Part shown: piece after piece, positions 1-64,000 of the stretch
Position numbering within the stretch: the stretch's first letter is position 1
Layout of the letters: each line of letters opens with the position of its first letter
Source: Squalus acanthias
Lineage: Eukaryota
Length of the DNA: 64,000 nucleotides
Assembly: GCA_030390025.1 (NCBI GenBank)
Contig: CM059431.1
Span: 120,468,001-120,532,000, forward strand
Direction: 5' to 3'
Notes under the pieces: generated by a model
Databases searched by the model: none
Told to the model about the DNA's origin: nothing
Seen by the model: the letters and a program-made list of their open reading frames with translations, nothing else
Made by a program: the position numbers and the translations under genes

Positions 1-12222: not shown

Positions 12223-13904
12223 TTTTTAACTGTCCAACTTTATCTTGTTGTCACATTATTTAGCTCTATATAACTCACATATCTGTGGCCCACAATTTTC
12301 TGGGACAATAACAGCAAGTTTAATGCAGCTGCTGTTATTAGTGTGTAAACCCATCAATTTATGGTGAGAAGAGAAATGCCGTGAGTTGTGAATCGCCGCA
12401 AATTGCTGGATGATTTGTGGCGCTCTGCTATTAGCCTCGCAAAAACCAGAGCTCGCCATCAACATCCCCAGGAGTTTCAAGAAATTTCTACATTGGTGCT
12501 GCTAAAATGAATTAAACTTGCTACACAAAGTTAGCGCTGGTATTTAATGACGTAAGGATCGTTTTCATTTATGTTCCTGTAATGTCACTCAACCTCGGCT
12601 CTACATTCAGGTAAGTATATTTTTAAATACTTACCTTTTTGGTGGCGGCCTTCAGTGGTCCCATTAAAGTCTGTTGGTTCGACCGCAGGTAGACTTGCTT
12701 ATCCTAAACGCAGCCGACTTGGCACCGGCAGTGTTCAGGGCAGCCCAATTTCAGGAAGGGGTCCTGAAACAGGCGTTAGAACCCCTATTTGCATATACAA
12801 AGGTCCTAACGCCTGTTTCAGGCATGAGCCCTGGATGCCTACACTTCACCCTTCACCAATATAGTGGCCGGCGCACTTCCACCACGGAATGTGTACATAT
12901 ACGTTGCTCATGATAGTGGTGTAAAATGGGCGTGGTGCCAACAAATTTCTAAGCTAATGAACTGCCATATCTAATTGTAATGGTAGATAGCATGTAGAAG
13001 TCACACTGAGTTTCAAAGGAATCTTAAATTGTGAATGAGCAGTTCAACCACCAGTTAACTATGACCCCTGATGATACCATGGCAAGGGCAGTATGTGCTT
13101 CTGCGCGTACTTGTCCAAGCATTAACCAATACAGGGAGATTTTTCCTGTTCCGCTACAGCTACCTACAAACAGAGGTGATTATTTTTATTTTTATGCAAA
13201 GCTCTGTTAGTTGCACTGTAGTCATTATTAAGCTCAGGAAGGCCTTCATTTACCTAAGCAGGTAGTTTATTTGTGTCATGTAATATTTCTCAACAGACTA
13301 AACATGGGTGATCACCAAAGGCTTTCTGGTCCTCATTGGGAATGGTACCCCTGGGAAATCAGACGTGTTCTTCCCTTGGGTTTCAAGGTTGTACTGAATA
13401 TCCAGCAGTGCCATATTTGTAATGCAACCATTCAACGTTACCTGGGCATTGTTTGCAAGACAGCAAGGATCAAACAACAAACCTACACAAAGGTTACTTT
13501 TGTATTCCCATAGCTGCATTGATCAGCCAGATTACAGACGAATTGCAGCAAACAACTCACATAAATGTCAAGCACTATGGATTTCTGCTCCTCTCTAATC
13601 TATGTATCCTGCTTATCTTCTTCCAGTAAGTCTCAACTCCCAAACTGAATCATAACTATCAACATTATTTATAGTGAACACATCTCTGGAGGAACACAAA
13701 CCATTTAGGCAATACTATCACCATGACGCTTTTTAGATGGAAGCCGCATCTTTGAGCATTCCAAACACAAATGTTAACCCTCTGCACCTGATGAGAATGG
13801 TGCGTGCAAGGGGTTAAAATACCGGCAGTGTGGCACTCAATTTGTCCACGTCACATTTACATCCCGAGCCATTTTAACAGGCGCGTTTCAGGCAGAATGT
13901 TGTT

Positions 13905-16205
13905 GGGCCAGATATTCCGATCCCTATGGGTGGGTACGCGCTGTGTACACACCCGTAGGGACATTGGAAATGCCGGTTTCAGCATGCACAGCGCATGCGC
14001 TGAAAACCGGCATTTCCGATCTGTCAAGAATGGTCTTGACAGATCCTTCGGCTGCACTGGAGAAGGGCCTCTGCGGGCGGATAGTTCCGCTTTTTGGAGA
14101 CCCTCCGCCCGCAGAAAACCCTTACAATTCTTCCCCGTAAAATACTTTAATTTTTTTTTTTTAATTACATTTTTGTTTAAAATACTTAATTTATTGTAAT
14201 TTCAAGTCATTTTAAAAATGTGTTTTTTTTTTCATTTATTTAAAGTTTTACTATGTTTTTTCATTGATCTCCATTCATATATTTGACAGGTCTTCCTGTC
14301 AAATGTATGAAGGGAGATTCCCTTCTGTGATTGGCTCCCCATGGCCCACGTGATCCCAGGGACGCTGTGAACTACATGCGCCCCTGGGGTACGTAGGCCC
14401 TGCGCACCTGCAGTTTGCTGAGGCCCATGTAAAGTTTCGCAATTATCGCGATTCGAAATAATGAGATAGAAGCAGATTCGCTTGATCAGTTTATTTAAAC
14501 GAAATGCTGTCATGATTAAACAGGACACAGAAGCCTGTAAAATGGCCGCCGTGCATCGTGGCAGAAGTTTCCAGAAGTACAGTGGGCAGACAAGATGGCG
14601 TGCGAATAAACATTTTCGATAAGCACTGATAAAGACAGGATGCAACCTGTTTGCATTTGTGACAATAGCAAAAGATATGAGTGCTGGAATCGTTTTCCAT
14701 GCACAAGTAAGGACCATTGTACTGGGCAATTGAAAGCCCATCCAGACACATCAATACACAAATACCCCCACGGCTCTACAATGAGAGAGCCATTCACGGG
14801 TGATTAAGTGAGTATTCGAGGAGGCCCCAAACCCAGTCAGGGAGACTCCTAGCCGGTTCGACAATGGGGAAAACATTAACGAGTAGTTGGCCAGCTTCAA
14901 GTGCTACCGAAACCCGTTAAAGAAGACAACCGCCCCATGCTGGGAGCTTTGTGCACCAGTATTACACAAAGGACAAACATTAAGATTTGGGCGGGAGATA
15001 AGGGAACACAGCACTATAACTATAGTGAACAAATGTCCATCACTCTCTTATCTCTCCTATCCTTATCCTCGGGTATCGCTCTGCTGGACGAGCAGCCTTC
15101 TGTGTTTTCTCTGCACTCTGTCGACTAATGTTGGGTGGAGCTCAATCGGGACGAGCCGCCTCGACGGAGGGCGCGTAACCGGGTGCACCATCCCGAGTGT
15201 CGGTAAACGGTGTTCTGGACCCGAAGGCCCGAAAAAGACAAGACAAGATGAGAAGAGAAGAAGAAGAGTCCACGTGCCGCCGCGGTCAGTAAACCCCGAC
15301 CGCGCCCGAAAATATATAGACCATTTTTGAACTCTATAGGTTGCTGCACGAACCAGTGAAAGACTCTTCTTCGAATTCTATCGACAACCGGTGTCGATAC
15401 AAGAAGACTCTTCTTTGAATTCTACCGGTAACTGGTGTCGGTCCAGGAAGACTTTTTCTTTGAGTTCTACAGCCGGGCCCGAGCACTGTCGAGTTCTTCA
15501 TGACAATGGGGAGCCCAGCCTGCTTGCAGCAGCAGCGAAGATAAACAAGTGGGGTACAGAGACCCCTCCAAACACGTGACAGTCAGGCGCTGCAGCGAAA
15601 CGAGCCGAGTGCCTCACTTTAAAATTCTCCGAAGTATCACGAGTGGTGAGCATGTTTCTCGATCCTACAAATCTAGATGTAGTGTAGGTATTAATAGGGG
15701 AGGGTGGTTTTATTAAGGATAAAGTATAATGTGTTCCCCTTTTTACGATGTGCCGTGCGTTCTTCATTACCATAGACCAAGCTTTATGAATGTATGTATA
15801 CTTGTACTATCGTTAATTTGTGCCGATGACATGTACTTCATGATTTTGGACGCTATGCAATAAAGATTTCCATTTCGTACTATTCAACCGGGTCTATTTG
15901 AGTTTTTCTCTGCATTACTGCTCTCGCACCTAAGTCCAGTGTTAGAACTGTAAGGGCGAGTGGGTCGAACCACTCACAGGTGCTTATTGCAACAAGGCTG
16001 GCCGGAGGCCAGAGCAAGCAATAGCATTAGGCAACGAAGGCCTAACCCCGCACCAGCACCATCTGCGATACAAGCACGACACACAAAAGCCCTTACACCC
16101 AGGAGCGGAAGCGTGTGTGTCCTGGGAGCCCTCAGGTAAGGGCGCTGATTTTTCCAGATCGCAGGCCTCCGCCCGCGGGAGGCCTGCGATCAGAAAATAC
16201 GGGCC
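13905..16205 (+). mobile_element. Non-autonomous Harbinger-type element hosting a solo LTR
   Basis: Colinear with the uninterrupted copy at 56883-57644; TIR gggccagatatt; flanks gtt/att. Confidence 0.85.
14428..16097 (+). mobile_element. Solo LTR (1670 bp) of an ERV or LTR retrotransposon
   Basis: TGTAA...TTACA termini; 4-bp TSD CCCA at 14424-14427 and 16098-16101; empty site visible at 57537-57545. TATATA at 15313 and AATAAA at 15859. Confidence 0.88.
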
Positions 16206-16535
16206 ATTGAAATGCAAAAGTCTGGGTCTGATGATGTGATTCAGAACCTGACTGAATTTTAATTGGCTTTCAGCCGGCCTCAGCAGGGATATCTGGTTCC
16301 AAGGAGCAGTACGCCAGACAGCCTGTTCCGCAATTCTTTTATGGCTGACCTGTACCTCAATCCGAATATTCCTGCCTTTGTTCTATATCCCGGGATACCC
16401 ATACCTAACAAAAATCTATCGATCTCAGTCTTGAAAATATCAATTACCCCAAAATCCATCGCTTTTTGTGGGAGAGAGTGCCATATTTCCACTACCCTTC
16501 ATGTGAAAAGTGCTTCTTAATTTCACTCCTAAATG

Positions 16536-17798
16536 TGGAGATGCCGGTGTTGGACTGGGGTGGACAAATGTGAGAAGTCGCACAACACCAGGTTATAGTC
16601 CAACAGCTTTATTTGAAATCACAAGCTTTCGGAGCACTGCTCCTTTAGCAGGTGAAGTGAAGAGAGCATATAGGCACAGCATATATAGTCAGAGAATACT
16701 GCCAGTGATTACAGTTAATCTTTCTAACTGCCCTTTATCACACCTCGGCAGAGAGATAATCACGGCAATCAAAGGTGTGGATGGTGTCCAAATAGGTCAG
16801 TCAGGAAAACATTACATCAAAGACAATGAGGTGGGGTCACAAGGGGTCAATTGTGGCAGATGCTGGGGTCTGTATGGAAAACAAAAAACTGTTTTTGCTG
16901 GAAATCACAGCAGGTCCAGCTGCATCTGTGTAGAGAGAACCAGCCTGGATGACTCTATGTCAGGTGGGGTTACATGTAGCGTGACATGAACCCAAGATCC
17001 CGGTTGAGGCCGTCCTCATGGGTGAGTAATTTGGCTATCAGTTTCTGCTCGACGATTTTGCGTTGTCGTGTGTCTCGAAGGCAACCTTGGAGAACGGTTA
17101 CCCAAAGATCGGAGGCTGAATGTCCTTGACTGCTGAAGTGTTCCCCGACTGGGAGGGAACACTCCTGCCTGGCGATTGTTGCGCGGTGTCCGTTCATACG
17201 TTGTCGCAGTGTCTGCATGGTCTCGCTGATGTACCATGCTCCGGGGCATCCTTTCCTGCAACGTATGAGGTAGACAACGTTGGCTGAGTCACATGAGTAT
17301 GTACCATGTACCTGGTGGGTGGTGTCCTCACGTGTGATGATGGTATCTGTGTTGATGATCTGGCATGTCTTGCAGAGGTTGCTGCGGCAGGGTTGTGTGG
17401 TGTCGTGGTCGCTGTTCTCCTGAAAGCTGGGTAATTTGCTGCGAACGATGGTCTGTTTGAGGTTAGGCGGCTGTTTGAAGGCGAGTAGTGGAGGCGTGGG
17501 GAACACTTGACACAGTTGACCCCTTGTGACCCCACCTCATTGTCTTTGATGTAATGTTTTCCTGACTGACCTGTTTGGACACCATCCACACCTTTGATTG
17601 CCGTGATTATCTCTCTGCCGAGGTGTGATAAAGGGCAGTTAGAAAGATTAACTGTAATCACTGGCAGTGTTCTCTGACTATATATGCTGTGCCTATATGC
17701 ATCTCTTCACTTCACCTGACGAAGGAGCAGCGCTCCGAAAGCTTGTGATTTTAAATAAAGCTGTTGGACTATAACCTGGTGTTGTGCGACTTCTCACA
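16536..17798 (-). mobile_element. Penelope-like element: GIY-YIG 3' end with a 3' pLTR and an inverted 5' pLTR
   Basis: ORF 16970..17506 has CxxC and GIY-YIG motifs. About 290-bp inverted repeat (16568-16855 vs 17508-17798). TSD tcactcctaaatg at 16523-16535 and 17799-17811. Confidence 0.9.
17712..17748 (+). ncRNA. Minimal type I hammerhead ribozyme (Penelope pLTR)
   Basis: UCAC-CUGACGA-A-GGAGC(AGC)GCUCC-GAAA-GCUU-GUGA: both conserved boxes, stem I, stem II and a palindromic stem III. Confidence 0.8.
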
Positions 17799-18605
17799 TC
17801 ACTCCTAAATGGCCTAGCTCTAGTTTTAAGATTATGCTTTCTTGTTCTGAATTCCAACATCAGAAGAAATAATTTACCTGTGTCTACCCTATCGAATCCA
17901 TTAATCATTTTAAATAGCTCGATTAGATCACCCCTCAACCTTCTAAAATCAAGGGAATACAAGTCACGTTTATGCAAAATGTCCTCATAATTTAGTCCTT
18001 TAAGCCCTGGTATCATTTTGGTGAATCTGTGTTGTGCCCCTTTCAAAGCCAATATTTCTTTCCTGAGGTTTGGTGCCCAAGACTGAACAGAGTACTGCAG
18101 ATGGGGTGTGACCAAGGCTCTGTACCACTGAAGCATTACTTTCTCACTTTTGAATTCCAACCTTCTTGAGATAAAGGCTAACATCCAGTAGCCTTTACGA
18201 TGACTTTTTCTACTTGTGCACCAGTTTCTAGCGATTTGTGCACATGGACACCTAAGTCCTCATCTACCATGCAAGATGTTTACAGATTAGCAGATCATAC
18301 ATTATTAATATGGACACTGTTCTGTACAGAGAGGGATATCTTTCCAAACTGGGTATCTTGGCAACCACAATATAATTATCTGGTGGTTGATCCTCAAAAG
18401 CAAGGATAAAAATCTAAATGAATGTAGAATACCATACTTTTGGAATTTAGTAACATCCATATGTGAACTAACCAACACATGCAAATTGTGCATAAGTTCT
18501 TTGAACACACAAATACAGATCAGTACGATGAGTAGTAGTTTATCCTCACCAGCTATCACTGTCACGGTCACAGTTACTTGAATAGTTTCACACTCAGTCA
18601 TAATG

Positions 18606-19760
18606 ACCTCAAATTTTACAGGGAGTTGCGGGAAGGGTGCACGGGAGCCTGGTAGCGGGTGCCGCACCCGGAGAGTTTGGGGACATGGAGGCCCTGCTGA
18701 TCTTAACGGCAGGGCCTTATTTGAATAAAACTTCCCGGATTCCTGCTGACGCCCAGCCCCAACCCCTCCCAACCTCCGATAGCTGTCCACATTATTCTTG
18801 TCGAGCCTGAAAAAGGACTCATGCTCCTTCAGGCCCCACAGAAATCATTTGAACCTTGACGATTTTTGGTCCTTTTCTCTGGAGCACTGGGTCAAACCTG
18901 ACGGAGAATGTTCCAACCAGTTGTCTCCCAAAAATGGCAATCGGGGTCCTATGTACATTATTATGGATATGATGCTGGACTCGAAACTCAGTGGTCATGC
19001 GCTTAAATCGCATGGCAAGCTGTAAAATTATTGGTCCAAAAATTGCAGTCCGCAGGGTAGCTCTGGAGTACGCTGCGGATCTGCGAAAAGAATACGCACC
19101 TATCTGATGGCGGCCCTTCTTCATAAACTTGCTCTCTGACGCTGGGGCTGGAGGGCAGCGTAATGACCCACGGATCCCAGGGATGCAGGCTGTGCGGAAG
19201 CGTACCTGGTATCACTTGGGCCTGGTCCTCCAATCAGAAAACAGATTGTGTTTCATTCATTTAAATTACTACATTAATACAGCCTTTAAAATACATACAG
19301 ACTTAGCTTTTATTGTGGGAATCCAATTCACTACTCATAATTCCCGCTTCTAAACAAATAATGTGCAGAAAGTTATGAAATGTAAACATTATTTTTTAAA
19401 AACTTATCAGCTTTAACATACAGTAGGATTTCTTCTCATTAAAGCTTTTAATGTTCCTGGATGTCATTTAATTTAAAAAAGCGTATTTTTTTCATTTCGG
19501 GTATCGCCTTATGCTGTGGAAACAGTGCCCTACGCCTTTTTCCAGCAGCCGTAAAATTTCCATACATAATTGCAAGGCAGTTGGTGGGTAATTAGCCCAA
19601 CTCTGCGCCAGCAATTCGTTTTTCGGTGGCGGTGCGGATGGCCTGTCAACGTTGACAGACCGCAAGTTCCGAATTTAGCGCGTACGCAAGCGGATGCGGA
19701 AATCCCGAACTTGCGGTGGATTTCAAAGGAGGTATGACGGCGTACTCTGAGATCCAGGCC
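18606..19760. mobile_element. Two adjacent or overlapping Harbinger-type non-autonomous elements
   Basis: gacctcaaattttac / gtaaaattattggtc ends; the second element (19033-19760) is flanked by att/att. Confidence 0.55.
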
Positions 19761-20167
19761 ATTATTTTTTTCAAATCTGGTAATTTGTGGGCGACCAACA
19801 TAAAATGATCATCAAACCTGATGGATTGTCCTAAAAAACCCAACAAGTTCACTAATGCCCTTCAGGGAAGGGGACCTGTCATCCTTACCTGGTCTAGCCT
19901 ACCTGGTCTGGCCTACACGCAACTATCGCACTACATTGGTTGACTTTTAACACCCTCAAGTCACTTCGGGATGGGCCACAAATCCTGAGAAGAAAATATC
20001 ATTAAAAAAAAAATCCTAACAGTAATATGCAGGCATCAAATATTAGATTGTATATTCAAATCCTTTGCTTAACAACATTTTCAAAAGTAAATGGATCAGA
20101 AATGTTATAACAGAAATAATTATTGTGAGATTGTTGAAAAACCTGACAATTGAATGATCAGAAACAT

Positions 20168-20352
20168 GGGTTAGAAATTGATCTCGGGCAACAGCCCAAA
20201 ACGAACGGTATCGGATCGGTCGCCCATTATACTCAGTGCCTGATATTCAGTCTGTTGACTGCAATGGAACTGAATATCAAGCACAGTGTATAATGAGCGA
20301 CCAATCCGATACCGCCCGTTTTGCGCCACCGCCTGAATCGAATTTCTAGGCC
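20168..20352. mobile_element. Palindromic Harbinger-type MITE (185 bp)
   Basis: Imperfect inverted repeat over its whole length; gggttagaaatt / aatttctaggcc ends; cat/aat flanks. Confidence 0.85.
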
Positions 20353-21439
20353 AATATTAAATTACAGTTCGTTATCAATGACTGTCTTCATCACTTAAGA
20401 TCACAGGATGACTTTGTGCTTCTGGCAGAGTCTTGACCACTGGGAGTGCACATTCGGAACTTGGGTACATGCTCCCTACCACTTTTCATCTACTAAAATT
20501 AATGTAAAATTGCCCAAAACATTCCAGAGGCTTGTGCAAAGACAACTACTAAAGGTTATAGCTGTAGGATTTATGATATATATGGGTCTTTCATACTTCT
20601 GAAAGCTATTTTATAAATCTCAGCCCACTGTGCCATCCAATACTTACTGTTCGGGTTTGCAACAAAACTGTTTCTCTCATTGAAGCTAAGAGTTAATTTC
20701 TGGAATAGAACCCTCTCAGCAGCTTGTGTTTCAAGGTTTAACTAAATTCGATGAACTTCAATAAGAGAAACTACATGGGGGATAACACGCTTGCCCTATT
20801 CATTTTGCAGGATTAATCTTAAAATCTCAGCGGTATCAGTTGTAAATAATCACTTGGCTATGACCGGTTACATTTGGCAAGTGATTATTCATAGGATCAG
20901 CTGAAGGTCAGCTGTGCAATGATGCTTTAAACTAATTAACTTAGTGCAAAGTGAAATCGCAGAAGAGAAGGAGTTGTGACAAGGTAGCAGTGGACATAGA
21001 CCGCAATCAATCAATGTACTCATTAAAAAGCAATTGGTTGTTCCCACTCTTGAAGTATTGTAATTATATATAGTTTGCTTTATTTCATTTATTTGGCTAA
21101 TATTTTCTAAAAATATTTTCAAATATAACTATTAGGGGTAAAAATTCAGTTGGTTGCGCCTCCCGTTAGCGCCTTAAATGGGCGCTAATGGGGCGTTAAG
21201 GCGCTAACGCCCGGGCACAGCGCTGTTTGCGCCACTCGAGAACTTAACTTGAGATTGTGCGGCGGCGCTAAAACTTACCGCTGCGACCACCTGCGCGCGC
21301 AGATTGTGACGTCATTCCGTGGTGCAACGCCCTTGGGGCGCCCCGGAGCGGAAATTGAGTGGCGCCCCCTGCCTTACCGCCTGGCGCTTCCAACGACCGG
21401 AAGACTGGAACGTTATCAATCGGTGTGGGGCTGGGGGGG

Positions 21440-21545
21440 GCGCTATTTAAAGGGGGCCTCTTCCTGTCTTTTTCTGTGGTCGACATTTATGCACCACTCG
21501 TTCTGAGAGAGAGAGAGAGATTCGGAGAGAGAGAGAGAGAGACTT
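21440..21545 (+). promoter_or_regulatory. Putative transposase promoter (TATA-like TATTTAAA followed by a (GA)n tract)
   Basis: GC-rich subterminal region, then ctatttaaagggg, then a GA microsatellite about 100 bp upstream of the ATG. Confidence 0.4.
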
Positions 21546-21646
21546 CTACATTGACTCAACGCTTTGTGAGGTAGTTTTGCCTAGTTCATCCTAACTTTGC
21601 TGCTACTTTTGTTGCTGTACCTCATTACTTTTCTGGCAAAGAGAAT

Positions 21647-22807
21647 ATGGGGGCTGCAATGATTGGGGGCGTCGTCCTGCTCCAGCTCAATCGGAGGAGA
21701 GTGAGACGCAGACAGAGAGTGGCAATGATGGCCAGACGGAGGAGGGCCATCAGGCGCATGTACAGGAGAGCTTACCCTCCCAGGGTATATCGTGAACAGC
21801 TCTCCTACATCCACATGTCCGAGGAGCTGTGTTTGCGAAGGCTGCGATTCAGCAAGGAGGTGGTCACTGAGCTCTGCCACCTGCTGCAGCCAGATCTGCA
21901 GCCTCAGCTGAGGTCCAGGACGTCTCTGTCGGTGGCAGTGAAGGTCACAGTGGCTTTGAACTTCTACGCCACTGGCTCATTCCAAGCTGCTGTTGGGGAC
22001 CTCGCCAATATCTCCCAGTTTGCGGTGCATCGCTGCATCCGGCAGGTCACCAATGCCCTCTTCACAAGGAGACGAGACTTCATCTCCTTCCCTATGACCC
22101 CAGACAAGCAGCATGACCGTGCTATGGGCTTTGCGAGGGTAGCGGGCTTCCCCATGGTGCAGGGCGCCATTGACTGCACGCATGTGGCTTTGCGTGCTCC
22201 GCGAGAGAATGCAGAGGAGTTCTGGAACAGAAAGGGGTTCCATTCCTTGAATGTGCAGTTGGTCTGTGACCACAGACAGGTGATTCTCGCTGTCAATGCC
22301 CACTATCCGGGCAGCTGCCACGATGCTTTCATCCTGCGCCAGAGTACTGTGGCAGAAATTTTCGAGGCACCGCATCAGCCAGTTGGTTGGCTTCTGGGGG
22401 ACAAGGGGTACGCATTGAGCACCTGGCTGATGACACCGCTCCGTGCGCCAAACACCCCTGCTGAGCTGCGGTACCAGGAAAGCCAACAAGCAACGAGGAA
22501 CATTATTGAGCGCACAATCGGCGTGCTCAAACAACGATTCCGCTGTCTGGACCATTCCGGAGGAGCCCTGCAGTACTCGCCTGAGCAAGTTTCCAAATTC
22601 GTAGTGGTGTGCTGCATGTTGCACAACATGGCAATCCTCAGGACGCAGCCAATGCCACCAGGCCTTGCAGCACCACAAGAGGAGGAGGAGGAAGAGGAGG
22701 AACAGGCCGAGGACGATGATCAGCAGCAGCACCAAGGCAGGAGGGCGGCCCACAATGGTCAAACTGCAAGGGCCGTCCGTCAACGACTAATAGCAAGCCG
22801 CTTCTAG
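21647..22807 (+). CDS. Harbinger (HARBI1-like) DDE transposase, 386 aa, uninterrupted
   Basis: Motifs [56 protein letters not shown] and CCMLHN. N-terminal HTH-like region (LNFYATGSFQ) and an acidic C-terminal tail. Confidence 0.95.
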   Translation: MGAAMIGGVVLLQLNRRRVRRRQRVAMMARRRRAIRRMYRRAYPPRVYREQLSYIHMSEELCLRRLRFSKEVVTELCHLLQPDLQPQLRSRTSLSVAVKVTVALNFYATGSFQAAVGDLANISQFAVHRCIRQVTNALFTRRRDFISFPMTPDKQHDRAMGFARVAGFPMVQGAIDCTHVALRAPRENAEEFWNRKGFHSLNVQLVCDHRQVILAVNAHYPGSCHDAFILRQSTVAEIFEAPHQPVGWLLGDKGYALSTWLMTPLRAPNTPAELRYQESQQATRNIIERTIGVLKQRFRCLDHSGGALQYSPEQVSKFVVVCCMLHNMAILRTQPMPPGLAAPQEEEEEEEEQAEDDDQQQHQGRRAAHNGQTARAVRQRLIASRF

Positions 22808-22918
22808 GGCCCCTGCCAGTGCTACAAACACGAATCAACCCAGCACGCAACCCCTAAGCCGGCCAAGGCACCAATAATTCCAACCACCAGCCATGTATAT
22901 TTTGAATACAGAAACTTA

Positions 22919-22974
22919 TTTATTGTACAAACTCTGTGTGTGTCAATTCCTCATGACAAACTCATAGAAATAAA
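22919..22974. terminator. Convergent polyadenylation signals between the two Harbinger genes
   Basis: AATAAA on the minus strand (tttatt, 22919-22924) and on the plus strand (22969-22974), lying between the two stop codons. Confidence 0.55.
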
Positions 22975-23101
22975 CACAAAAAAACAGTCAATAACATAAC
23001 TGGTTCTCACAACCTGGAGATAATGTCCAAAACACTAAACAAAAGTTGGGCCATGAACCTCGGCCTTTAATAAAAAAATGACCAGCATTTTGGCACACCT
23101 C

Positions 23102-24255
23102 CTACTTTTTGCCCTTCGAGGGTGATCTCCTTCCCTTGCGCACTTCCCCCCTTCTAACCCTACTGCTCCTCCGTAATGGGACCTCAGTGGCTGCAGCAAG
23201 GCTGGTGGAAGGCTGCTGCTTGTCAGACCCTGACACTGCAGATGCCCCTGAAGGACGGCCTCGACCACTTCTGGGCCTGGAGGGCCCGGCTGCAGACTGC
23301 ACCAACTCTGCATGGGCGGCAGCAGTCTGTCCTACAGGCGGTGGCAAGTGCAGTGGAGAAGTGACAGTGTTGGCAGCAGGAATGCTGTCATCGTGAGAGA
23401 GGACAGCAACTCCCTGCTCGCCCGACACACTGGCACTCCCACGGGGCAGCACTTCAGCATCCGGAGCAATTTGCTGGAGAACAGATTGCTGGCCTGCTGC
23501 GGCGCGGTGACAGCCCCGGGGACATGTGCACGAACCATCGAGGATGGCAGCAGTCAGTGCTCGCGTGGCCTCAATCTGAGTCTGCATGAGAGCAGGCTCA
23601 GATGGGTTCCTGGCAGCCAGTGACTGAATTGCAGCAGTAAGCTTTAGTGTGGCATCCGCCTGTGCTACAGCGAAGTGCTCCACACTCCTTGCCAGTGCCT
23701 CAATGCATTCGGGCACCCTTCCCACTGCACCCATGAGCTCAGTGTGCATGACCACCGCCTGGCTGTTCATTTCTGCAATCAGCCGCTCCTCCTCTGCGTC
23801 CATTGCATTAGGAGTGTCTGGCATGCTCTCCCTCTGGGGAGAAGGCTCCCGTTCTTCCCTCCCCCCCCCATGGCGTTGCTGCAGCCCGCTGGGTCCTGGA
23901 ACTTCACCATCATCAGCCCCTTCCCCCCTGCTCCCCCGTTCTTCCCTCCCCCCCCCATGGCGTTGCTGCAGCCCGCTGGGTCCTGGAACTTCACCATCAT
24001 CAGCCCCTTCCCCCCTGCTCCCCCGTTCTTCCCTCCCCCCCCCATGGCGTTGCTGCAGCCCGCTGGGCCCTGGAACTTCACCATCATCAGCCCCTTCCCC
24101 CCTGCTCCCCTCCGGGGAAGGCGTGTTCCCAGTGTGGCCATGGGCTTCCTCGGGAGAGGGTGGCACTGATGCTCCGGCTTCCTCTTCCTCCTCAGCTGCA
24201 GCATCACTCCCAGTGGCAGCTTCAGGGACCATCTCCTCAGCTGGTGAATCACCAT
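23102..24255 (-). CDS. Myb/SANT partner, exon 3 (acidic/low-complexity region, helical middle, basic C-terminus); spliced product 517 aa
   Basis: CCCTGCTTTCAG acceptor at 24256. The phase-1 join is in frame with ORF 23102..24232. Exon lengths 237+163+1154=1554 nt with no internal stop. Confidence 0.85.
23848..24110. repeat. 87-bp in-frame tandem repeat x3 (29 aa) in partner exon 3
   Basis: GSRGEGADDGEVPGPSGLQQRHGGGREER occurs three times with nearly identical DNA. Confidence 0.95.
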
Positions 24256-24414
24256 CTGAAAGCAGGGAGGTACAAGAGTGGCTTTAGCGTGCGGACAGGG
24301 TGGCAGTAAGGGAGGAATAAGTGCAGCGAGTTAGCAAGTTGGATTGAAAGTGTCAAAGGCTGGTATTGTGAGGGACAAGTGGAAGGACAGAGGACAAAAA
24401 GGTGATGACCTTAC

Positions 24415-24577
24415 CATTGCTGTCCACAACGGGGTCGGCGTCTCCAGTGGCGACGGGACCGATCACCCGGCTTGCCACAATCCTGTGGACGCGCTCCTCC
24501 AGATCGCTGAGGGGTTGCAGCTGAAGCCGCCCTCCACCCATCCGTTGCTGCTGTCTCCGATTATGAGCCAGCTTAGC
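24415..24577 (-). CDS. Myb/SANT partner, exon 2
   Basis: TTTTTCTTGCAG acceptor; AKLAHNRRQQQRMGGG...LSDLEERV; G|GTAAGG donor, phase 1. Confidence 0.85.
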
Positions 24578-24611
24578 CTGCAAGAAAAAGGACAGCATCT
24601 GAGTCAATATA

Positions 24612-24720
24612 CAGCCATGGTCTTGCCTGATGTGCCTCCCATAGGTGAATAGCCCTTACTGTATGCAGCCATGGTCTTGCCTGATGTGCCTCCCATAGGT
24701 GAATAGCCCTTACTGTATGC
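24612..24720. repeat. 54-bp perfect tandem duplication in partner intron 1
   Basis: cagccatggtcttgcctgatgtgcctcccataggtgaatagcccttactgtatg starts at 24612 and again at 24666. Confidence 0.95.
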
Positions 24721-24861
24721 AAAGTGTGGAATGTGTGTGTGTGTTTGATGAAAGGGCCATAGGTGTTGCATGAGTGTTGTGCATTGGGGTTTTAAGACCC
24801 TCTGGCCATAGAGTGAGGTTGAGATGGAGGGATGGAGAGGTATTGAGAAAAAGCCACTCAC

Positions 24862-25098
24862 CCTGACGACCCGAGTGAGGTCGTTGAACTTTTTGCGGCA
24901 CTGGACATGGGTCCTGGGCACCATGCTCCTGGAGGAGACGCTCTGAGCCACCTCCCTCCACACTCTTCTGAACTCGCGTGGCAAAGGCCTCCTGCCACTC
25001 TCCGGGAACAGCATGCATCGTCTGCGCTCCACTGCGTCAACCAGAGCATCCAAGGCCCGCTCGGTGAAGCGATGAGCGCGTTCTCTCACCCTCTCCAT
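24862..25098 (-). CDS. Harbinger Myb/SANT (trihelix) partner protein, exon 1
   Basis: ATG at 25098; MERVRERAHRFTERALDALV...VWREVAQSV...RTHVQCRKKFNDL is a Myb/SANT-like domain. Ends at an AGG|GTGAGT donor, phase 0. Confidence 0.88.
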
Positions 25099-25838
25099 GC
25101 TTGGCAGCAAAATGGATTACAGGTCTCTCCAGGCTGAGATTCAAGGCTGCAATGAGCAGGGTGTGGCTGGGGAGCAAGTGGCCCCCCCCGCTTTAAGAAG
25201 TGTCCGGCGCCAGTGTGTCTGTGTTCCCTCGCTAACTGGCAGCAGCTGCGCTGCGCTCGTGCGCTGAGTTAGCGCCTCACTCCTAGGCCTTTGCGCCTTA
25301 AGAGAGGTGTGCAGCGCCTAATTTAGCGCTCCACTCACCTCCCGGGGCGGTAAAAGTGAAGTTTCCTGTCAGTGCCGATAATTAGCGCCAGGCGCTAATA
25401 TTTGCGCGCGGACGATATTTGCGCCCCAAATGGGGCGCGACCTAATTTCTACCCCTTAGAATTTACTAAATATCAGAATATCAGTTTTACCAATTTAGGT
25501 CACCCTGCAAAATTAAGAAAGGAAACATTACATTTTCTATATCTAAATCAAAAATGATTTCTTTCAAAGTAAAAATAGTGTTATATTTTCATAGCTTGAA
25601 GTAGCGCTCAGAATGTTGATGGTTCCTCTGCTTGATCTTGGACAATGCTGTATAACGTTGCAGGATAACTATAATGGTTGTGCTGTGTCTTGTAACCCAT
25701 TTAATGTGCTAACACAACAGGCATTGATGAAGAACTGAAAATTCAATCTTTGAAGTAACTTTTATTACTCATTGCAGACTTTTGGGCAAATATTTGTACA
25801 TATATTTAAGGCAGGTTTACAAAGAAATGAAGGTTCAT

Positions 25839-27985
25839 GGGGAGAATTTTAACATGGGTGAGCGGGTGGGATTGGGTGTGGGTGGGGGGTTAAGTGGGTA
25901 AAAATTCCGAGCGCGTCGGGAAGCCGGCTCCAACCTGTCGACTTCCGGGTTTTGCTGAGGCGGGACAAGGGGCGGGCAGCCAACCCGCTCCCAGGAGGCG
26001 GGTTGGCATTTTTTTAAAAAGCAGAAAATGCTGGGAATACTCAGCAGGTCAGGCAACATCTGTGGAGAGAGAAACAGAGTTAATGTTGCATGTCGATGAC
26101 CGTTTGTCAGAACTGGAAAAAGTTAGAGATGTAAGAGAGTTTTAAGCAAGTGTGGGGCAGGGAAAGGGGGAGGGAAAGAAAGAACAAATGAGAAGGTCTG
26201 TGATAGGGTGAAAGGCAGGAGAGATTAAAAGACAAAAGGGACGATGGTGCAAGGCTAAAGGAGATAGTAATGGGAAAGTTAAGAAAAGCTAAGTCTAGAT
26301 GAGGTGTAAATGGGAATGGCAGAATCATCAACAGCTGCCATGTGAAAATAAAAATAGGGGCCGAGGTTATGGTCTGAAATTGTTGAACTCGATGTTGAGT
26401 CCAGAAGGCTGTAAAGTGCCTAATCGAAAGATGAGAAGCTGTTCCTCGAGCTTATGTTGAGCTTCATTGGAACAGTGTAGTTCAGCCAGGCGGACGAGGG
26501 TGGTGGTGGATGGGGACTGGTTGGGCCTCTGTTGAAGGAAGAAGTGGAGCGCCCTCAGGCCGTCCTGGTGGGGGATGGAGGTGTAGAGGGATTGGACATC
26601 CATAGTGAAAAGGAGATGTTTGGGGCCAGGGAACTGGAAACTTTTAAAGTGGCGGAGGGCATCGGAAGAGTCGCGGATGTAGGTGGGAAGAGACTGGACA
26701 AGGGGAGAAAAAATAGAGTCGAGATAGGAAGAAATCTGTTCAGTGGGGCAAGCATAGGCTGAAACGATGGGTCTGCCAGTGCAGTCCTGTTTGTGGATCT
26801 TGGGAAGGAGGTAGAAGCGGGCTGTGCGGGGTTGGGGAACTATGAGGTTGGCGGCCATGGAGGGAAGATCTCCAGAGGAGATGAGGTCAGTGACAGTCTT
26901 GGAAACGGTAGCTTGATGTTCGGTAGTGGGGTCATGGTCCAGGGGGAGGTAGGAGGAGGTGTCGGAGAGTTGGCGTTCAGCCTCCGCAAGGTAGAGGTCA
27001 GTTCGCCCAACAACAACATCGCACCCTTGTCAGCAGGTTTAATGACAATGTTGGGTTTGGATCTGAAAGAATGGAGTGCTGCAGGTTCAGAGGGAGGTAA
27101 GTTGGAGTGAGGGAGGGAACAGTGAAATTGAGACGGCCGATGTCATGCCGGCAGTTTGCAATGAGAAGATCTAGAGAGGGTAAGAGGCCACTGCGAGGAG
27201 TCCAGGTAAAACGAGAATTCTGAAAATGGGAAAAAGGGTCAGCTGTGCAGGGGGAAGACACCTGGCCAAAGAAGTGGGCACAGAGATGAAAGCGATGGAA
27301 AAAGAGCTCAGTGCTGTGCCGAGCTCAAAATTCATTGAGATGTGGGCGTAAGGGGAGGAAACTCAGACCTTTGCTGAGGACTGATCGTTCGAGGTCAGAG
27401 AGGGGAAGGTCAGAGGGGATAGTGAAAACACGGCAGGGGGTGAGATTGGAAGGAGGGATGGGGTCAGAGGAAAGTGAAGGGGAAGAAGGTTCCGAAGGGG
27501 TGTTGGTGTCCAGGAGTTGTTGGCATTTTAAATATGCTAATGAGGTTAGAAGCCTCAGATTTAACCTGCTTTGCAGGTTTTACTGAGGCCGGCCGGGTTT
27601 CCTGGACCCCTGGAAACCCGGCAGCTGCAGCGAGGTAAGGACAGCCTCGGAGAGAAGCTAAGTGCCTTCACAGAACTCCTTGTGGGCCAAAAGGAGCAGG
27701 AGTGCTTCCTCCAAGCCCACCAAGCACCCCCACCATCAGATCCCCTCCCCCCATTCAAAGCCCCTGGGATTGGATACCCTCTCCCGAGTTCGGGGATCGA
27801 ACCTACCTGATCCTGTGTTTCTCCCCGATCGACAGAAAGCCAGGCCTGTCAATCAGGCTGACTACCAGGCTGGGAACCTGTTAAAACTCCACAGCATGTG
27901 GTGACCTCCAAGTTTCCCGTCCAAACCTCCGCGCCCACCCCCACCCACTCCCGGCTATGCAACCTGCCCCAGTAAAATCCAACCC
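25839..27985. mobile_element. Harbinger-type non-autonomous element hosting a Penelope-like insertion
   Basis: ggggagaatttt / aaaatccaaccc TIRs with CAT TSD on both sides. Confidence 0.8.
26013..27518 (-). mobile_element. Penelope-like family 2, internally deleted (RT N-terminus fused to the GIY-YIG tail, plus pLTR)
   Basis: FYLLPKIHK..GRPIVS..LFTMDVQSLYTSIPH are PLE RT motifs, followed by EQLLIFRLGTLQPSGLN. TSD gttggcatttt at 26002-26012 and 27519-27529. Confidence 0.88.
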
Positions 27986-28168
27986 CATACTTTTTTGTTT
28001 CCTTTGCAGATAAATGTCATTAACACACACTGCAGGAAAACTAATAGCACCTATCTTTTGGATAAAATTTCCCTGACACAATTTGTGATTTATTCTTTCA
28101 CATTTAAATGGCCTGTACCGTAGATTAAACCCTCATTCACTGATTTAGGGGTAAAGATTAATTATCAA

Positions 28169-29151
28169 GGGGGTTATTTTGGCCAAGGGGTGAAAACAGG
28201 CACTAAGTGGGTGTGGTGCTAACAAAAAATCCCTGTTTGAAAGTCTGGATTTAGCACAGTTTAGCACTGAAGTGCTGATTAGACACAATTTTCATAGTGC
28301 TGTATATGTGGGCTCCTCGCACTCACTCCACTGAAGGTGTGGAGTGCTCTGGCTGGCAAACAGCAGCTCATTGTAGGGTGGCTCAAGAACCGAGGGAGAG
28401 GGTGCACAGGTTATCGGATGCAGCACTGAAGGGCCTGGTGAAGGAGGTGCAGAGGAGGAGGGATGTCCTGTACCTGCAGGGGGAAAGGACGCCACCTTGC
28501 GCTCCTCGCCCTTCTGTCTGTCTCTCCTGCAGCAGCTGGTGCTGTTCTGTCTGGCCTCATTCCTCCTCCCATTCCTCGTCCAGACCAAGGAGGACCCCTA
28601 GCAAGATGCCCATGACCTGGTACTCCATTTGTACTGGTGACTCCTATAAGGTGGAGTAGCACTGCATTCACCCTTTTTAGGTGAAGTCCTCAGAGAATTT
28701 CCAGAATAAATGTCACTTGAGTGTTGGTGAAGTCTTGACAAAGTGTCCCAGAAAGTCTCCCGATCTGTTTCACAGCTACTCTTCACAACTCCAGCAACAA
28801 TGAACATGAAATGGTGAGAATCCCTATAAGTGTTAAGTATGCTTTTAAGTAGCACTTGAAATCAACATCAATGCCGTGTTTGCTCCTAAACAGCTGGCCG
28901 CTGTTAGGAGAGGGAGTTAGTTGAAGCACTCGCCACCAAAATGCCATGCAGCCACTTTAATGAGGCATTTTAAGTGGCAATCAGCTGTTTAACAAGCCTC
29001 CGGATGGCCATTCCGAGCGCTGGCTTCAACTCCATTACCAAGATGGTGTTTTGCGCTAAACTTGGGCTAAACCGGCGTTGCAGCTTAAGACCCTATCTTG
29101 GCCACCTCTTTACCTCTTTAGGGCCTGAATTATTTGGTGAAAATCGCCCCC
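28169..29151 (+). mobile_element. Internally deleted Harbinger retaining the Myb N-terminus
   Basis: gggggttatttt / aaaatcgccccc TIRs with CAA TSD. EPRERVHRLSDAALKGLVKEVQRRRDVLY resembles partner exon 1. Confidence 0.8.
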
Positions 29152-29312
29152 CAATACTATACAATATTACATTAAGAGCCTATAATCTACACCAGATTAA
29201 AAGGTGGGATTGTCATCACATATGCCATCAAGTAGAAGGGACAAACTAGCACAGCAGCCTATCCAAAATAGTTATGGACATATATCTAGACAGAGAAAAC
29301 AAAAAAGTATGA

Positions 29313-29675
29313 AAATAGAATTATATAGAATTTTACAGCACAGAAACAGGCCATTTGGCTCAACAGGTTTATGCCAGTGTTTATGCTCCACACGAACCAT
29401 CTCCCACCCTACTTCATCTTACACTATCAACATGTGCTATTGACCTCAACCACTCCATGAGATAGTGAGTTCTACATTCTCACCACTGTCTGAGTAAAGA
29501 AGTTTCTCTTGAATTCATTATTGGATTTCTTAGTGACTATCTTATATTTATGGCCCCTTGTTTTGGACTCCCCCACAAGTGGAAACATCTTCTCTACGTC
29601 TAGCCTATTGAATGCCTTCCTAATTATAAAGACCTCTATCAGGTGACCTCGCAGTCTTCTCATTTCGAGAGAAAT
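29313..29675 (-). mobile_element. CR1 LINE 3' fragment
   Basis: SLEMRRLRGHLIEVF...ESKTRGHKYK...RNFFTQTVVRM. Confidence 0.85.
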
Positions 29676-29694
29676 ATATGACATATTTATTCAA

Positions 29695-30295
29695 CAATAA
29701 CAACAACATCAACTGTATTTATATAGCGTCTTTACCGTAGTAAAACGTCACAAGGTGCTTCACAGGAGCTTAATCAAACAAAATTGGACACGGAGCCACA
29801 TAAGGAGATATCAGGGCAGATGACCAAAAGCTTGGTCAAAGAGGTAGGTTTTAAGGAGCATCTTAAAGGCAGAAAGAGAGATGGAGAGGTTTAGGGAGGG
29901 AATGAAGACATGGCCAATGGTGGAGCGATTAAAATCAGGGATGCTCAAGAGGCCATATTTGCAGGAGCGCAGATATCTTGGAGGGTTGTGGGGCTGGAGG
30001 AGGTTACAGAGATAGGGAGGGGCGAGGCCATGGAGGGATTTGAAAACAAGGATGAGAATTTTAAAATCAAGGCGTTGCTTAACCGGGAGCCCATGTAAAT
30101 CAGTAAGCGTAGGGGTGATGGGTGAACGGGACTTGTTGCGAATTAGCACACGGGCAGCAGAGTTTTGGATGACCTCAAGTTTACGGAGGATGGAAGATGG
30201 GAGGCCGGCCAGGAGTGTGTTGGAATAGTCAAGTCTAGAGGTAACAAAGGCATGGATGAGGGTTTCAGCAGCAGAGGAGCTGAGGCCGGGGCAGA
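29695..30295 (-). mobile_element. L2 LINE 3' fragment
   Basis: AETLIHAFVTSRLDYSNTLLAG...IQNSAARVL...LHGLPVKQRLDFKIL...APPYL is the L2 ORF2 C-terminus; (GTT)n tail. Confidence 0.9.
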
Positions 30296-30769
30296 GACCC
30301 TTATTTAAGAGATAATTTCTGTATATTTGGGATGATTGATAAAACACAAAATAATTGCATCTTAAAATTATTTTGTCATGCAGTACAATTTTGTAAAATA
30401 CAGAAAATGCATTTTGGATGCCTATGCAATAAAAAAAATGATTCTGCATTTGTTTTTGATTGCCAAACGATGAGAGGCAAAGGGTTAAAAATATGAAACT
30501 AATTCATCAGCAAAACATGAAATTCTATAAGTAGAATTCCTTCTCAGTGAGTGGTTTGAGTGTGTTATCAATTGGAGCATTTAGCAAGACTGATGCAACC
30601 ACATGCTATGTTTCACATGTTGAAAAGCAGCTGTCATTTATTATTAGATACTGAGCCCAATTATGTGGAGGATATTGGGTGATGGAAGTGGACAACCAGG
30701 TCGTAATACAATTGAGGAGTTTAGGTGACACCAGAAGCTACAGGAGAGAAGAGTCAACAACTTGGCATC

Positions 30770-31010
30770 TGAAATGTGGAAACTGGTAGTGGAAATCTGG
30801 AACTCGCTCCCCCATGAAGCTGTGGATGCTGGGGGGTCGATTGAATATTTCAAAAATGAGTTTGATAGGTTTTAGTTAGGCAAGAATATCAAGGGTTATG
30901 GTCCAAGACAGGTAGATGGAGTTAAGATCAGCCATTATCTAATTGAATGGCGTAACAGGCTCAAGGAGCTGAATAGCCTATTCATGTTACTATATTCCTA
31001 TTTTCCTATG
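30770..31010 (+). mobile_element. CR1 3' fragment
   Basis: gtagtggaaatctggaactcgctcccc... (VVEIWNSLP) followed by the 3' UTR. Confidence 0.75.
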
Positions 31011-31730
31011 AAATTCAAGACTGAATTCCTGCCTATAATCTTTTGCCTGCCAGCTACAACTTTTTAAATATATAAATTTGCTTTTTTAGTCTCTGTCATG
31101 ATCTCAGTTTTCCGCTGTCACTGGGTGATGTAAACTTACAAGGTGCTTCATAGAATATCAGATCTATGCAATGATGTGGCATGTGACATTGGGCTGGTGA
31201 TGTAAAATAATACAAAATGTCACCAAATATTGAACTTTTTTGGACGGGGATCTGCAATTAAATTCACATTCACCATATAATAGCAGGTTATTTTTCTTTC
31301 CAATTAGTTGCAACTAGAAGTGTAATACAGTTCCATTGTATTTTCACATTAGTTGCACAGTTAATACAATGGTGTACAAATTGGTAGGTGTTGCACCCAT
31401 ATTTTGGTCGTAAAACATCCCAATTTAGCCGTGGTACAGCCTGGGCCCAACCTGTACTGCGCCCTTCATTTCCTTCACAAATCTCCGAAGAACTTTGATG
31501 GCAGAATGGATGTTCAGTTATGATGATTTAAGCACCGGGAAAAGGAAGGAAATAAAACACTTGAGAGTCTGCTTTTCGTCAAATCTGACAATTACAGCTT
31601 CTGACACGTGCCTGTTGAGTTGAATAACATTTCGAAAAGGATCCGTGTGGCTGATTTGATCATCTTGATTGGGCATAATAGGTCACATCCCTTAAGTTCG
31701 ACTTTTTTTCATAATGTTGTAAGATATTTA

Positions 31731-31924
31731 GGGGGAAAAATTTGGTTGCTTTGCGCCTCCCGTTAGCGCCCTAAGAGGGCGCTAACGGGGCGCAATGCAA
31801 CTAGCGCCCGGGCGCAGCGCCGCCAACACTTCCCTCTTGGGGTGCTACCACTCAATTTCGGCTGCGGGGGCGCTGCCCCGGCGAAGTTAGCGCCCCAAAG
31901 GGGGCGCAACTCAATTTCTCCCCC
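31731..31924 (+). mobile_element. 194-bp Harbinger MITE cognate to the 21135-25455 element
   Basis: TTA TSD at 31728-31730 and 31925-31927. Left end shares ttgcgcctcccgttagcgcc...gggcgctaa.ggggcg and right end shares gcgccccaaa.ggggcgc.ac..aatttct.cccc with the autonomous element. Confidence 0.92.
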
Positions 31925-32409
31925 TTAAGATCAAACTTTTCCCACCCTATCCAAAAGTTTTTCAGAAAGCTCTTGGAAGCGTTAGAAAGCTGTAAAGGAC
32001 TTCCAAAGCAGATCTTTGAAAGCGGAGAGAATGTTTAATAATGGAAGTTGAAAGGTTTAAGAATAGTTAAGCGTTTAGACAAAATAAAAAGAAGGCTGCA
32101 AAGTATGTCACAGCAGATAATGTAACAGTTTGAGTTTCTAAGCACAGAAAGAAGGTACAGTATAACTATACAGGGAATTATACTAACTACAAGGTTAACT
32201 AAAGCAAGAAAAAGGAGAAAGAAGACTGAAGACTTGCCCAATGCTACAGCAGCCAACCTACTATAAAAGGGGAGTTTTATGTCTTCTATTTATGTCACAA
32301 AGGGACAGCTGTAACATTGGAAATTACCAAGTAATATTTTGAATACAGACTAAAAGAATAACCTCCTAAACCAAATTGGGAATCTTGGACATCAGGTGTA
32401 ACTTTGCCT

Positions 32410-32775
32410 CAATCTTACAATTCTCATCCTTGTGTTTAAAACCTTCCATGGCCATGCCACTTCCCTATCTCTGTAACCTGCTCCAGCCCTCATAGAAATC
32501 TGCTTTCGCCAAATCTGGCCTCACGTATCCATACTTCCTTCATCCCATCACTGGCAGCTGTGTCTTCAGCCGTCTAGGCCTTAAGCTCTGGAATTCCCTT
32601 CCTAATACTCTCTGCCTCGACACCTCTGTCTCTTCCTTTAAGGTGCTCCTTAAAACCCACCTGTCCTAATGTCTCCTTCTTTGGCTTGGTGTCAATTTTT
32701 GTCTGATTACATTCCTGTAATGTGCCTTCAGACATTTTACTATGGTAAAGGCGCTATCTAAATGCAAGTAGTTGT
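32410..32775 (+). mobile_element. L2 3' fragment
   Basis: Similar to 29695-30070; ends aaggcgctatctaaatgcaagtagttgtt. Confidence 0.8.
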
Positions 32776-33534
32776 TATACAGTTACTAAGCAAAATTCAG
32801 TTAATGCTGAGACACTATGATATCTTTTTTGCCTATGATGATTAAGATTTCTTTAATTAATTTAAATTATCTGTTAACTTTATTGTAATCATCAATAATT
32901 AACCTTGTGGCGGTACTCATCATGTACTCATAGATGTTGTAAAATAGTATTAGTTGGTATTTTGGTGCCTGACTCACTCTTTGATGATTCTGGTGAAGTA
33001 AGAATGAAGTTGTATTGTAATCAGTGTTACAGTGTGGTCCTGCCATGTACAGACCAGGCTTTGTGGGATAATCCAAAGAAAAATTAATTTAGACATCTTA
33101 GACAAACCCTAGACATGAACAGAAAATCCCAATCTAGTTTTCTGGAGTATGTGTGTGTGAGGAAAGATAAATTCTTCATCTGATATCTTTCAACCAATCT
33201 AGGTTACATATTGGAACTTCTGGTACAACGGGGGTGAAATTGGTTTTCGCCAGTAACACAAACACCCTCATAGTGAATCGGAAACCTGTTTTACACCATG
33301 CTCAGTTTTCTGATTGCACACCTCTTGTTACTTTTGCTATGTGCTCTATAAATTTTAGAAAATGAAAGCAGGAGAGAGGGTGCGGGGTAAAAGAATGGCT
33401 CTTTCTTCCTGCAATGTTACTTCGATTCTCAAAAAGAAATCACCAGTTGAATTTTGCAGGGAACTGTTTACCTCACATTTGTTGTGTTGACAGTTAGAAA
33501 AACCCAGTGGGAATGGTTAATAACTGTGAGACTT

Positions 33535-34172
33535 AAGCCAGAATTTTGATGTTTAGGCCCATTGGGAGCGGTCCCCACACACTGTGGAATTTTAACTCCA
33601 CAGCGTGCGTGTGACGTCACCGGCAGGTTCCCCGCCCGGACATCAGCCTGATTGACAGGCTGGCTTCCAGTTGGGTGGGGAACGCTGGACAAGAGGCCGC
33701 AACCCCAAGTAGGTGCGAGCCCCGATCCCGAGGAGGGGTGGGGGGGTCCGATCCCGGGGGGGGTCGGTGGGGGGGTCCAATTCCCTTGGGGGGGTTTGTG
33801 ATCACTGGCAGGGTGGGGTGGGGGGGGGGGGAGCTGTGAGGCACTCCTGCTCCTTCCGGCCAACAAGGATTGCTCTCCGTGGCTGTCCTTGTCTCGCTGC
33901 AGCTGCCGGCAATCCCAAGGCCCGGGATTCCCGGCTGGCCACAGTCAAACCTGCACAGCAGGTTAAATCCGAGGCTTCCAGCCTCATTATAATATTTAAA
34001 GTGCCAACCCGCCTCCTGGGAGCAGGTTGGCTGCCCGCCTCCCCGTCCTGCCTCCGTTAAACCCGGAAGTGAGCAGGTTGGAGGTGCATTGGAGTATCGG
34101 GAGTCACAATTTTAATAATTTTGTCTCCCACATGACCCCAACCCACCCGTTTTTGGGGATAAAATTTCCCCT
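33535..34172. mobile_element. Harbinger-type non-autonomous element (related to 25839-27985, opposite orientation)
   Basis: aagccagaatttt / aaaatttcccc ends; shared cagcctgattgacaggctgg and ccaacccgcctcctgggagc motifs. Confidence 0.7.
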
Positions 34173-34340
34173 ATAAATTCTAATTTCTAACACCAATGAG
34201 ACAAAGGTAGAGAGAGACAGAAAGAAAGACACAAATAAAGAGGAGGACAGAAACGCTCTTTTTTCATCTTTCTCATTTGAGTTTTTTTAAGTTGAGTTTT
34301 GAAGGCAAACAAAACTTCTTTGAGGGAGTGTAGAAAGGTC

Positions 34341-34805
34341 AAGAAAGAAAGACTTGCATTTATATAGAGCCTTTCACGACCACCGGACGTCTCAAAGTGC
34401 TTTACAGCCAATGAAGTACTTTCTTGAAGTGTAGTCACTGTTGTAATGTAGGAAACACAGCAGCCAATTTGTGCACAGCAAGCTCCCACAAATAGCAATG
34501 TGATAATGATCAGATAATCTAGTTTTAGTGATGTTGATTGAGGGATAAATATTGGCCAGGACACCAGGGAGAACTCCCCTCCTCTTATTCGAAATAGTGC
34601 CATGGGATCTTTTACATTCACCTGAGAGAGCAGACGGTGCCTCAGTTTAATGTCTCATCTGAAAGACGGCACCTCCGACAGTGCAGCACTCCCTCAGCAC
34701 TGCACTGGAGTGTCAGCCTAGATTTTTGTGCTCAAGTCTCTGCACTGGGACTTGGACCCACAACGTTTGGACTCAGAGGCGAGGGTGCTACCAACTGAGC
34801 CCCAG
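34341..34805 (-). mobile_element. Full-length Deu-domain tRNA SINE
   Basis: Complete head, Deu core and L2-like tail on the minus strand. Confidence 0.85.
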
Positions 34806-34829
34806 TTGACACAGATGTAGGGGTCGCCT

Positions 34830-36790
34830 TGGCTCCATATTCCTTAATACCCTTGGCTAGCAAAAATCAATTGATCTCAGATTTAAAATTATTAATTGAG
34901 CTAGCATCGATTGCTTTTTGTGGGAGAGAATTCCACTCATGTACCACCCTTTGTGTGAAGAAGTGTTTCCTAACTTCTCCACATGAATGGCCTGGCTCTG
35001 ATTTTAAGGTTATGTCCCCTTGTCCTAGACTCCCCCACTAGTGGAAAAGGTTTCTCTCTATCTACCCTATCAATTCCTTTTAAAATCATAAAAACCACAA
35101 TCAAATCACCCCTTAATCTTTTATATTCCAGGAAATACAAACCTAGTTTATGCAATCTCTCTGCATAATTTAACCCTTGGAGCCCTGGTAATATTCTGGT
35201 AATATTCATGCTGCATTCCTTCCAAGGCCAATATATCCTTTCTAAGGTGCGGTGCCTGGAACTGTACACAGTACTGCAGATGTGGTCTAACCAGGGCTTT
35301 GTATAGCTGTAGCAAAACTGCCTCCCCTTTATATTCTAGCCTCTAGATATAAAGGCTAACGTGCCATGAGCCTTTTAAATTATTTTTTGTACCTGACCAC
35401 TACATTTTAGTGATCTGTGTACATGGACCCCTAAATCTCTTTGGACCTCCACTGTTCCCAGCTTTTCACCATTTAAAAAATACTTGGATCTATCCTTTTT
35501 TGGTTTGAAATGGATGATCTCACACATACCAGGGTTGAACTCCATCTGCCACATTTCTTCCCACTCACTCAATCTATCAATGTCTCTTTGTAATTTTATG
35601 CTCCTGTCTACACTACTTACTATGCCACTAATCTTTGTGTCATTGGCAAACTTGGATATATAGCTCTCTATTGTGTTAACTAAGTCATTAATAAATATAT
35701 TGAATAGTTGAGGCCCCAGCACAGATCTTTTTGGGACACCACTAGTCAATTCCTTCCAATTTGAGTACATACCTATTATCCCTACTCTCTGTCTTCTACT
35801 GCCTAACCAATCTCCTAACCAGGTCAATAATTTGCCTTCAATTGCATGAGCTTCAATTTTAGTAAACATTCTTTTATGTGCAACCTTACCAAATGTCTTC
35901 TGGAAGTCCATATAAACTACATCCATAGACATTCCCCTGTCTACTAATTTACTTACTTCCTCAAAAAATTCAATTAGGTTCGTTAAACATGACCTATCCT
36001 TTACGAATCCATGTTGGCTCTCTCTAATCAGCTCAAATTTCTCTAAGTGCTCAGCCACTCTGTCCTTAATTATAGATTCCAATAACTTCTCTATAACAGA
36101 TGTTAGGCTAACAGGTCTATAAATTCCTGGTTTCTCTCTCTCACCTTTCTTAAATAATGGAGTTACATTTGCAATTTTCCAATCTAAATGGACAATTCCT
36201 GACATGAGAGAGATTGGAAGATTATGGCTAAAGCATCTGTAATTTCCTCTCTTACTTTCCTTAGAACACTAGGGTGGAATCCATCAGGTCCCGGGGATTT
36301 GTCAGTCTTTAGTGTCATCATTTTTTCTAAAACTGTTTTCTTGCTTATGTTAACTTTAGTGAGTACCAGTCCTTGATTCATTATTAGTTTCCCTGGAATG
36401 TCAGGCATATTATCCCTGTCCTCTACTGTGAAGACTGACACAAAATAATTACTCAACAAGACTGCCTTTTCCTTATTTTCATTTGCAATATGACCTGCAT
36501 CTGTTTTTAAAGGGGCCACATTACCCATTGTCTTCTAATGTAATTGTAAAAACTTTTTGTGTTAATCTTGATATCCCTCACAAGTTTCTTTTCATAGTCC
36601 CTTTTTGCAGCTCTTACTACCTTTTTTGTCTTCCTTTGCTGTTCATTATATCTCTCCCTGTCCCCTGGATCTACACTATTCTTTGCAATGTTGTATTCTC
36701 TTTCCATTAGTTTTATAATATCTCTCATCTCTTTTGTCAATCGTAGCTATTTTATTCGGTAAGTAGAGCTTTTGCTCCTTAGGGGTATAT
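34830..36790 (-). mobile_element. CR1 LINE ORF2, reverse transcriptase region (decayed)
   Basis: KSPGPDGFHP, WKIANVTPLFKKG, YRPVSLTS, QHGFVK, YMDFQK, SGVP..SVLGP, KFANDTK. Confidence 0.93.
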
Positions 36791-36794
36791 ATTA

Positions 36795-37495
36795 GAGCAG
36801 AAGGACAGGTTAGAGTGTGTGGCTCAAATAAATGTTCTTTATACAAATGCACTGATTATAAGGAACAAATTGAATGAATTGCAGGTGCAAATTCAACTTA
36901 GAGGATATTGACATGGTAGCCATTACAGAGACATGGCTGCAAGATGGTCAGCACTGGGAACAGAATGTGCCAGGTCTACAGGAAGAATTACTTCTATGAT
37001 AAGAGATGATATAACGAGAGGTAAGCCGGCAGTGGAGACTTTCTGGGTAGAATTAAGAAATAGAAAAGGATTTAAGACTGTAGTGGGAGTTGCGTATAGG
37101 CCTCCTCGTAGCAGCTGTAAAGTGGCAGAATGTATTAATGCAGAGATTAGACAAGCATATACTAATGGCAGAGTGGTTTTAATGGAGGATTTGAACTTCC
37201 ATATAGATTGCAATAAGCAGACGAGCTCATGTCAGAAGGGTAGCGAAATTTTTTGCATGAACTCAGGATAGCTTTCTGCAACAATATGTCCTAGAACCAA
37301 CAAGGGGGCAGGCCATATTAGATTTAATAATGAGCAATGAGCCAGATTTAGTTAACAACCTAACTGTGCGTGAATATTTATCTCATAGCAATCATAACAT
37401 CATTGAATTTAATGTTGTGTTTGAAAGGGAGAAACGCAAAATAGCTACTAGGATTCTAGATTTAGGTAAGGCCGACTTCAACAGGATGAGACAGA
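36795..37495 (+). mobile_element. CR1 APE endonuclease segment, inverted relative to the adjacent RT
   Basis: LYTNA..IRNKLNEL, VAITETWL, GVAYRPP, DLNF, LDL..SN, SNHNII and KADFNRMRQ on the plus strand. Confidence 0.85.
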
Positions 37496-37497
37496 GA

Positions 37498-39024
37498 GGG
37501 GTGAATTTTTCTGGGGGTCAGCGGGCACATTCGGTGGTGGGTCAGGTGGGAAATTAGTTTTTTGACAGTGGGTCGGAACCTCGCTGTCAACCCGCCGCCA
37601 CGTGACATTCACAGATGTTGGGTCTGTCAGGGCTGAACAGACCCGACACGCAGCGGCAGGGGAGGCAATTCAGGTCATTATGACTTGTTAACAGCCCATT
37701 AAAAAGTATTTTGAGCTCATCTTACCATTTTATGCTGCTCAGGAATCTTGTTGTATGACCATGGAATCATCTCATTAATTGACAGCTGCAAATGTACTAG
37801 AAAAGCTCCCATCTCATAGCTGTTCAATTTCCAACCTCAGAAGCTGTTGCTTACTGCATTTGGAAGATTGATTGAGCTTTATGGAGGTTGCAAGTGTTTG
37901 GAGCAAACTCTCTATTGAGTGTCACCTCATTGGAACAACCTCTCTCACCATTGACAGATCATTTCTGTCATCTCAACTTCACCTGCCATCTATTACATCA
38001 GCATCGGTGCCCTTGAAAAATTCTCACCTTGGTCCTCAGAATCCCACGATGATCAGCCCCAACACCAACAACATCACCGGGCACACCAGCAGTACGAACA
38101 ACAACACCAGCCTTCTCCACAAATCAACTGATGCTGCACAGGACAGAGGACATCAGCACCCGACCACTATGCTGCCCGGGATGCCAGGGATGGCCTCACC
38201 ATGGCCAGATTTACTTCACTTGACACTGTACACTCTAGCTGTCATGTGATGTGCCAGGTTGGCACCACCCCACACCAACACCATAAAGCACCCCTACAAT
38301 GCCCAAGCCATTCCTTTCACACTCACCAACATTGCGGGGGGTACCGTTAAGTCTCACCATTCACTGCAACTCACTAAGACACTTCCAAAGGTGCACACAA
38401 ATCTGTCTAAGAATGCAAAGTGTTGAAAATAAAGATTTCAATGTTTGACACCACATTAACAGAAACTTTACATGAACATTGGGTAAAACACAAAAGTGGC
38501 TACCCTTGTGTGTTGTTAGTTGGAATGATTAGACTAGGATGAGGGTGAATGTGAGAGGTGGCTAGTGAGATGGGGAAGTGATAATGTAGATAGAGAGGGA
38601 TGGGCGGAGGTGCAAGGTAAGTTGGTGTGAGTAAGGATGAGCAGGAGTAGGGTAGGAAAGGAAGAGTGATGGGGATCTGATGAGTGGCACAGCAGGATGA
38701 GGTTGAGTGTGGCTTTGCAGTAACATTTCGTGATCTACTGAGATCATTGAAAGGTTTGTGCCACTGCAGCCTGGTCCTCCTGATGACATCCCTGCTTGTA
38801 CATTCTGTGCAATGTGCAACCAGGCTGCATTGGTCTCTTGGGGAGGTCTCTTCCACCCATGGGAAGGGAAGAGAACCTCCCTGCGTGCTGTGACTCCCTC
38901 CATAAGCATATGGAGGGAGTCTGGGAGAGCCTGGGTGCAGCCTTGCACCTCTGTGCAGTGCTTGTCAGTGTTTGCAGCACCTCAATGCTGTAGAAAACTG
39001 ACAGCACAACTGTCAAAATAAATT
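37498..39024 (-). mobile_element. Internally deleted Harbinger derivative (copy of 46909-48696 lacking its left end)
   Basis: Reverse-complement colinear with 47130-48696; ggggtgaatttt terminus. Confidence 0.85.
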
Positions 39025-39440
39025 CAAAAGCAAAATACTGCAGATGCTGGAAATCTGAAATAACAACAGAAATTGCTGGAAACACTCAGCAGGTCAGGCA
39101 GCATTGAGAAGGGAGAAACAGAGTCAACGTTTCGGGTCGAACCCTTCGTCAGAACTGGAAAAGGTTAGGGAAGAGAGATTTTTAAGCAGGGGCAGGGAGG
39201 AGGGGAAGAAAGAATAAAGGGAAGGTCTGTGATAGGATGGAAGGCAGGAGAGATAGACTGACGAAAGGGATGATGGTGCAAGGCAAAAGGAGAGGTATTG
39301 GGACAAGTTAAGAAACAAAAGATGGCTCTGGATGATGTGTGAATGATGATGGCTGCAACTTTAACAGCTACCATGTGAGGAAACAAGAGAAAAATAAAGA
39401 AATACAGGGGCTAATTTATACTCAGACTATAAATTGGCCC
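39025..39440 (-). mobile_element. Penelope-like family 2 3' fragment
   Basis: Similar to 26013-26365. Confidence 0.8.
39122..39156 (-). ncRNA. Minimal hammerhead ribozyme (Penelope family 2)
   Basis: Reverse complement reads AGUU-CUGACGA-A-GGGU(UCG)ACCC-GAAA-CGUU-GACU. Confidence 0.75.
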
Positions 39441-39479
39441 CCATATTTCTTTATATTTTTTTCTTTTTTTCTCTTGTTT

Positions 39480-40102
39480 CCCAGAAGTTCGGGTTTCTCC
39501 CTATCCTGTGGAGTTTTGACTCCACTGCGTGCTTAGTTTTTTTCCTGTAGGGTCCCCGCCCAGAAGTCAGCCTGATTGACAGGCTCGGCTTCCAGTCAGG
39601 TGGGAAACACTCCGGAACAGGCCATAGCCACAGGTAAGGAGCCTGCAGCTGCTACTGAGAATGTGGGGGCGGTCCAATCCCCGGCCCAAGGTGGGGATGT
39701 CCAATCCCAGGATGGGGTCCGATCCCCGACCCCGGGGGTCTTTGCATGGTGGGGGGGGGGTGGGGGGTTATGATGGAAGGGGAACCTGGGGTACTGGGAG
39801 AAAGCATTCCTTCTCCTCCTGGCCCACAAGTAGTGCTGTAAAGAAACATGCCTTCTCTCCGAAGCTGTCCTCATCTCCCTTCAGCTGCCGGGTTTCCCAA
39901 GCACTGGGAAACCTGGCCGGCAAAGGGTTAAACTTGAGAAGCAGGTTAAATCTGAGGCTGCCAGCCTCCTTAAAATATTTAAATGTTGAACTCACCTTCA
40001 GGGCAGGTTGGAGGTGGGTTGGGGTCGGGTTTGAGATTTTTAAAGTGTTAAAATCTCACCCGACCCCAACCTGCCCATTTTTGGGGGGTTAAAATTCAGC
40101 CC
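39480..40102. mobile_element. Harbinger-type non-autonomous element (partial)
   Basis: Similar to 33535-34172; right TIR aaaattcagccc. Confidence 0.65.
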
Positions 40103-41027
40103 AAAGTCTCCCATTAAAACAACTCTGCTTTTGCTACAAGCCTCTCTAATCTCTGATTAATGCATTCTGCCACTTCATTGCTATTATCAGGATGCCTGCA
40201 GACAACTCCAATTACAGTTTTAAGTCCTCTCTTATTCTAACATATCAATATGGAAGATATTAAGATGAATTTGATATTAGAAAGTAAAATAAATTTGGAA
40301 GGATAATACATATCCTTCTCTCAGATGTATTCATTTTTACAGTTACATCCCTGTGGTGATTAATGCAATGATCAGAAAGATCCTGTTATAAAATTAAACT
40401 AAAGTATAAAATATTAAGAAGTTGTTGGTGAAATTTCAACAAAAAAAAATTCAGATAGCCAAATTAATGTAAACTAGAACATGCATTTTGATAAACCCTG
40501 ATAAAGGACGTCCTAGATTTCCAGTAAATGTGATGGTCATATCAGGATTTCAATACACCACTTACACAAAGGAACAGTCTGCAATCCTTGTACTTCTGAC
40601 TATTTAATTCCTCTTGCTGCACTGAGTTTAAATTAAAACACATCACATAAAATAAGGTTGTCTAAGAGAAGCTTATGTGAAGAGTATGACTGATCTGCTC
40701 GGCTGCCAATATTTTGCAATAAGCAATGAAGATGTGGATAATTGTAAGACATTTTACACTTGCATCTGTTTAAGCCTGTTTCGAGCAGGAATTTGACATA
40801 ATGGGAGTAAAAAGAACATTGCATGGAAGTATCATATGTAGGAAGATTAGTTCTTCTAAGGGTATGAAGAATACAAATTAATTCACTAAAAAAGAGGCCC
40901 ACTTAGACCACATTCTCTTTATACCACATTCTAGAACACAAAATAGTGAATTGGAGCTGACAGACTACATACACTACAAAGCTGGTTTACTGTTGAGTTT
41001 CTGTTGACGTGTCCTCAGAATGTAACG

Positions 41028-41408
41028 AGGTAGATTTTGACTTTGTGCGATAGTGTAAAACGTGTGATAGCGAGTCGGCAGCCCGTTTTACAACACTCCC
41101 GATTCGCTATTACCTATTTTACACTAGCACACAAAGTCAAAATTAACCCATGTGAGTGAATTGTGACAACTCCTCTACCAGGCAACACAATTTAAAGAAT
41201 CAACTTATATATGTCTGTACACGATAGATATGCTGCAGAGGAATATTTCTTCTGGTAAAACACAGGGGTAGGTTTTGGCTTTGTGCGACAGTGTAAAACA
41301 GGTGATAGCGGGTTGGCAGACTGTTTTACATCTTTCCCGATTTTTATTTCCATTGCAGTGAATGCTATCCCCCATTTTACACTATCACACAAAGTCACGT
41401 TCTACCCC
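41028..41408. mobile_element. Two short palindromic MITEs of one family (about 41028-41149 and 41265-41408)
   Basis: Ends g.ggtag.ttttg.ctttgtgcga.agtgtaaaa and ttttacacta.cacacaaagtca. Confidence 0.7.
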
Positions 41409-43139
41409 AGTGGCTAAATAGCAGTTCACTTCAAACAAAACATAGCATTTAATGGACAGCATGAATACCCACTCTAGAGCTGACAAATAAATTGATTTGT
41501 TTTAATCTGGTAGTACTATAGATCGCTCTTAGCACCTGCATTAATGCCAACATGATTTGTGAAAGTAAAATCCAGTCTTAGACCTTTGAAACTTTATTCA
41601 ATGTCAGTATAGTACAAGTCATCTGGGGAAAGACAGTAATAATAAACCCAGTGGTTAATAAGAATTAAAGACAAGCGGTGAATGTGAACTAACTTAGACG
41701 TAATTGTTAAGGCAATGAGAAATGTAATATTTCAAACTGTTAAGGTTAAAAATTATTCACACTTATTCTGTGAGAAGCGCTGTTTTCCTGAAGAGGCAGT
41801 TAATTGCCTAATGGAAGAATTAACCAGAAAGAATGAATCCCTACCCTTATTACCATAGTGATTGACTTACAATACTGGCAGTGGAGGAATTGTAATTCTT
41901 TGCAATATCTGCTCTCACAAAGTTTGATTGGCATGGTGCACAGAGAGGGATGGTGGCCTCTGTTCAGGCAAAGCCTTCTGGGAGGAATCAGGTATAATTG
42001 GAAAAACATTCTTAAACTCGGTCTCTTTTAACTTACCTTAGGATTGACCTCATTGTTTTTCCTATGCCAATTTTTTTTCAGTCCTGAGACTTGGGTCTAG
42101 TAGCCTGAGCCACAAGCATTGAAAAATGGGTGATATGTGTAACACATATAAATGGGACTGTGATAGCAATCGTTTAGCAATATAGAGAGATCAGTAAACC
42201 ATCAGGGATATGTTTCTTTCAGATGCACATTTCAGTGTAGCGCTGATTCCTGTTTCCATTATCAAACATCCAAGAATGTCTTGAAATAGATGCTGCAACA
42301 GTTTAGCCCTGTGTACAGTCTCCACCTTTCTCCTAACATTCTAAAAGAAATTGGAATGTGCTGTGCCTGTTTTACAGGTATAAAACAGATGCCTAAGGAC
42401 CCAATATGGCGGGCAGTGCACGCGCATTCATTCTGCGCCAAAGGTTTGTCATCCACCATATTGGTTAGGGTTCTTCCATAGCCGTCTGGGGTGCACATCT
42501 GAAACTGGTGTTAGGCTCTTTGCAGATGCAAATCGGGGGTCCAATGCCCGTTTCAGGCCCCCTCGCAAAATTTAACTGAGTGCCCGCAGCATGTGCCGTG
42601 CATGATGTGGTCAGTTTCTTCACGCACCTAGCAGGAGTGCACCTCTCAGTCCCGAATTAAGTCCATGGGCCTGTGCCAGCCACTGCTCACCCACCCGCCC
42701 CCCACAATTGCCTCCCCACCCTGGACTCTGCTGAGAACCTCGGCTGGCTGAATTCGCTCTCCTTCTGTGATCGGCGAACCGCAGCTGGTGCCAGCAGCTT
42801 GCTGGAGCGTGCAGCATGCCCAGCACCGGGATCGCACCCCGATTTGGGCACAATCCATTTTCTAGGCCATGATGTTCATCTTATGCATCTTTAAAGGCTG
42901 AATGCTCAACTGGGATTTGAATCCAAGACCTTCCAGTCCTGAGCCTAATGCTGGGCTGACTGACCAACAGCTGATTACAGTGATATACCTGTTTCTAATA
43001 TAATTTGTCAGATGTTTTCATAAGTAACTGTGAATGAGGATAATTACATTTTGTATTTTATGCTGCAGAAAATAATGGACCCACATTGTAAATTAAATTT
43101 GAGCTTAGAACAGCATAACCGTGAAGAAAAAGGATGCTG

Positions 43140-43480
43140 AATTACCTCTGCCCCTATTTTTTCAGGTGGCAACATTTGCTGATTCTGCTATACCCATTTA
43201 CATCTCTTTAGACCCATCTTGTGTTTCTTTACTTGTCCCATTACTATCTCCTTTTGCTTTGTACAATCATATGTTTTGTCATTTATTCACTCCTGCCTTC
43301 CACCCAATCACAGACCTTCCCTTTTGTTCTTTCCTCCCCTCCCCACTTTCCCTGCATAAAATCTGTTACATCTCTAACTTTTTCCAGTTCTAAGGAAAGG
43401 TCATTAAAAGGTAAATTTTGTTTCTCTCTCCACAGATGCTGCCTGACCTGCTGAGTATTTCCAGCATTTTCTGTTTTTAT
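43140..43480 (+). mobile_element. Penelope-like family 2 3' fragment
   Basis: Reverse-complement similarity to 26013-26365; the hammerhead segment is damaged. Confidence 0.75.
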
Positions 43481-43529
43481 TTAATACTGAATTACATGTT
43501 TTGTGTCGTGTGTAGGTAATGAAGTTACT

Positions 43530-46010
43530 AGCCAATGTCCCAAACTCCTTCATCACCATCCCGGGGTATGTCTGTCCCACCGGCAGGACAGAACAACCAG
43601 GGGTGGCGGCACAGTGGTATACAGTCGGGAAGGAGTGGCCCTGGGAGTCCTCAACATTGACTCCGGACCCCATGAAGTCTCATGGCTTCAGGTCAAGCAT
43701 GGGCAAGGAATCCTGCTGAATACCACCTACACCTACCGCCCTCCCTCAGCTGATGAATCAGTACTCCTCCATGTTGAACACCACTTGGAAGAAGCACTGA
43801 GAGTAACAAGGGCACAGAATGTACTCTGGGTGGGGAACTTCAACGTCCATCACCAAGAGTGGCTCAGTAGCACCACTACTGACCGAGCTGGCCGAGTCCT
43901 GAAGGACATAACTGCCAGTCTGGGCCTGCGACAGGTGGTGAGAGAACCAACATGAGGGAAAAACCTACTGGACCTTGTCCTCACCAATCTACCTGTCGCA
44001 GATGCATCTGTCCATGACAGTATTGGTGGCAGTGACCACCGCACAGTCATTGTGGAGTCGAAGTCCCGTCTTCACACTGAGGACACCCTTCATCGTGTTG
44101 TGTGGCACTACCACTGTGCTAATGGGATAGATTCAGAACAGATCGAGCAGCTCAAAACTGGGCATGCATGAGGTGCAATGGGTCATCAGCAGCAGCAGGA
44201 TTGTATTCCACCACAATCTGTAACCTCATGGCCCAGCATATCCCTCACTCTACCATTACCATCAAGCCAGGGGACCAACCCTGGTTCAATAAGGAGTGTA
44301 GAAGAGCATGCCAGGAGCAGCACCCGGCATACCTAAAAATGAGCTGCCAACCTGGGGCAGCTGCAACACAGGACTACATGCATGCTAAAAAGCGGAAGCA
44401 GCAAGCTATAGACAGGGCTAAGCAATCTCACAATCAATGGATCAGATCAAAGCTCTGCAGTCCTGCCACATCCAGTCATGAATGGTGGTGGACCATTAAA
44501 CAATTAACGGGAGGAGGAGGCTCCATGAATATCCCCATCCTCAATGATGGTGGAGCCCAGCATGTGAGTGCAAAAGACAAAGCTGAAGTGTTTGCAACCA
44601 TCTTCAGCCAGAAGTGCCGAGTGGATGATCCATATCGGCCTCCTCCTGAGGTCCCCACCATCAAAGAAGCCAGTCTTCAGCCAATTCGATTCACTCCACG
44701 TGATATCAAGAAAAGGCTGAGCGCACTGGATACTAGATACTCAGCTCCCGACCTCATTACAGCCTTGGTCCAAACATGGACAAATGAGCTGAATTCCAGT
44801 GGTGAGGTGAGAGTGACTGCCCTTGACATCAAGGCAGCATTTGACCGAGTGTGGCATGAAGGAGCCCTAGTAAAACTGAAGTCAATGGGAATCGGGGGGA
44901 AAACTCTCCACTGGTTGGAGTCATACCTAGCACAAAGGAAGATGGTTGTGGTGGTTGAAGATGGTTGTGGTGGTTGAAGGTCAATCATCACAGGACATCG
45001 CTGCAGGAGTTCCTCAGGTCAGTGTCTTAGGCCCAACCATCTTCAGCTGCTTCATAAATGACCTTCCCTCCAACATGTCAGAAATAGGGATGTTCGCTGA
45101 TGATTGCACAGTGTTCAGTGCCATTCACAGCTCCTCAGATGAAGCAATCCATGCCTGCATACAACAAGACCTGGACGACGTTCAGGCTTGGGCTGATAAG
45201 CGGCAAGTAACATTCGCGCCACAGAAGTGCCAGGCAATGAATATATCCAACAAGCGAGAGTCTAACCACTGCCCCTTGACATTCAATGGCATTACCATCG
45301 CCGAATGCACTACCATGAACATCCTGGGGGGTCACCATTGACCAGAAACTTAACTGGACCAGCCACATAAATACTGTGGCAACAAGAGCAGGTCAGAGGC
45401 TAGGTATTCTGTGGCGAGTGTCTCACCTCCTGACTCCCCAAAGCCTTTCCACCATCTACAAGGCACAAGTAAGGAGTGTGCTGGAATACTTTCCACTTGC
45501 CTGGATGAGTGCAGCTCCAACAACACTCAAGAAGCTCAACACCATCCAGGACAAAGCAGGGCGCTTGATTGGCACCCCATTCATCACCTTGAACATCCAC
45601 TCCCTCCACTACCGGCGTACCGTGGCTGCAGTGTGTACCATCTGCAAGATGCACTGCAGCAACTCACCAAGGCTTCTTCGGCAGCAACTCCCAAACCCAT
45701 GACCTCTTCCACCTAGAAGGACAAGGGCAGCAGTCACATGGGAACACCACCACCTCCAAGTTCCACTCCAAATCACACACCATCCTGACTTAGAAGTATA
45801 TCGCTGATCCTTCATCATCGCTATGTTCTGTTACACCCTGGCACAAATCCTGGAACTCCCTCCCTAACAGCACTGTGGGAGTACCTTCACCACACGGACT
45901 GCAGCGGTTCAAGAAGGCGGCTCACCACCGCCTTCTCAAGGGCAACTAGGGATGGGCAATAAATGCTGGCCTTGCCAGTGACGCCCACATCCCATAAACG
46001 AATAAAAAAA
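43530..46010 (+). mobile_element. Non-LTR retrotransposon of the CR1/L2 group, distinct from the CR1 and L2 copies; decayed EN and RT
   Basis: EN: RGGGTVVY, YRPPS, GNFNVHH, LDLVLTN, SDH. RT: LDIKAAFDRVWH, GVPQ.SVLGP, MFADD. Ends in polyA; internal deletion in the RT N-terminus. Confidence 0.9.
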
Positions 46011-46908
46011 ACTTAGACCAATGAAGTGTGGCATTAGCGCCCTACCCTTGCATTAAGAAGCAGCAAATATGAGGCAAAGTAATATGTAGTCATGTGTTAA
46101 AGACATCACATATCAGACATATCTACAATTGTACTGAGGACCAATAAATTGTCTGTGGTATGCAAAATTTTATTTACCAATTTTATATATCAAAGTGGAA
46201 TGTGATAAAATATGCCTGGCACTGCATGTGGTTAAGAGTAGCTGACTAGTGTGAAGCACAATATCTGGCCCGGACTGCAAACTAAAACAAATAACCTTAC
46301 ATACTTTATTTCTATTTCAATAAACGTACCTGATATTCTAACTACTTGGTGAAAAAGATGGAAAGAGCTATGGTGATAGTAAGGCTGGTCCATACAATTC
46401 AAGCCTGCCCTGGACTGGAACCAACTCTTTTGCAATAGAGCAGCTGCTGAGGAAAACATGCAATAATTATTACAGTGCACAGAACGTTAATACCAAAAAA
46501 TTGGAAAAGAAATAAATCATTTTTATAGCATCTTATCACATCTTTCAGAAACATATCAAAGCACTCCACATTCTATGAATTACTTTGAAGTGTGGTGACT
46601 GTTGCCATGTAGTCAATTTTACTCACAAGACGATCCTACAAAGAGCAGCGTGATGAATGACCAGTTAATCCACTTTTGTTTGATGGTGGATTTGGCCAGG
46701 AAACTGGGAAAATTAAAGGCTTTCTTTGGAACAGTGCCAAAGGAATTTTAACATCTACCTGAAGTACAGGAACAGGTCTTTAGTTTAACATCTCTTCCAA
46801 ATGACAGCAACTCTGAGGCAGCATTCTCTCAGTAGTGCATTGAAAATTCAGATTACATTATGTCCTGGAGCGAGATTTGAGCTCAGTACCTTCTGACTCA
46901 GAGATAAC

Positions 46909-48696
46909 GGCCGAGATTTCACCTACCGAGGCAGGTCCAGTACGGTCGGGTTCGGTGGCGGGGTGCGACCCCTCCGCTGGCTCCATCCCGCTCTGTGAAA
47001 ATAATTTTACGATGATTGGGCTTGTTCAGCCCGCCCAGCATATTTCCCAGCCAATTGAAGGAAGCGGGTCTGATGACGTCACTTGCTGACAAGTCATCAG
47101 CCGGTTTCCTTAAAGGGACCATACGCAAATTTATTTTGACATTTGTGCTGTCAGTGTTCTACAGCATTGAGGTGCTGCAAACACTGACAAGCACTGCACA
47201 GAGGTGCACGGCTGCAACCAGGCTCTCCCATGACGCCCTCCATATGCTTATGGAGGGAGTCACAGCACGCAGGGAGGTCCTCTTCCCTTCCCATGGGCAG
47301 AAGAGACCTCCCCAGGAGATCAATGCAGCCTGGTTGCACATTGCACAGGAGGGCACAAGCAGGGATGTCGTCAGGAAGACCAGGCTGCAGTGGCGCAAAC
47401 CTTTCAATGACCTCAGTAGATCACAAGATGTTACTGCAAAGCCACACTCAACCTCATCCTGCTCTGCCCCTCATCACATCCCCATCACTCTGCCTTCCCT
47501 ACCCTACTCCTGCACATCCTTACTCACACCAACCTACCTTGCACCTCCACCCATCCCTCTCCATCTACATTATCACTTCCCCATCTCAATAGCCACCCCT
47601 CACACTCACCCTCATCCTAGTTCAATCATATCAACTAACAACACCCAAGGGTAGGCACTTGGGTGTTTTAGCCAATGCTCAGGTGAAGTTTCTGTTAATG
47701 TGCTGTCAAACATTGAAATCTTTATTTTCAACACTTTGCGTTCTTGGACAGATTTGTGTGCACCTTTGGAAGTGGCTTAGTGAGTTGCAGTGAATGGTGA
47801 GACTTAACGGTACCCCCCGTAATGGCGATGAGTATGAAAGGAATGGCTTGGGCATTGTAGGGATCCTTTATGGTGTTGGTGTGGGGTGGTGCCAACCTGG
47901 CACATCATGTGGCAACCAGGGTGTACAGCATCAAGTGAAGTAAATCTGGCCATGGTGAGGCCGACCCTGATGTCCCGGGCAACAATGTGGTCGGGTGCTG
48001 ATGCCCTGTGTCCTGTGCAGCACCAGCTGATTGAGGAGAAGGTTTGTGTTGTTGTTGGTGCTGCTGGTGTGCCTGGTGCTGCTGGTGTTGGGGCTGATCA
48101 TGGTGGGATTCTGAGGACCAAGGTGAGATTTTTTCAAGGGCACCAATGCTGATGGAACAGATGGCAGGTGAGGTTGAGATGACAGAAGCATTCTGTCAAT
48201 GGTGAGAGAGGTTGTTCCAATGAAGTGACACTGGATAGAGAGTTTGCTCCAAACACTTGCAAGCTGCAAAAAGCTCAATCTGTTTTCCAAATGCAGTAAG
48301 CAACAGGCTTCTAACCTTGGAAAGTGAAGACCTATGAAATGGGAGCTTTCATAGACCATTTGCAGCTTTCACGTTAAGAAATTATCCCATGCTGACACAA
48401 CACCCGACCTCCTTACCTGACGTGATCCCCGAGCAGTGGGGAAGCCATTGGCAAAATCTAAAAATCTAAAGGTAAGCATAAAATACTAGTTATTTGCCTC
48501 TGAACAATCCAGCTAATGATTTAAATTGCCCCCCCTGCCGTTTGGTGTCAGGTCTGTTCAGCGATGACAGACCCGACATCTGGGAGACTAGCGTGGAGGT
48601 GGGTTGACAGCGAGTTCCCTACCCGCTGTCCAAAAAAACATTTACCCAGCCGACCCGCCACCAAACGCGCCCCCAGACCCCCAAAAAATTCCGGCT
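46909..48696 (+). mobile_element. About 1.8-kb internally deleted Harbinger derivative inserted in a DeuSINE head
   Basis: ggccgagattt / aaattccggct ends. Myb remnant EGVTARREVLFP..AWLHIAQE..WRKPFNDL plus convergent transposase N- and C-terminal remnants. Confidence 0.82.
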
Positions 48697-50519
48697 TACA
48701 GTTCTATCAACTGAGTCAAAATGACATATAATGACTGAATATATAAAATCTATATAGGATTACGTGCAAACTATTATTACTAATATTTTGAATAATCATA
48801 AATGTCTTTAAAAGTAGCTTAGTAGGATCACATAGAAACAGAAATTCAATAGAAAAACATTGGGGCTGATATCAACTTTTTGTGGACAATCGGCAGGCTT
48901 GCGCCACCTGCCTAATGTCTTTGGCGAGAGACCCCAGACATTTTAATGGTCCGGCCTCTTTTACATAGGATTGGCAAGACGTGAGTGCTGAACCAACACT
49001 CACAGAGTATTCACCAATAAGGGGTCAGGAAATCCAGCGCAACTGAGGCAGAAGTTGGAGGTTAAGGAGGGGTGTGGAGGCAACTGCAGGGCAGGAGAGA
49101 ATTGGAAGTCCTGGCAGCAGGCAGATCAAAATCAGTGGCACTGCTTCTTCTTGGGGAATTTGTGTGCAGACTGCAGCGGTCCCTTTGAGGACCACTGTTA
49201 GGCCACTCTACACCTAGTACTAATGGATTGCACGTGTGCCTCAACGCTCTGCACATTGGTGCCTGAGATTGTGTTGGGGTCCTATGCACATCATAGGGCA
49301 CTGATTTACAATCCTTAATGAGGCCCCCATCTGAAATAAGCAGTCGCCACGGGCGCCCTTCTCAAGGCACCTGACAAAATGGCAGCAGGCAGATCAGGAG
49401 TGGGAATGAAGTCGGAAATTCAGCTCTGTGATTTCCGGAGTGCTAGTGCCCCTTTGCAATCTGGCAGAGGCAGTGAAAGTCGGCCTCCTGGTGTGCTGCA
49501 GCTATTACAAAGTAAATTTGAATTCGGGTTACAAATCTGAGAAACTGGTTGGGTCTGGGGGAAAACGAAGCTTAATCACATACCATTCATACATTTCACA
49601 CAAAAATGGACTTGTTCCATATCCAGAAACACAAGAGATTAATATGGAAGGTTGCAGTTCTGAAGGATGCCTGGAGGCAAATTTCTGAGCTAACTCCAAT
49701 TTCTTGACATTGGTACTTTTGTGAGGGTAGCAAAGAGGTTGCATTCCAAAATGAGATGCAAAAAGTGTAATTGGATAATTGGTTTATCCTGTTTCCTACA
49801 AGCATTCTTAACTGCATTGAATTATGAGAACTCTCTAACCCTATAGCTTGAAATTACAACTCTGCCAATTAAATAGCTATAACTGCAATGGCCAAACTCA
49901 GAAAATTGGTTAGGTTCCTTATTAATAATTAAGTTAAAGACAGTGGATTGGCTTTGATACGGTTACATCTTCAGAAATGAGATACCATTTGGAATGTTGA
50001 TGTCATTAATATTTATTCTGACTAGTTGTGTGGTTTAGATTTGAATCTCAAGTCAAACAGGTGATCATTTTTTGAATATATCAAATTATGATTTTACATG
50101 TATTCATTAAGTCATTAAACTACTATATTTCAACTTAATAATACTATTGGTACAATGTTATTCAGTTAAAAATAAACAAACAAATTTAAACACAGTCCAG
50201 GATTTCCTTCAGTGAAGGAGATACCTATTTGTATCTCCATTTAATTTATCATTATTCGCATACAAGAACTAATCCATCCACACACACAGACCTGACTATC
50301 ATAAATTAGCATCCTTTACAGGACACTCACAAAACATGAAGTGAACAGGAAAGAAAGTAGAAAAGAAATAACTTGCATTTATATAGCACCTTTCATGACC
50401 TCAGGACATCCTAAAATGCTTTATAGCCAATGAAGTACTATGGAAGTGTAACCACTGTTGCAATGTAGGAAACAATAGTTCATAAAAAAAAGAGGGGCAA
50501 CCTTTCAGTTATGTTATCT

Positions 50520-50897
50520 TATTGAAACATATAAGATACTGAGGGGGCTCAACAAGGTAGATGCAGAGAGGATGTTTCCCCTCATGGGGAAATCTAGAAC
50601 TCGGGGCATAGTTTCAGAATAAAGGCTCGCCCTTTTAGAACTGAGAGGAGGAGGAATTTCTTCTCTCAGAGGGTCGTAAATCTATGGAATTCTCTGCCCC
50701 AGAGAGCCGTGTTGGCTGGGTCATTAAATACATTTAAGGTGGAGATAGACAGATTTTTGCAAGATAAGTGAGTGAAGGGTTATGGGGAGCGGGCAGGGAA
50801 GTGGCTTTGAGCCTAAGATCCGCCATATTGAATAGCGGAGCAGGCTCGAGGCGCCAAGTGGCCTATTCCTGCTCCTATTTCTTATGTTCTTATGTTC
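50520..50897 (+). mobile_element. CR1 3' fragment
   Basis: RRNFFSQRVVNLWNSLPQRAV; cttatgtt tail. Confidence 0.85.
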
Positions 50898-51194
50898 ATT
50901 TTATATCATCACATTGACACTGTGCATAGGCATGCAAATTTTCTCAATTTGGGGTGATGAAATGTTTTTGTCTCTTCATTAATTTTCCGTCACTGAGCAT
51001 CAAACTAAATTTCAAACCCAAAGGGATGGGAATTTGGCCCCAATTCATATACATTGGTTTTGGATTAGCATAACTCTTTTATAAAAATAGTATGACATAT
51101 ATAATTAGGGTCACAGGACCATTTGGAATGGTTTATGTGGAAAGGAGGCAGGAGACACAATTAGTAGGTAATGTGGGTGGTGAGTTAGGGTGGT

Positions 51195-51570
51195 GTTTTT
51201 TTGAATTAATTCTTGGGATGTGGGTGTCAATAGCATGGGCGGCATTTATTGCCCATCCCTATTTGCACTGGAAAGGTTTGATACGACTGAGTGGCTTGCT
51301 GGGCCACTTCATAGGGCAGTTAGGAATCAACCACATTGGTGTGGGATTGGAGTCACATCTAGGCCAGACCAGGAAAGGACATTGGTGAACCAGTTGGCTT
51401 TTTACAACAATCCAACAGCTTCATGGTCACTTTGATTGATACTAGCTTTTAAATTCCAGCTTTTTTTTTTAAACTGAATTCAACTGAACCTGTGACGGCA
51501 GGATTTGAACTCACGTTCTGTGGATTATTAGTCCAGATTTCTGGATTACTAGTCCAATAATTTGACCAAT
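51195..51570 (-). mobile_element. tRNA SINE (family of 1391-1787)
   Basis: Reverse-complement similarity across head and tail. Confidence 0.75.
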
Positions 51571-51859
51571 ATACAACAATACTCATTGTGCTATCCATTT
51601 TACAAGATCACAGGATAATTATGGATGATGAAGACCATTCAGCCGATCTTAGTTCAGTTGAGGGAAAATCGGGTGGGTTCTATAAAGAGCAGGTGATCCA
51701 TTTTGCCAGATTACCTCCTGGGGGTGAAGGAAAAAATCTATGTGTCTAATAGCCTTCTTCTGTGCTCTACTATGCTGTGCTGTAAACTTCTATGGTCCCA
51801 TGAAATTATATTTACTTTTAAATTACTGAACTACAGTGAATGTTGTTCTCTAGACAAAT

Positions 51860-52175
51860 GCAGAAGCAACTTTATACATAGCAAGACCCCATGAATAGCA
51901 ATGAGATAAATGATCAGTTAATTTTTGTTTTGATGGTGTTGGAGTGAGGGATGAACATTTGCCAGGATACCTGGAGAACTCTCTGTTCTTCAAGTAGTGT
52001 CTTGGGTGTTTAAAAATTCATCTGAACCACCTGAAAGAGGACTTCAGTTTACCCAAAGGATGGCATATCTGATAATACAGGACTCCTTTAATGCTACACT
52101 GAAATGTCAAATTCTGAAGTAGAACTTGAGCCCTTAACCTTGTGACTCAGATGCAAGAATGCTAATAATCGAGCA
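51860..52175 (-). mobile_element. Old degenerate DeuSINE
   Basis: Weak similarity to 34341-34805. Confidence 0.6.
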
Positions 52176-52281
52176 AAAATGTGCTTATGTTTCCCTCAGT
52201 TTTATAAGCAAAACAGTGTTCTGGTGAGCTTGATAGTGACTCCCTGTCTGATGAAGGCCTCAGTTGTACCAGAGAAATCCT

Positions 52282-52456
52282 GGGCTAGATTTTCAACTTA
52301 CCACCCAAGCATAAAACTGACATTACAGATCGGCCGCATGTTATAAAAATCACCTGATTTTTATTCCCATTAATTTAAAGAGGGGCAGTTTTTATAATGG
52401 ACAGCCAATCCACAATGCTAATTTTACACCCAGGTGGCAAGTTGAAATTCTGTCCC
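52282..52456. mobile_element. Palindromic Harbinger-type MITE
   Basis: gggctagattttcaactt / aagttgaaattctgtccc ends. Confidence 0.75.
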
Positions 52457-52707
52457 CTTTTTACCTACGAACAGGAGCAATCACTCTATAGCCTTTAGAA
52501 TGTGTTTTCACCGATTATAAGCATGGGAAAAAATGACAGCGATTTTGATACACATGCGTACTGTTTTAAAATTGGGATTTCAGATTCAAAATGGATGGTA
52601 ATTCTCCTCATCCAAGAGCACTGGGTTATTTGGTGTGAATGGCATTAATGAAGGTGAAGTGGCCCGAGGCAATGACCAATTATATTTGACCATTTTGTAA
52701 AGTACTC

Positions 52708-52850
52708 ACCAAAGCTTCCCTGTAAAATATTCTCTCCCTTTGTTTGTCTTCTTTCTTTATGAAGCTATGTGGGCTTTGGGATGATAATGAGGTGTGCCTA
52801 CTAGAAGGAGATTGGTGTTGAGATGTAACTTGCTGGATGTTCTTACATTG
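52708..52850 (-). other. Possible host-gene exon (unidentified; 5' boundary uncertain)
   Basis: Open frame ...SPHSFIKKEDKQRERIFYREAL ending at a consensus TTG|GTGAGT donor in non-repeat DNA. I do not recognise the protein. Confidence 0.2.
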
Positions 52851-55800
52851 AAGGTGAGGAAAGTCAATTAAATCTAAATTACACTCCAGTTTCAGACGTC
52901 CATTTTTCCAGAAATCCAAATATAAATTAAAAACTGCTTTTTTTAATAGCTTATAGGTATCTGCAGATGATTCCATTTTTATGGTAACGTAGAATTGGTC
53001 GAATTTGGAAACTGCTTTAATTAGAAAAATTCCCTGCACATAAGTGGTGCTAATAGAGGCACCAAGGAGGGGCTTCTTTGTGGTGCTGTATTCTCTACAT
53101 GGTCTATCAAAACAGAAGTTCTGTGTACAAGGGGTGCAATATCATTAACCGATCTTGCAGTAGTTATCTCTTCGAACTTCTTCTCAATTTTCTTTACGCT
53201 TGCAGAGCTAAATTTGATGTGATGGTGAGAGGACAAGTTTCCTGATTTTGGCTTCAGGCAGAGAGTTTCGCCTGGCAGCCATGCGTGCTGGGAAATGGCA
53301 GAGGCACTGACTTTCCATTTGTAATCGATGAAAATCAAAGGCCGGCACGCCTACAGAATGCACAACCAGTGGATGCACCTGTCTGCCCGAAGCACAAACT
53401 CAGAAAATTACCTCTGTTCGGGACCAAGGTGCTTGAAAAAGAACTTAAAAGATGATTCATTTCAACAATTATTCAGCTGGTCTCAAGATTTCTGAACAAC
53501 ATTCTGCTTCTCTGAGCTAAAATCTAGCTTCCACATTGCATCTAGGGAATTCTGCACAGGTTTTGACTCATAAAAAAAACACATAAAATGGGCAATTTTC
53601 ATTAAAATTCTAATAATGTTAACATGTGAAATAAATAAACATTTAGCACTTCTGCCGAGCCAATAAAAAAGGGGTATAGTTAAGAAATATTAATCAAATT
53701 ATTCTGTCCCATTGTATGATAAATGGACATGCATTTAGCAGCTAACTCATTGGCTAAAATTGCTCACCTGCATCCCCTTTGTGGGTACCTAAGTAATCAT
53801 GTTGCTTGGGAAAGCTTTGCATTATGACCCAGTACTTTAGAATCTGCTACTCCTGTCTACCAGGCACTGAGGTTACCAAACAGCACACAGCACATTACAG
53901 CAGTAATGTTAGTTTTTGAGCAACCTTCTATTCCCTGAAGATGTCATGGCAGAATTAGGCTGCAACCAATCCTGGCAGTCACAGGCCCCTCTGAAAACAG
54001 GACCAAGTACATTATTTTACCATGCAGAAGGTTACTTTCTGCTGCATTAAAAGTTTAACCTCTTGTACTGGTATTTTTGAAAAGAATCAGCTTCCCATCC
54101 CATTTCACCCACCAGTATTGAGAATTAACCTTGTGTTTTCTCAAGAAGTATATTGTTTCTATATAAAAACACAACTGTTTATTCGTGAAAAGGCAACCGA
54201 CTCAGAGCATTATAGTGTTGGTCTCAATGTCAATGTGACTTAATTTACTCTGCAGTTCCACTTAACAGCTTTCCACAATTCCGGCTCAAAGTCTTAAAAA
54301 ACAAATTATAATAACATGAATTGTAATAATTTTCATAAAGGTTGTAAGTGCACCAAGTAACAGATTAGATGATGTAGACTCCTCTTCAGATCTACTGCTA
54401 TTTTTGGTAGCTGACTCTCAGGCCCAAATATGCCACAGGCTGCGATCCTGTAGTTGCACTCACCAGTGCCCGCCAATACTGCCCCCTGCCAGAATTTGTG
54501 GAGTCAGTGGGAAGGAACCACGTTTACTTGGAGTGCTTCTTTTGTGCCTGTTTGCCCCATGCATTTGGAAACTGGGTGACCACCTGCCTGTAGGGGAGTG
54601 GGGGTTTGTTCAGACCCTCCCACCTCTGGCCACGGTGCTAGTTGGTCCCTGAGTGAGGGGTCCAATCAAGGAACTACATTTCTCTAAAAGATGTCCCTTG
54701 CCAGACCTGCATCCCACTGGTGGGGCCCAGTTGCACTCTTGTGGAGGCAAGTACGCCTCTTCCTTCTTGCCGTACTGATTACTTCTAAAAGGCTGGGACC
54801 CAACTGAGGCTCAGTAGTAGAAACCCTTGGTTTAGGGAGTCCCCTTTCCTAGCCTCATCCTCAAGGTGCTATTTGCTTTGTAAGCAATGGACAGAAGTTC
54901 AGCTCCTTGCAAGCAAATGCAAAAACTGTCAGAAACGGCAGAGACCCGAAGTAACCAGGTCTCCCCTGGTTCTTTCGCCAAAGTTACAAGACCAGTAGAA
55001 TCCCCATGGAATTTTAGGGCCTTAGTGTACTGATTCATGGAGCAGTAGGGCACAAGTTCATATCTACAGGCCTGTGGATGGCGAGATCCCAGTCTCAACT
55101 TTGTCTAGTTTTGTCTAGTTTTTGCCTGTTAGTTAGGCTTTTATTATTTGTAGCACCACGTTGAACTAATAGGCAGATCTCAAAGTATGTATTTTCTTAT
55201 TCTTTCTTACTTTCTCACTCATCATCTATTATAGGGCTCTCTGCATCACATACTGTTCCCTGGAGAAAGAATCACTTAGTCTGAGGCCTCTGCTACAGTT
55301 TCCTCTGTAATCATTACCTAGGAAGAGTACAAGAGTGGCCCTCAGTAATTCACTTTCAAATTCTTTCCTTCCTTACTGTGAGGAGGCATCTAACTTTTGC
55401 TTAGCATGTCTTCTGTTGTTACAGTCAAGACTGGAACTCACCATGTGAGGAATTGTGAATATTCCTGCATCCTCTTCTGATGATTAACACATTACTACAT
55501 CAACGCAATACAACTGTTCCACTTTATTTTACTACATTTTGAGCTGAAAAATATTGCAATGTGGGAGATCTGGAACTACAGATCTCACCTACAGACTGCC
55601 TTAAGCGATCAATCCACACATCATAAACATCACAGGATCTCAAATTAGAAATTGACAACTGCAAAAGTGATACTAATCCCACCATCCACTTTTTTCTTTG
55701 CAAGTGAGCGAAAAGAGCAATCATAGCCCTCCACTGCCATGAATGCTGCACGCACATAATGCAGTGGGGTAGCCTAATCCTGAGAGAGCCACCTTCATTC

Positions 55801-56882
55801 TCATAGTCTCTCCAACGCAAGTAAATTCCAACCATCTTTTCCAGTGTGAAGTTTAGAATCGTAGTGAGAAAATGAGACAAACTCATTTTATTATTAAAAC
55901 TATTTATTTGTGCTTGTATTATGTACGTGCTTATAAGTGTCCAGAAAAAGTGCAAATATATTCTTGTAATTTCTGTGAGTAATTTGCTGGTGTGTTTTTG
56001 ATAGTACAGCATATCAAGAGTATCACAATCAAAATACCTGTTTCCCATAAGTCTTTTTACATCTGCATCTTGGAAAAATTGAAATGAATCAGACCTTGAG
56101 AGGTGGTGCGAAAGCGGAGGACCAGCCAGACACAGACAGTTCTGAGGTTCAAGTTATTTCAACCACTGAGCATCTTTGATAAAGGCTTGGGCAAGGGAAG
56201 CTCCAGGATAATGAATGAGAAATGTACAGACAGACCGTTGTGCAAGGCCAGCACTGTCAAATCCATTGGGATTTTTCATCTATCTTCACCATGTCAGTCA
56301 CAGTAGGGCAGCATTCAGTGAGCTACACTATGATATTACATGCTGATTGCTTAAGACAAGCACTCAATGTGTGAAATGATGACCATGGCTTCTGCTCCAT
56401 ACCCAGTAAGTTGCAGAATAAAAGATGCCCAATTACCGCAATATCAAAGCATCACATTCGCGAAGTTGCCAATACTTTCTAGCGGTCTTCTATGCAGATG
56501 TGATAAAGATAATGTAGTTTTTGGGAAGGAGTTTTTTCACAAATGTCCACTCAAACAGATTCCAAGATTCTTTTTAAAATGCATCATTTAATACATTGTT
56601 TTGCTTTTAAATATTGTTGCAGTAGTAATAAAAAAGAGTAGATAGGTAGCTGAAGTGTTAAATCCTGATAGATCTCTGATTATGTAGTTGAAAATGAAGC
56701 TTTTTCACAGCAACTGTCTGTTCCATTGTAATTATGTACATTATGCACTGTTAGAACTAGCTTTAAGTTTTAAATAAAAACAGAAAATATCGGAAACACT
56801 CAGCAGGTCAGGCTGCATATGTGTATTTTAGTCACTGTAATTTAACCCACATTACACCACAGGCTATGAAAACAAATATATT

Positions 56883-57644
56883 GGGCTGGATATTCCGATC
56901 CCTACGGGTGGGTACGCGCTGTGTACCCACCTGTAGGGACATCGGAAATGCCGGCTTCAGGCATGCACTGCGCATGCGCTGGAAACCGGCATTTCCGATC
57001 TGTCAAGAAAGCTCTTGACAGATCCTCCAGCTGCCCTGGAGATGGGCCTCTGCGGGCGGAGAGTTCCGCTTTTTGGAGACCCTCCGCCCACAGAAAACAC
57101 TTACAATTCTTGCGCCTGGTAAAAGCAGGCGTAAGGCCTGCTTTAACCAGGATAAGAGTTGAAAAAAGTTTTGAAAAAAACATTTTTCCACTGATTTATC
57201 ATTTAAAAATACTTTAAAAAAAAGGTAAGCTTATTTTTAGCCCCATTAAAAACTTTAATTACTTTTTTCAAAAATTTAAATTTTTGTTTAAAATAGTTAA
57301 TTTATGTAATTTCAAGTCATTTTAAAAATGTGATGTTTTTTTAAAAATGTATTTGAAGTTTTACTATGTTTTGGGGGCGATCTCCATTCATATAATTGAC
57401 AGGTCTTCCTGTCAAATGTATGAAGGGAGATTCCCTTCTCTGATTGGCTCCCCATGGCCCACGTGATCCCAGGGACGCTGCGAACTACCTGCGCCTCTGG
57501 GATAGGTGGGCCCTGCGCACTGGCAGTTTGGAGAGGCCCAGCAGCGAAACTGTGCACCTCCCGGGAGCCCTCAGGTAAGGGAGCAGATTTTTCCAGATCG
57601 CAGCCCTCCGCCCGCGGGAGGCCTGCAATCGGAATATCTGGGCC
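56883..57644 (+). mobile_element. Uninterrupted 762-bp non-autonomous Harbinger-type element
   Basis: gggctggatattccgat / atcggaatatctgggcc TIRs with ATT TSD. Confidence 0.85.
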
Positions 57645-59026
57645 ATTAATTTTCTACCCTTTCAATCAACCGTTAGTCTTTGTCAATATTGCTGACAATC
57701 CTCATGGAACTATTTACATATTAAATAATTGTCAGTCAGTAATCTTTCCAAAATACTATAAATCTCTCATGGCGTTGCTCATAAGTAATTGGCCTCTGCA
57801 GTCGTTCTGTGCGGTTTAACTGCTAACCTAACATGTTTCCTTAAGTCACTGCTCAGGTACTCACTGTGAAGATGTACTTTAAATAGGCAAATTTAGGTGA
57901 GTGTTCGGAGCGACTGCCTGTTTCAGATATGTGTCTCATTAAGGAATGTAATTTGTTTACTTAACAACAGTCTCTGACCCCACTGACCTACTAAGCAAGA
58001 GTCCCTGCCTGACGTGTGACAGAAATGTTGTCAGGTGGAAAATGAAACGGGGTCTTTGCATAACTGGATCTCGCCCCAATCCCATCCCTGTACATCCAGC
58101 TTATCACATGTTTGCACTTTCAAGCCACAGGAATTTTGGGACTTGGTTCGCTGTCAGTCTCTCGATCTCTCAGCTTGACAAGCTTTCAGAAGTAAAATAA
58201 AATAATAGCTTGGCCCCAAATTTCCTTGTACCTTGATATGTTGCTATATTTATGGTGGTGGGGCGGGAATTATGGCCATTGGTAACATGCGTTTCTGAAA
58301 CTATCACACTTTTGCGGGTATGGGGCATTTGCATGTATCAAGCGGGTGTTTGTATCATTGCCTTAGTTGGGGAAGAGAAAACTTGCAGCAAGGCCTGGCC
58401 ATAGCATTATTGGGCCTGCCCAAAGATACTTAATAAAAAAAGTGCATGTTGATTTTATAGGCTAGCTTCCATAATACAATTGATTGTTCTGTGATCAATT
58501 GCAGAGAGAAACCGTGGCCAGAATTTTCAAATTATAGAGGGTGCGGAAACGTGAACGGGTTGGCAGTTAAAAGCGTTGAAATTGACAGCACATCGTGTAC
58601 CCGCCGTCTTCCGCATTTAACTCGGGCACGTTTCGCAGCGTGCCACGGACTCGCTCAGGAGAGGTGGGCAACCTCATTGAGAGACCCTTAAGAGACTTTT
58701 TAACATGAGTTTAGTCTTTTACTGCTTGTGCACGGGATTCACGGACTTCCTGATGTTCGCCTGTGAAGGCAAGGCAAGAGCTCAGTGGCCATTCTGCGAG
58801 TTCATTAAGTGACAGCTGGAAAAAGCACATTAATACACACACCTTAAATCTGAGCCTAAGGGAAAGGCTCTTGCTGACACTATTTTGTGCAGAGATTTTG
58901 CTTTCAGGAGTTTGCAGGTGATTTCTGCAACCTCTGAAGTCACTCTCACTACATTGCAAGTCACTCTCACTACATTAGAGGACTGTGTCTCTGATCTCCA
59001 CTTTACCTGGCTTCTATCAGATCAGC

Positions 59027-60124
59027 ATGGGTGCTGCTTATGCTGTTTCACCTTGGACCTCAGATTCTGACCAAGATGAGCCCCAGCACCAACAACACCA
59101 ACAACAGCAGCAGTTTCTTTCTCCTCAGCAACCTGAAGCTCCACCGGAGAGAGGGGATCAGCACAGGGGTGCACCGTGCTGGAGGCGATACCCCCAACAC
59201 AGGGTATACAGGCAGAGGATGAGCTTACTGGACATGACTGAGCAGCAGTGCCTCAGGAGGCTCAGGCTATCACACCAGGTCGTGACAGACATTTGTAGCT
59301 TGCTGGAAGACGACCTGCTGCCCAGAGGAACTAGTGGACATGCCTTACCAGTGACTGTCAAAGTCAACACTGGCCTCAACTTCTTCACCTCAGGCTCCTT
59401 CCAAGGATCTGCAGCAGACATTTGCAGGATTGCGCAGTTCGACTTTATGGCTCTGGCTGGTTTCCCACAGGTGCAGGGCATCATCGACTGCACACATTTG
59501 GCCATCAAGGCATTCCCAGATCACCCAGGAATGTTTGTGAACCGGACGAGCTTCCACTCCCTCAATGTGCAGCTCGTCTGAAACCACAAAATGATCATCA
59601 TGGATGTGTGTGCCAGATTCCCAGGGAGCTGTCATGACTCTTTTGTCTTGTGCCAATCCACCCTCCCTCAGCTCTTCTCACCTCTGAACAAACTTACCAG
59701 CTGGCTGCTTGGAGACAAGGACTGTCCACGTGGCTGATGACACCCTTGAGGAGGCCAAGCAATGATGCTTAGGAGCGCTATAATGAAAGTCATATGATGA
59801 CCAGATGTGTCATAGAGCAAGCAATAGGCATGCTGAAGATATGCTTCAGATGCCTTGACAGATCTGGAGGAGCCCTCAGTACGCAGCAGCCAGGGTTTCC
59901 AGAATGATAATCGTATGCTGCGCACTGCACAGCAGCGAGGATTGGAGCTGCAGGAGGAGCAAGGCACAAAGCGCACAGCCTCTTCGGAGGAGGTGGAGGA
60001 ACAGGTGGAACACAAGGAGGAGGAGGAGAAGGAGGAGGAACCTGAGATGGACATGGCACCAGCAGCGGTGTACATTGCTTCCTGGGAGGCCCGGGACAGC
60101 CTCAGAATGCCCCGATTTAGTTAA
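59027..60124 (+). pseudogene. Harbinger transposase pseudogene
   Basis: MGAA start, [28 protein letters not shown] and WLLGDK; deletions and frameshifts. Confidence 0.92.
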
Positions 60125-60459
60125 GTTGCACCAGTGCAGCCATCTGGCTCCCAGATGCTGTACCAACTTCACCACCACCCCCGCGCCCTCCCCCTGCCAC
60201 CCCCCACCAACACCACAAAGCAGTCCTAAAATGACCAAACCATTCCTGTCACACACACACCTGTTGCTCGAGGTTATGTAATGTCTCACCATTCACTCCA
60301 AGTGAAAAGGCCACTTCCCAGGTAGCAGGCAAAAGTGGACCAGATGGGAAGGTGATGCAAATAAATAAATTTATGTGCGTCATAAATAGAACTGAAACTT
60401 AACACTACCATTTTGGCAAACACCCATGTGCATACCCTTGTGCATCTACAATTGTGTAA

Positions 60460-63117
60460 TTTTTCTCTTCAGAGTGCTTCTACGAGGTGCACCCCCTATG
60501 GCTTCAGTAGAGGTAGAGGCAGGCTGCTCACTTCCCTACTGTGACTGCTTAGACACTTTTGCCGGATGTCTTCTGAGTTTTGGCGCCTGTGAGGGCCCCG
60601 CCAAAGACTGCTCCTCTTGTAACTTTGAAGGGGCAGACTCAGCCATCGGGATCCGAGGCAGCATGTGGAGCTCTGACTGAGGGGGAGGCAACAGTGGAGA
60701 AGTGGGAGTGATTGGAGCAGTGCCTCCACTTCCATGTGCCCCCTCACCATCATCCCTCTCATGGGCTACCCGCACTTCCCTGCTAGCAGGGAGCTAGAGA
60801 GCACCTTGCTGCACATCAGTGGGGCAATGTGTGAAGGAATAAGCCATATTCAGAAAAATACACCATTCTATGAAATATTCTGGCCTTTGAAACCTGACAA
60901 ACTGGGCTTGATAATCTGGAAGCCTCAACAATCTAAAGCTGTGAACAGCATACAGGCTGTTGAGATAAGATAAGTTGTTGACACTGAATCAATAACCTTG
61001 TTGAAACAGAAGGTTAGAGGTTCCTGAAATTCTGAAGCCTTGGAAAGAACACAATGGTATACCCTGTTAAAGTGTCTTAAACCAACACTTTGGAAAGAAA
61101 CACATAAAATTAAAGAAACATATGCCTTTGTAAAAATGACATCAAATGAAATACGGAGACACGACTCTGTGTTACAACCAGTTGAGGTAACTAAGAAGAC
61201 AATGGTGCACCTGATTGAGGTGTTCTAAATGCAAAAGATACAAACAGAAGACATTGGTAAAAATGACATCAAATAGATGCACCAGCCATCACATTGTTTT
61301 TATGATAAGCTTCGAACACCTAAAGGTAGAGACACGATTCTTAATGCTACAAGCTGATCTAACTGTAAAAATAGCAGGGGTCAACAGAAAAATGACTAGA
61401 GATAATTAGCTTACATCAGCAGAAAACTTCAAAGGATATACCACTGAGAAAGGGTATAAAAATTGAACTCTCAAATGGGAAGATAGATTCGCTGTAAAGG
61501 GGCAAAGCTCTGTAAGTCTACAACTCTTTGTATCTCGGGGATCAAGGTACTTGTATTTGATTTTGGTGGATATCCTGGAATAAGACTAAGAAATGTAAAA
61601 ATGTAGCGAAGTTAAGATTTGAGAATAAGGATCTCTGATAGTAGAATTGTAAGATTTTTGTATTTGGAACTGTTAATGTTGTGATTGAATCACCTACTGT
61701 AATTACATGTCGGTTCTTTAATAAATCTATATATTTTTACAATTGTCTCACATAGTACTTCTGTATCAAACTTGCAAACTCAATCTCTGTATGCTCTTTG
61801 GTGAGGAGTTGCAGAATTCTGAGGGAGTTTTCCGGACCCTCATAATATCCGGAAGGTTACAGTCTAGCTAAACTTATTAAAAGTGCTATCTGGAGGATGG
61901 TAACATCTTTAGGTTGTTCCGTTACTTTAGGGAGAGATAGTCTGGACCTTTAGACGCAATTAAGCATCTTTAGGATTCGGCTACCTCTAACTTTAGTTGA
62001 GAGTGAACGTCTGGGGAATACGCCTGATCCGGGGTAGCCCTAAAGTGGCTAAGACTAGTAATTATCCCTTCAAATGTATGCCCAAGTCTACATTGGTATC
62101 CTTTCTAGAGCTGAGTTCAATAAGAGTCTGCAAGCTGTTGTTCACAGCTAGAATGTTTTTGTTTGACTGGCGCATTAGCTGCTCCATGCAGGTGGCCATC
62201 CTTTCCATGGAAGAGCACATCGTCACCACTTGATGGACCTGTGGGAGGGTAAAGACTTGAATTAGAACTCTTATGATAAGAATGTTTAACATTATCATTA
62301 TGCACATCATGATATTTCACTGGGTGCTGACATCAGTCACCATGAGTGACTTTGTATGCCATGTGGCTGATTGATATTTAATTCTGCCACCAGGTTGCTA
62401 GGAGGTCCCCCTCTCTCCATCTCCCACCGCCAGCAGCTCTGCCACTCCACTTAATTCCAGTGCCTCCTCCTCTGATGGCGTCAATGTAGTGTAAATTGGA
62501 GGCCACCTCCAGTTTTCAGTCCCTCCCTGTTGTTCTGTGCTCTCTTCTCCGGCAAGGAGAGAAAAAAGAGAACTTTGAGTGAGAGTGGTGGAATGAGTAT
62601 AAGGGATGGATGGGTTCCATCTGTAGAAGGTGACTATGAGGGAGTGGCATGACATTGCCAAATGGCCTCCTTCTGTGGCGTTACTTTCTATGATTGCATT
62701 AGGCTTAGAGTGAGTGTCAGTGGTGGATAGTCATATGTGAGTAGGTGCATAGACAGTGAGGGATGGGTGCACCTGCAAGGTATGTTGGTTTGAGGAGTAT
62801 TGTGCAGGAGTAGGAATTTGGGAAGATAGAGTGATGGAGTTGGGGTGACATGCACATCAGGATGTAGTTGAATGTGGCATTGTACTCACCTTTCTTGACC
62901 TCATGAGGTCATTAAATCTCTTCCTGCATTGAATCCAGGAGCAGCTGACAACACCCCCACTGTTCACTTCTTGGGTGATCTCCAGCCATGCCCTCTTGGT
63001 TTCAGTGGCTGGTCTCTTCCTGCCGTCACCTGGGAAGAAGACCTCCTTCCTTGCTCTCATTCCCTGGAGCAGAATGTCCAGGGAGAATCTGAAAACCTGG
63101 GCGCAGTCTTCTGGCAC
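60460..63117 (-). pseudogene. Harbinger Myb/SANT partner pseudogene (exons near 62890-63117, 62400-62550, and 62073-62235 + 60460-60831), split by a solo LTR
   Basis: AWLEITQEV..SWIQCRKRFNDL followed by a GTGAGT donor at the same position as in the intact element; C-terminus PASTSTEAIGGAPRRSTLKRK. Confidence 0.8.
60832..62072 (+). mobile_element. Solo LTR (1241 bp)
   Basis: TGAAGGAATAA...TTATCCCTTCA inverted termini; flanks aatgtg/aatgta; TATAAAA at 61455 and AATAAA at 61720; interrupts a Harbinger exon. Confidence 0.8.
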
Positions 63118-64000
63118 TGAAACTGCATTGTTGTCTCTAAAGGATTATCCCTCACAGTCAAAGTCAAATTCTGGCTGTAACACCAACAGACACCTCTTAC
63201 AATGACCTCTAGACTACCCCCAACAACCTTCAACTCTCATCTGTCCACTGCCCCTTTAAATAGGTAAGCTGAAGTTGAGTCATCCGTGACATCACCAGAC
63301 CGGCTCCATTTAATTGGTCGGGAAACCCGCATGACTAAGTCAAGTGATTTCATTAAGTTAAACATGCAGTGCAGAGCGCGCTGATGGACTATTCGTGATG
63401 GCGACCCGCTACGAGGCACCACCCCCGCCCATCCCCCTAGCACCCCAACCCACTCAAAGGTAAAAATTCAGCCATGGCTTTTTCAATTTTATCAGCTTCT
63501 GATACCATGGCAATTTTGAAAGTCAAGGTTGCAGAGATTTCCCTTGCGCTCTCCATTGCTAAGAGCACAAATGCAAAAATTATATTGTTTGCTGTTATTC
63601 CCATATGGTCTGAAAATTTTGATGGGTGGAAAAGGGATGGGGATGTGATGTAATCTGATCATGTTTCAACATCCACCTTCACCCAAATTCAGCACTATTA
63701 GACCAAGAGAAAACATGTGGGGCACTTTTAATTCTAAGTTAAATTGCGTCACATACTATTTCTAAATCTGATAAAATTGTAGGACATTACGGAACTAATA
63801 TTAACCTGATATAGACCAGCTATCTGTGAAGGTTTAGAAAGTGGGAACCTGAGAACAGAGAAGCCAGAAACTTACAGAAAGTTCCCTTTTACTTTTCCAT
63901 TATACATGTAATGTTCATTCGTTTACAAACTATTTGATAAATACACTGTGCGTAATCTACATATAGACTGGGCAAACCAAATTTGCAGTATTAGTGTGGA

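Follow-up and report, generated by a model that had tools for sequence, protein, structure and literature searches.

The question raised by this locus of Squalus acanthias is whether a 64,000-nucleotide stretch of its DNA (hereafter the window) carries an intact and potentially active two-component Harbinger transposon, as proposed in an initial annotation that was made from the letters of the sequence. In this study we identified, with a probability of roughly 0.8, a structurally complete PIF/Harbinger element of the autonomous type that belongs to a family of very high abundance and probably entered this site recently by cut-and-paste, its Myb-like protein being predicted to recognise subterminal motifs and to recruit the DDE transposase. 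The overall interpretation of the initial annotation is partly supported. The features of the element are listed in Table 1. For comparison with sequencing data, 24 runs from 10 studies were listed, 20 of them with part of the stretch, none being listed as RNA and four being RNA by guess; contigs were compared from four of the 24 (X1, X3, X9 and X17), organisms B, D and E being left out.

Table 1. Coordinates of the element and its parts within the window
Feature	Position	Strand	Evidence or remark
Left target-site duplication TTA	21132..21134		single TTA kept in empty-site contigs
Whole PIF/Harbinger element, 4,321 bp	21135..25455	+	depth changes stepwise at each end; empty-site contigs join 21131 to 25456
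Left terminal inverted repeat	21135..21146	+	11/12 match to right
Left subterminal region, CpG-rich, repeated TAGCGC-type motif	21147..21460		candidate Myb binding sites
TATA-like site	21444		within left subterminal region
Transposase frame, 386 aa	21647..22807	+	ATG 21647, stop 22807; Pfam DDE_Tnp_4
Likely triad D176, D252, E288	22172-74, 22400-02, 22508-10	+	
Shared 3' region of two convergent genes	22808..23101		putative function
Poly(A)-like signals in shared 3' region	22969, 23069	+	
Poly(A)-like signals in shared 3' region	22924, 23071	-	
Myb-like gene exon 3: acidic linker, predicted helical region, basic C-terminal tail	23102..24255	-	colinear with homologue P0130
In-frame triplication of 87-bp (29-codon) unit in exon 3	23848..24110		copies 99-100% alike
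Intron 2, 159 nt, GT-AG	24256..24414	-	predicted; exactly skipped in 3 X17 contigs
Myb-like gene exon 2	24415..24577	-	homologues P0007, P0130 align across
Intron 1, 284 nt, GT-AG	24578..24861	-	homologues read across junction
54-bp tandem duplication in intron 1	24608-24715		
Myb-like gene exon 1, Myb/SANT (trihelix) domain	24862..25098	-	PF13873, PF13837
Right subterminal region, CpG-rich, TAGCGC-type motif as on left	25200..25443		
Right terminal inverted repeat	25444..25455	-	
Right target-site duplication TTA	25456..25458		
Non-autonomous relative (MITE), 194 bp, TTA both sides	31731..31924	+	resembles the element at its ends (81% over 90 nt, 84% over 38 nt)

Termini, target site and group membership

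The ends of the element and its target duplication are fixed, because the empty allele joins the left flank to the right flank over a single TTA. The two terminal inverted repeats (TIRs) and the perfect TTA duplication already noticed in the initial annotation are indeed present, though the repeats are short and imperfect, with matches at 11 of the 12 terminal bases and at 14 of 18 over a longer span. They are shorter than the 25-50 bp given as usual in the available text of PMC9179366, and stay inside the range, from 5 bp upward, given in PMC4482050. The combination of an 11/12 TIR with a 3-bp direct repeat was found in none of 200,000 random position pairs from the same window. The TAGCGC motif occurs five and four times in the two end regions and four times in the MITE, and is absent from the 3,452 interior bases.

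A TWA duplication, a DDE transposase with a helix-turn-helix (HTH) region, a Myb/SANT reading frame and TIRs were all found, and place the element in the PIF/Harbinger group (PHIS superfamily), for which a 3-bp TWA target-site duplication has been described (PMC4482050). In contrast, the NuwaI group expects a CWG duplication, and the ISL2EU group an AT duplication together with a YqaJ exonuclease as the second frame; both assignments were rejected, the duplication here being TTA and the second frame Myb/SANT. As judged from two sites only, A/TTA/G and T/TTA/A, the preferred target of the NuwaII group (C/TNA/G) fits in its TNA but not in its 5' C, and an extended palindromic target is suggested by no more than a weak flank symmetry (4/10 and 6/10 positions, again for two sites). 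Outside the element, 7 of the 68 frames of at least 105 aa gave a Pfam match, all being fragments or below the cut-off, and two older Harbinger transposase relics are broken by stops or frameshifts, in agreement with the early impression that every other coding element in the window has decayed.

The transposase and its Myb-like partner

The transposase frame is uninterrupted as had been reported, with the acidic residues D176, D226, D252 and E288 at exactly those counts, and matches Pfam DDE_Tnp_4 (PF13359) with an E value of 8.6e-38. Among 95 columns conserved in at least 80% of 120 homologues it agrees at 92, and R284 and K295 are present along with the triad. In the structure model (pLDDT 90.1), D176 is located on the first strand, D252 follows the fourth strand and E288 sits on a long helix, as parts of a predicted RNase H-type core; the best fold matches were piggyBac transposase (Z 9.9, rmsd 5.1, 227 residues aligned) and Tn5 transposase (Z 8.9, rmsd 5.9, 243 aligned), and the helical region of residues 69-145 in the model matches HTH folds with Z 5-6. 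A search of PDB by sequence gave no relative (three chance rows), and Foldseek gave none at E 0.001 or better.

The convergent Myb-like gene had been claimed to be an intact spliced partner, and its three exons with GT-AG introns do give a product of 517 aa without internal stop. Exon 1 matches Myb_DNA-bind_5 (PF13873) with an E value of 1.3e-9, the spliced model can be aligned with a sawshark protein from residue 11 to residue 514 (E 1.3e-52), and the comparison of exon 1 with longer proteins gave one match among 158 candidates. The joint from 24255 to 24415, with ends CT..AC and bounds predicted beforehand, was found in three contigs of X17 and in none of the DNA runs X1, X3 and X9; X17 is RNA by guess only, the shorter side of the joint is 24 letters, and the joint may stem from any copy of the family. 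X17 is without cover of the unique flanks. No splice joint of intron 1 was found among the joints shown from the four runs, and one X17 contig (24756-25002) is unspliced across the exon 1 donor. In exon 3, the 29-codon unit is present three times versus once in the homologue P0130, and run X1 includes joints that skip 175-179 nt at this triplication. The complex prediction of transposase residues 40-335 with exon-3 residues 148-245, made twice from single sequences without use of the alignment, scored 0.00 each time and speaks neither for nor against contact.

By analogy with Harbinger3_DR and Ping/Pong, for which a two-protein mechanism is described in the available portions of PMC2836001, PMC9179366 and PMC9392472, the two convergent genes would be transcribed from the CpG-rich ends, and the Myb/SANT protein would bind the TAGCGC-type repeats near both ends as well as the transposase, carrying the latter into the nucleus by means of the basic tail at its C-terminus. 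The RNase H-fold core (D176, D252, E288) would then excise the element and insert it at TWA with duplication of 3 bp, and the same proteins may mobilise short derivatives, for example the 194-bp copy at 31731.

A serious alternative, to which we give somewhat less than an even chance, agrees with this structure and differs on autonomy: the copy may look intact but be dead or weak, being moved in trans by the proteins of other copies. Movement in trans is implied by the MITE with its related ends. The copy departs from conserved columns at Q277, Q280 and A256 and carries the triplication in exon 3: at position 277 the homologues have N in 105 of 115 and Q in none, at position 280 they have H in 96 of 117 and Q in four, and no homologue has the pair, which lies on the helix carrying E288. 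A search of short protein fragments of the family for these two positions gave eight matches, the best at 53%. Against the six deepest X9 contigs the copy differs at 36 of 2,287 letters (1.6%; 54 of 2,577 for all eight listed), and under random change of 1.6% both frames stay open by chance in 24% of simulated copies. Many of its differences from the family majority change a residue: for the 26 coding sites among the 40 shown of 204 variant sites, this holds for 3 of 8 transposase sites and for 15 of 18 sites within the Myb-like gene. However, the triad, R284 and K295 are intact, the triplication is in frame and lies in a low-complexity linker, and N to Q takes two base changes per codon. Since both Q codons (22475-77 and 22484-86) are missing from the 40 best-supported of the 204 variant sites, both residues are suggested to be family-wide. 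The odds that the proteins of this copy are catalytically competent stand near even. Doubtful, though worth stating, is the stronger proposal of a natural Harbinger still transposing in living sharks, ranking among the most abundant DNA transposons of the genome, with a Q-x-x-Q transposase and a Myb partner that would work unaltered in mammalian cells as a two-component, TTA-targeting, footprint-free gene-transfer system.

Empty alleles, family abundance and age

In two samples from two studies, contigs were found in which the left flank runs straight into the right flank via one TTA. Record 2 of X1 carries window positions 20307-21131 (record 1-826) followed by 25456-25850 (record 827-1217), and record 16 of X3 is likewise empty (record 1032-207, then 206-25). 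The insertion is not fixed, and likely moved recently. Empty sites, for which the initial annotation had suggested looking, are present for this locus, and together with the abundance they exclude the single fixed copy that it had named as the refuting case.

Contigs matching the element numbered 27,823 in X3 and 42,041 in X1, of which 6,278 and 9,690, respectively, were at least 99% alike. Much of the family is older, because about 42% of the matching contigs are only 90-95% alike. Summed depth was 1.9e5-1.5e6 inside the element versus 8-14 in the unique flanks, which is not a copy number; the ratios of about 3e4 and 7e4 were rejected as such, since the depth tool gives none. In X9 (organism C), eight contigs were listed on the element at 92.6-99.6%, and the flanks were without cover, which is not evidence of absence. 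The X9 contigs may come from a related shark, from host DNA in another sample or from horizontal transfer, these origins being indistinguishable. Scans of metagenome and viral contigs gave 595 and 601 pattern matches, respectively, none of which was confirmed. Recent spread of the family, as first proposed, is upheld by the empty-site contigs in two samples, the great abundance and the splice joint in the probable RNA run.

The abundant unmutated CpG, taken originally as a sign of youth, holds for the two ends (observed/expected 0.99 and 0.81) and in comparison with four relics (0.24-0.42), but not for exon 3 (0.37); the transposase gave 0.57, the element overall 0.55 and the rest of the window 0.41. 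As proof of youth it is weak, because 14 of 103 equal-sized windows outside the element reach 0.55.

It is rather unlikely that the empty contigs represent a sister species, or precise excision of an older insertion, instead of alleles from before the insertion within one population. Organism A may not be the window's species but a sister of it, the empty contigs show 4 changed letters and 1 gap relative to the window over 825 positions of the left flank (about 0.6%) and 4 gap letters in the right flank, and excision of PIF/Harbinger elements is usually footprint-free according to the available text of PMC2836001. Either variant still requires a transposition more recent than the flank divergence of 0.6%, and the CpG of the element is higher than in the adjacent relics. 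Far less probable is an assembly artefact, by which a repeat copy was misplaced between two unique flanks: no contig shown crosses the junction of flank and element, so that only the window itself displays the filled allele, but such missing contigs are expected because contigs built from short reads stop where a very abundant repeat begins or ends, and TTA is found twice in the filled site and once in the empty site, exactly as transposition gives. A domesticated, fixed, single-copy and syntenic host gene pair of the HARBI1/NAIF1/MSANTD kind, as the database label 'putative nuclease HARBI1' and several cross-species clades of sharks and rays with short branches might suggest, is refuted by the TIRs, the target duplication, the empty alleles and a number of matching contigs in the tens of thousands, and the window's protein lies outside those clades.

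Relatives and comparison with known systems

The closest proteins are Harbinger transposases of sharks and rays that carry the label 'putative nuclease HARBI1', among them P0001 (65%, the best) and P0002 (60%) of Pristiophorus japonicus, which together with the Myb-like P0130 represent the same lineage of transposase and partner in colinear form, as gene predictions free of element-level description; the full D-D-E set is kept in only 53 of 109. The window's exact protein was not found in the protein collection searched. In a tree of database homologues only, the transposase falls within a clade made up of elasmobranchs alone (18 rows, support 98/99), a placement that fits vertical descent. 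No detailed description of a shark Harbinger family was found in the literature searched, and 'Harbinger', 'PIF' and 'DNA transposon' occur zero times in the Squalomix preprint. A 2022 survey recorded no Harbinger in elephant shark and stated that other cartilaginous fish had to be examined (available text of PMC9179366), while in the grey reef shark DNA transposons make up 1.58% of the genome, Tourist/Harbinger being the commonest (PMC12498223). The architecture and the mechanism are known, and the literature already contains intact Harbingers of vertebrates, in sea kraits, as well as polymorphic insertions, in carp; a very abundant family with an unfixed insertion means that DNA transposition has recently been reshaping an elasmobranch genome.

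The rice Ping/Pong elements with mPing share the TTA/TAA duplication, two proteins, MITE partners and precise excision, and form a plant lineage with demonstrated native activity (accessible part of PMC2836001). Within bony fish, polymorphic PIF-Harbinger insertions account for 9.10% of the insertion polymorphisms of common carp (PMC13583293), and presence/absence variation of Harbinger insertions occurs in Malawi cichlids (10.1101/2025.10.13.682009); in the excerpts available these are not tied to an intact two-gene element, while ours is cartilaginous. Harbinger-Snek of sea kraits (Laticauda), as presented in the accessible sections of PMC8437027, shares the transposase and Myb-like genes, massive expansion and short non-autonomous derivatives, with reads over both genes. 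With 269 intact copies in L. colubrina, the rarity of intact vertebrate Harbingers implied at the outset was overstated. Harbinger-Snek arrived by horizontal transfer, in contrast to the elasmobranch-only clade of our transposase; an empty allele is shown here at one locus.

In Harbinger3_DR/Harbinger3N_DR of zebrafish, the ends are bound by the Myb-like protein, which also imports the transposase, and transposition in human cells needs the two proteins together (available portions of PMC2836001, PMC3016246 and PMC9179366). Harbinger3_DR is a consensus reconstruction with a CWG duplication in a 15-bp palindromic target, as given in the same portions, whereas the present element is a natural copy with TTA and weak flank symmetry. 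The vertebrate Harbinger used as a model of the mechanism is a reconstructed one; here activity can be tested directly on a natural copy whose ends are mapped, whose gene model has one splice joint behind it and for which an empty site is known. The element, with its putative enzyme, is worth testing as a natural gene-transfer tool.

Empty allele and age of the insertion

The PIF/Harbinger element that the initial annotation had placed at 21135-25455 (4,321 bp) was borne out at these coordinates, with TTA on either side and with its terminal 12 bases pairing as inverted repeats with one mismatch (11 of 12). Of 200,000 position pairs drawn at random from the window, not one showed this combination of terminal and flanking repeats. 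An empty site of the kind proposed as a check was also found. Among the 24 listed public sequencing runs, 20 contain part of the window, and four of them (X1, X3, X9 and X17) were compared. In record 2 of X1 (depth 7.9), window 20307-21131 (record 1-826) is followed by 25456-25850 (record 827-1217), and record 16 of X3 (depth 10.7) joins the left flank to the right flank at the same point, each contig keeping one TTA. These contigs represent the empty allele, and since it joins the flanks over a single TTA, the element ends and the 3-bp duplication are confirmed. X1 and X3 are DNA runs of organism A from separate samples and separate studies, and the empty allele in both shows that these samples and the window do not all share a fixed insertion; because a contig can demonstrate that an allele is present but not that one is missing, each run may also carry the filled allele. 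If X1 or X3 derives from the source of the window, the source animal would be heterozygous for the insertion; organism A could instead be a sister species. We conclude that the element probably inserted recently, is intact in structure and comes from a very abundant family.

The abundant unmutated CpG noted initially held in part, at an observed/expected ratio of 0.55 for the element overall vs 0.41 for the rest of the window and 0.24-0.42 for the relics, but this argument is weaker than stated because 14 of 103 equal-sized windows reach 0.55. A moderately abundant repeat (20135-20516) lies ~600 bp to the left of the element, with summed depth of 650-6,800 vs ~10 beside it.

The two genes and their predicted products

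Features of the element and of the surrounding window
Feature	Position	Strand	Remarks
Transposase ORF	21647-22807	+	single open frame, 386 aa
Partner gene, exon 1	25098-24862	-	GT-AG introns
Partner gene, exon 2	24577-24415	-	GT-AG introns
Partner gene, exon 3	24255-23102	-	GT-AG introns
Harbinger transposase relic	1127-2315	-	broken frame
Harbinger transposase relic	59213-59933	+	broken frame
MITE	31731-31924		194 bp; ends related to the element's; own TTA on both sides (31728-31927 with TTAs)
Myb-domain relic	37503-39024		inverted pair with next, 85% alike over 1.5 kb; all three related
Myb-domain relic	47128-48691		see previous
Myb-domain relic	62669-63110		
Non-LTR retrotransposon fragment	35378-36268	-	RT, endonuclease and weak GIY-YIG matches among the three fragments
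Non-LTR retrotransposon fragment	43491-45338	+	see previous
Non-LTR retrotransposon fragment	10204-10590	-	see previous

The transposase frame is uninterrupted, carries D176, D226, D252 and E288 at the positions first counted, and matches Pfam DDE_Tnp_4 (E 8.6e-38). In the RNase H fold the DDE triad usually lies in the first strand, just after the fourth strand and on a long helix, and in the confidently predicted structure (pLDDT 90.1) D176, D252 and E288 occupy these three places, respectively. D226 is an extra residue, conserved in 81 of 114 homologues. The model was likened, with modest Z, to the piggyBac (Z 9.9) and Tn5 (Z 8.9) transposases. Homologues numbered 371, and nearly all of the best 120 come from sharks or rays and are labelled HARBI1, with 65% the highest identity among them; the exact sequence was absent from the protein collection compared. 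A 39-row tree, made up of the window's protein and 38 homologues picked for coverage and species spread, places the transposase within an 18-row elasmobranch clade (support 98/99), which makes a shark the most likely host. Five short-branch clades of database proteins join distant sharks and rays (P0004/P0005, P0009/P0012, P0039/P0040, P0021/P0024/P0063 and P0008/P0016/P0020/P0026); several are devoid of the catalytic E, and by sequence the clades suggest that elasmobranchs have domesticated Harbinger transposases as host genes more than once.

The partner gene proved as intact as initially described, its three exons joining to 517 aa with no stop. Exon 1 encodes the Myb/SANT domain (Pfam), and exon 3 contains a near-perfect in-frame triplication. 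Residues 11-514 align with a 554-aa sawshark protein that likewise starts with a Myb domain (E 1.3e-52), thereby supporting both introns and exon 3. In X17, counted as RNA by guess, three contigs skip 24256-24414 with CT..AC ends, which is intron 2 as predicted beforehand; this skip was absent from the three DNA runs X1, X3 and X9, and it suggests that one copy or another of the family is transcribed and spliced. For intron 1, no splice joint was present among the 15 of 61 joints listed, and one X17 contig runs unspliced across its donor. In addition, the 801-aa protein P0131 of Pristiophorus japonicus, which is PML-like with RING, B-box and coiled-coil parts, has a C-terminal part 35% like exon 3 (E 3.5e-26), suggesting either that a Harbinger exon was captured or that the gene model is chimeric.

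Abundance of the family and evidence on the competence of this copy

In two organism A runs, 27,823 and 42,041 contigs aligned to the window, ~23% at least 99% alike and ~42% only 90-95% alike. Summed depth, which is not a copy number, is 8-14 in the unique flanks but reaches 1.9e5-1.5e6 within the element and peaks at its ends, as expected if MITEs (short non-autonomous relatives) share these ends. The family thus combines great abundance with a spread of ages. Contigs of X9, whose label names a different organism (C), match the element up to 99.6% on window 21714-25165; they may come from a related shark, from host DNA carried over into that sample or from horizontal transfer.

The other coding elements are decayed, as first reported: the rest of the window has 68 open frames of at least 105 aa, and the 7 that match Pfam do so only in fragments or with scores below cut-off. 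Both transposase relics, which are older, share 42-59% protein identity with the intact transposase and keep N-x-x-H, and the MITE has a CpG o/e of 0.9.

The copy itself carries no stop or frameshift, and the triad, R284 and K295 are present. Of 95 highly conserved columns, its transposase matches 92. Counting against competence, Q277 and Q280 account for two of the three mismatches and sit on the catalytic helix at a distance of one and two turns from R284 and E288. At these positions N is found in 105 of 115 homologues and H in 96 of 117, respectively, and none has Q at both. Since a change from N to Q requires two substitutions and the 40 best of 204 variant sites listed include neither codon, Q277/Q280 may be a family trait. 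Also against competence, the copy differs by ~1.6% from the deepest X9 contigs, and 24% of copies simulated at this level of change without selection keep both frames open; the triplication in exon 3 is a further point against it. Judged from these sequences, the odds that its proteins are catalytically competent are near even, and function in mammalian cells appears doubtful.

Comparison with known systems

The two genes are convergent, and the 294 bp between them contain poly(A)-like signals in either orientation. TAGCGC-type repeats occur 5 and 4 times near the two ends but are absent from the 3,452 interior bases. The Myb-like protein of Harbinger3_DR binds the ends and the transposase, and is needed for nuclear import of the transposase (PMC2836001, PMC9179366, PMC9392472). 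By analogy, the Myb domain of the partner probably reads the TAGCGC-type repeats and its basic tail would serve as nuclear import signal; excision would be precise and insertion would duplicate TWA.

Among the literature listings and abstract openings covered, no account of a shark Harbinger family at the element level was found, nor any of an unreconstructed vertebrate Harbinger that transposes in cells; the families listed in the supplements of PMC4482050 and PMC9179366 may include elasmobranch elements. Published work reports 88 families with both frames intact (PMC4482050), intact vertebrate copies in sea kraits (PMC8437027), polymorphic insertions in carp (PMC13583293), lineage-specific insertions in cichlids (10.1101/2025.10.13.682009) and a nematode in which mobilisation occurs naturally (10.64898/2026.05.26.728016), and names a native Spy element as the active PHIS tool (PMC11304231, PMC12637253). 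The finding bears on the question of Harbingers in cartilaginous fish; the mechanism is already known and the activity of this copy is putative, and with this element natural activity could be tested cleanly. The element shares with the PIF/Harbinger group the TWA duplication, DDE transposase, Myb/SANT partner and TIRs (PMC4482050).

Follow-up and report, generated by a model that had tools for sequence, protein, structure and literature searches.

The 194-bp stretch at 31731..31924 (plus strand) of the 64-kb window, meaning the whole stretch of DNA analysed here, is a real, ordinary and old member of a very abundant Harbinger-type group. The most probable account, held with some reserve, is that it is an old, non-autonomous element (MITE) whose clade, a large Harbinger group of elasmobranchs, has NuwaII-type features, and that it derives from a family that is sister to the intact two-gene Harbinger nearby (hereafter H) and not from H itself. 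Its value is modest and descriptive, end-only similarity to an autonomous partner being the norm for the PIF/Harbinger superfamily. Comparison of the MITE with H points to a 15-bp target and to a candidate motif for Myb binding; the two elements also make a cheap test pair for the cross-mobilisation tolerance of ~20% end divergence. A teleost survey reports no Harbinger in the elephant shark and recommends other cartilaginous fish for study (PMC9179366). Among the open-access papers searched, none devoted to elasmobranch Harbinger MITEs was found, nor any description of the family of the MITE.

The MITE and the neighbouring two-gene element

The coordinates of the MITE are exact. In contigs of four runs, hundreds of unrelated flanks diverge from the window at 31729-31731 on the left and at 31924-31925 on the right, and TTA stands directly outside both borders. 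The duplication is read from the sequence alone, the joints listed (15 of 28) including no empty site. The MITE has the features of PIF/Harbinger (Tourist-like) elements in that it is short, non-coding and bounded by TIRs, carries a TTA (TWA-type) duplication and has ends homologous to those of an element with DDE and Myb genes. Its parts are as follows.

31728..31730 (no strand): left TTA triplet beside the MITE, read from the sequence
31731..31924 (+): non-coding Harbinger-type element (MITE), 194 bp, with borders broken by hundreds of unrelated flanks
31731..31749 (+): left TIR, 19 bp, starting with GG, symmetric with the right TIR at 16/19
31731..31820 (+): left segment, with homology to H 21135-21223 at 73/90
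31751..31795 (no strand): left subterminal palindrome with four T[AT]GCGC in two inverted pairs, a candidate Myb-protein binding array
31821..31874 (+): middle, non-collinear with H by alignment, containing a reverse TIR-like motif at 31848-31869
31875..31924 (+): right segment, also present in a longer sister family, including the right palindrome (31885-31911) and the right TIR; it matches H at 39/50, and at 32/38 over its last 38 bp
31906-31924 (+): right TIR, symmetric with the left TIR at 16/19
31925..31927 (no strand): right copy of the target-site duplication (TTA), read from the sequence

The MITE holds 18 CpGs in its 194 bp, an observed/expected ratio of 0.90 versus 0.43 for the window, and lies 6,275 bp from H. 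Its fold is strong (z -9.3) because of the TIRs and the two subterminal palindromes. A scan that paired Harbinger-like ends among 45 plus-strand and 49 minus-strand candidates returned four pairs, of which only the MITE and H have a perfect 3-bp duplication. The features of H are listed below.

21135..25455 (+): H, a structurally intact two-gene Harbinger of 4,321 bp, with TTA directly outside both ends and 14/19 TIRs
21647..22807 (+): 386-aa transposase ORF, matching Pfam DDE_Tnp_4 (E 8.6e-38) and containing D176, D252 and E288
23102..25098 (-): Myb/SANT-like gene, predicted three-exon model, 517 aa open, with Myb_DNA-bind_5 in exon 1 (E 5.7e-09)
25270..25424 (no strand): right subterminal cluster of seven T[AT]GCGC from a motif scan, only the last of which falls within the 38 bp that H has in common with the MITE

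The residues D176, D252 and E288 of the transposase are taken by us to be the catalytic triad, after HARBI1-type enzymes. The top database match of this protein is a sawshark 'putative nuclease HARBI1' (65% identical), and the best relatives among the 120 best of 371 matches are shark and ray proteins of the same name, at most 66% identical. From these relatives, the host is very probably an elasmobranch with many Harbinger families. The predicted exons of the Myb/SANT gene lie at 25098-24862, 24577-24415 and 24255-23102, with splice sites chosen by eye. The last Myb exon contains a near-perfect, in-frame 87-bp triplication (99%, 23848-24110), and within the first Myb intron 54 bp are duplicated (98%, 24608-24721); both look recent, and the reading frame is still open.

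Ends, subterminal motifs and target sites

The left ends of the MITE and H match at 73 of 90 positions (81.1%, local score 96) and the right ends at 32 of 38 (84.2%, local score 47), or 39 of 50 without gaps. None of 1000 dinucleotide shuffles reached either score (maxima 30 and 29). Positions 91-156 of the MITE (66 bp) showed no forward collinearity with either end of H, the forward scores being equalled by 164 and 614 of 1000 shuffles. A 22-bp reverse match (score 35, 0/1000 shuffles) joins 31848-31869 to an internal TIR-like motif at 21341-21362 of H. This internal motif (21341-21370), which lies about 210-235 bp inside the left end of H, also matches the right TIR of the MITE in reverse at 19/20; the right TIR thus resembles the internal motif more than H's own right TIR. 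Altogether, only 128-140 of the 194 bp (66-72%) can be aligned to H, at 78-84%. The 80-80-80 convention asks members of one family for 80% identity or more across 80% or more of the element, and the MITE, with 66-72% of its length aligned, falls short of this with H.

The 140 aligned bp contain 28 differences, of which 13 are transversions, 14 are transitions and 1 is a gap. CpG loss in the MITE fits no more than two of them, and two CpGs kept by the MITE are lost in H. Position 5 of the TIR is G at both ends of the MITE and T at both ends of H; mismatches between the elements number three in the first 15 bases on the left and three in the last 15 on the right, and H departs from the MITE at 5 of 12 bases within 31875-31886. 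The TIRs of the MITE are the more symmetric (16/19 vs 14/19), as is its left palindrome (-25.3 vs -15.3 kcal/mol for H), and the right palindrome folds at -12.0 vs -9.7 kcal/mol. Given these kinds of change, the CpGs lost in H, the paired difference at position 5 and the more perfect palindromes of the MITE, the MITE is not a decayed copy of H. The pattern of differences fits two lineages descended from a common ancestor.

The motif T[AT]GCGC occurs seven times in the MITE, as compared with a shuffle mean of 0.7 and no shuffle of 1000 with seven. In H, six copies lie in the first 200 bp, seven in the last 200 bp and two in the 3,920-bp interior, and the other 59,487 bp of the window contain 23. 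In zebrafish Harbinger3_DR, a Myb-like protein binds a 9-bp subterminal motif and carries the transposase to the nucleus (PMC9710019, PMC2836001); by analogy, the T[AT]GCGC arrays are likely binding sites of the Myb protein. The motif clusters of H extend 131 bp inward on the left and ~185 bp on the right. The stretches shared with the MITE take in four of the six left motifs and only one of the seven right ones, so the overlap of the two elements does not delimit what H requires.

The earlier note had described a CpG-rich MITE with a TTA duplication ~6 kb from H, which the above figures confirm, and had placed homology to the ends of H in its first ~80 and last ~35 bp; pairwise alignment bears this out, with a left match slightly longer than claimed. 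It had further proposed an independently mobilised member of the H family, no fresh deletion of that copy, and here the result is divided: the 28 differences, 13 of them transversions, and the two CpGs lost in H agree with the absence of a fresh deletion, whereas membership of the H family is not supported, 98-175 contigs per run matching the MITE better than H does. The proposal that the MITE defines the minimal cis-ends of H is not borne out, most of the motifs of H on the right lying outside the shared stretches.

Flanks of other copies read AAA(C/G)AC before and GT(C/G)TTT after the triplet in all four runs, which gives a palindromic 15-bp site. In four of four runs this consensus puts C on the left of the triplet and G on its right, and the central triplet can be read from those rows only with bias. 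The sites in the window, T-TTA-A for the MITE and A-TTA-G for H, are without the full C..G context and fit 4 and 7 of the 12 flank letters, respectively, by eye. The central target triplet of Harbinger3_DR reportedly differs from that of the MITE and H. A 15-bp target preference has been described for vertebrate Harbingers (PMC2836001), and the NuwaII group is defined by a C-TNA-G target together with GG termini (PMC4482050).

Related ends in public runs and the age of the insertion

Contigs from 4 of 24 public runs, namely two samples of organism A, one of organism I and one of organism J, were aligned to 31000-32420 at 80% likeness; runs X6-X21, with a small share of words, were left out. 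Organisms I and J come from one study and were counted as one lineage. Each run placed 14,143 to 24,712 contigs on this region. The summed contig depth, which is not equal to copy number, was 12-37 over most of the flank versus 1.2-2.5 million over the left part of the MITE. Contigs leaving the borders of the MITE numbered at least 731-1,188 on the left and at least 365-635 on the right per run, and a rough estimate that allows for up to 31-fold overlap inflation suggests 3,000-140,000 copies of the left end and 400-27,000 of the right end. The commonest class of likeness to the MITE was 90-95% in all four runs. Related ends are dispersed in thousands.

A longer right end was found in every run (98, 148, 170 and 175 contigs), matching the MITE back to 31875 and then continuing, collinear with H 25376-25405 at 19/30 (~63%) by eye. 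On the left, continuations behind 31819 (35 contigs, run X2) and behind 31834 (167 contigs, run X24) overlap in register and resemble the left end of H at 22/30 and 18/30, respectively, by eye. All these sister-end sequences are 30-letter consensuses of mixtures, with an agreement of 0.61-0.82. The gap-free pieces listed that end at 31834 carry 15-20 other letters; if they carry that continuation, with about 10 differences in their last 15 bases, they would be ~89-94% like the left end of the MITE, versus 81% for H. From these sequences, longer elements of H-type architecture with ends closer to the MITE are common. Judging from the loose-end consensus, 9 bp that the sister family has just ahead of 31875 may be missing from the MITE. 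Run X2 also contains a left-end variant (61 contigs) whose TIR follows H at positions 13-19 and the MITE at position 5, so that the borders between families are blurred. The earlier note had named a better match to a different autonomous family, together with a lack of mobilisation by the H proteins, as what would refute its reading. This is borne out by half: a longer family does match better in all four runs, and no coding sequence tied to the sister ends was seen among their contigs.

The middle bin (31816-31863) is covered about tenfold less deeply than the left end; left-end contigs that simply extend four bases into the bin would account for 68-91% of its depth. Among the pieces listed (32 of 84,276, the longest and some at joints), none from other loci spans more than 108 bp of the MITE. 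Joints within 31761-31875 reveal, at other loci, shorter two-ended variants that skip 106-131 bp of the middle, as well as head-to-tail tandem copies.

In organism A, both junctions of the MITE are present in both samples, whose left pieces differ from the window at 5 of 752 and 3 of 757 letters. Its single-copy contigs end 21-29 bp inside the MITE (pieces 31000-31751, 31000-31756, 31903-32420 and 31896-32420); such stops would be expected, from graph branching, if many other copies carry the exact terminal letters. For organisms I and J, the right junction is bridged by one contig that covers 31799 to 32420; of its 622 letters, 29 differ from the window and 13 are gap letters, only 2 of which fall within the flank indel listed. 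The left flank of these organisms differs at 33/627 and 32/627 bases (~5%). Their depth hole at 31624-31719 (drop at 31624-31671) was not counted as evidence, and the age argument draws on the right junction.

Since the right junction is occupied in I and J, whose flank has diverged by ~5%, and sharks mutate slowly, the insertion is old; it probably predates the split that left this divergence. The epaulette shark mutation rate is given as 7e-10 per base per generation (PMC10587355). Dating by this pedigree rate yields 1.9e7-1.9e8 generations per lineage; as the rate belongs to another species and the result probably overshoots, only 'old' is retained. At 31160, 31509 and 31530, the samples of organism A share letters unlike those of the window, and I and J carry the letter of the window. 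The window may represent another population or a close sister of organism A.

Origin of the MITE and comparison with known systems

In the account favoured here, internal deletion or rearrangement of an element of H's sister family would have produced the MITE. By analogy with tested PIF/Harbinger systems, a Myb/SANT protein would have bound the arrays of subterminal palindromic motifs and recruited its DDE transposase in trans, which would then have cut at the GG ends and pasted the MITE into a TTA site, where it would have remained since before the host split from the two relatives. H would be a cousin with proteins that might or might not recognise the ends of the MITE. Similarity limited to the termini, together with mobilisation in trans by two proteins, is a described pattern (PMC13668399, PMC2836001).

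An unlikely competitor is a remnant formed in place: the original insertion would have been a longer element of the sister family that was shortened or rearranged afterwards, so that the 194-bp form never moved as a unit and has no amplified family. The thin coverage of the middle, much of it attributable to carry-over from the left end, points this way, as do the lack of longer pieces from other loci among those listed and the gap letters of the I/J copy that exceed the flank indel. However, a homogeneous high-copy family broken into short contigs would give the same picture, contig depth being no measure of copy number, and the joints that skip part of the middle indicate that shorter two-ended forms exist elsewhere; moreover, both ends of the MITE and its duplication are intact. 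It is improbable that the MITE is instead a member of the H family, moved by H-type proteins (perhaps in a local hop), with its ~90 and ~38 bp as the minimal cis-ends of H. This would suit the shared TTA duplication, TIR type and motif layout, the 81-84% identity at both ends over a separation of 6.3 kb and the open state of both H genes; furthermore, Ping and Pong cross-mobilise at protein identities of 62% and 77% (PMC2836001), and action of H proteins on the MITE is therefore possible. Against it stand the better-matching ends in the contigs, the limited length alignable to H, the inward reach of H's motif clusters and the apparent age of the insertion. In mPing, single changes in both TIRs mostly abolish transposition, and internal sequence matters too (PMC9921582); the MITE differs from H in this manner at position 5 of both TIRs. 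The closeness of the two elements is not decisive: with the genome assumed at 3-6 Gb, the chance of a copy within 6.3 kb of H is 0.2-1.3% at 1,000-3,000 copies and 6-34% at 30,000-100,000, thus ranging from 0.2% to 34% over plausible copy numbers.

A chance GC-rich palindrome or an RNA gene is extremely improbable. Weak Rfam hairpin matches were found, the best reaching 27.4 bits to mir-6644 versus a gathering score of 82, and all four were far below gathering; the shuffle test of the end alignments (0/1000) and the sharp borders against unrelated flanks in the contigs refute this explanation. It is doubtful that H is still functional and that its Myb protein reads palindromic T[AT]GCGC arrays across sister families, so that H can cross-mobilise the MITE. 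If true, this would provide a vertebrate transposon of two proteins with a 15-bp target preference and a donor of less than 200 bp, with no need for reconstruction from a consensus.

Among known systems, the Tourist-like mPing with Ping/Pong (PMC2836001, PMC9921582) is likewise short and non-coding, with short TIRs, a 3-bp TTA/TAA duplication, an extended target preference and related two-gene (DDE and Myb) elements in the same genome. The 5' TIRs of mPing, Ping and Pong are identical over 15 bp, whereas the MITE and H differ at three of 15 positions at either end; the MITE is, in addition, old and known from its sequence. The NuwaII group of the PHIS superfamily (PMC4482050), which includes the turtle Harbinger-CPB families and the 402-bp Xenopus Harbinger-2N1A_XT, shares GG termini, a TIR length in the range of 13-46 bp and an autonomous partner of ~4.3 kb with DDE_Tnp_4 and Myb/SANT; the C and G on either side of the triplet in the family's flank consensus may agree with its target as well. 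However, the 12 species listed in that report include no shark, the sites in the window are without the full C..G, and the likeness extends to described features only.

Zebrafish Harbinger3_DR and Harbinger3N_DR (PMC2836001, PMC9710019) share the 15-bp vertebrate target preference and the two-protein system. Binding of a short subterminal motif by a Myb-like protein was demonstrated there and would apply to the MITE and H by inference; the motif is different, and Harbinger3_DR was reconstructed from a consensus, whereas H is open in its natural state. In sea kraits, Harbinger-Snek (PMC8437027) offers a comparable case of Harbinger expansion in a vertebrate, its numerous short non-autonomous variants retaining the duplication and the terminal motifs. 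It represents a recent horizontal transfer of a single family, in contrast to the many diverged families and old insertion described here.

Other candidates in the window were considered. Broken Harbinger transposases at 1127-2315 (minus) and 59213-59933 (plus) are 42-59% like the H transposase, and each is followed by the apparent remains of a convergent second gene; their mutual DNA likeness is 72-77%. Both were rejected as parents of the MITE, which gave no BLASTN match there. Matches in metagenomes to a 20-mer common to both left ends proved to be chance at five of five loci (54-65% GC, similarity over at most 20-22 bp, no transposase). MITEs of the Kolobok/T2 type have a TTAA duplication, and this type was rejected because the left flank is not TTAA.

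Several further repeats lie in the window. A palindromic element of ~185 bp with Harbinger-like ends (~20168-20352), about 780 bp before H, is unrelated to the MITE in sequence, and no clean duplication was read at it. A Harbinger-like non-autonomous element (25839-26008 and 27519-27990) is seemingly split by a LINE-like insertion (about 26009-27518) and has reverse relatives at 33873-34008 and 39757-39921. Finally, an inverted repeat pair of ~1.5 kb (37548-39024 vs 47128-48646) is 77-96% alike by segment, its copies lying 8-10 kb apart.
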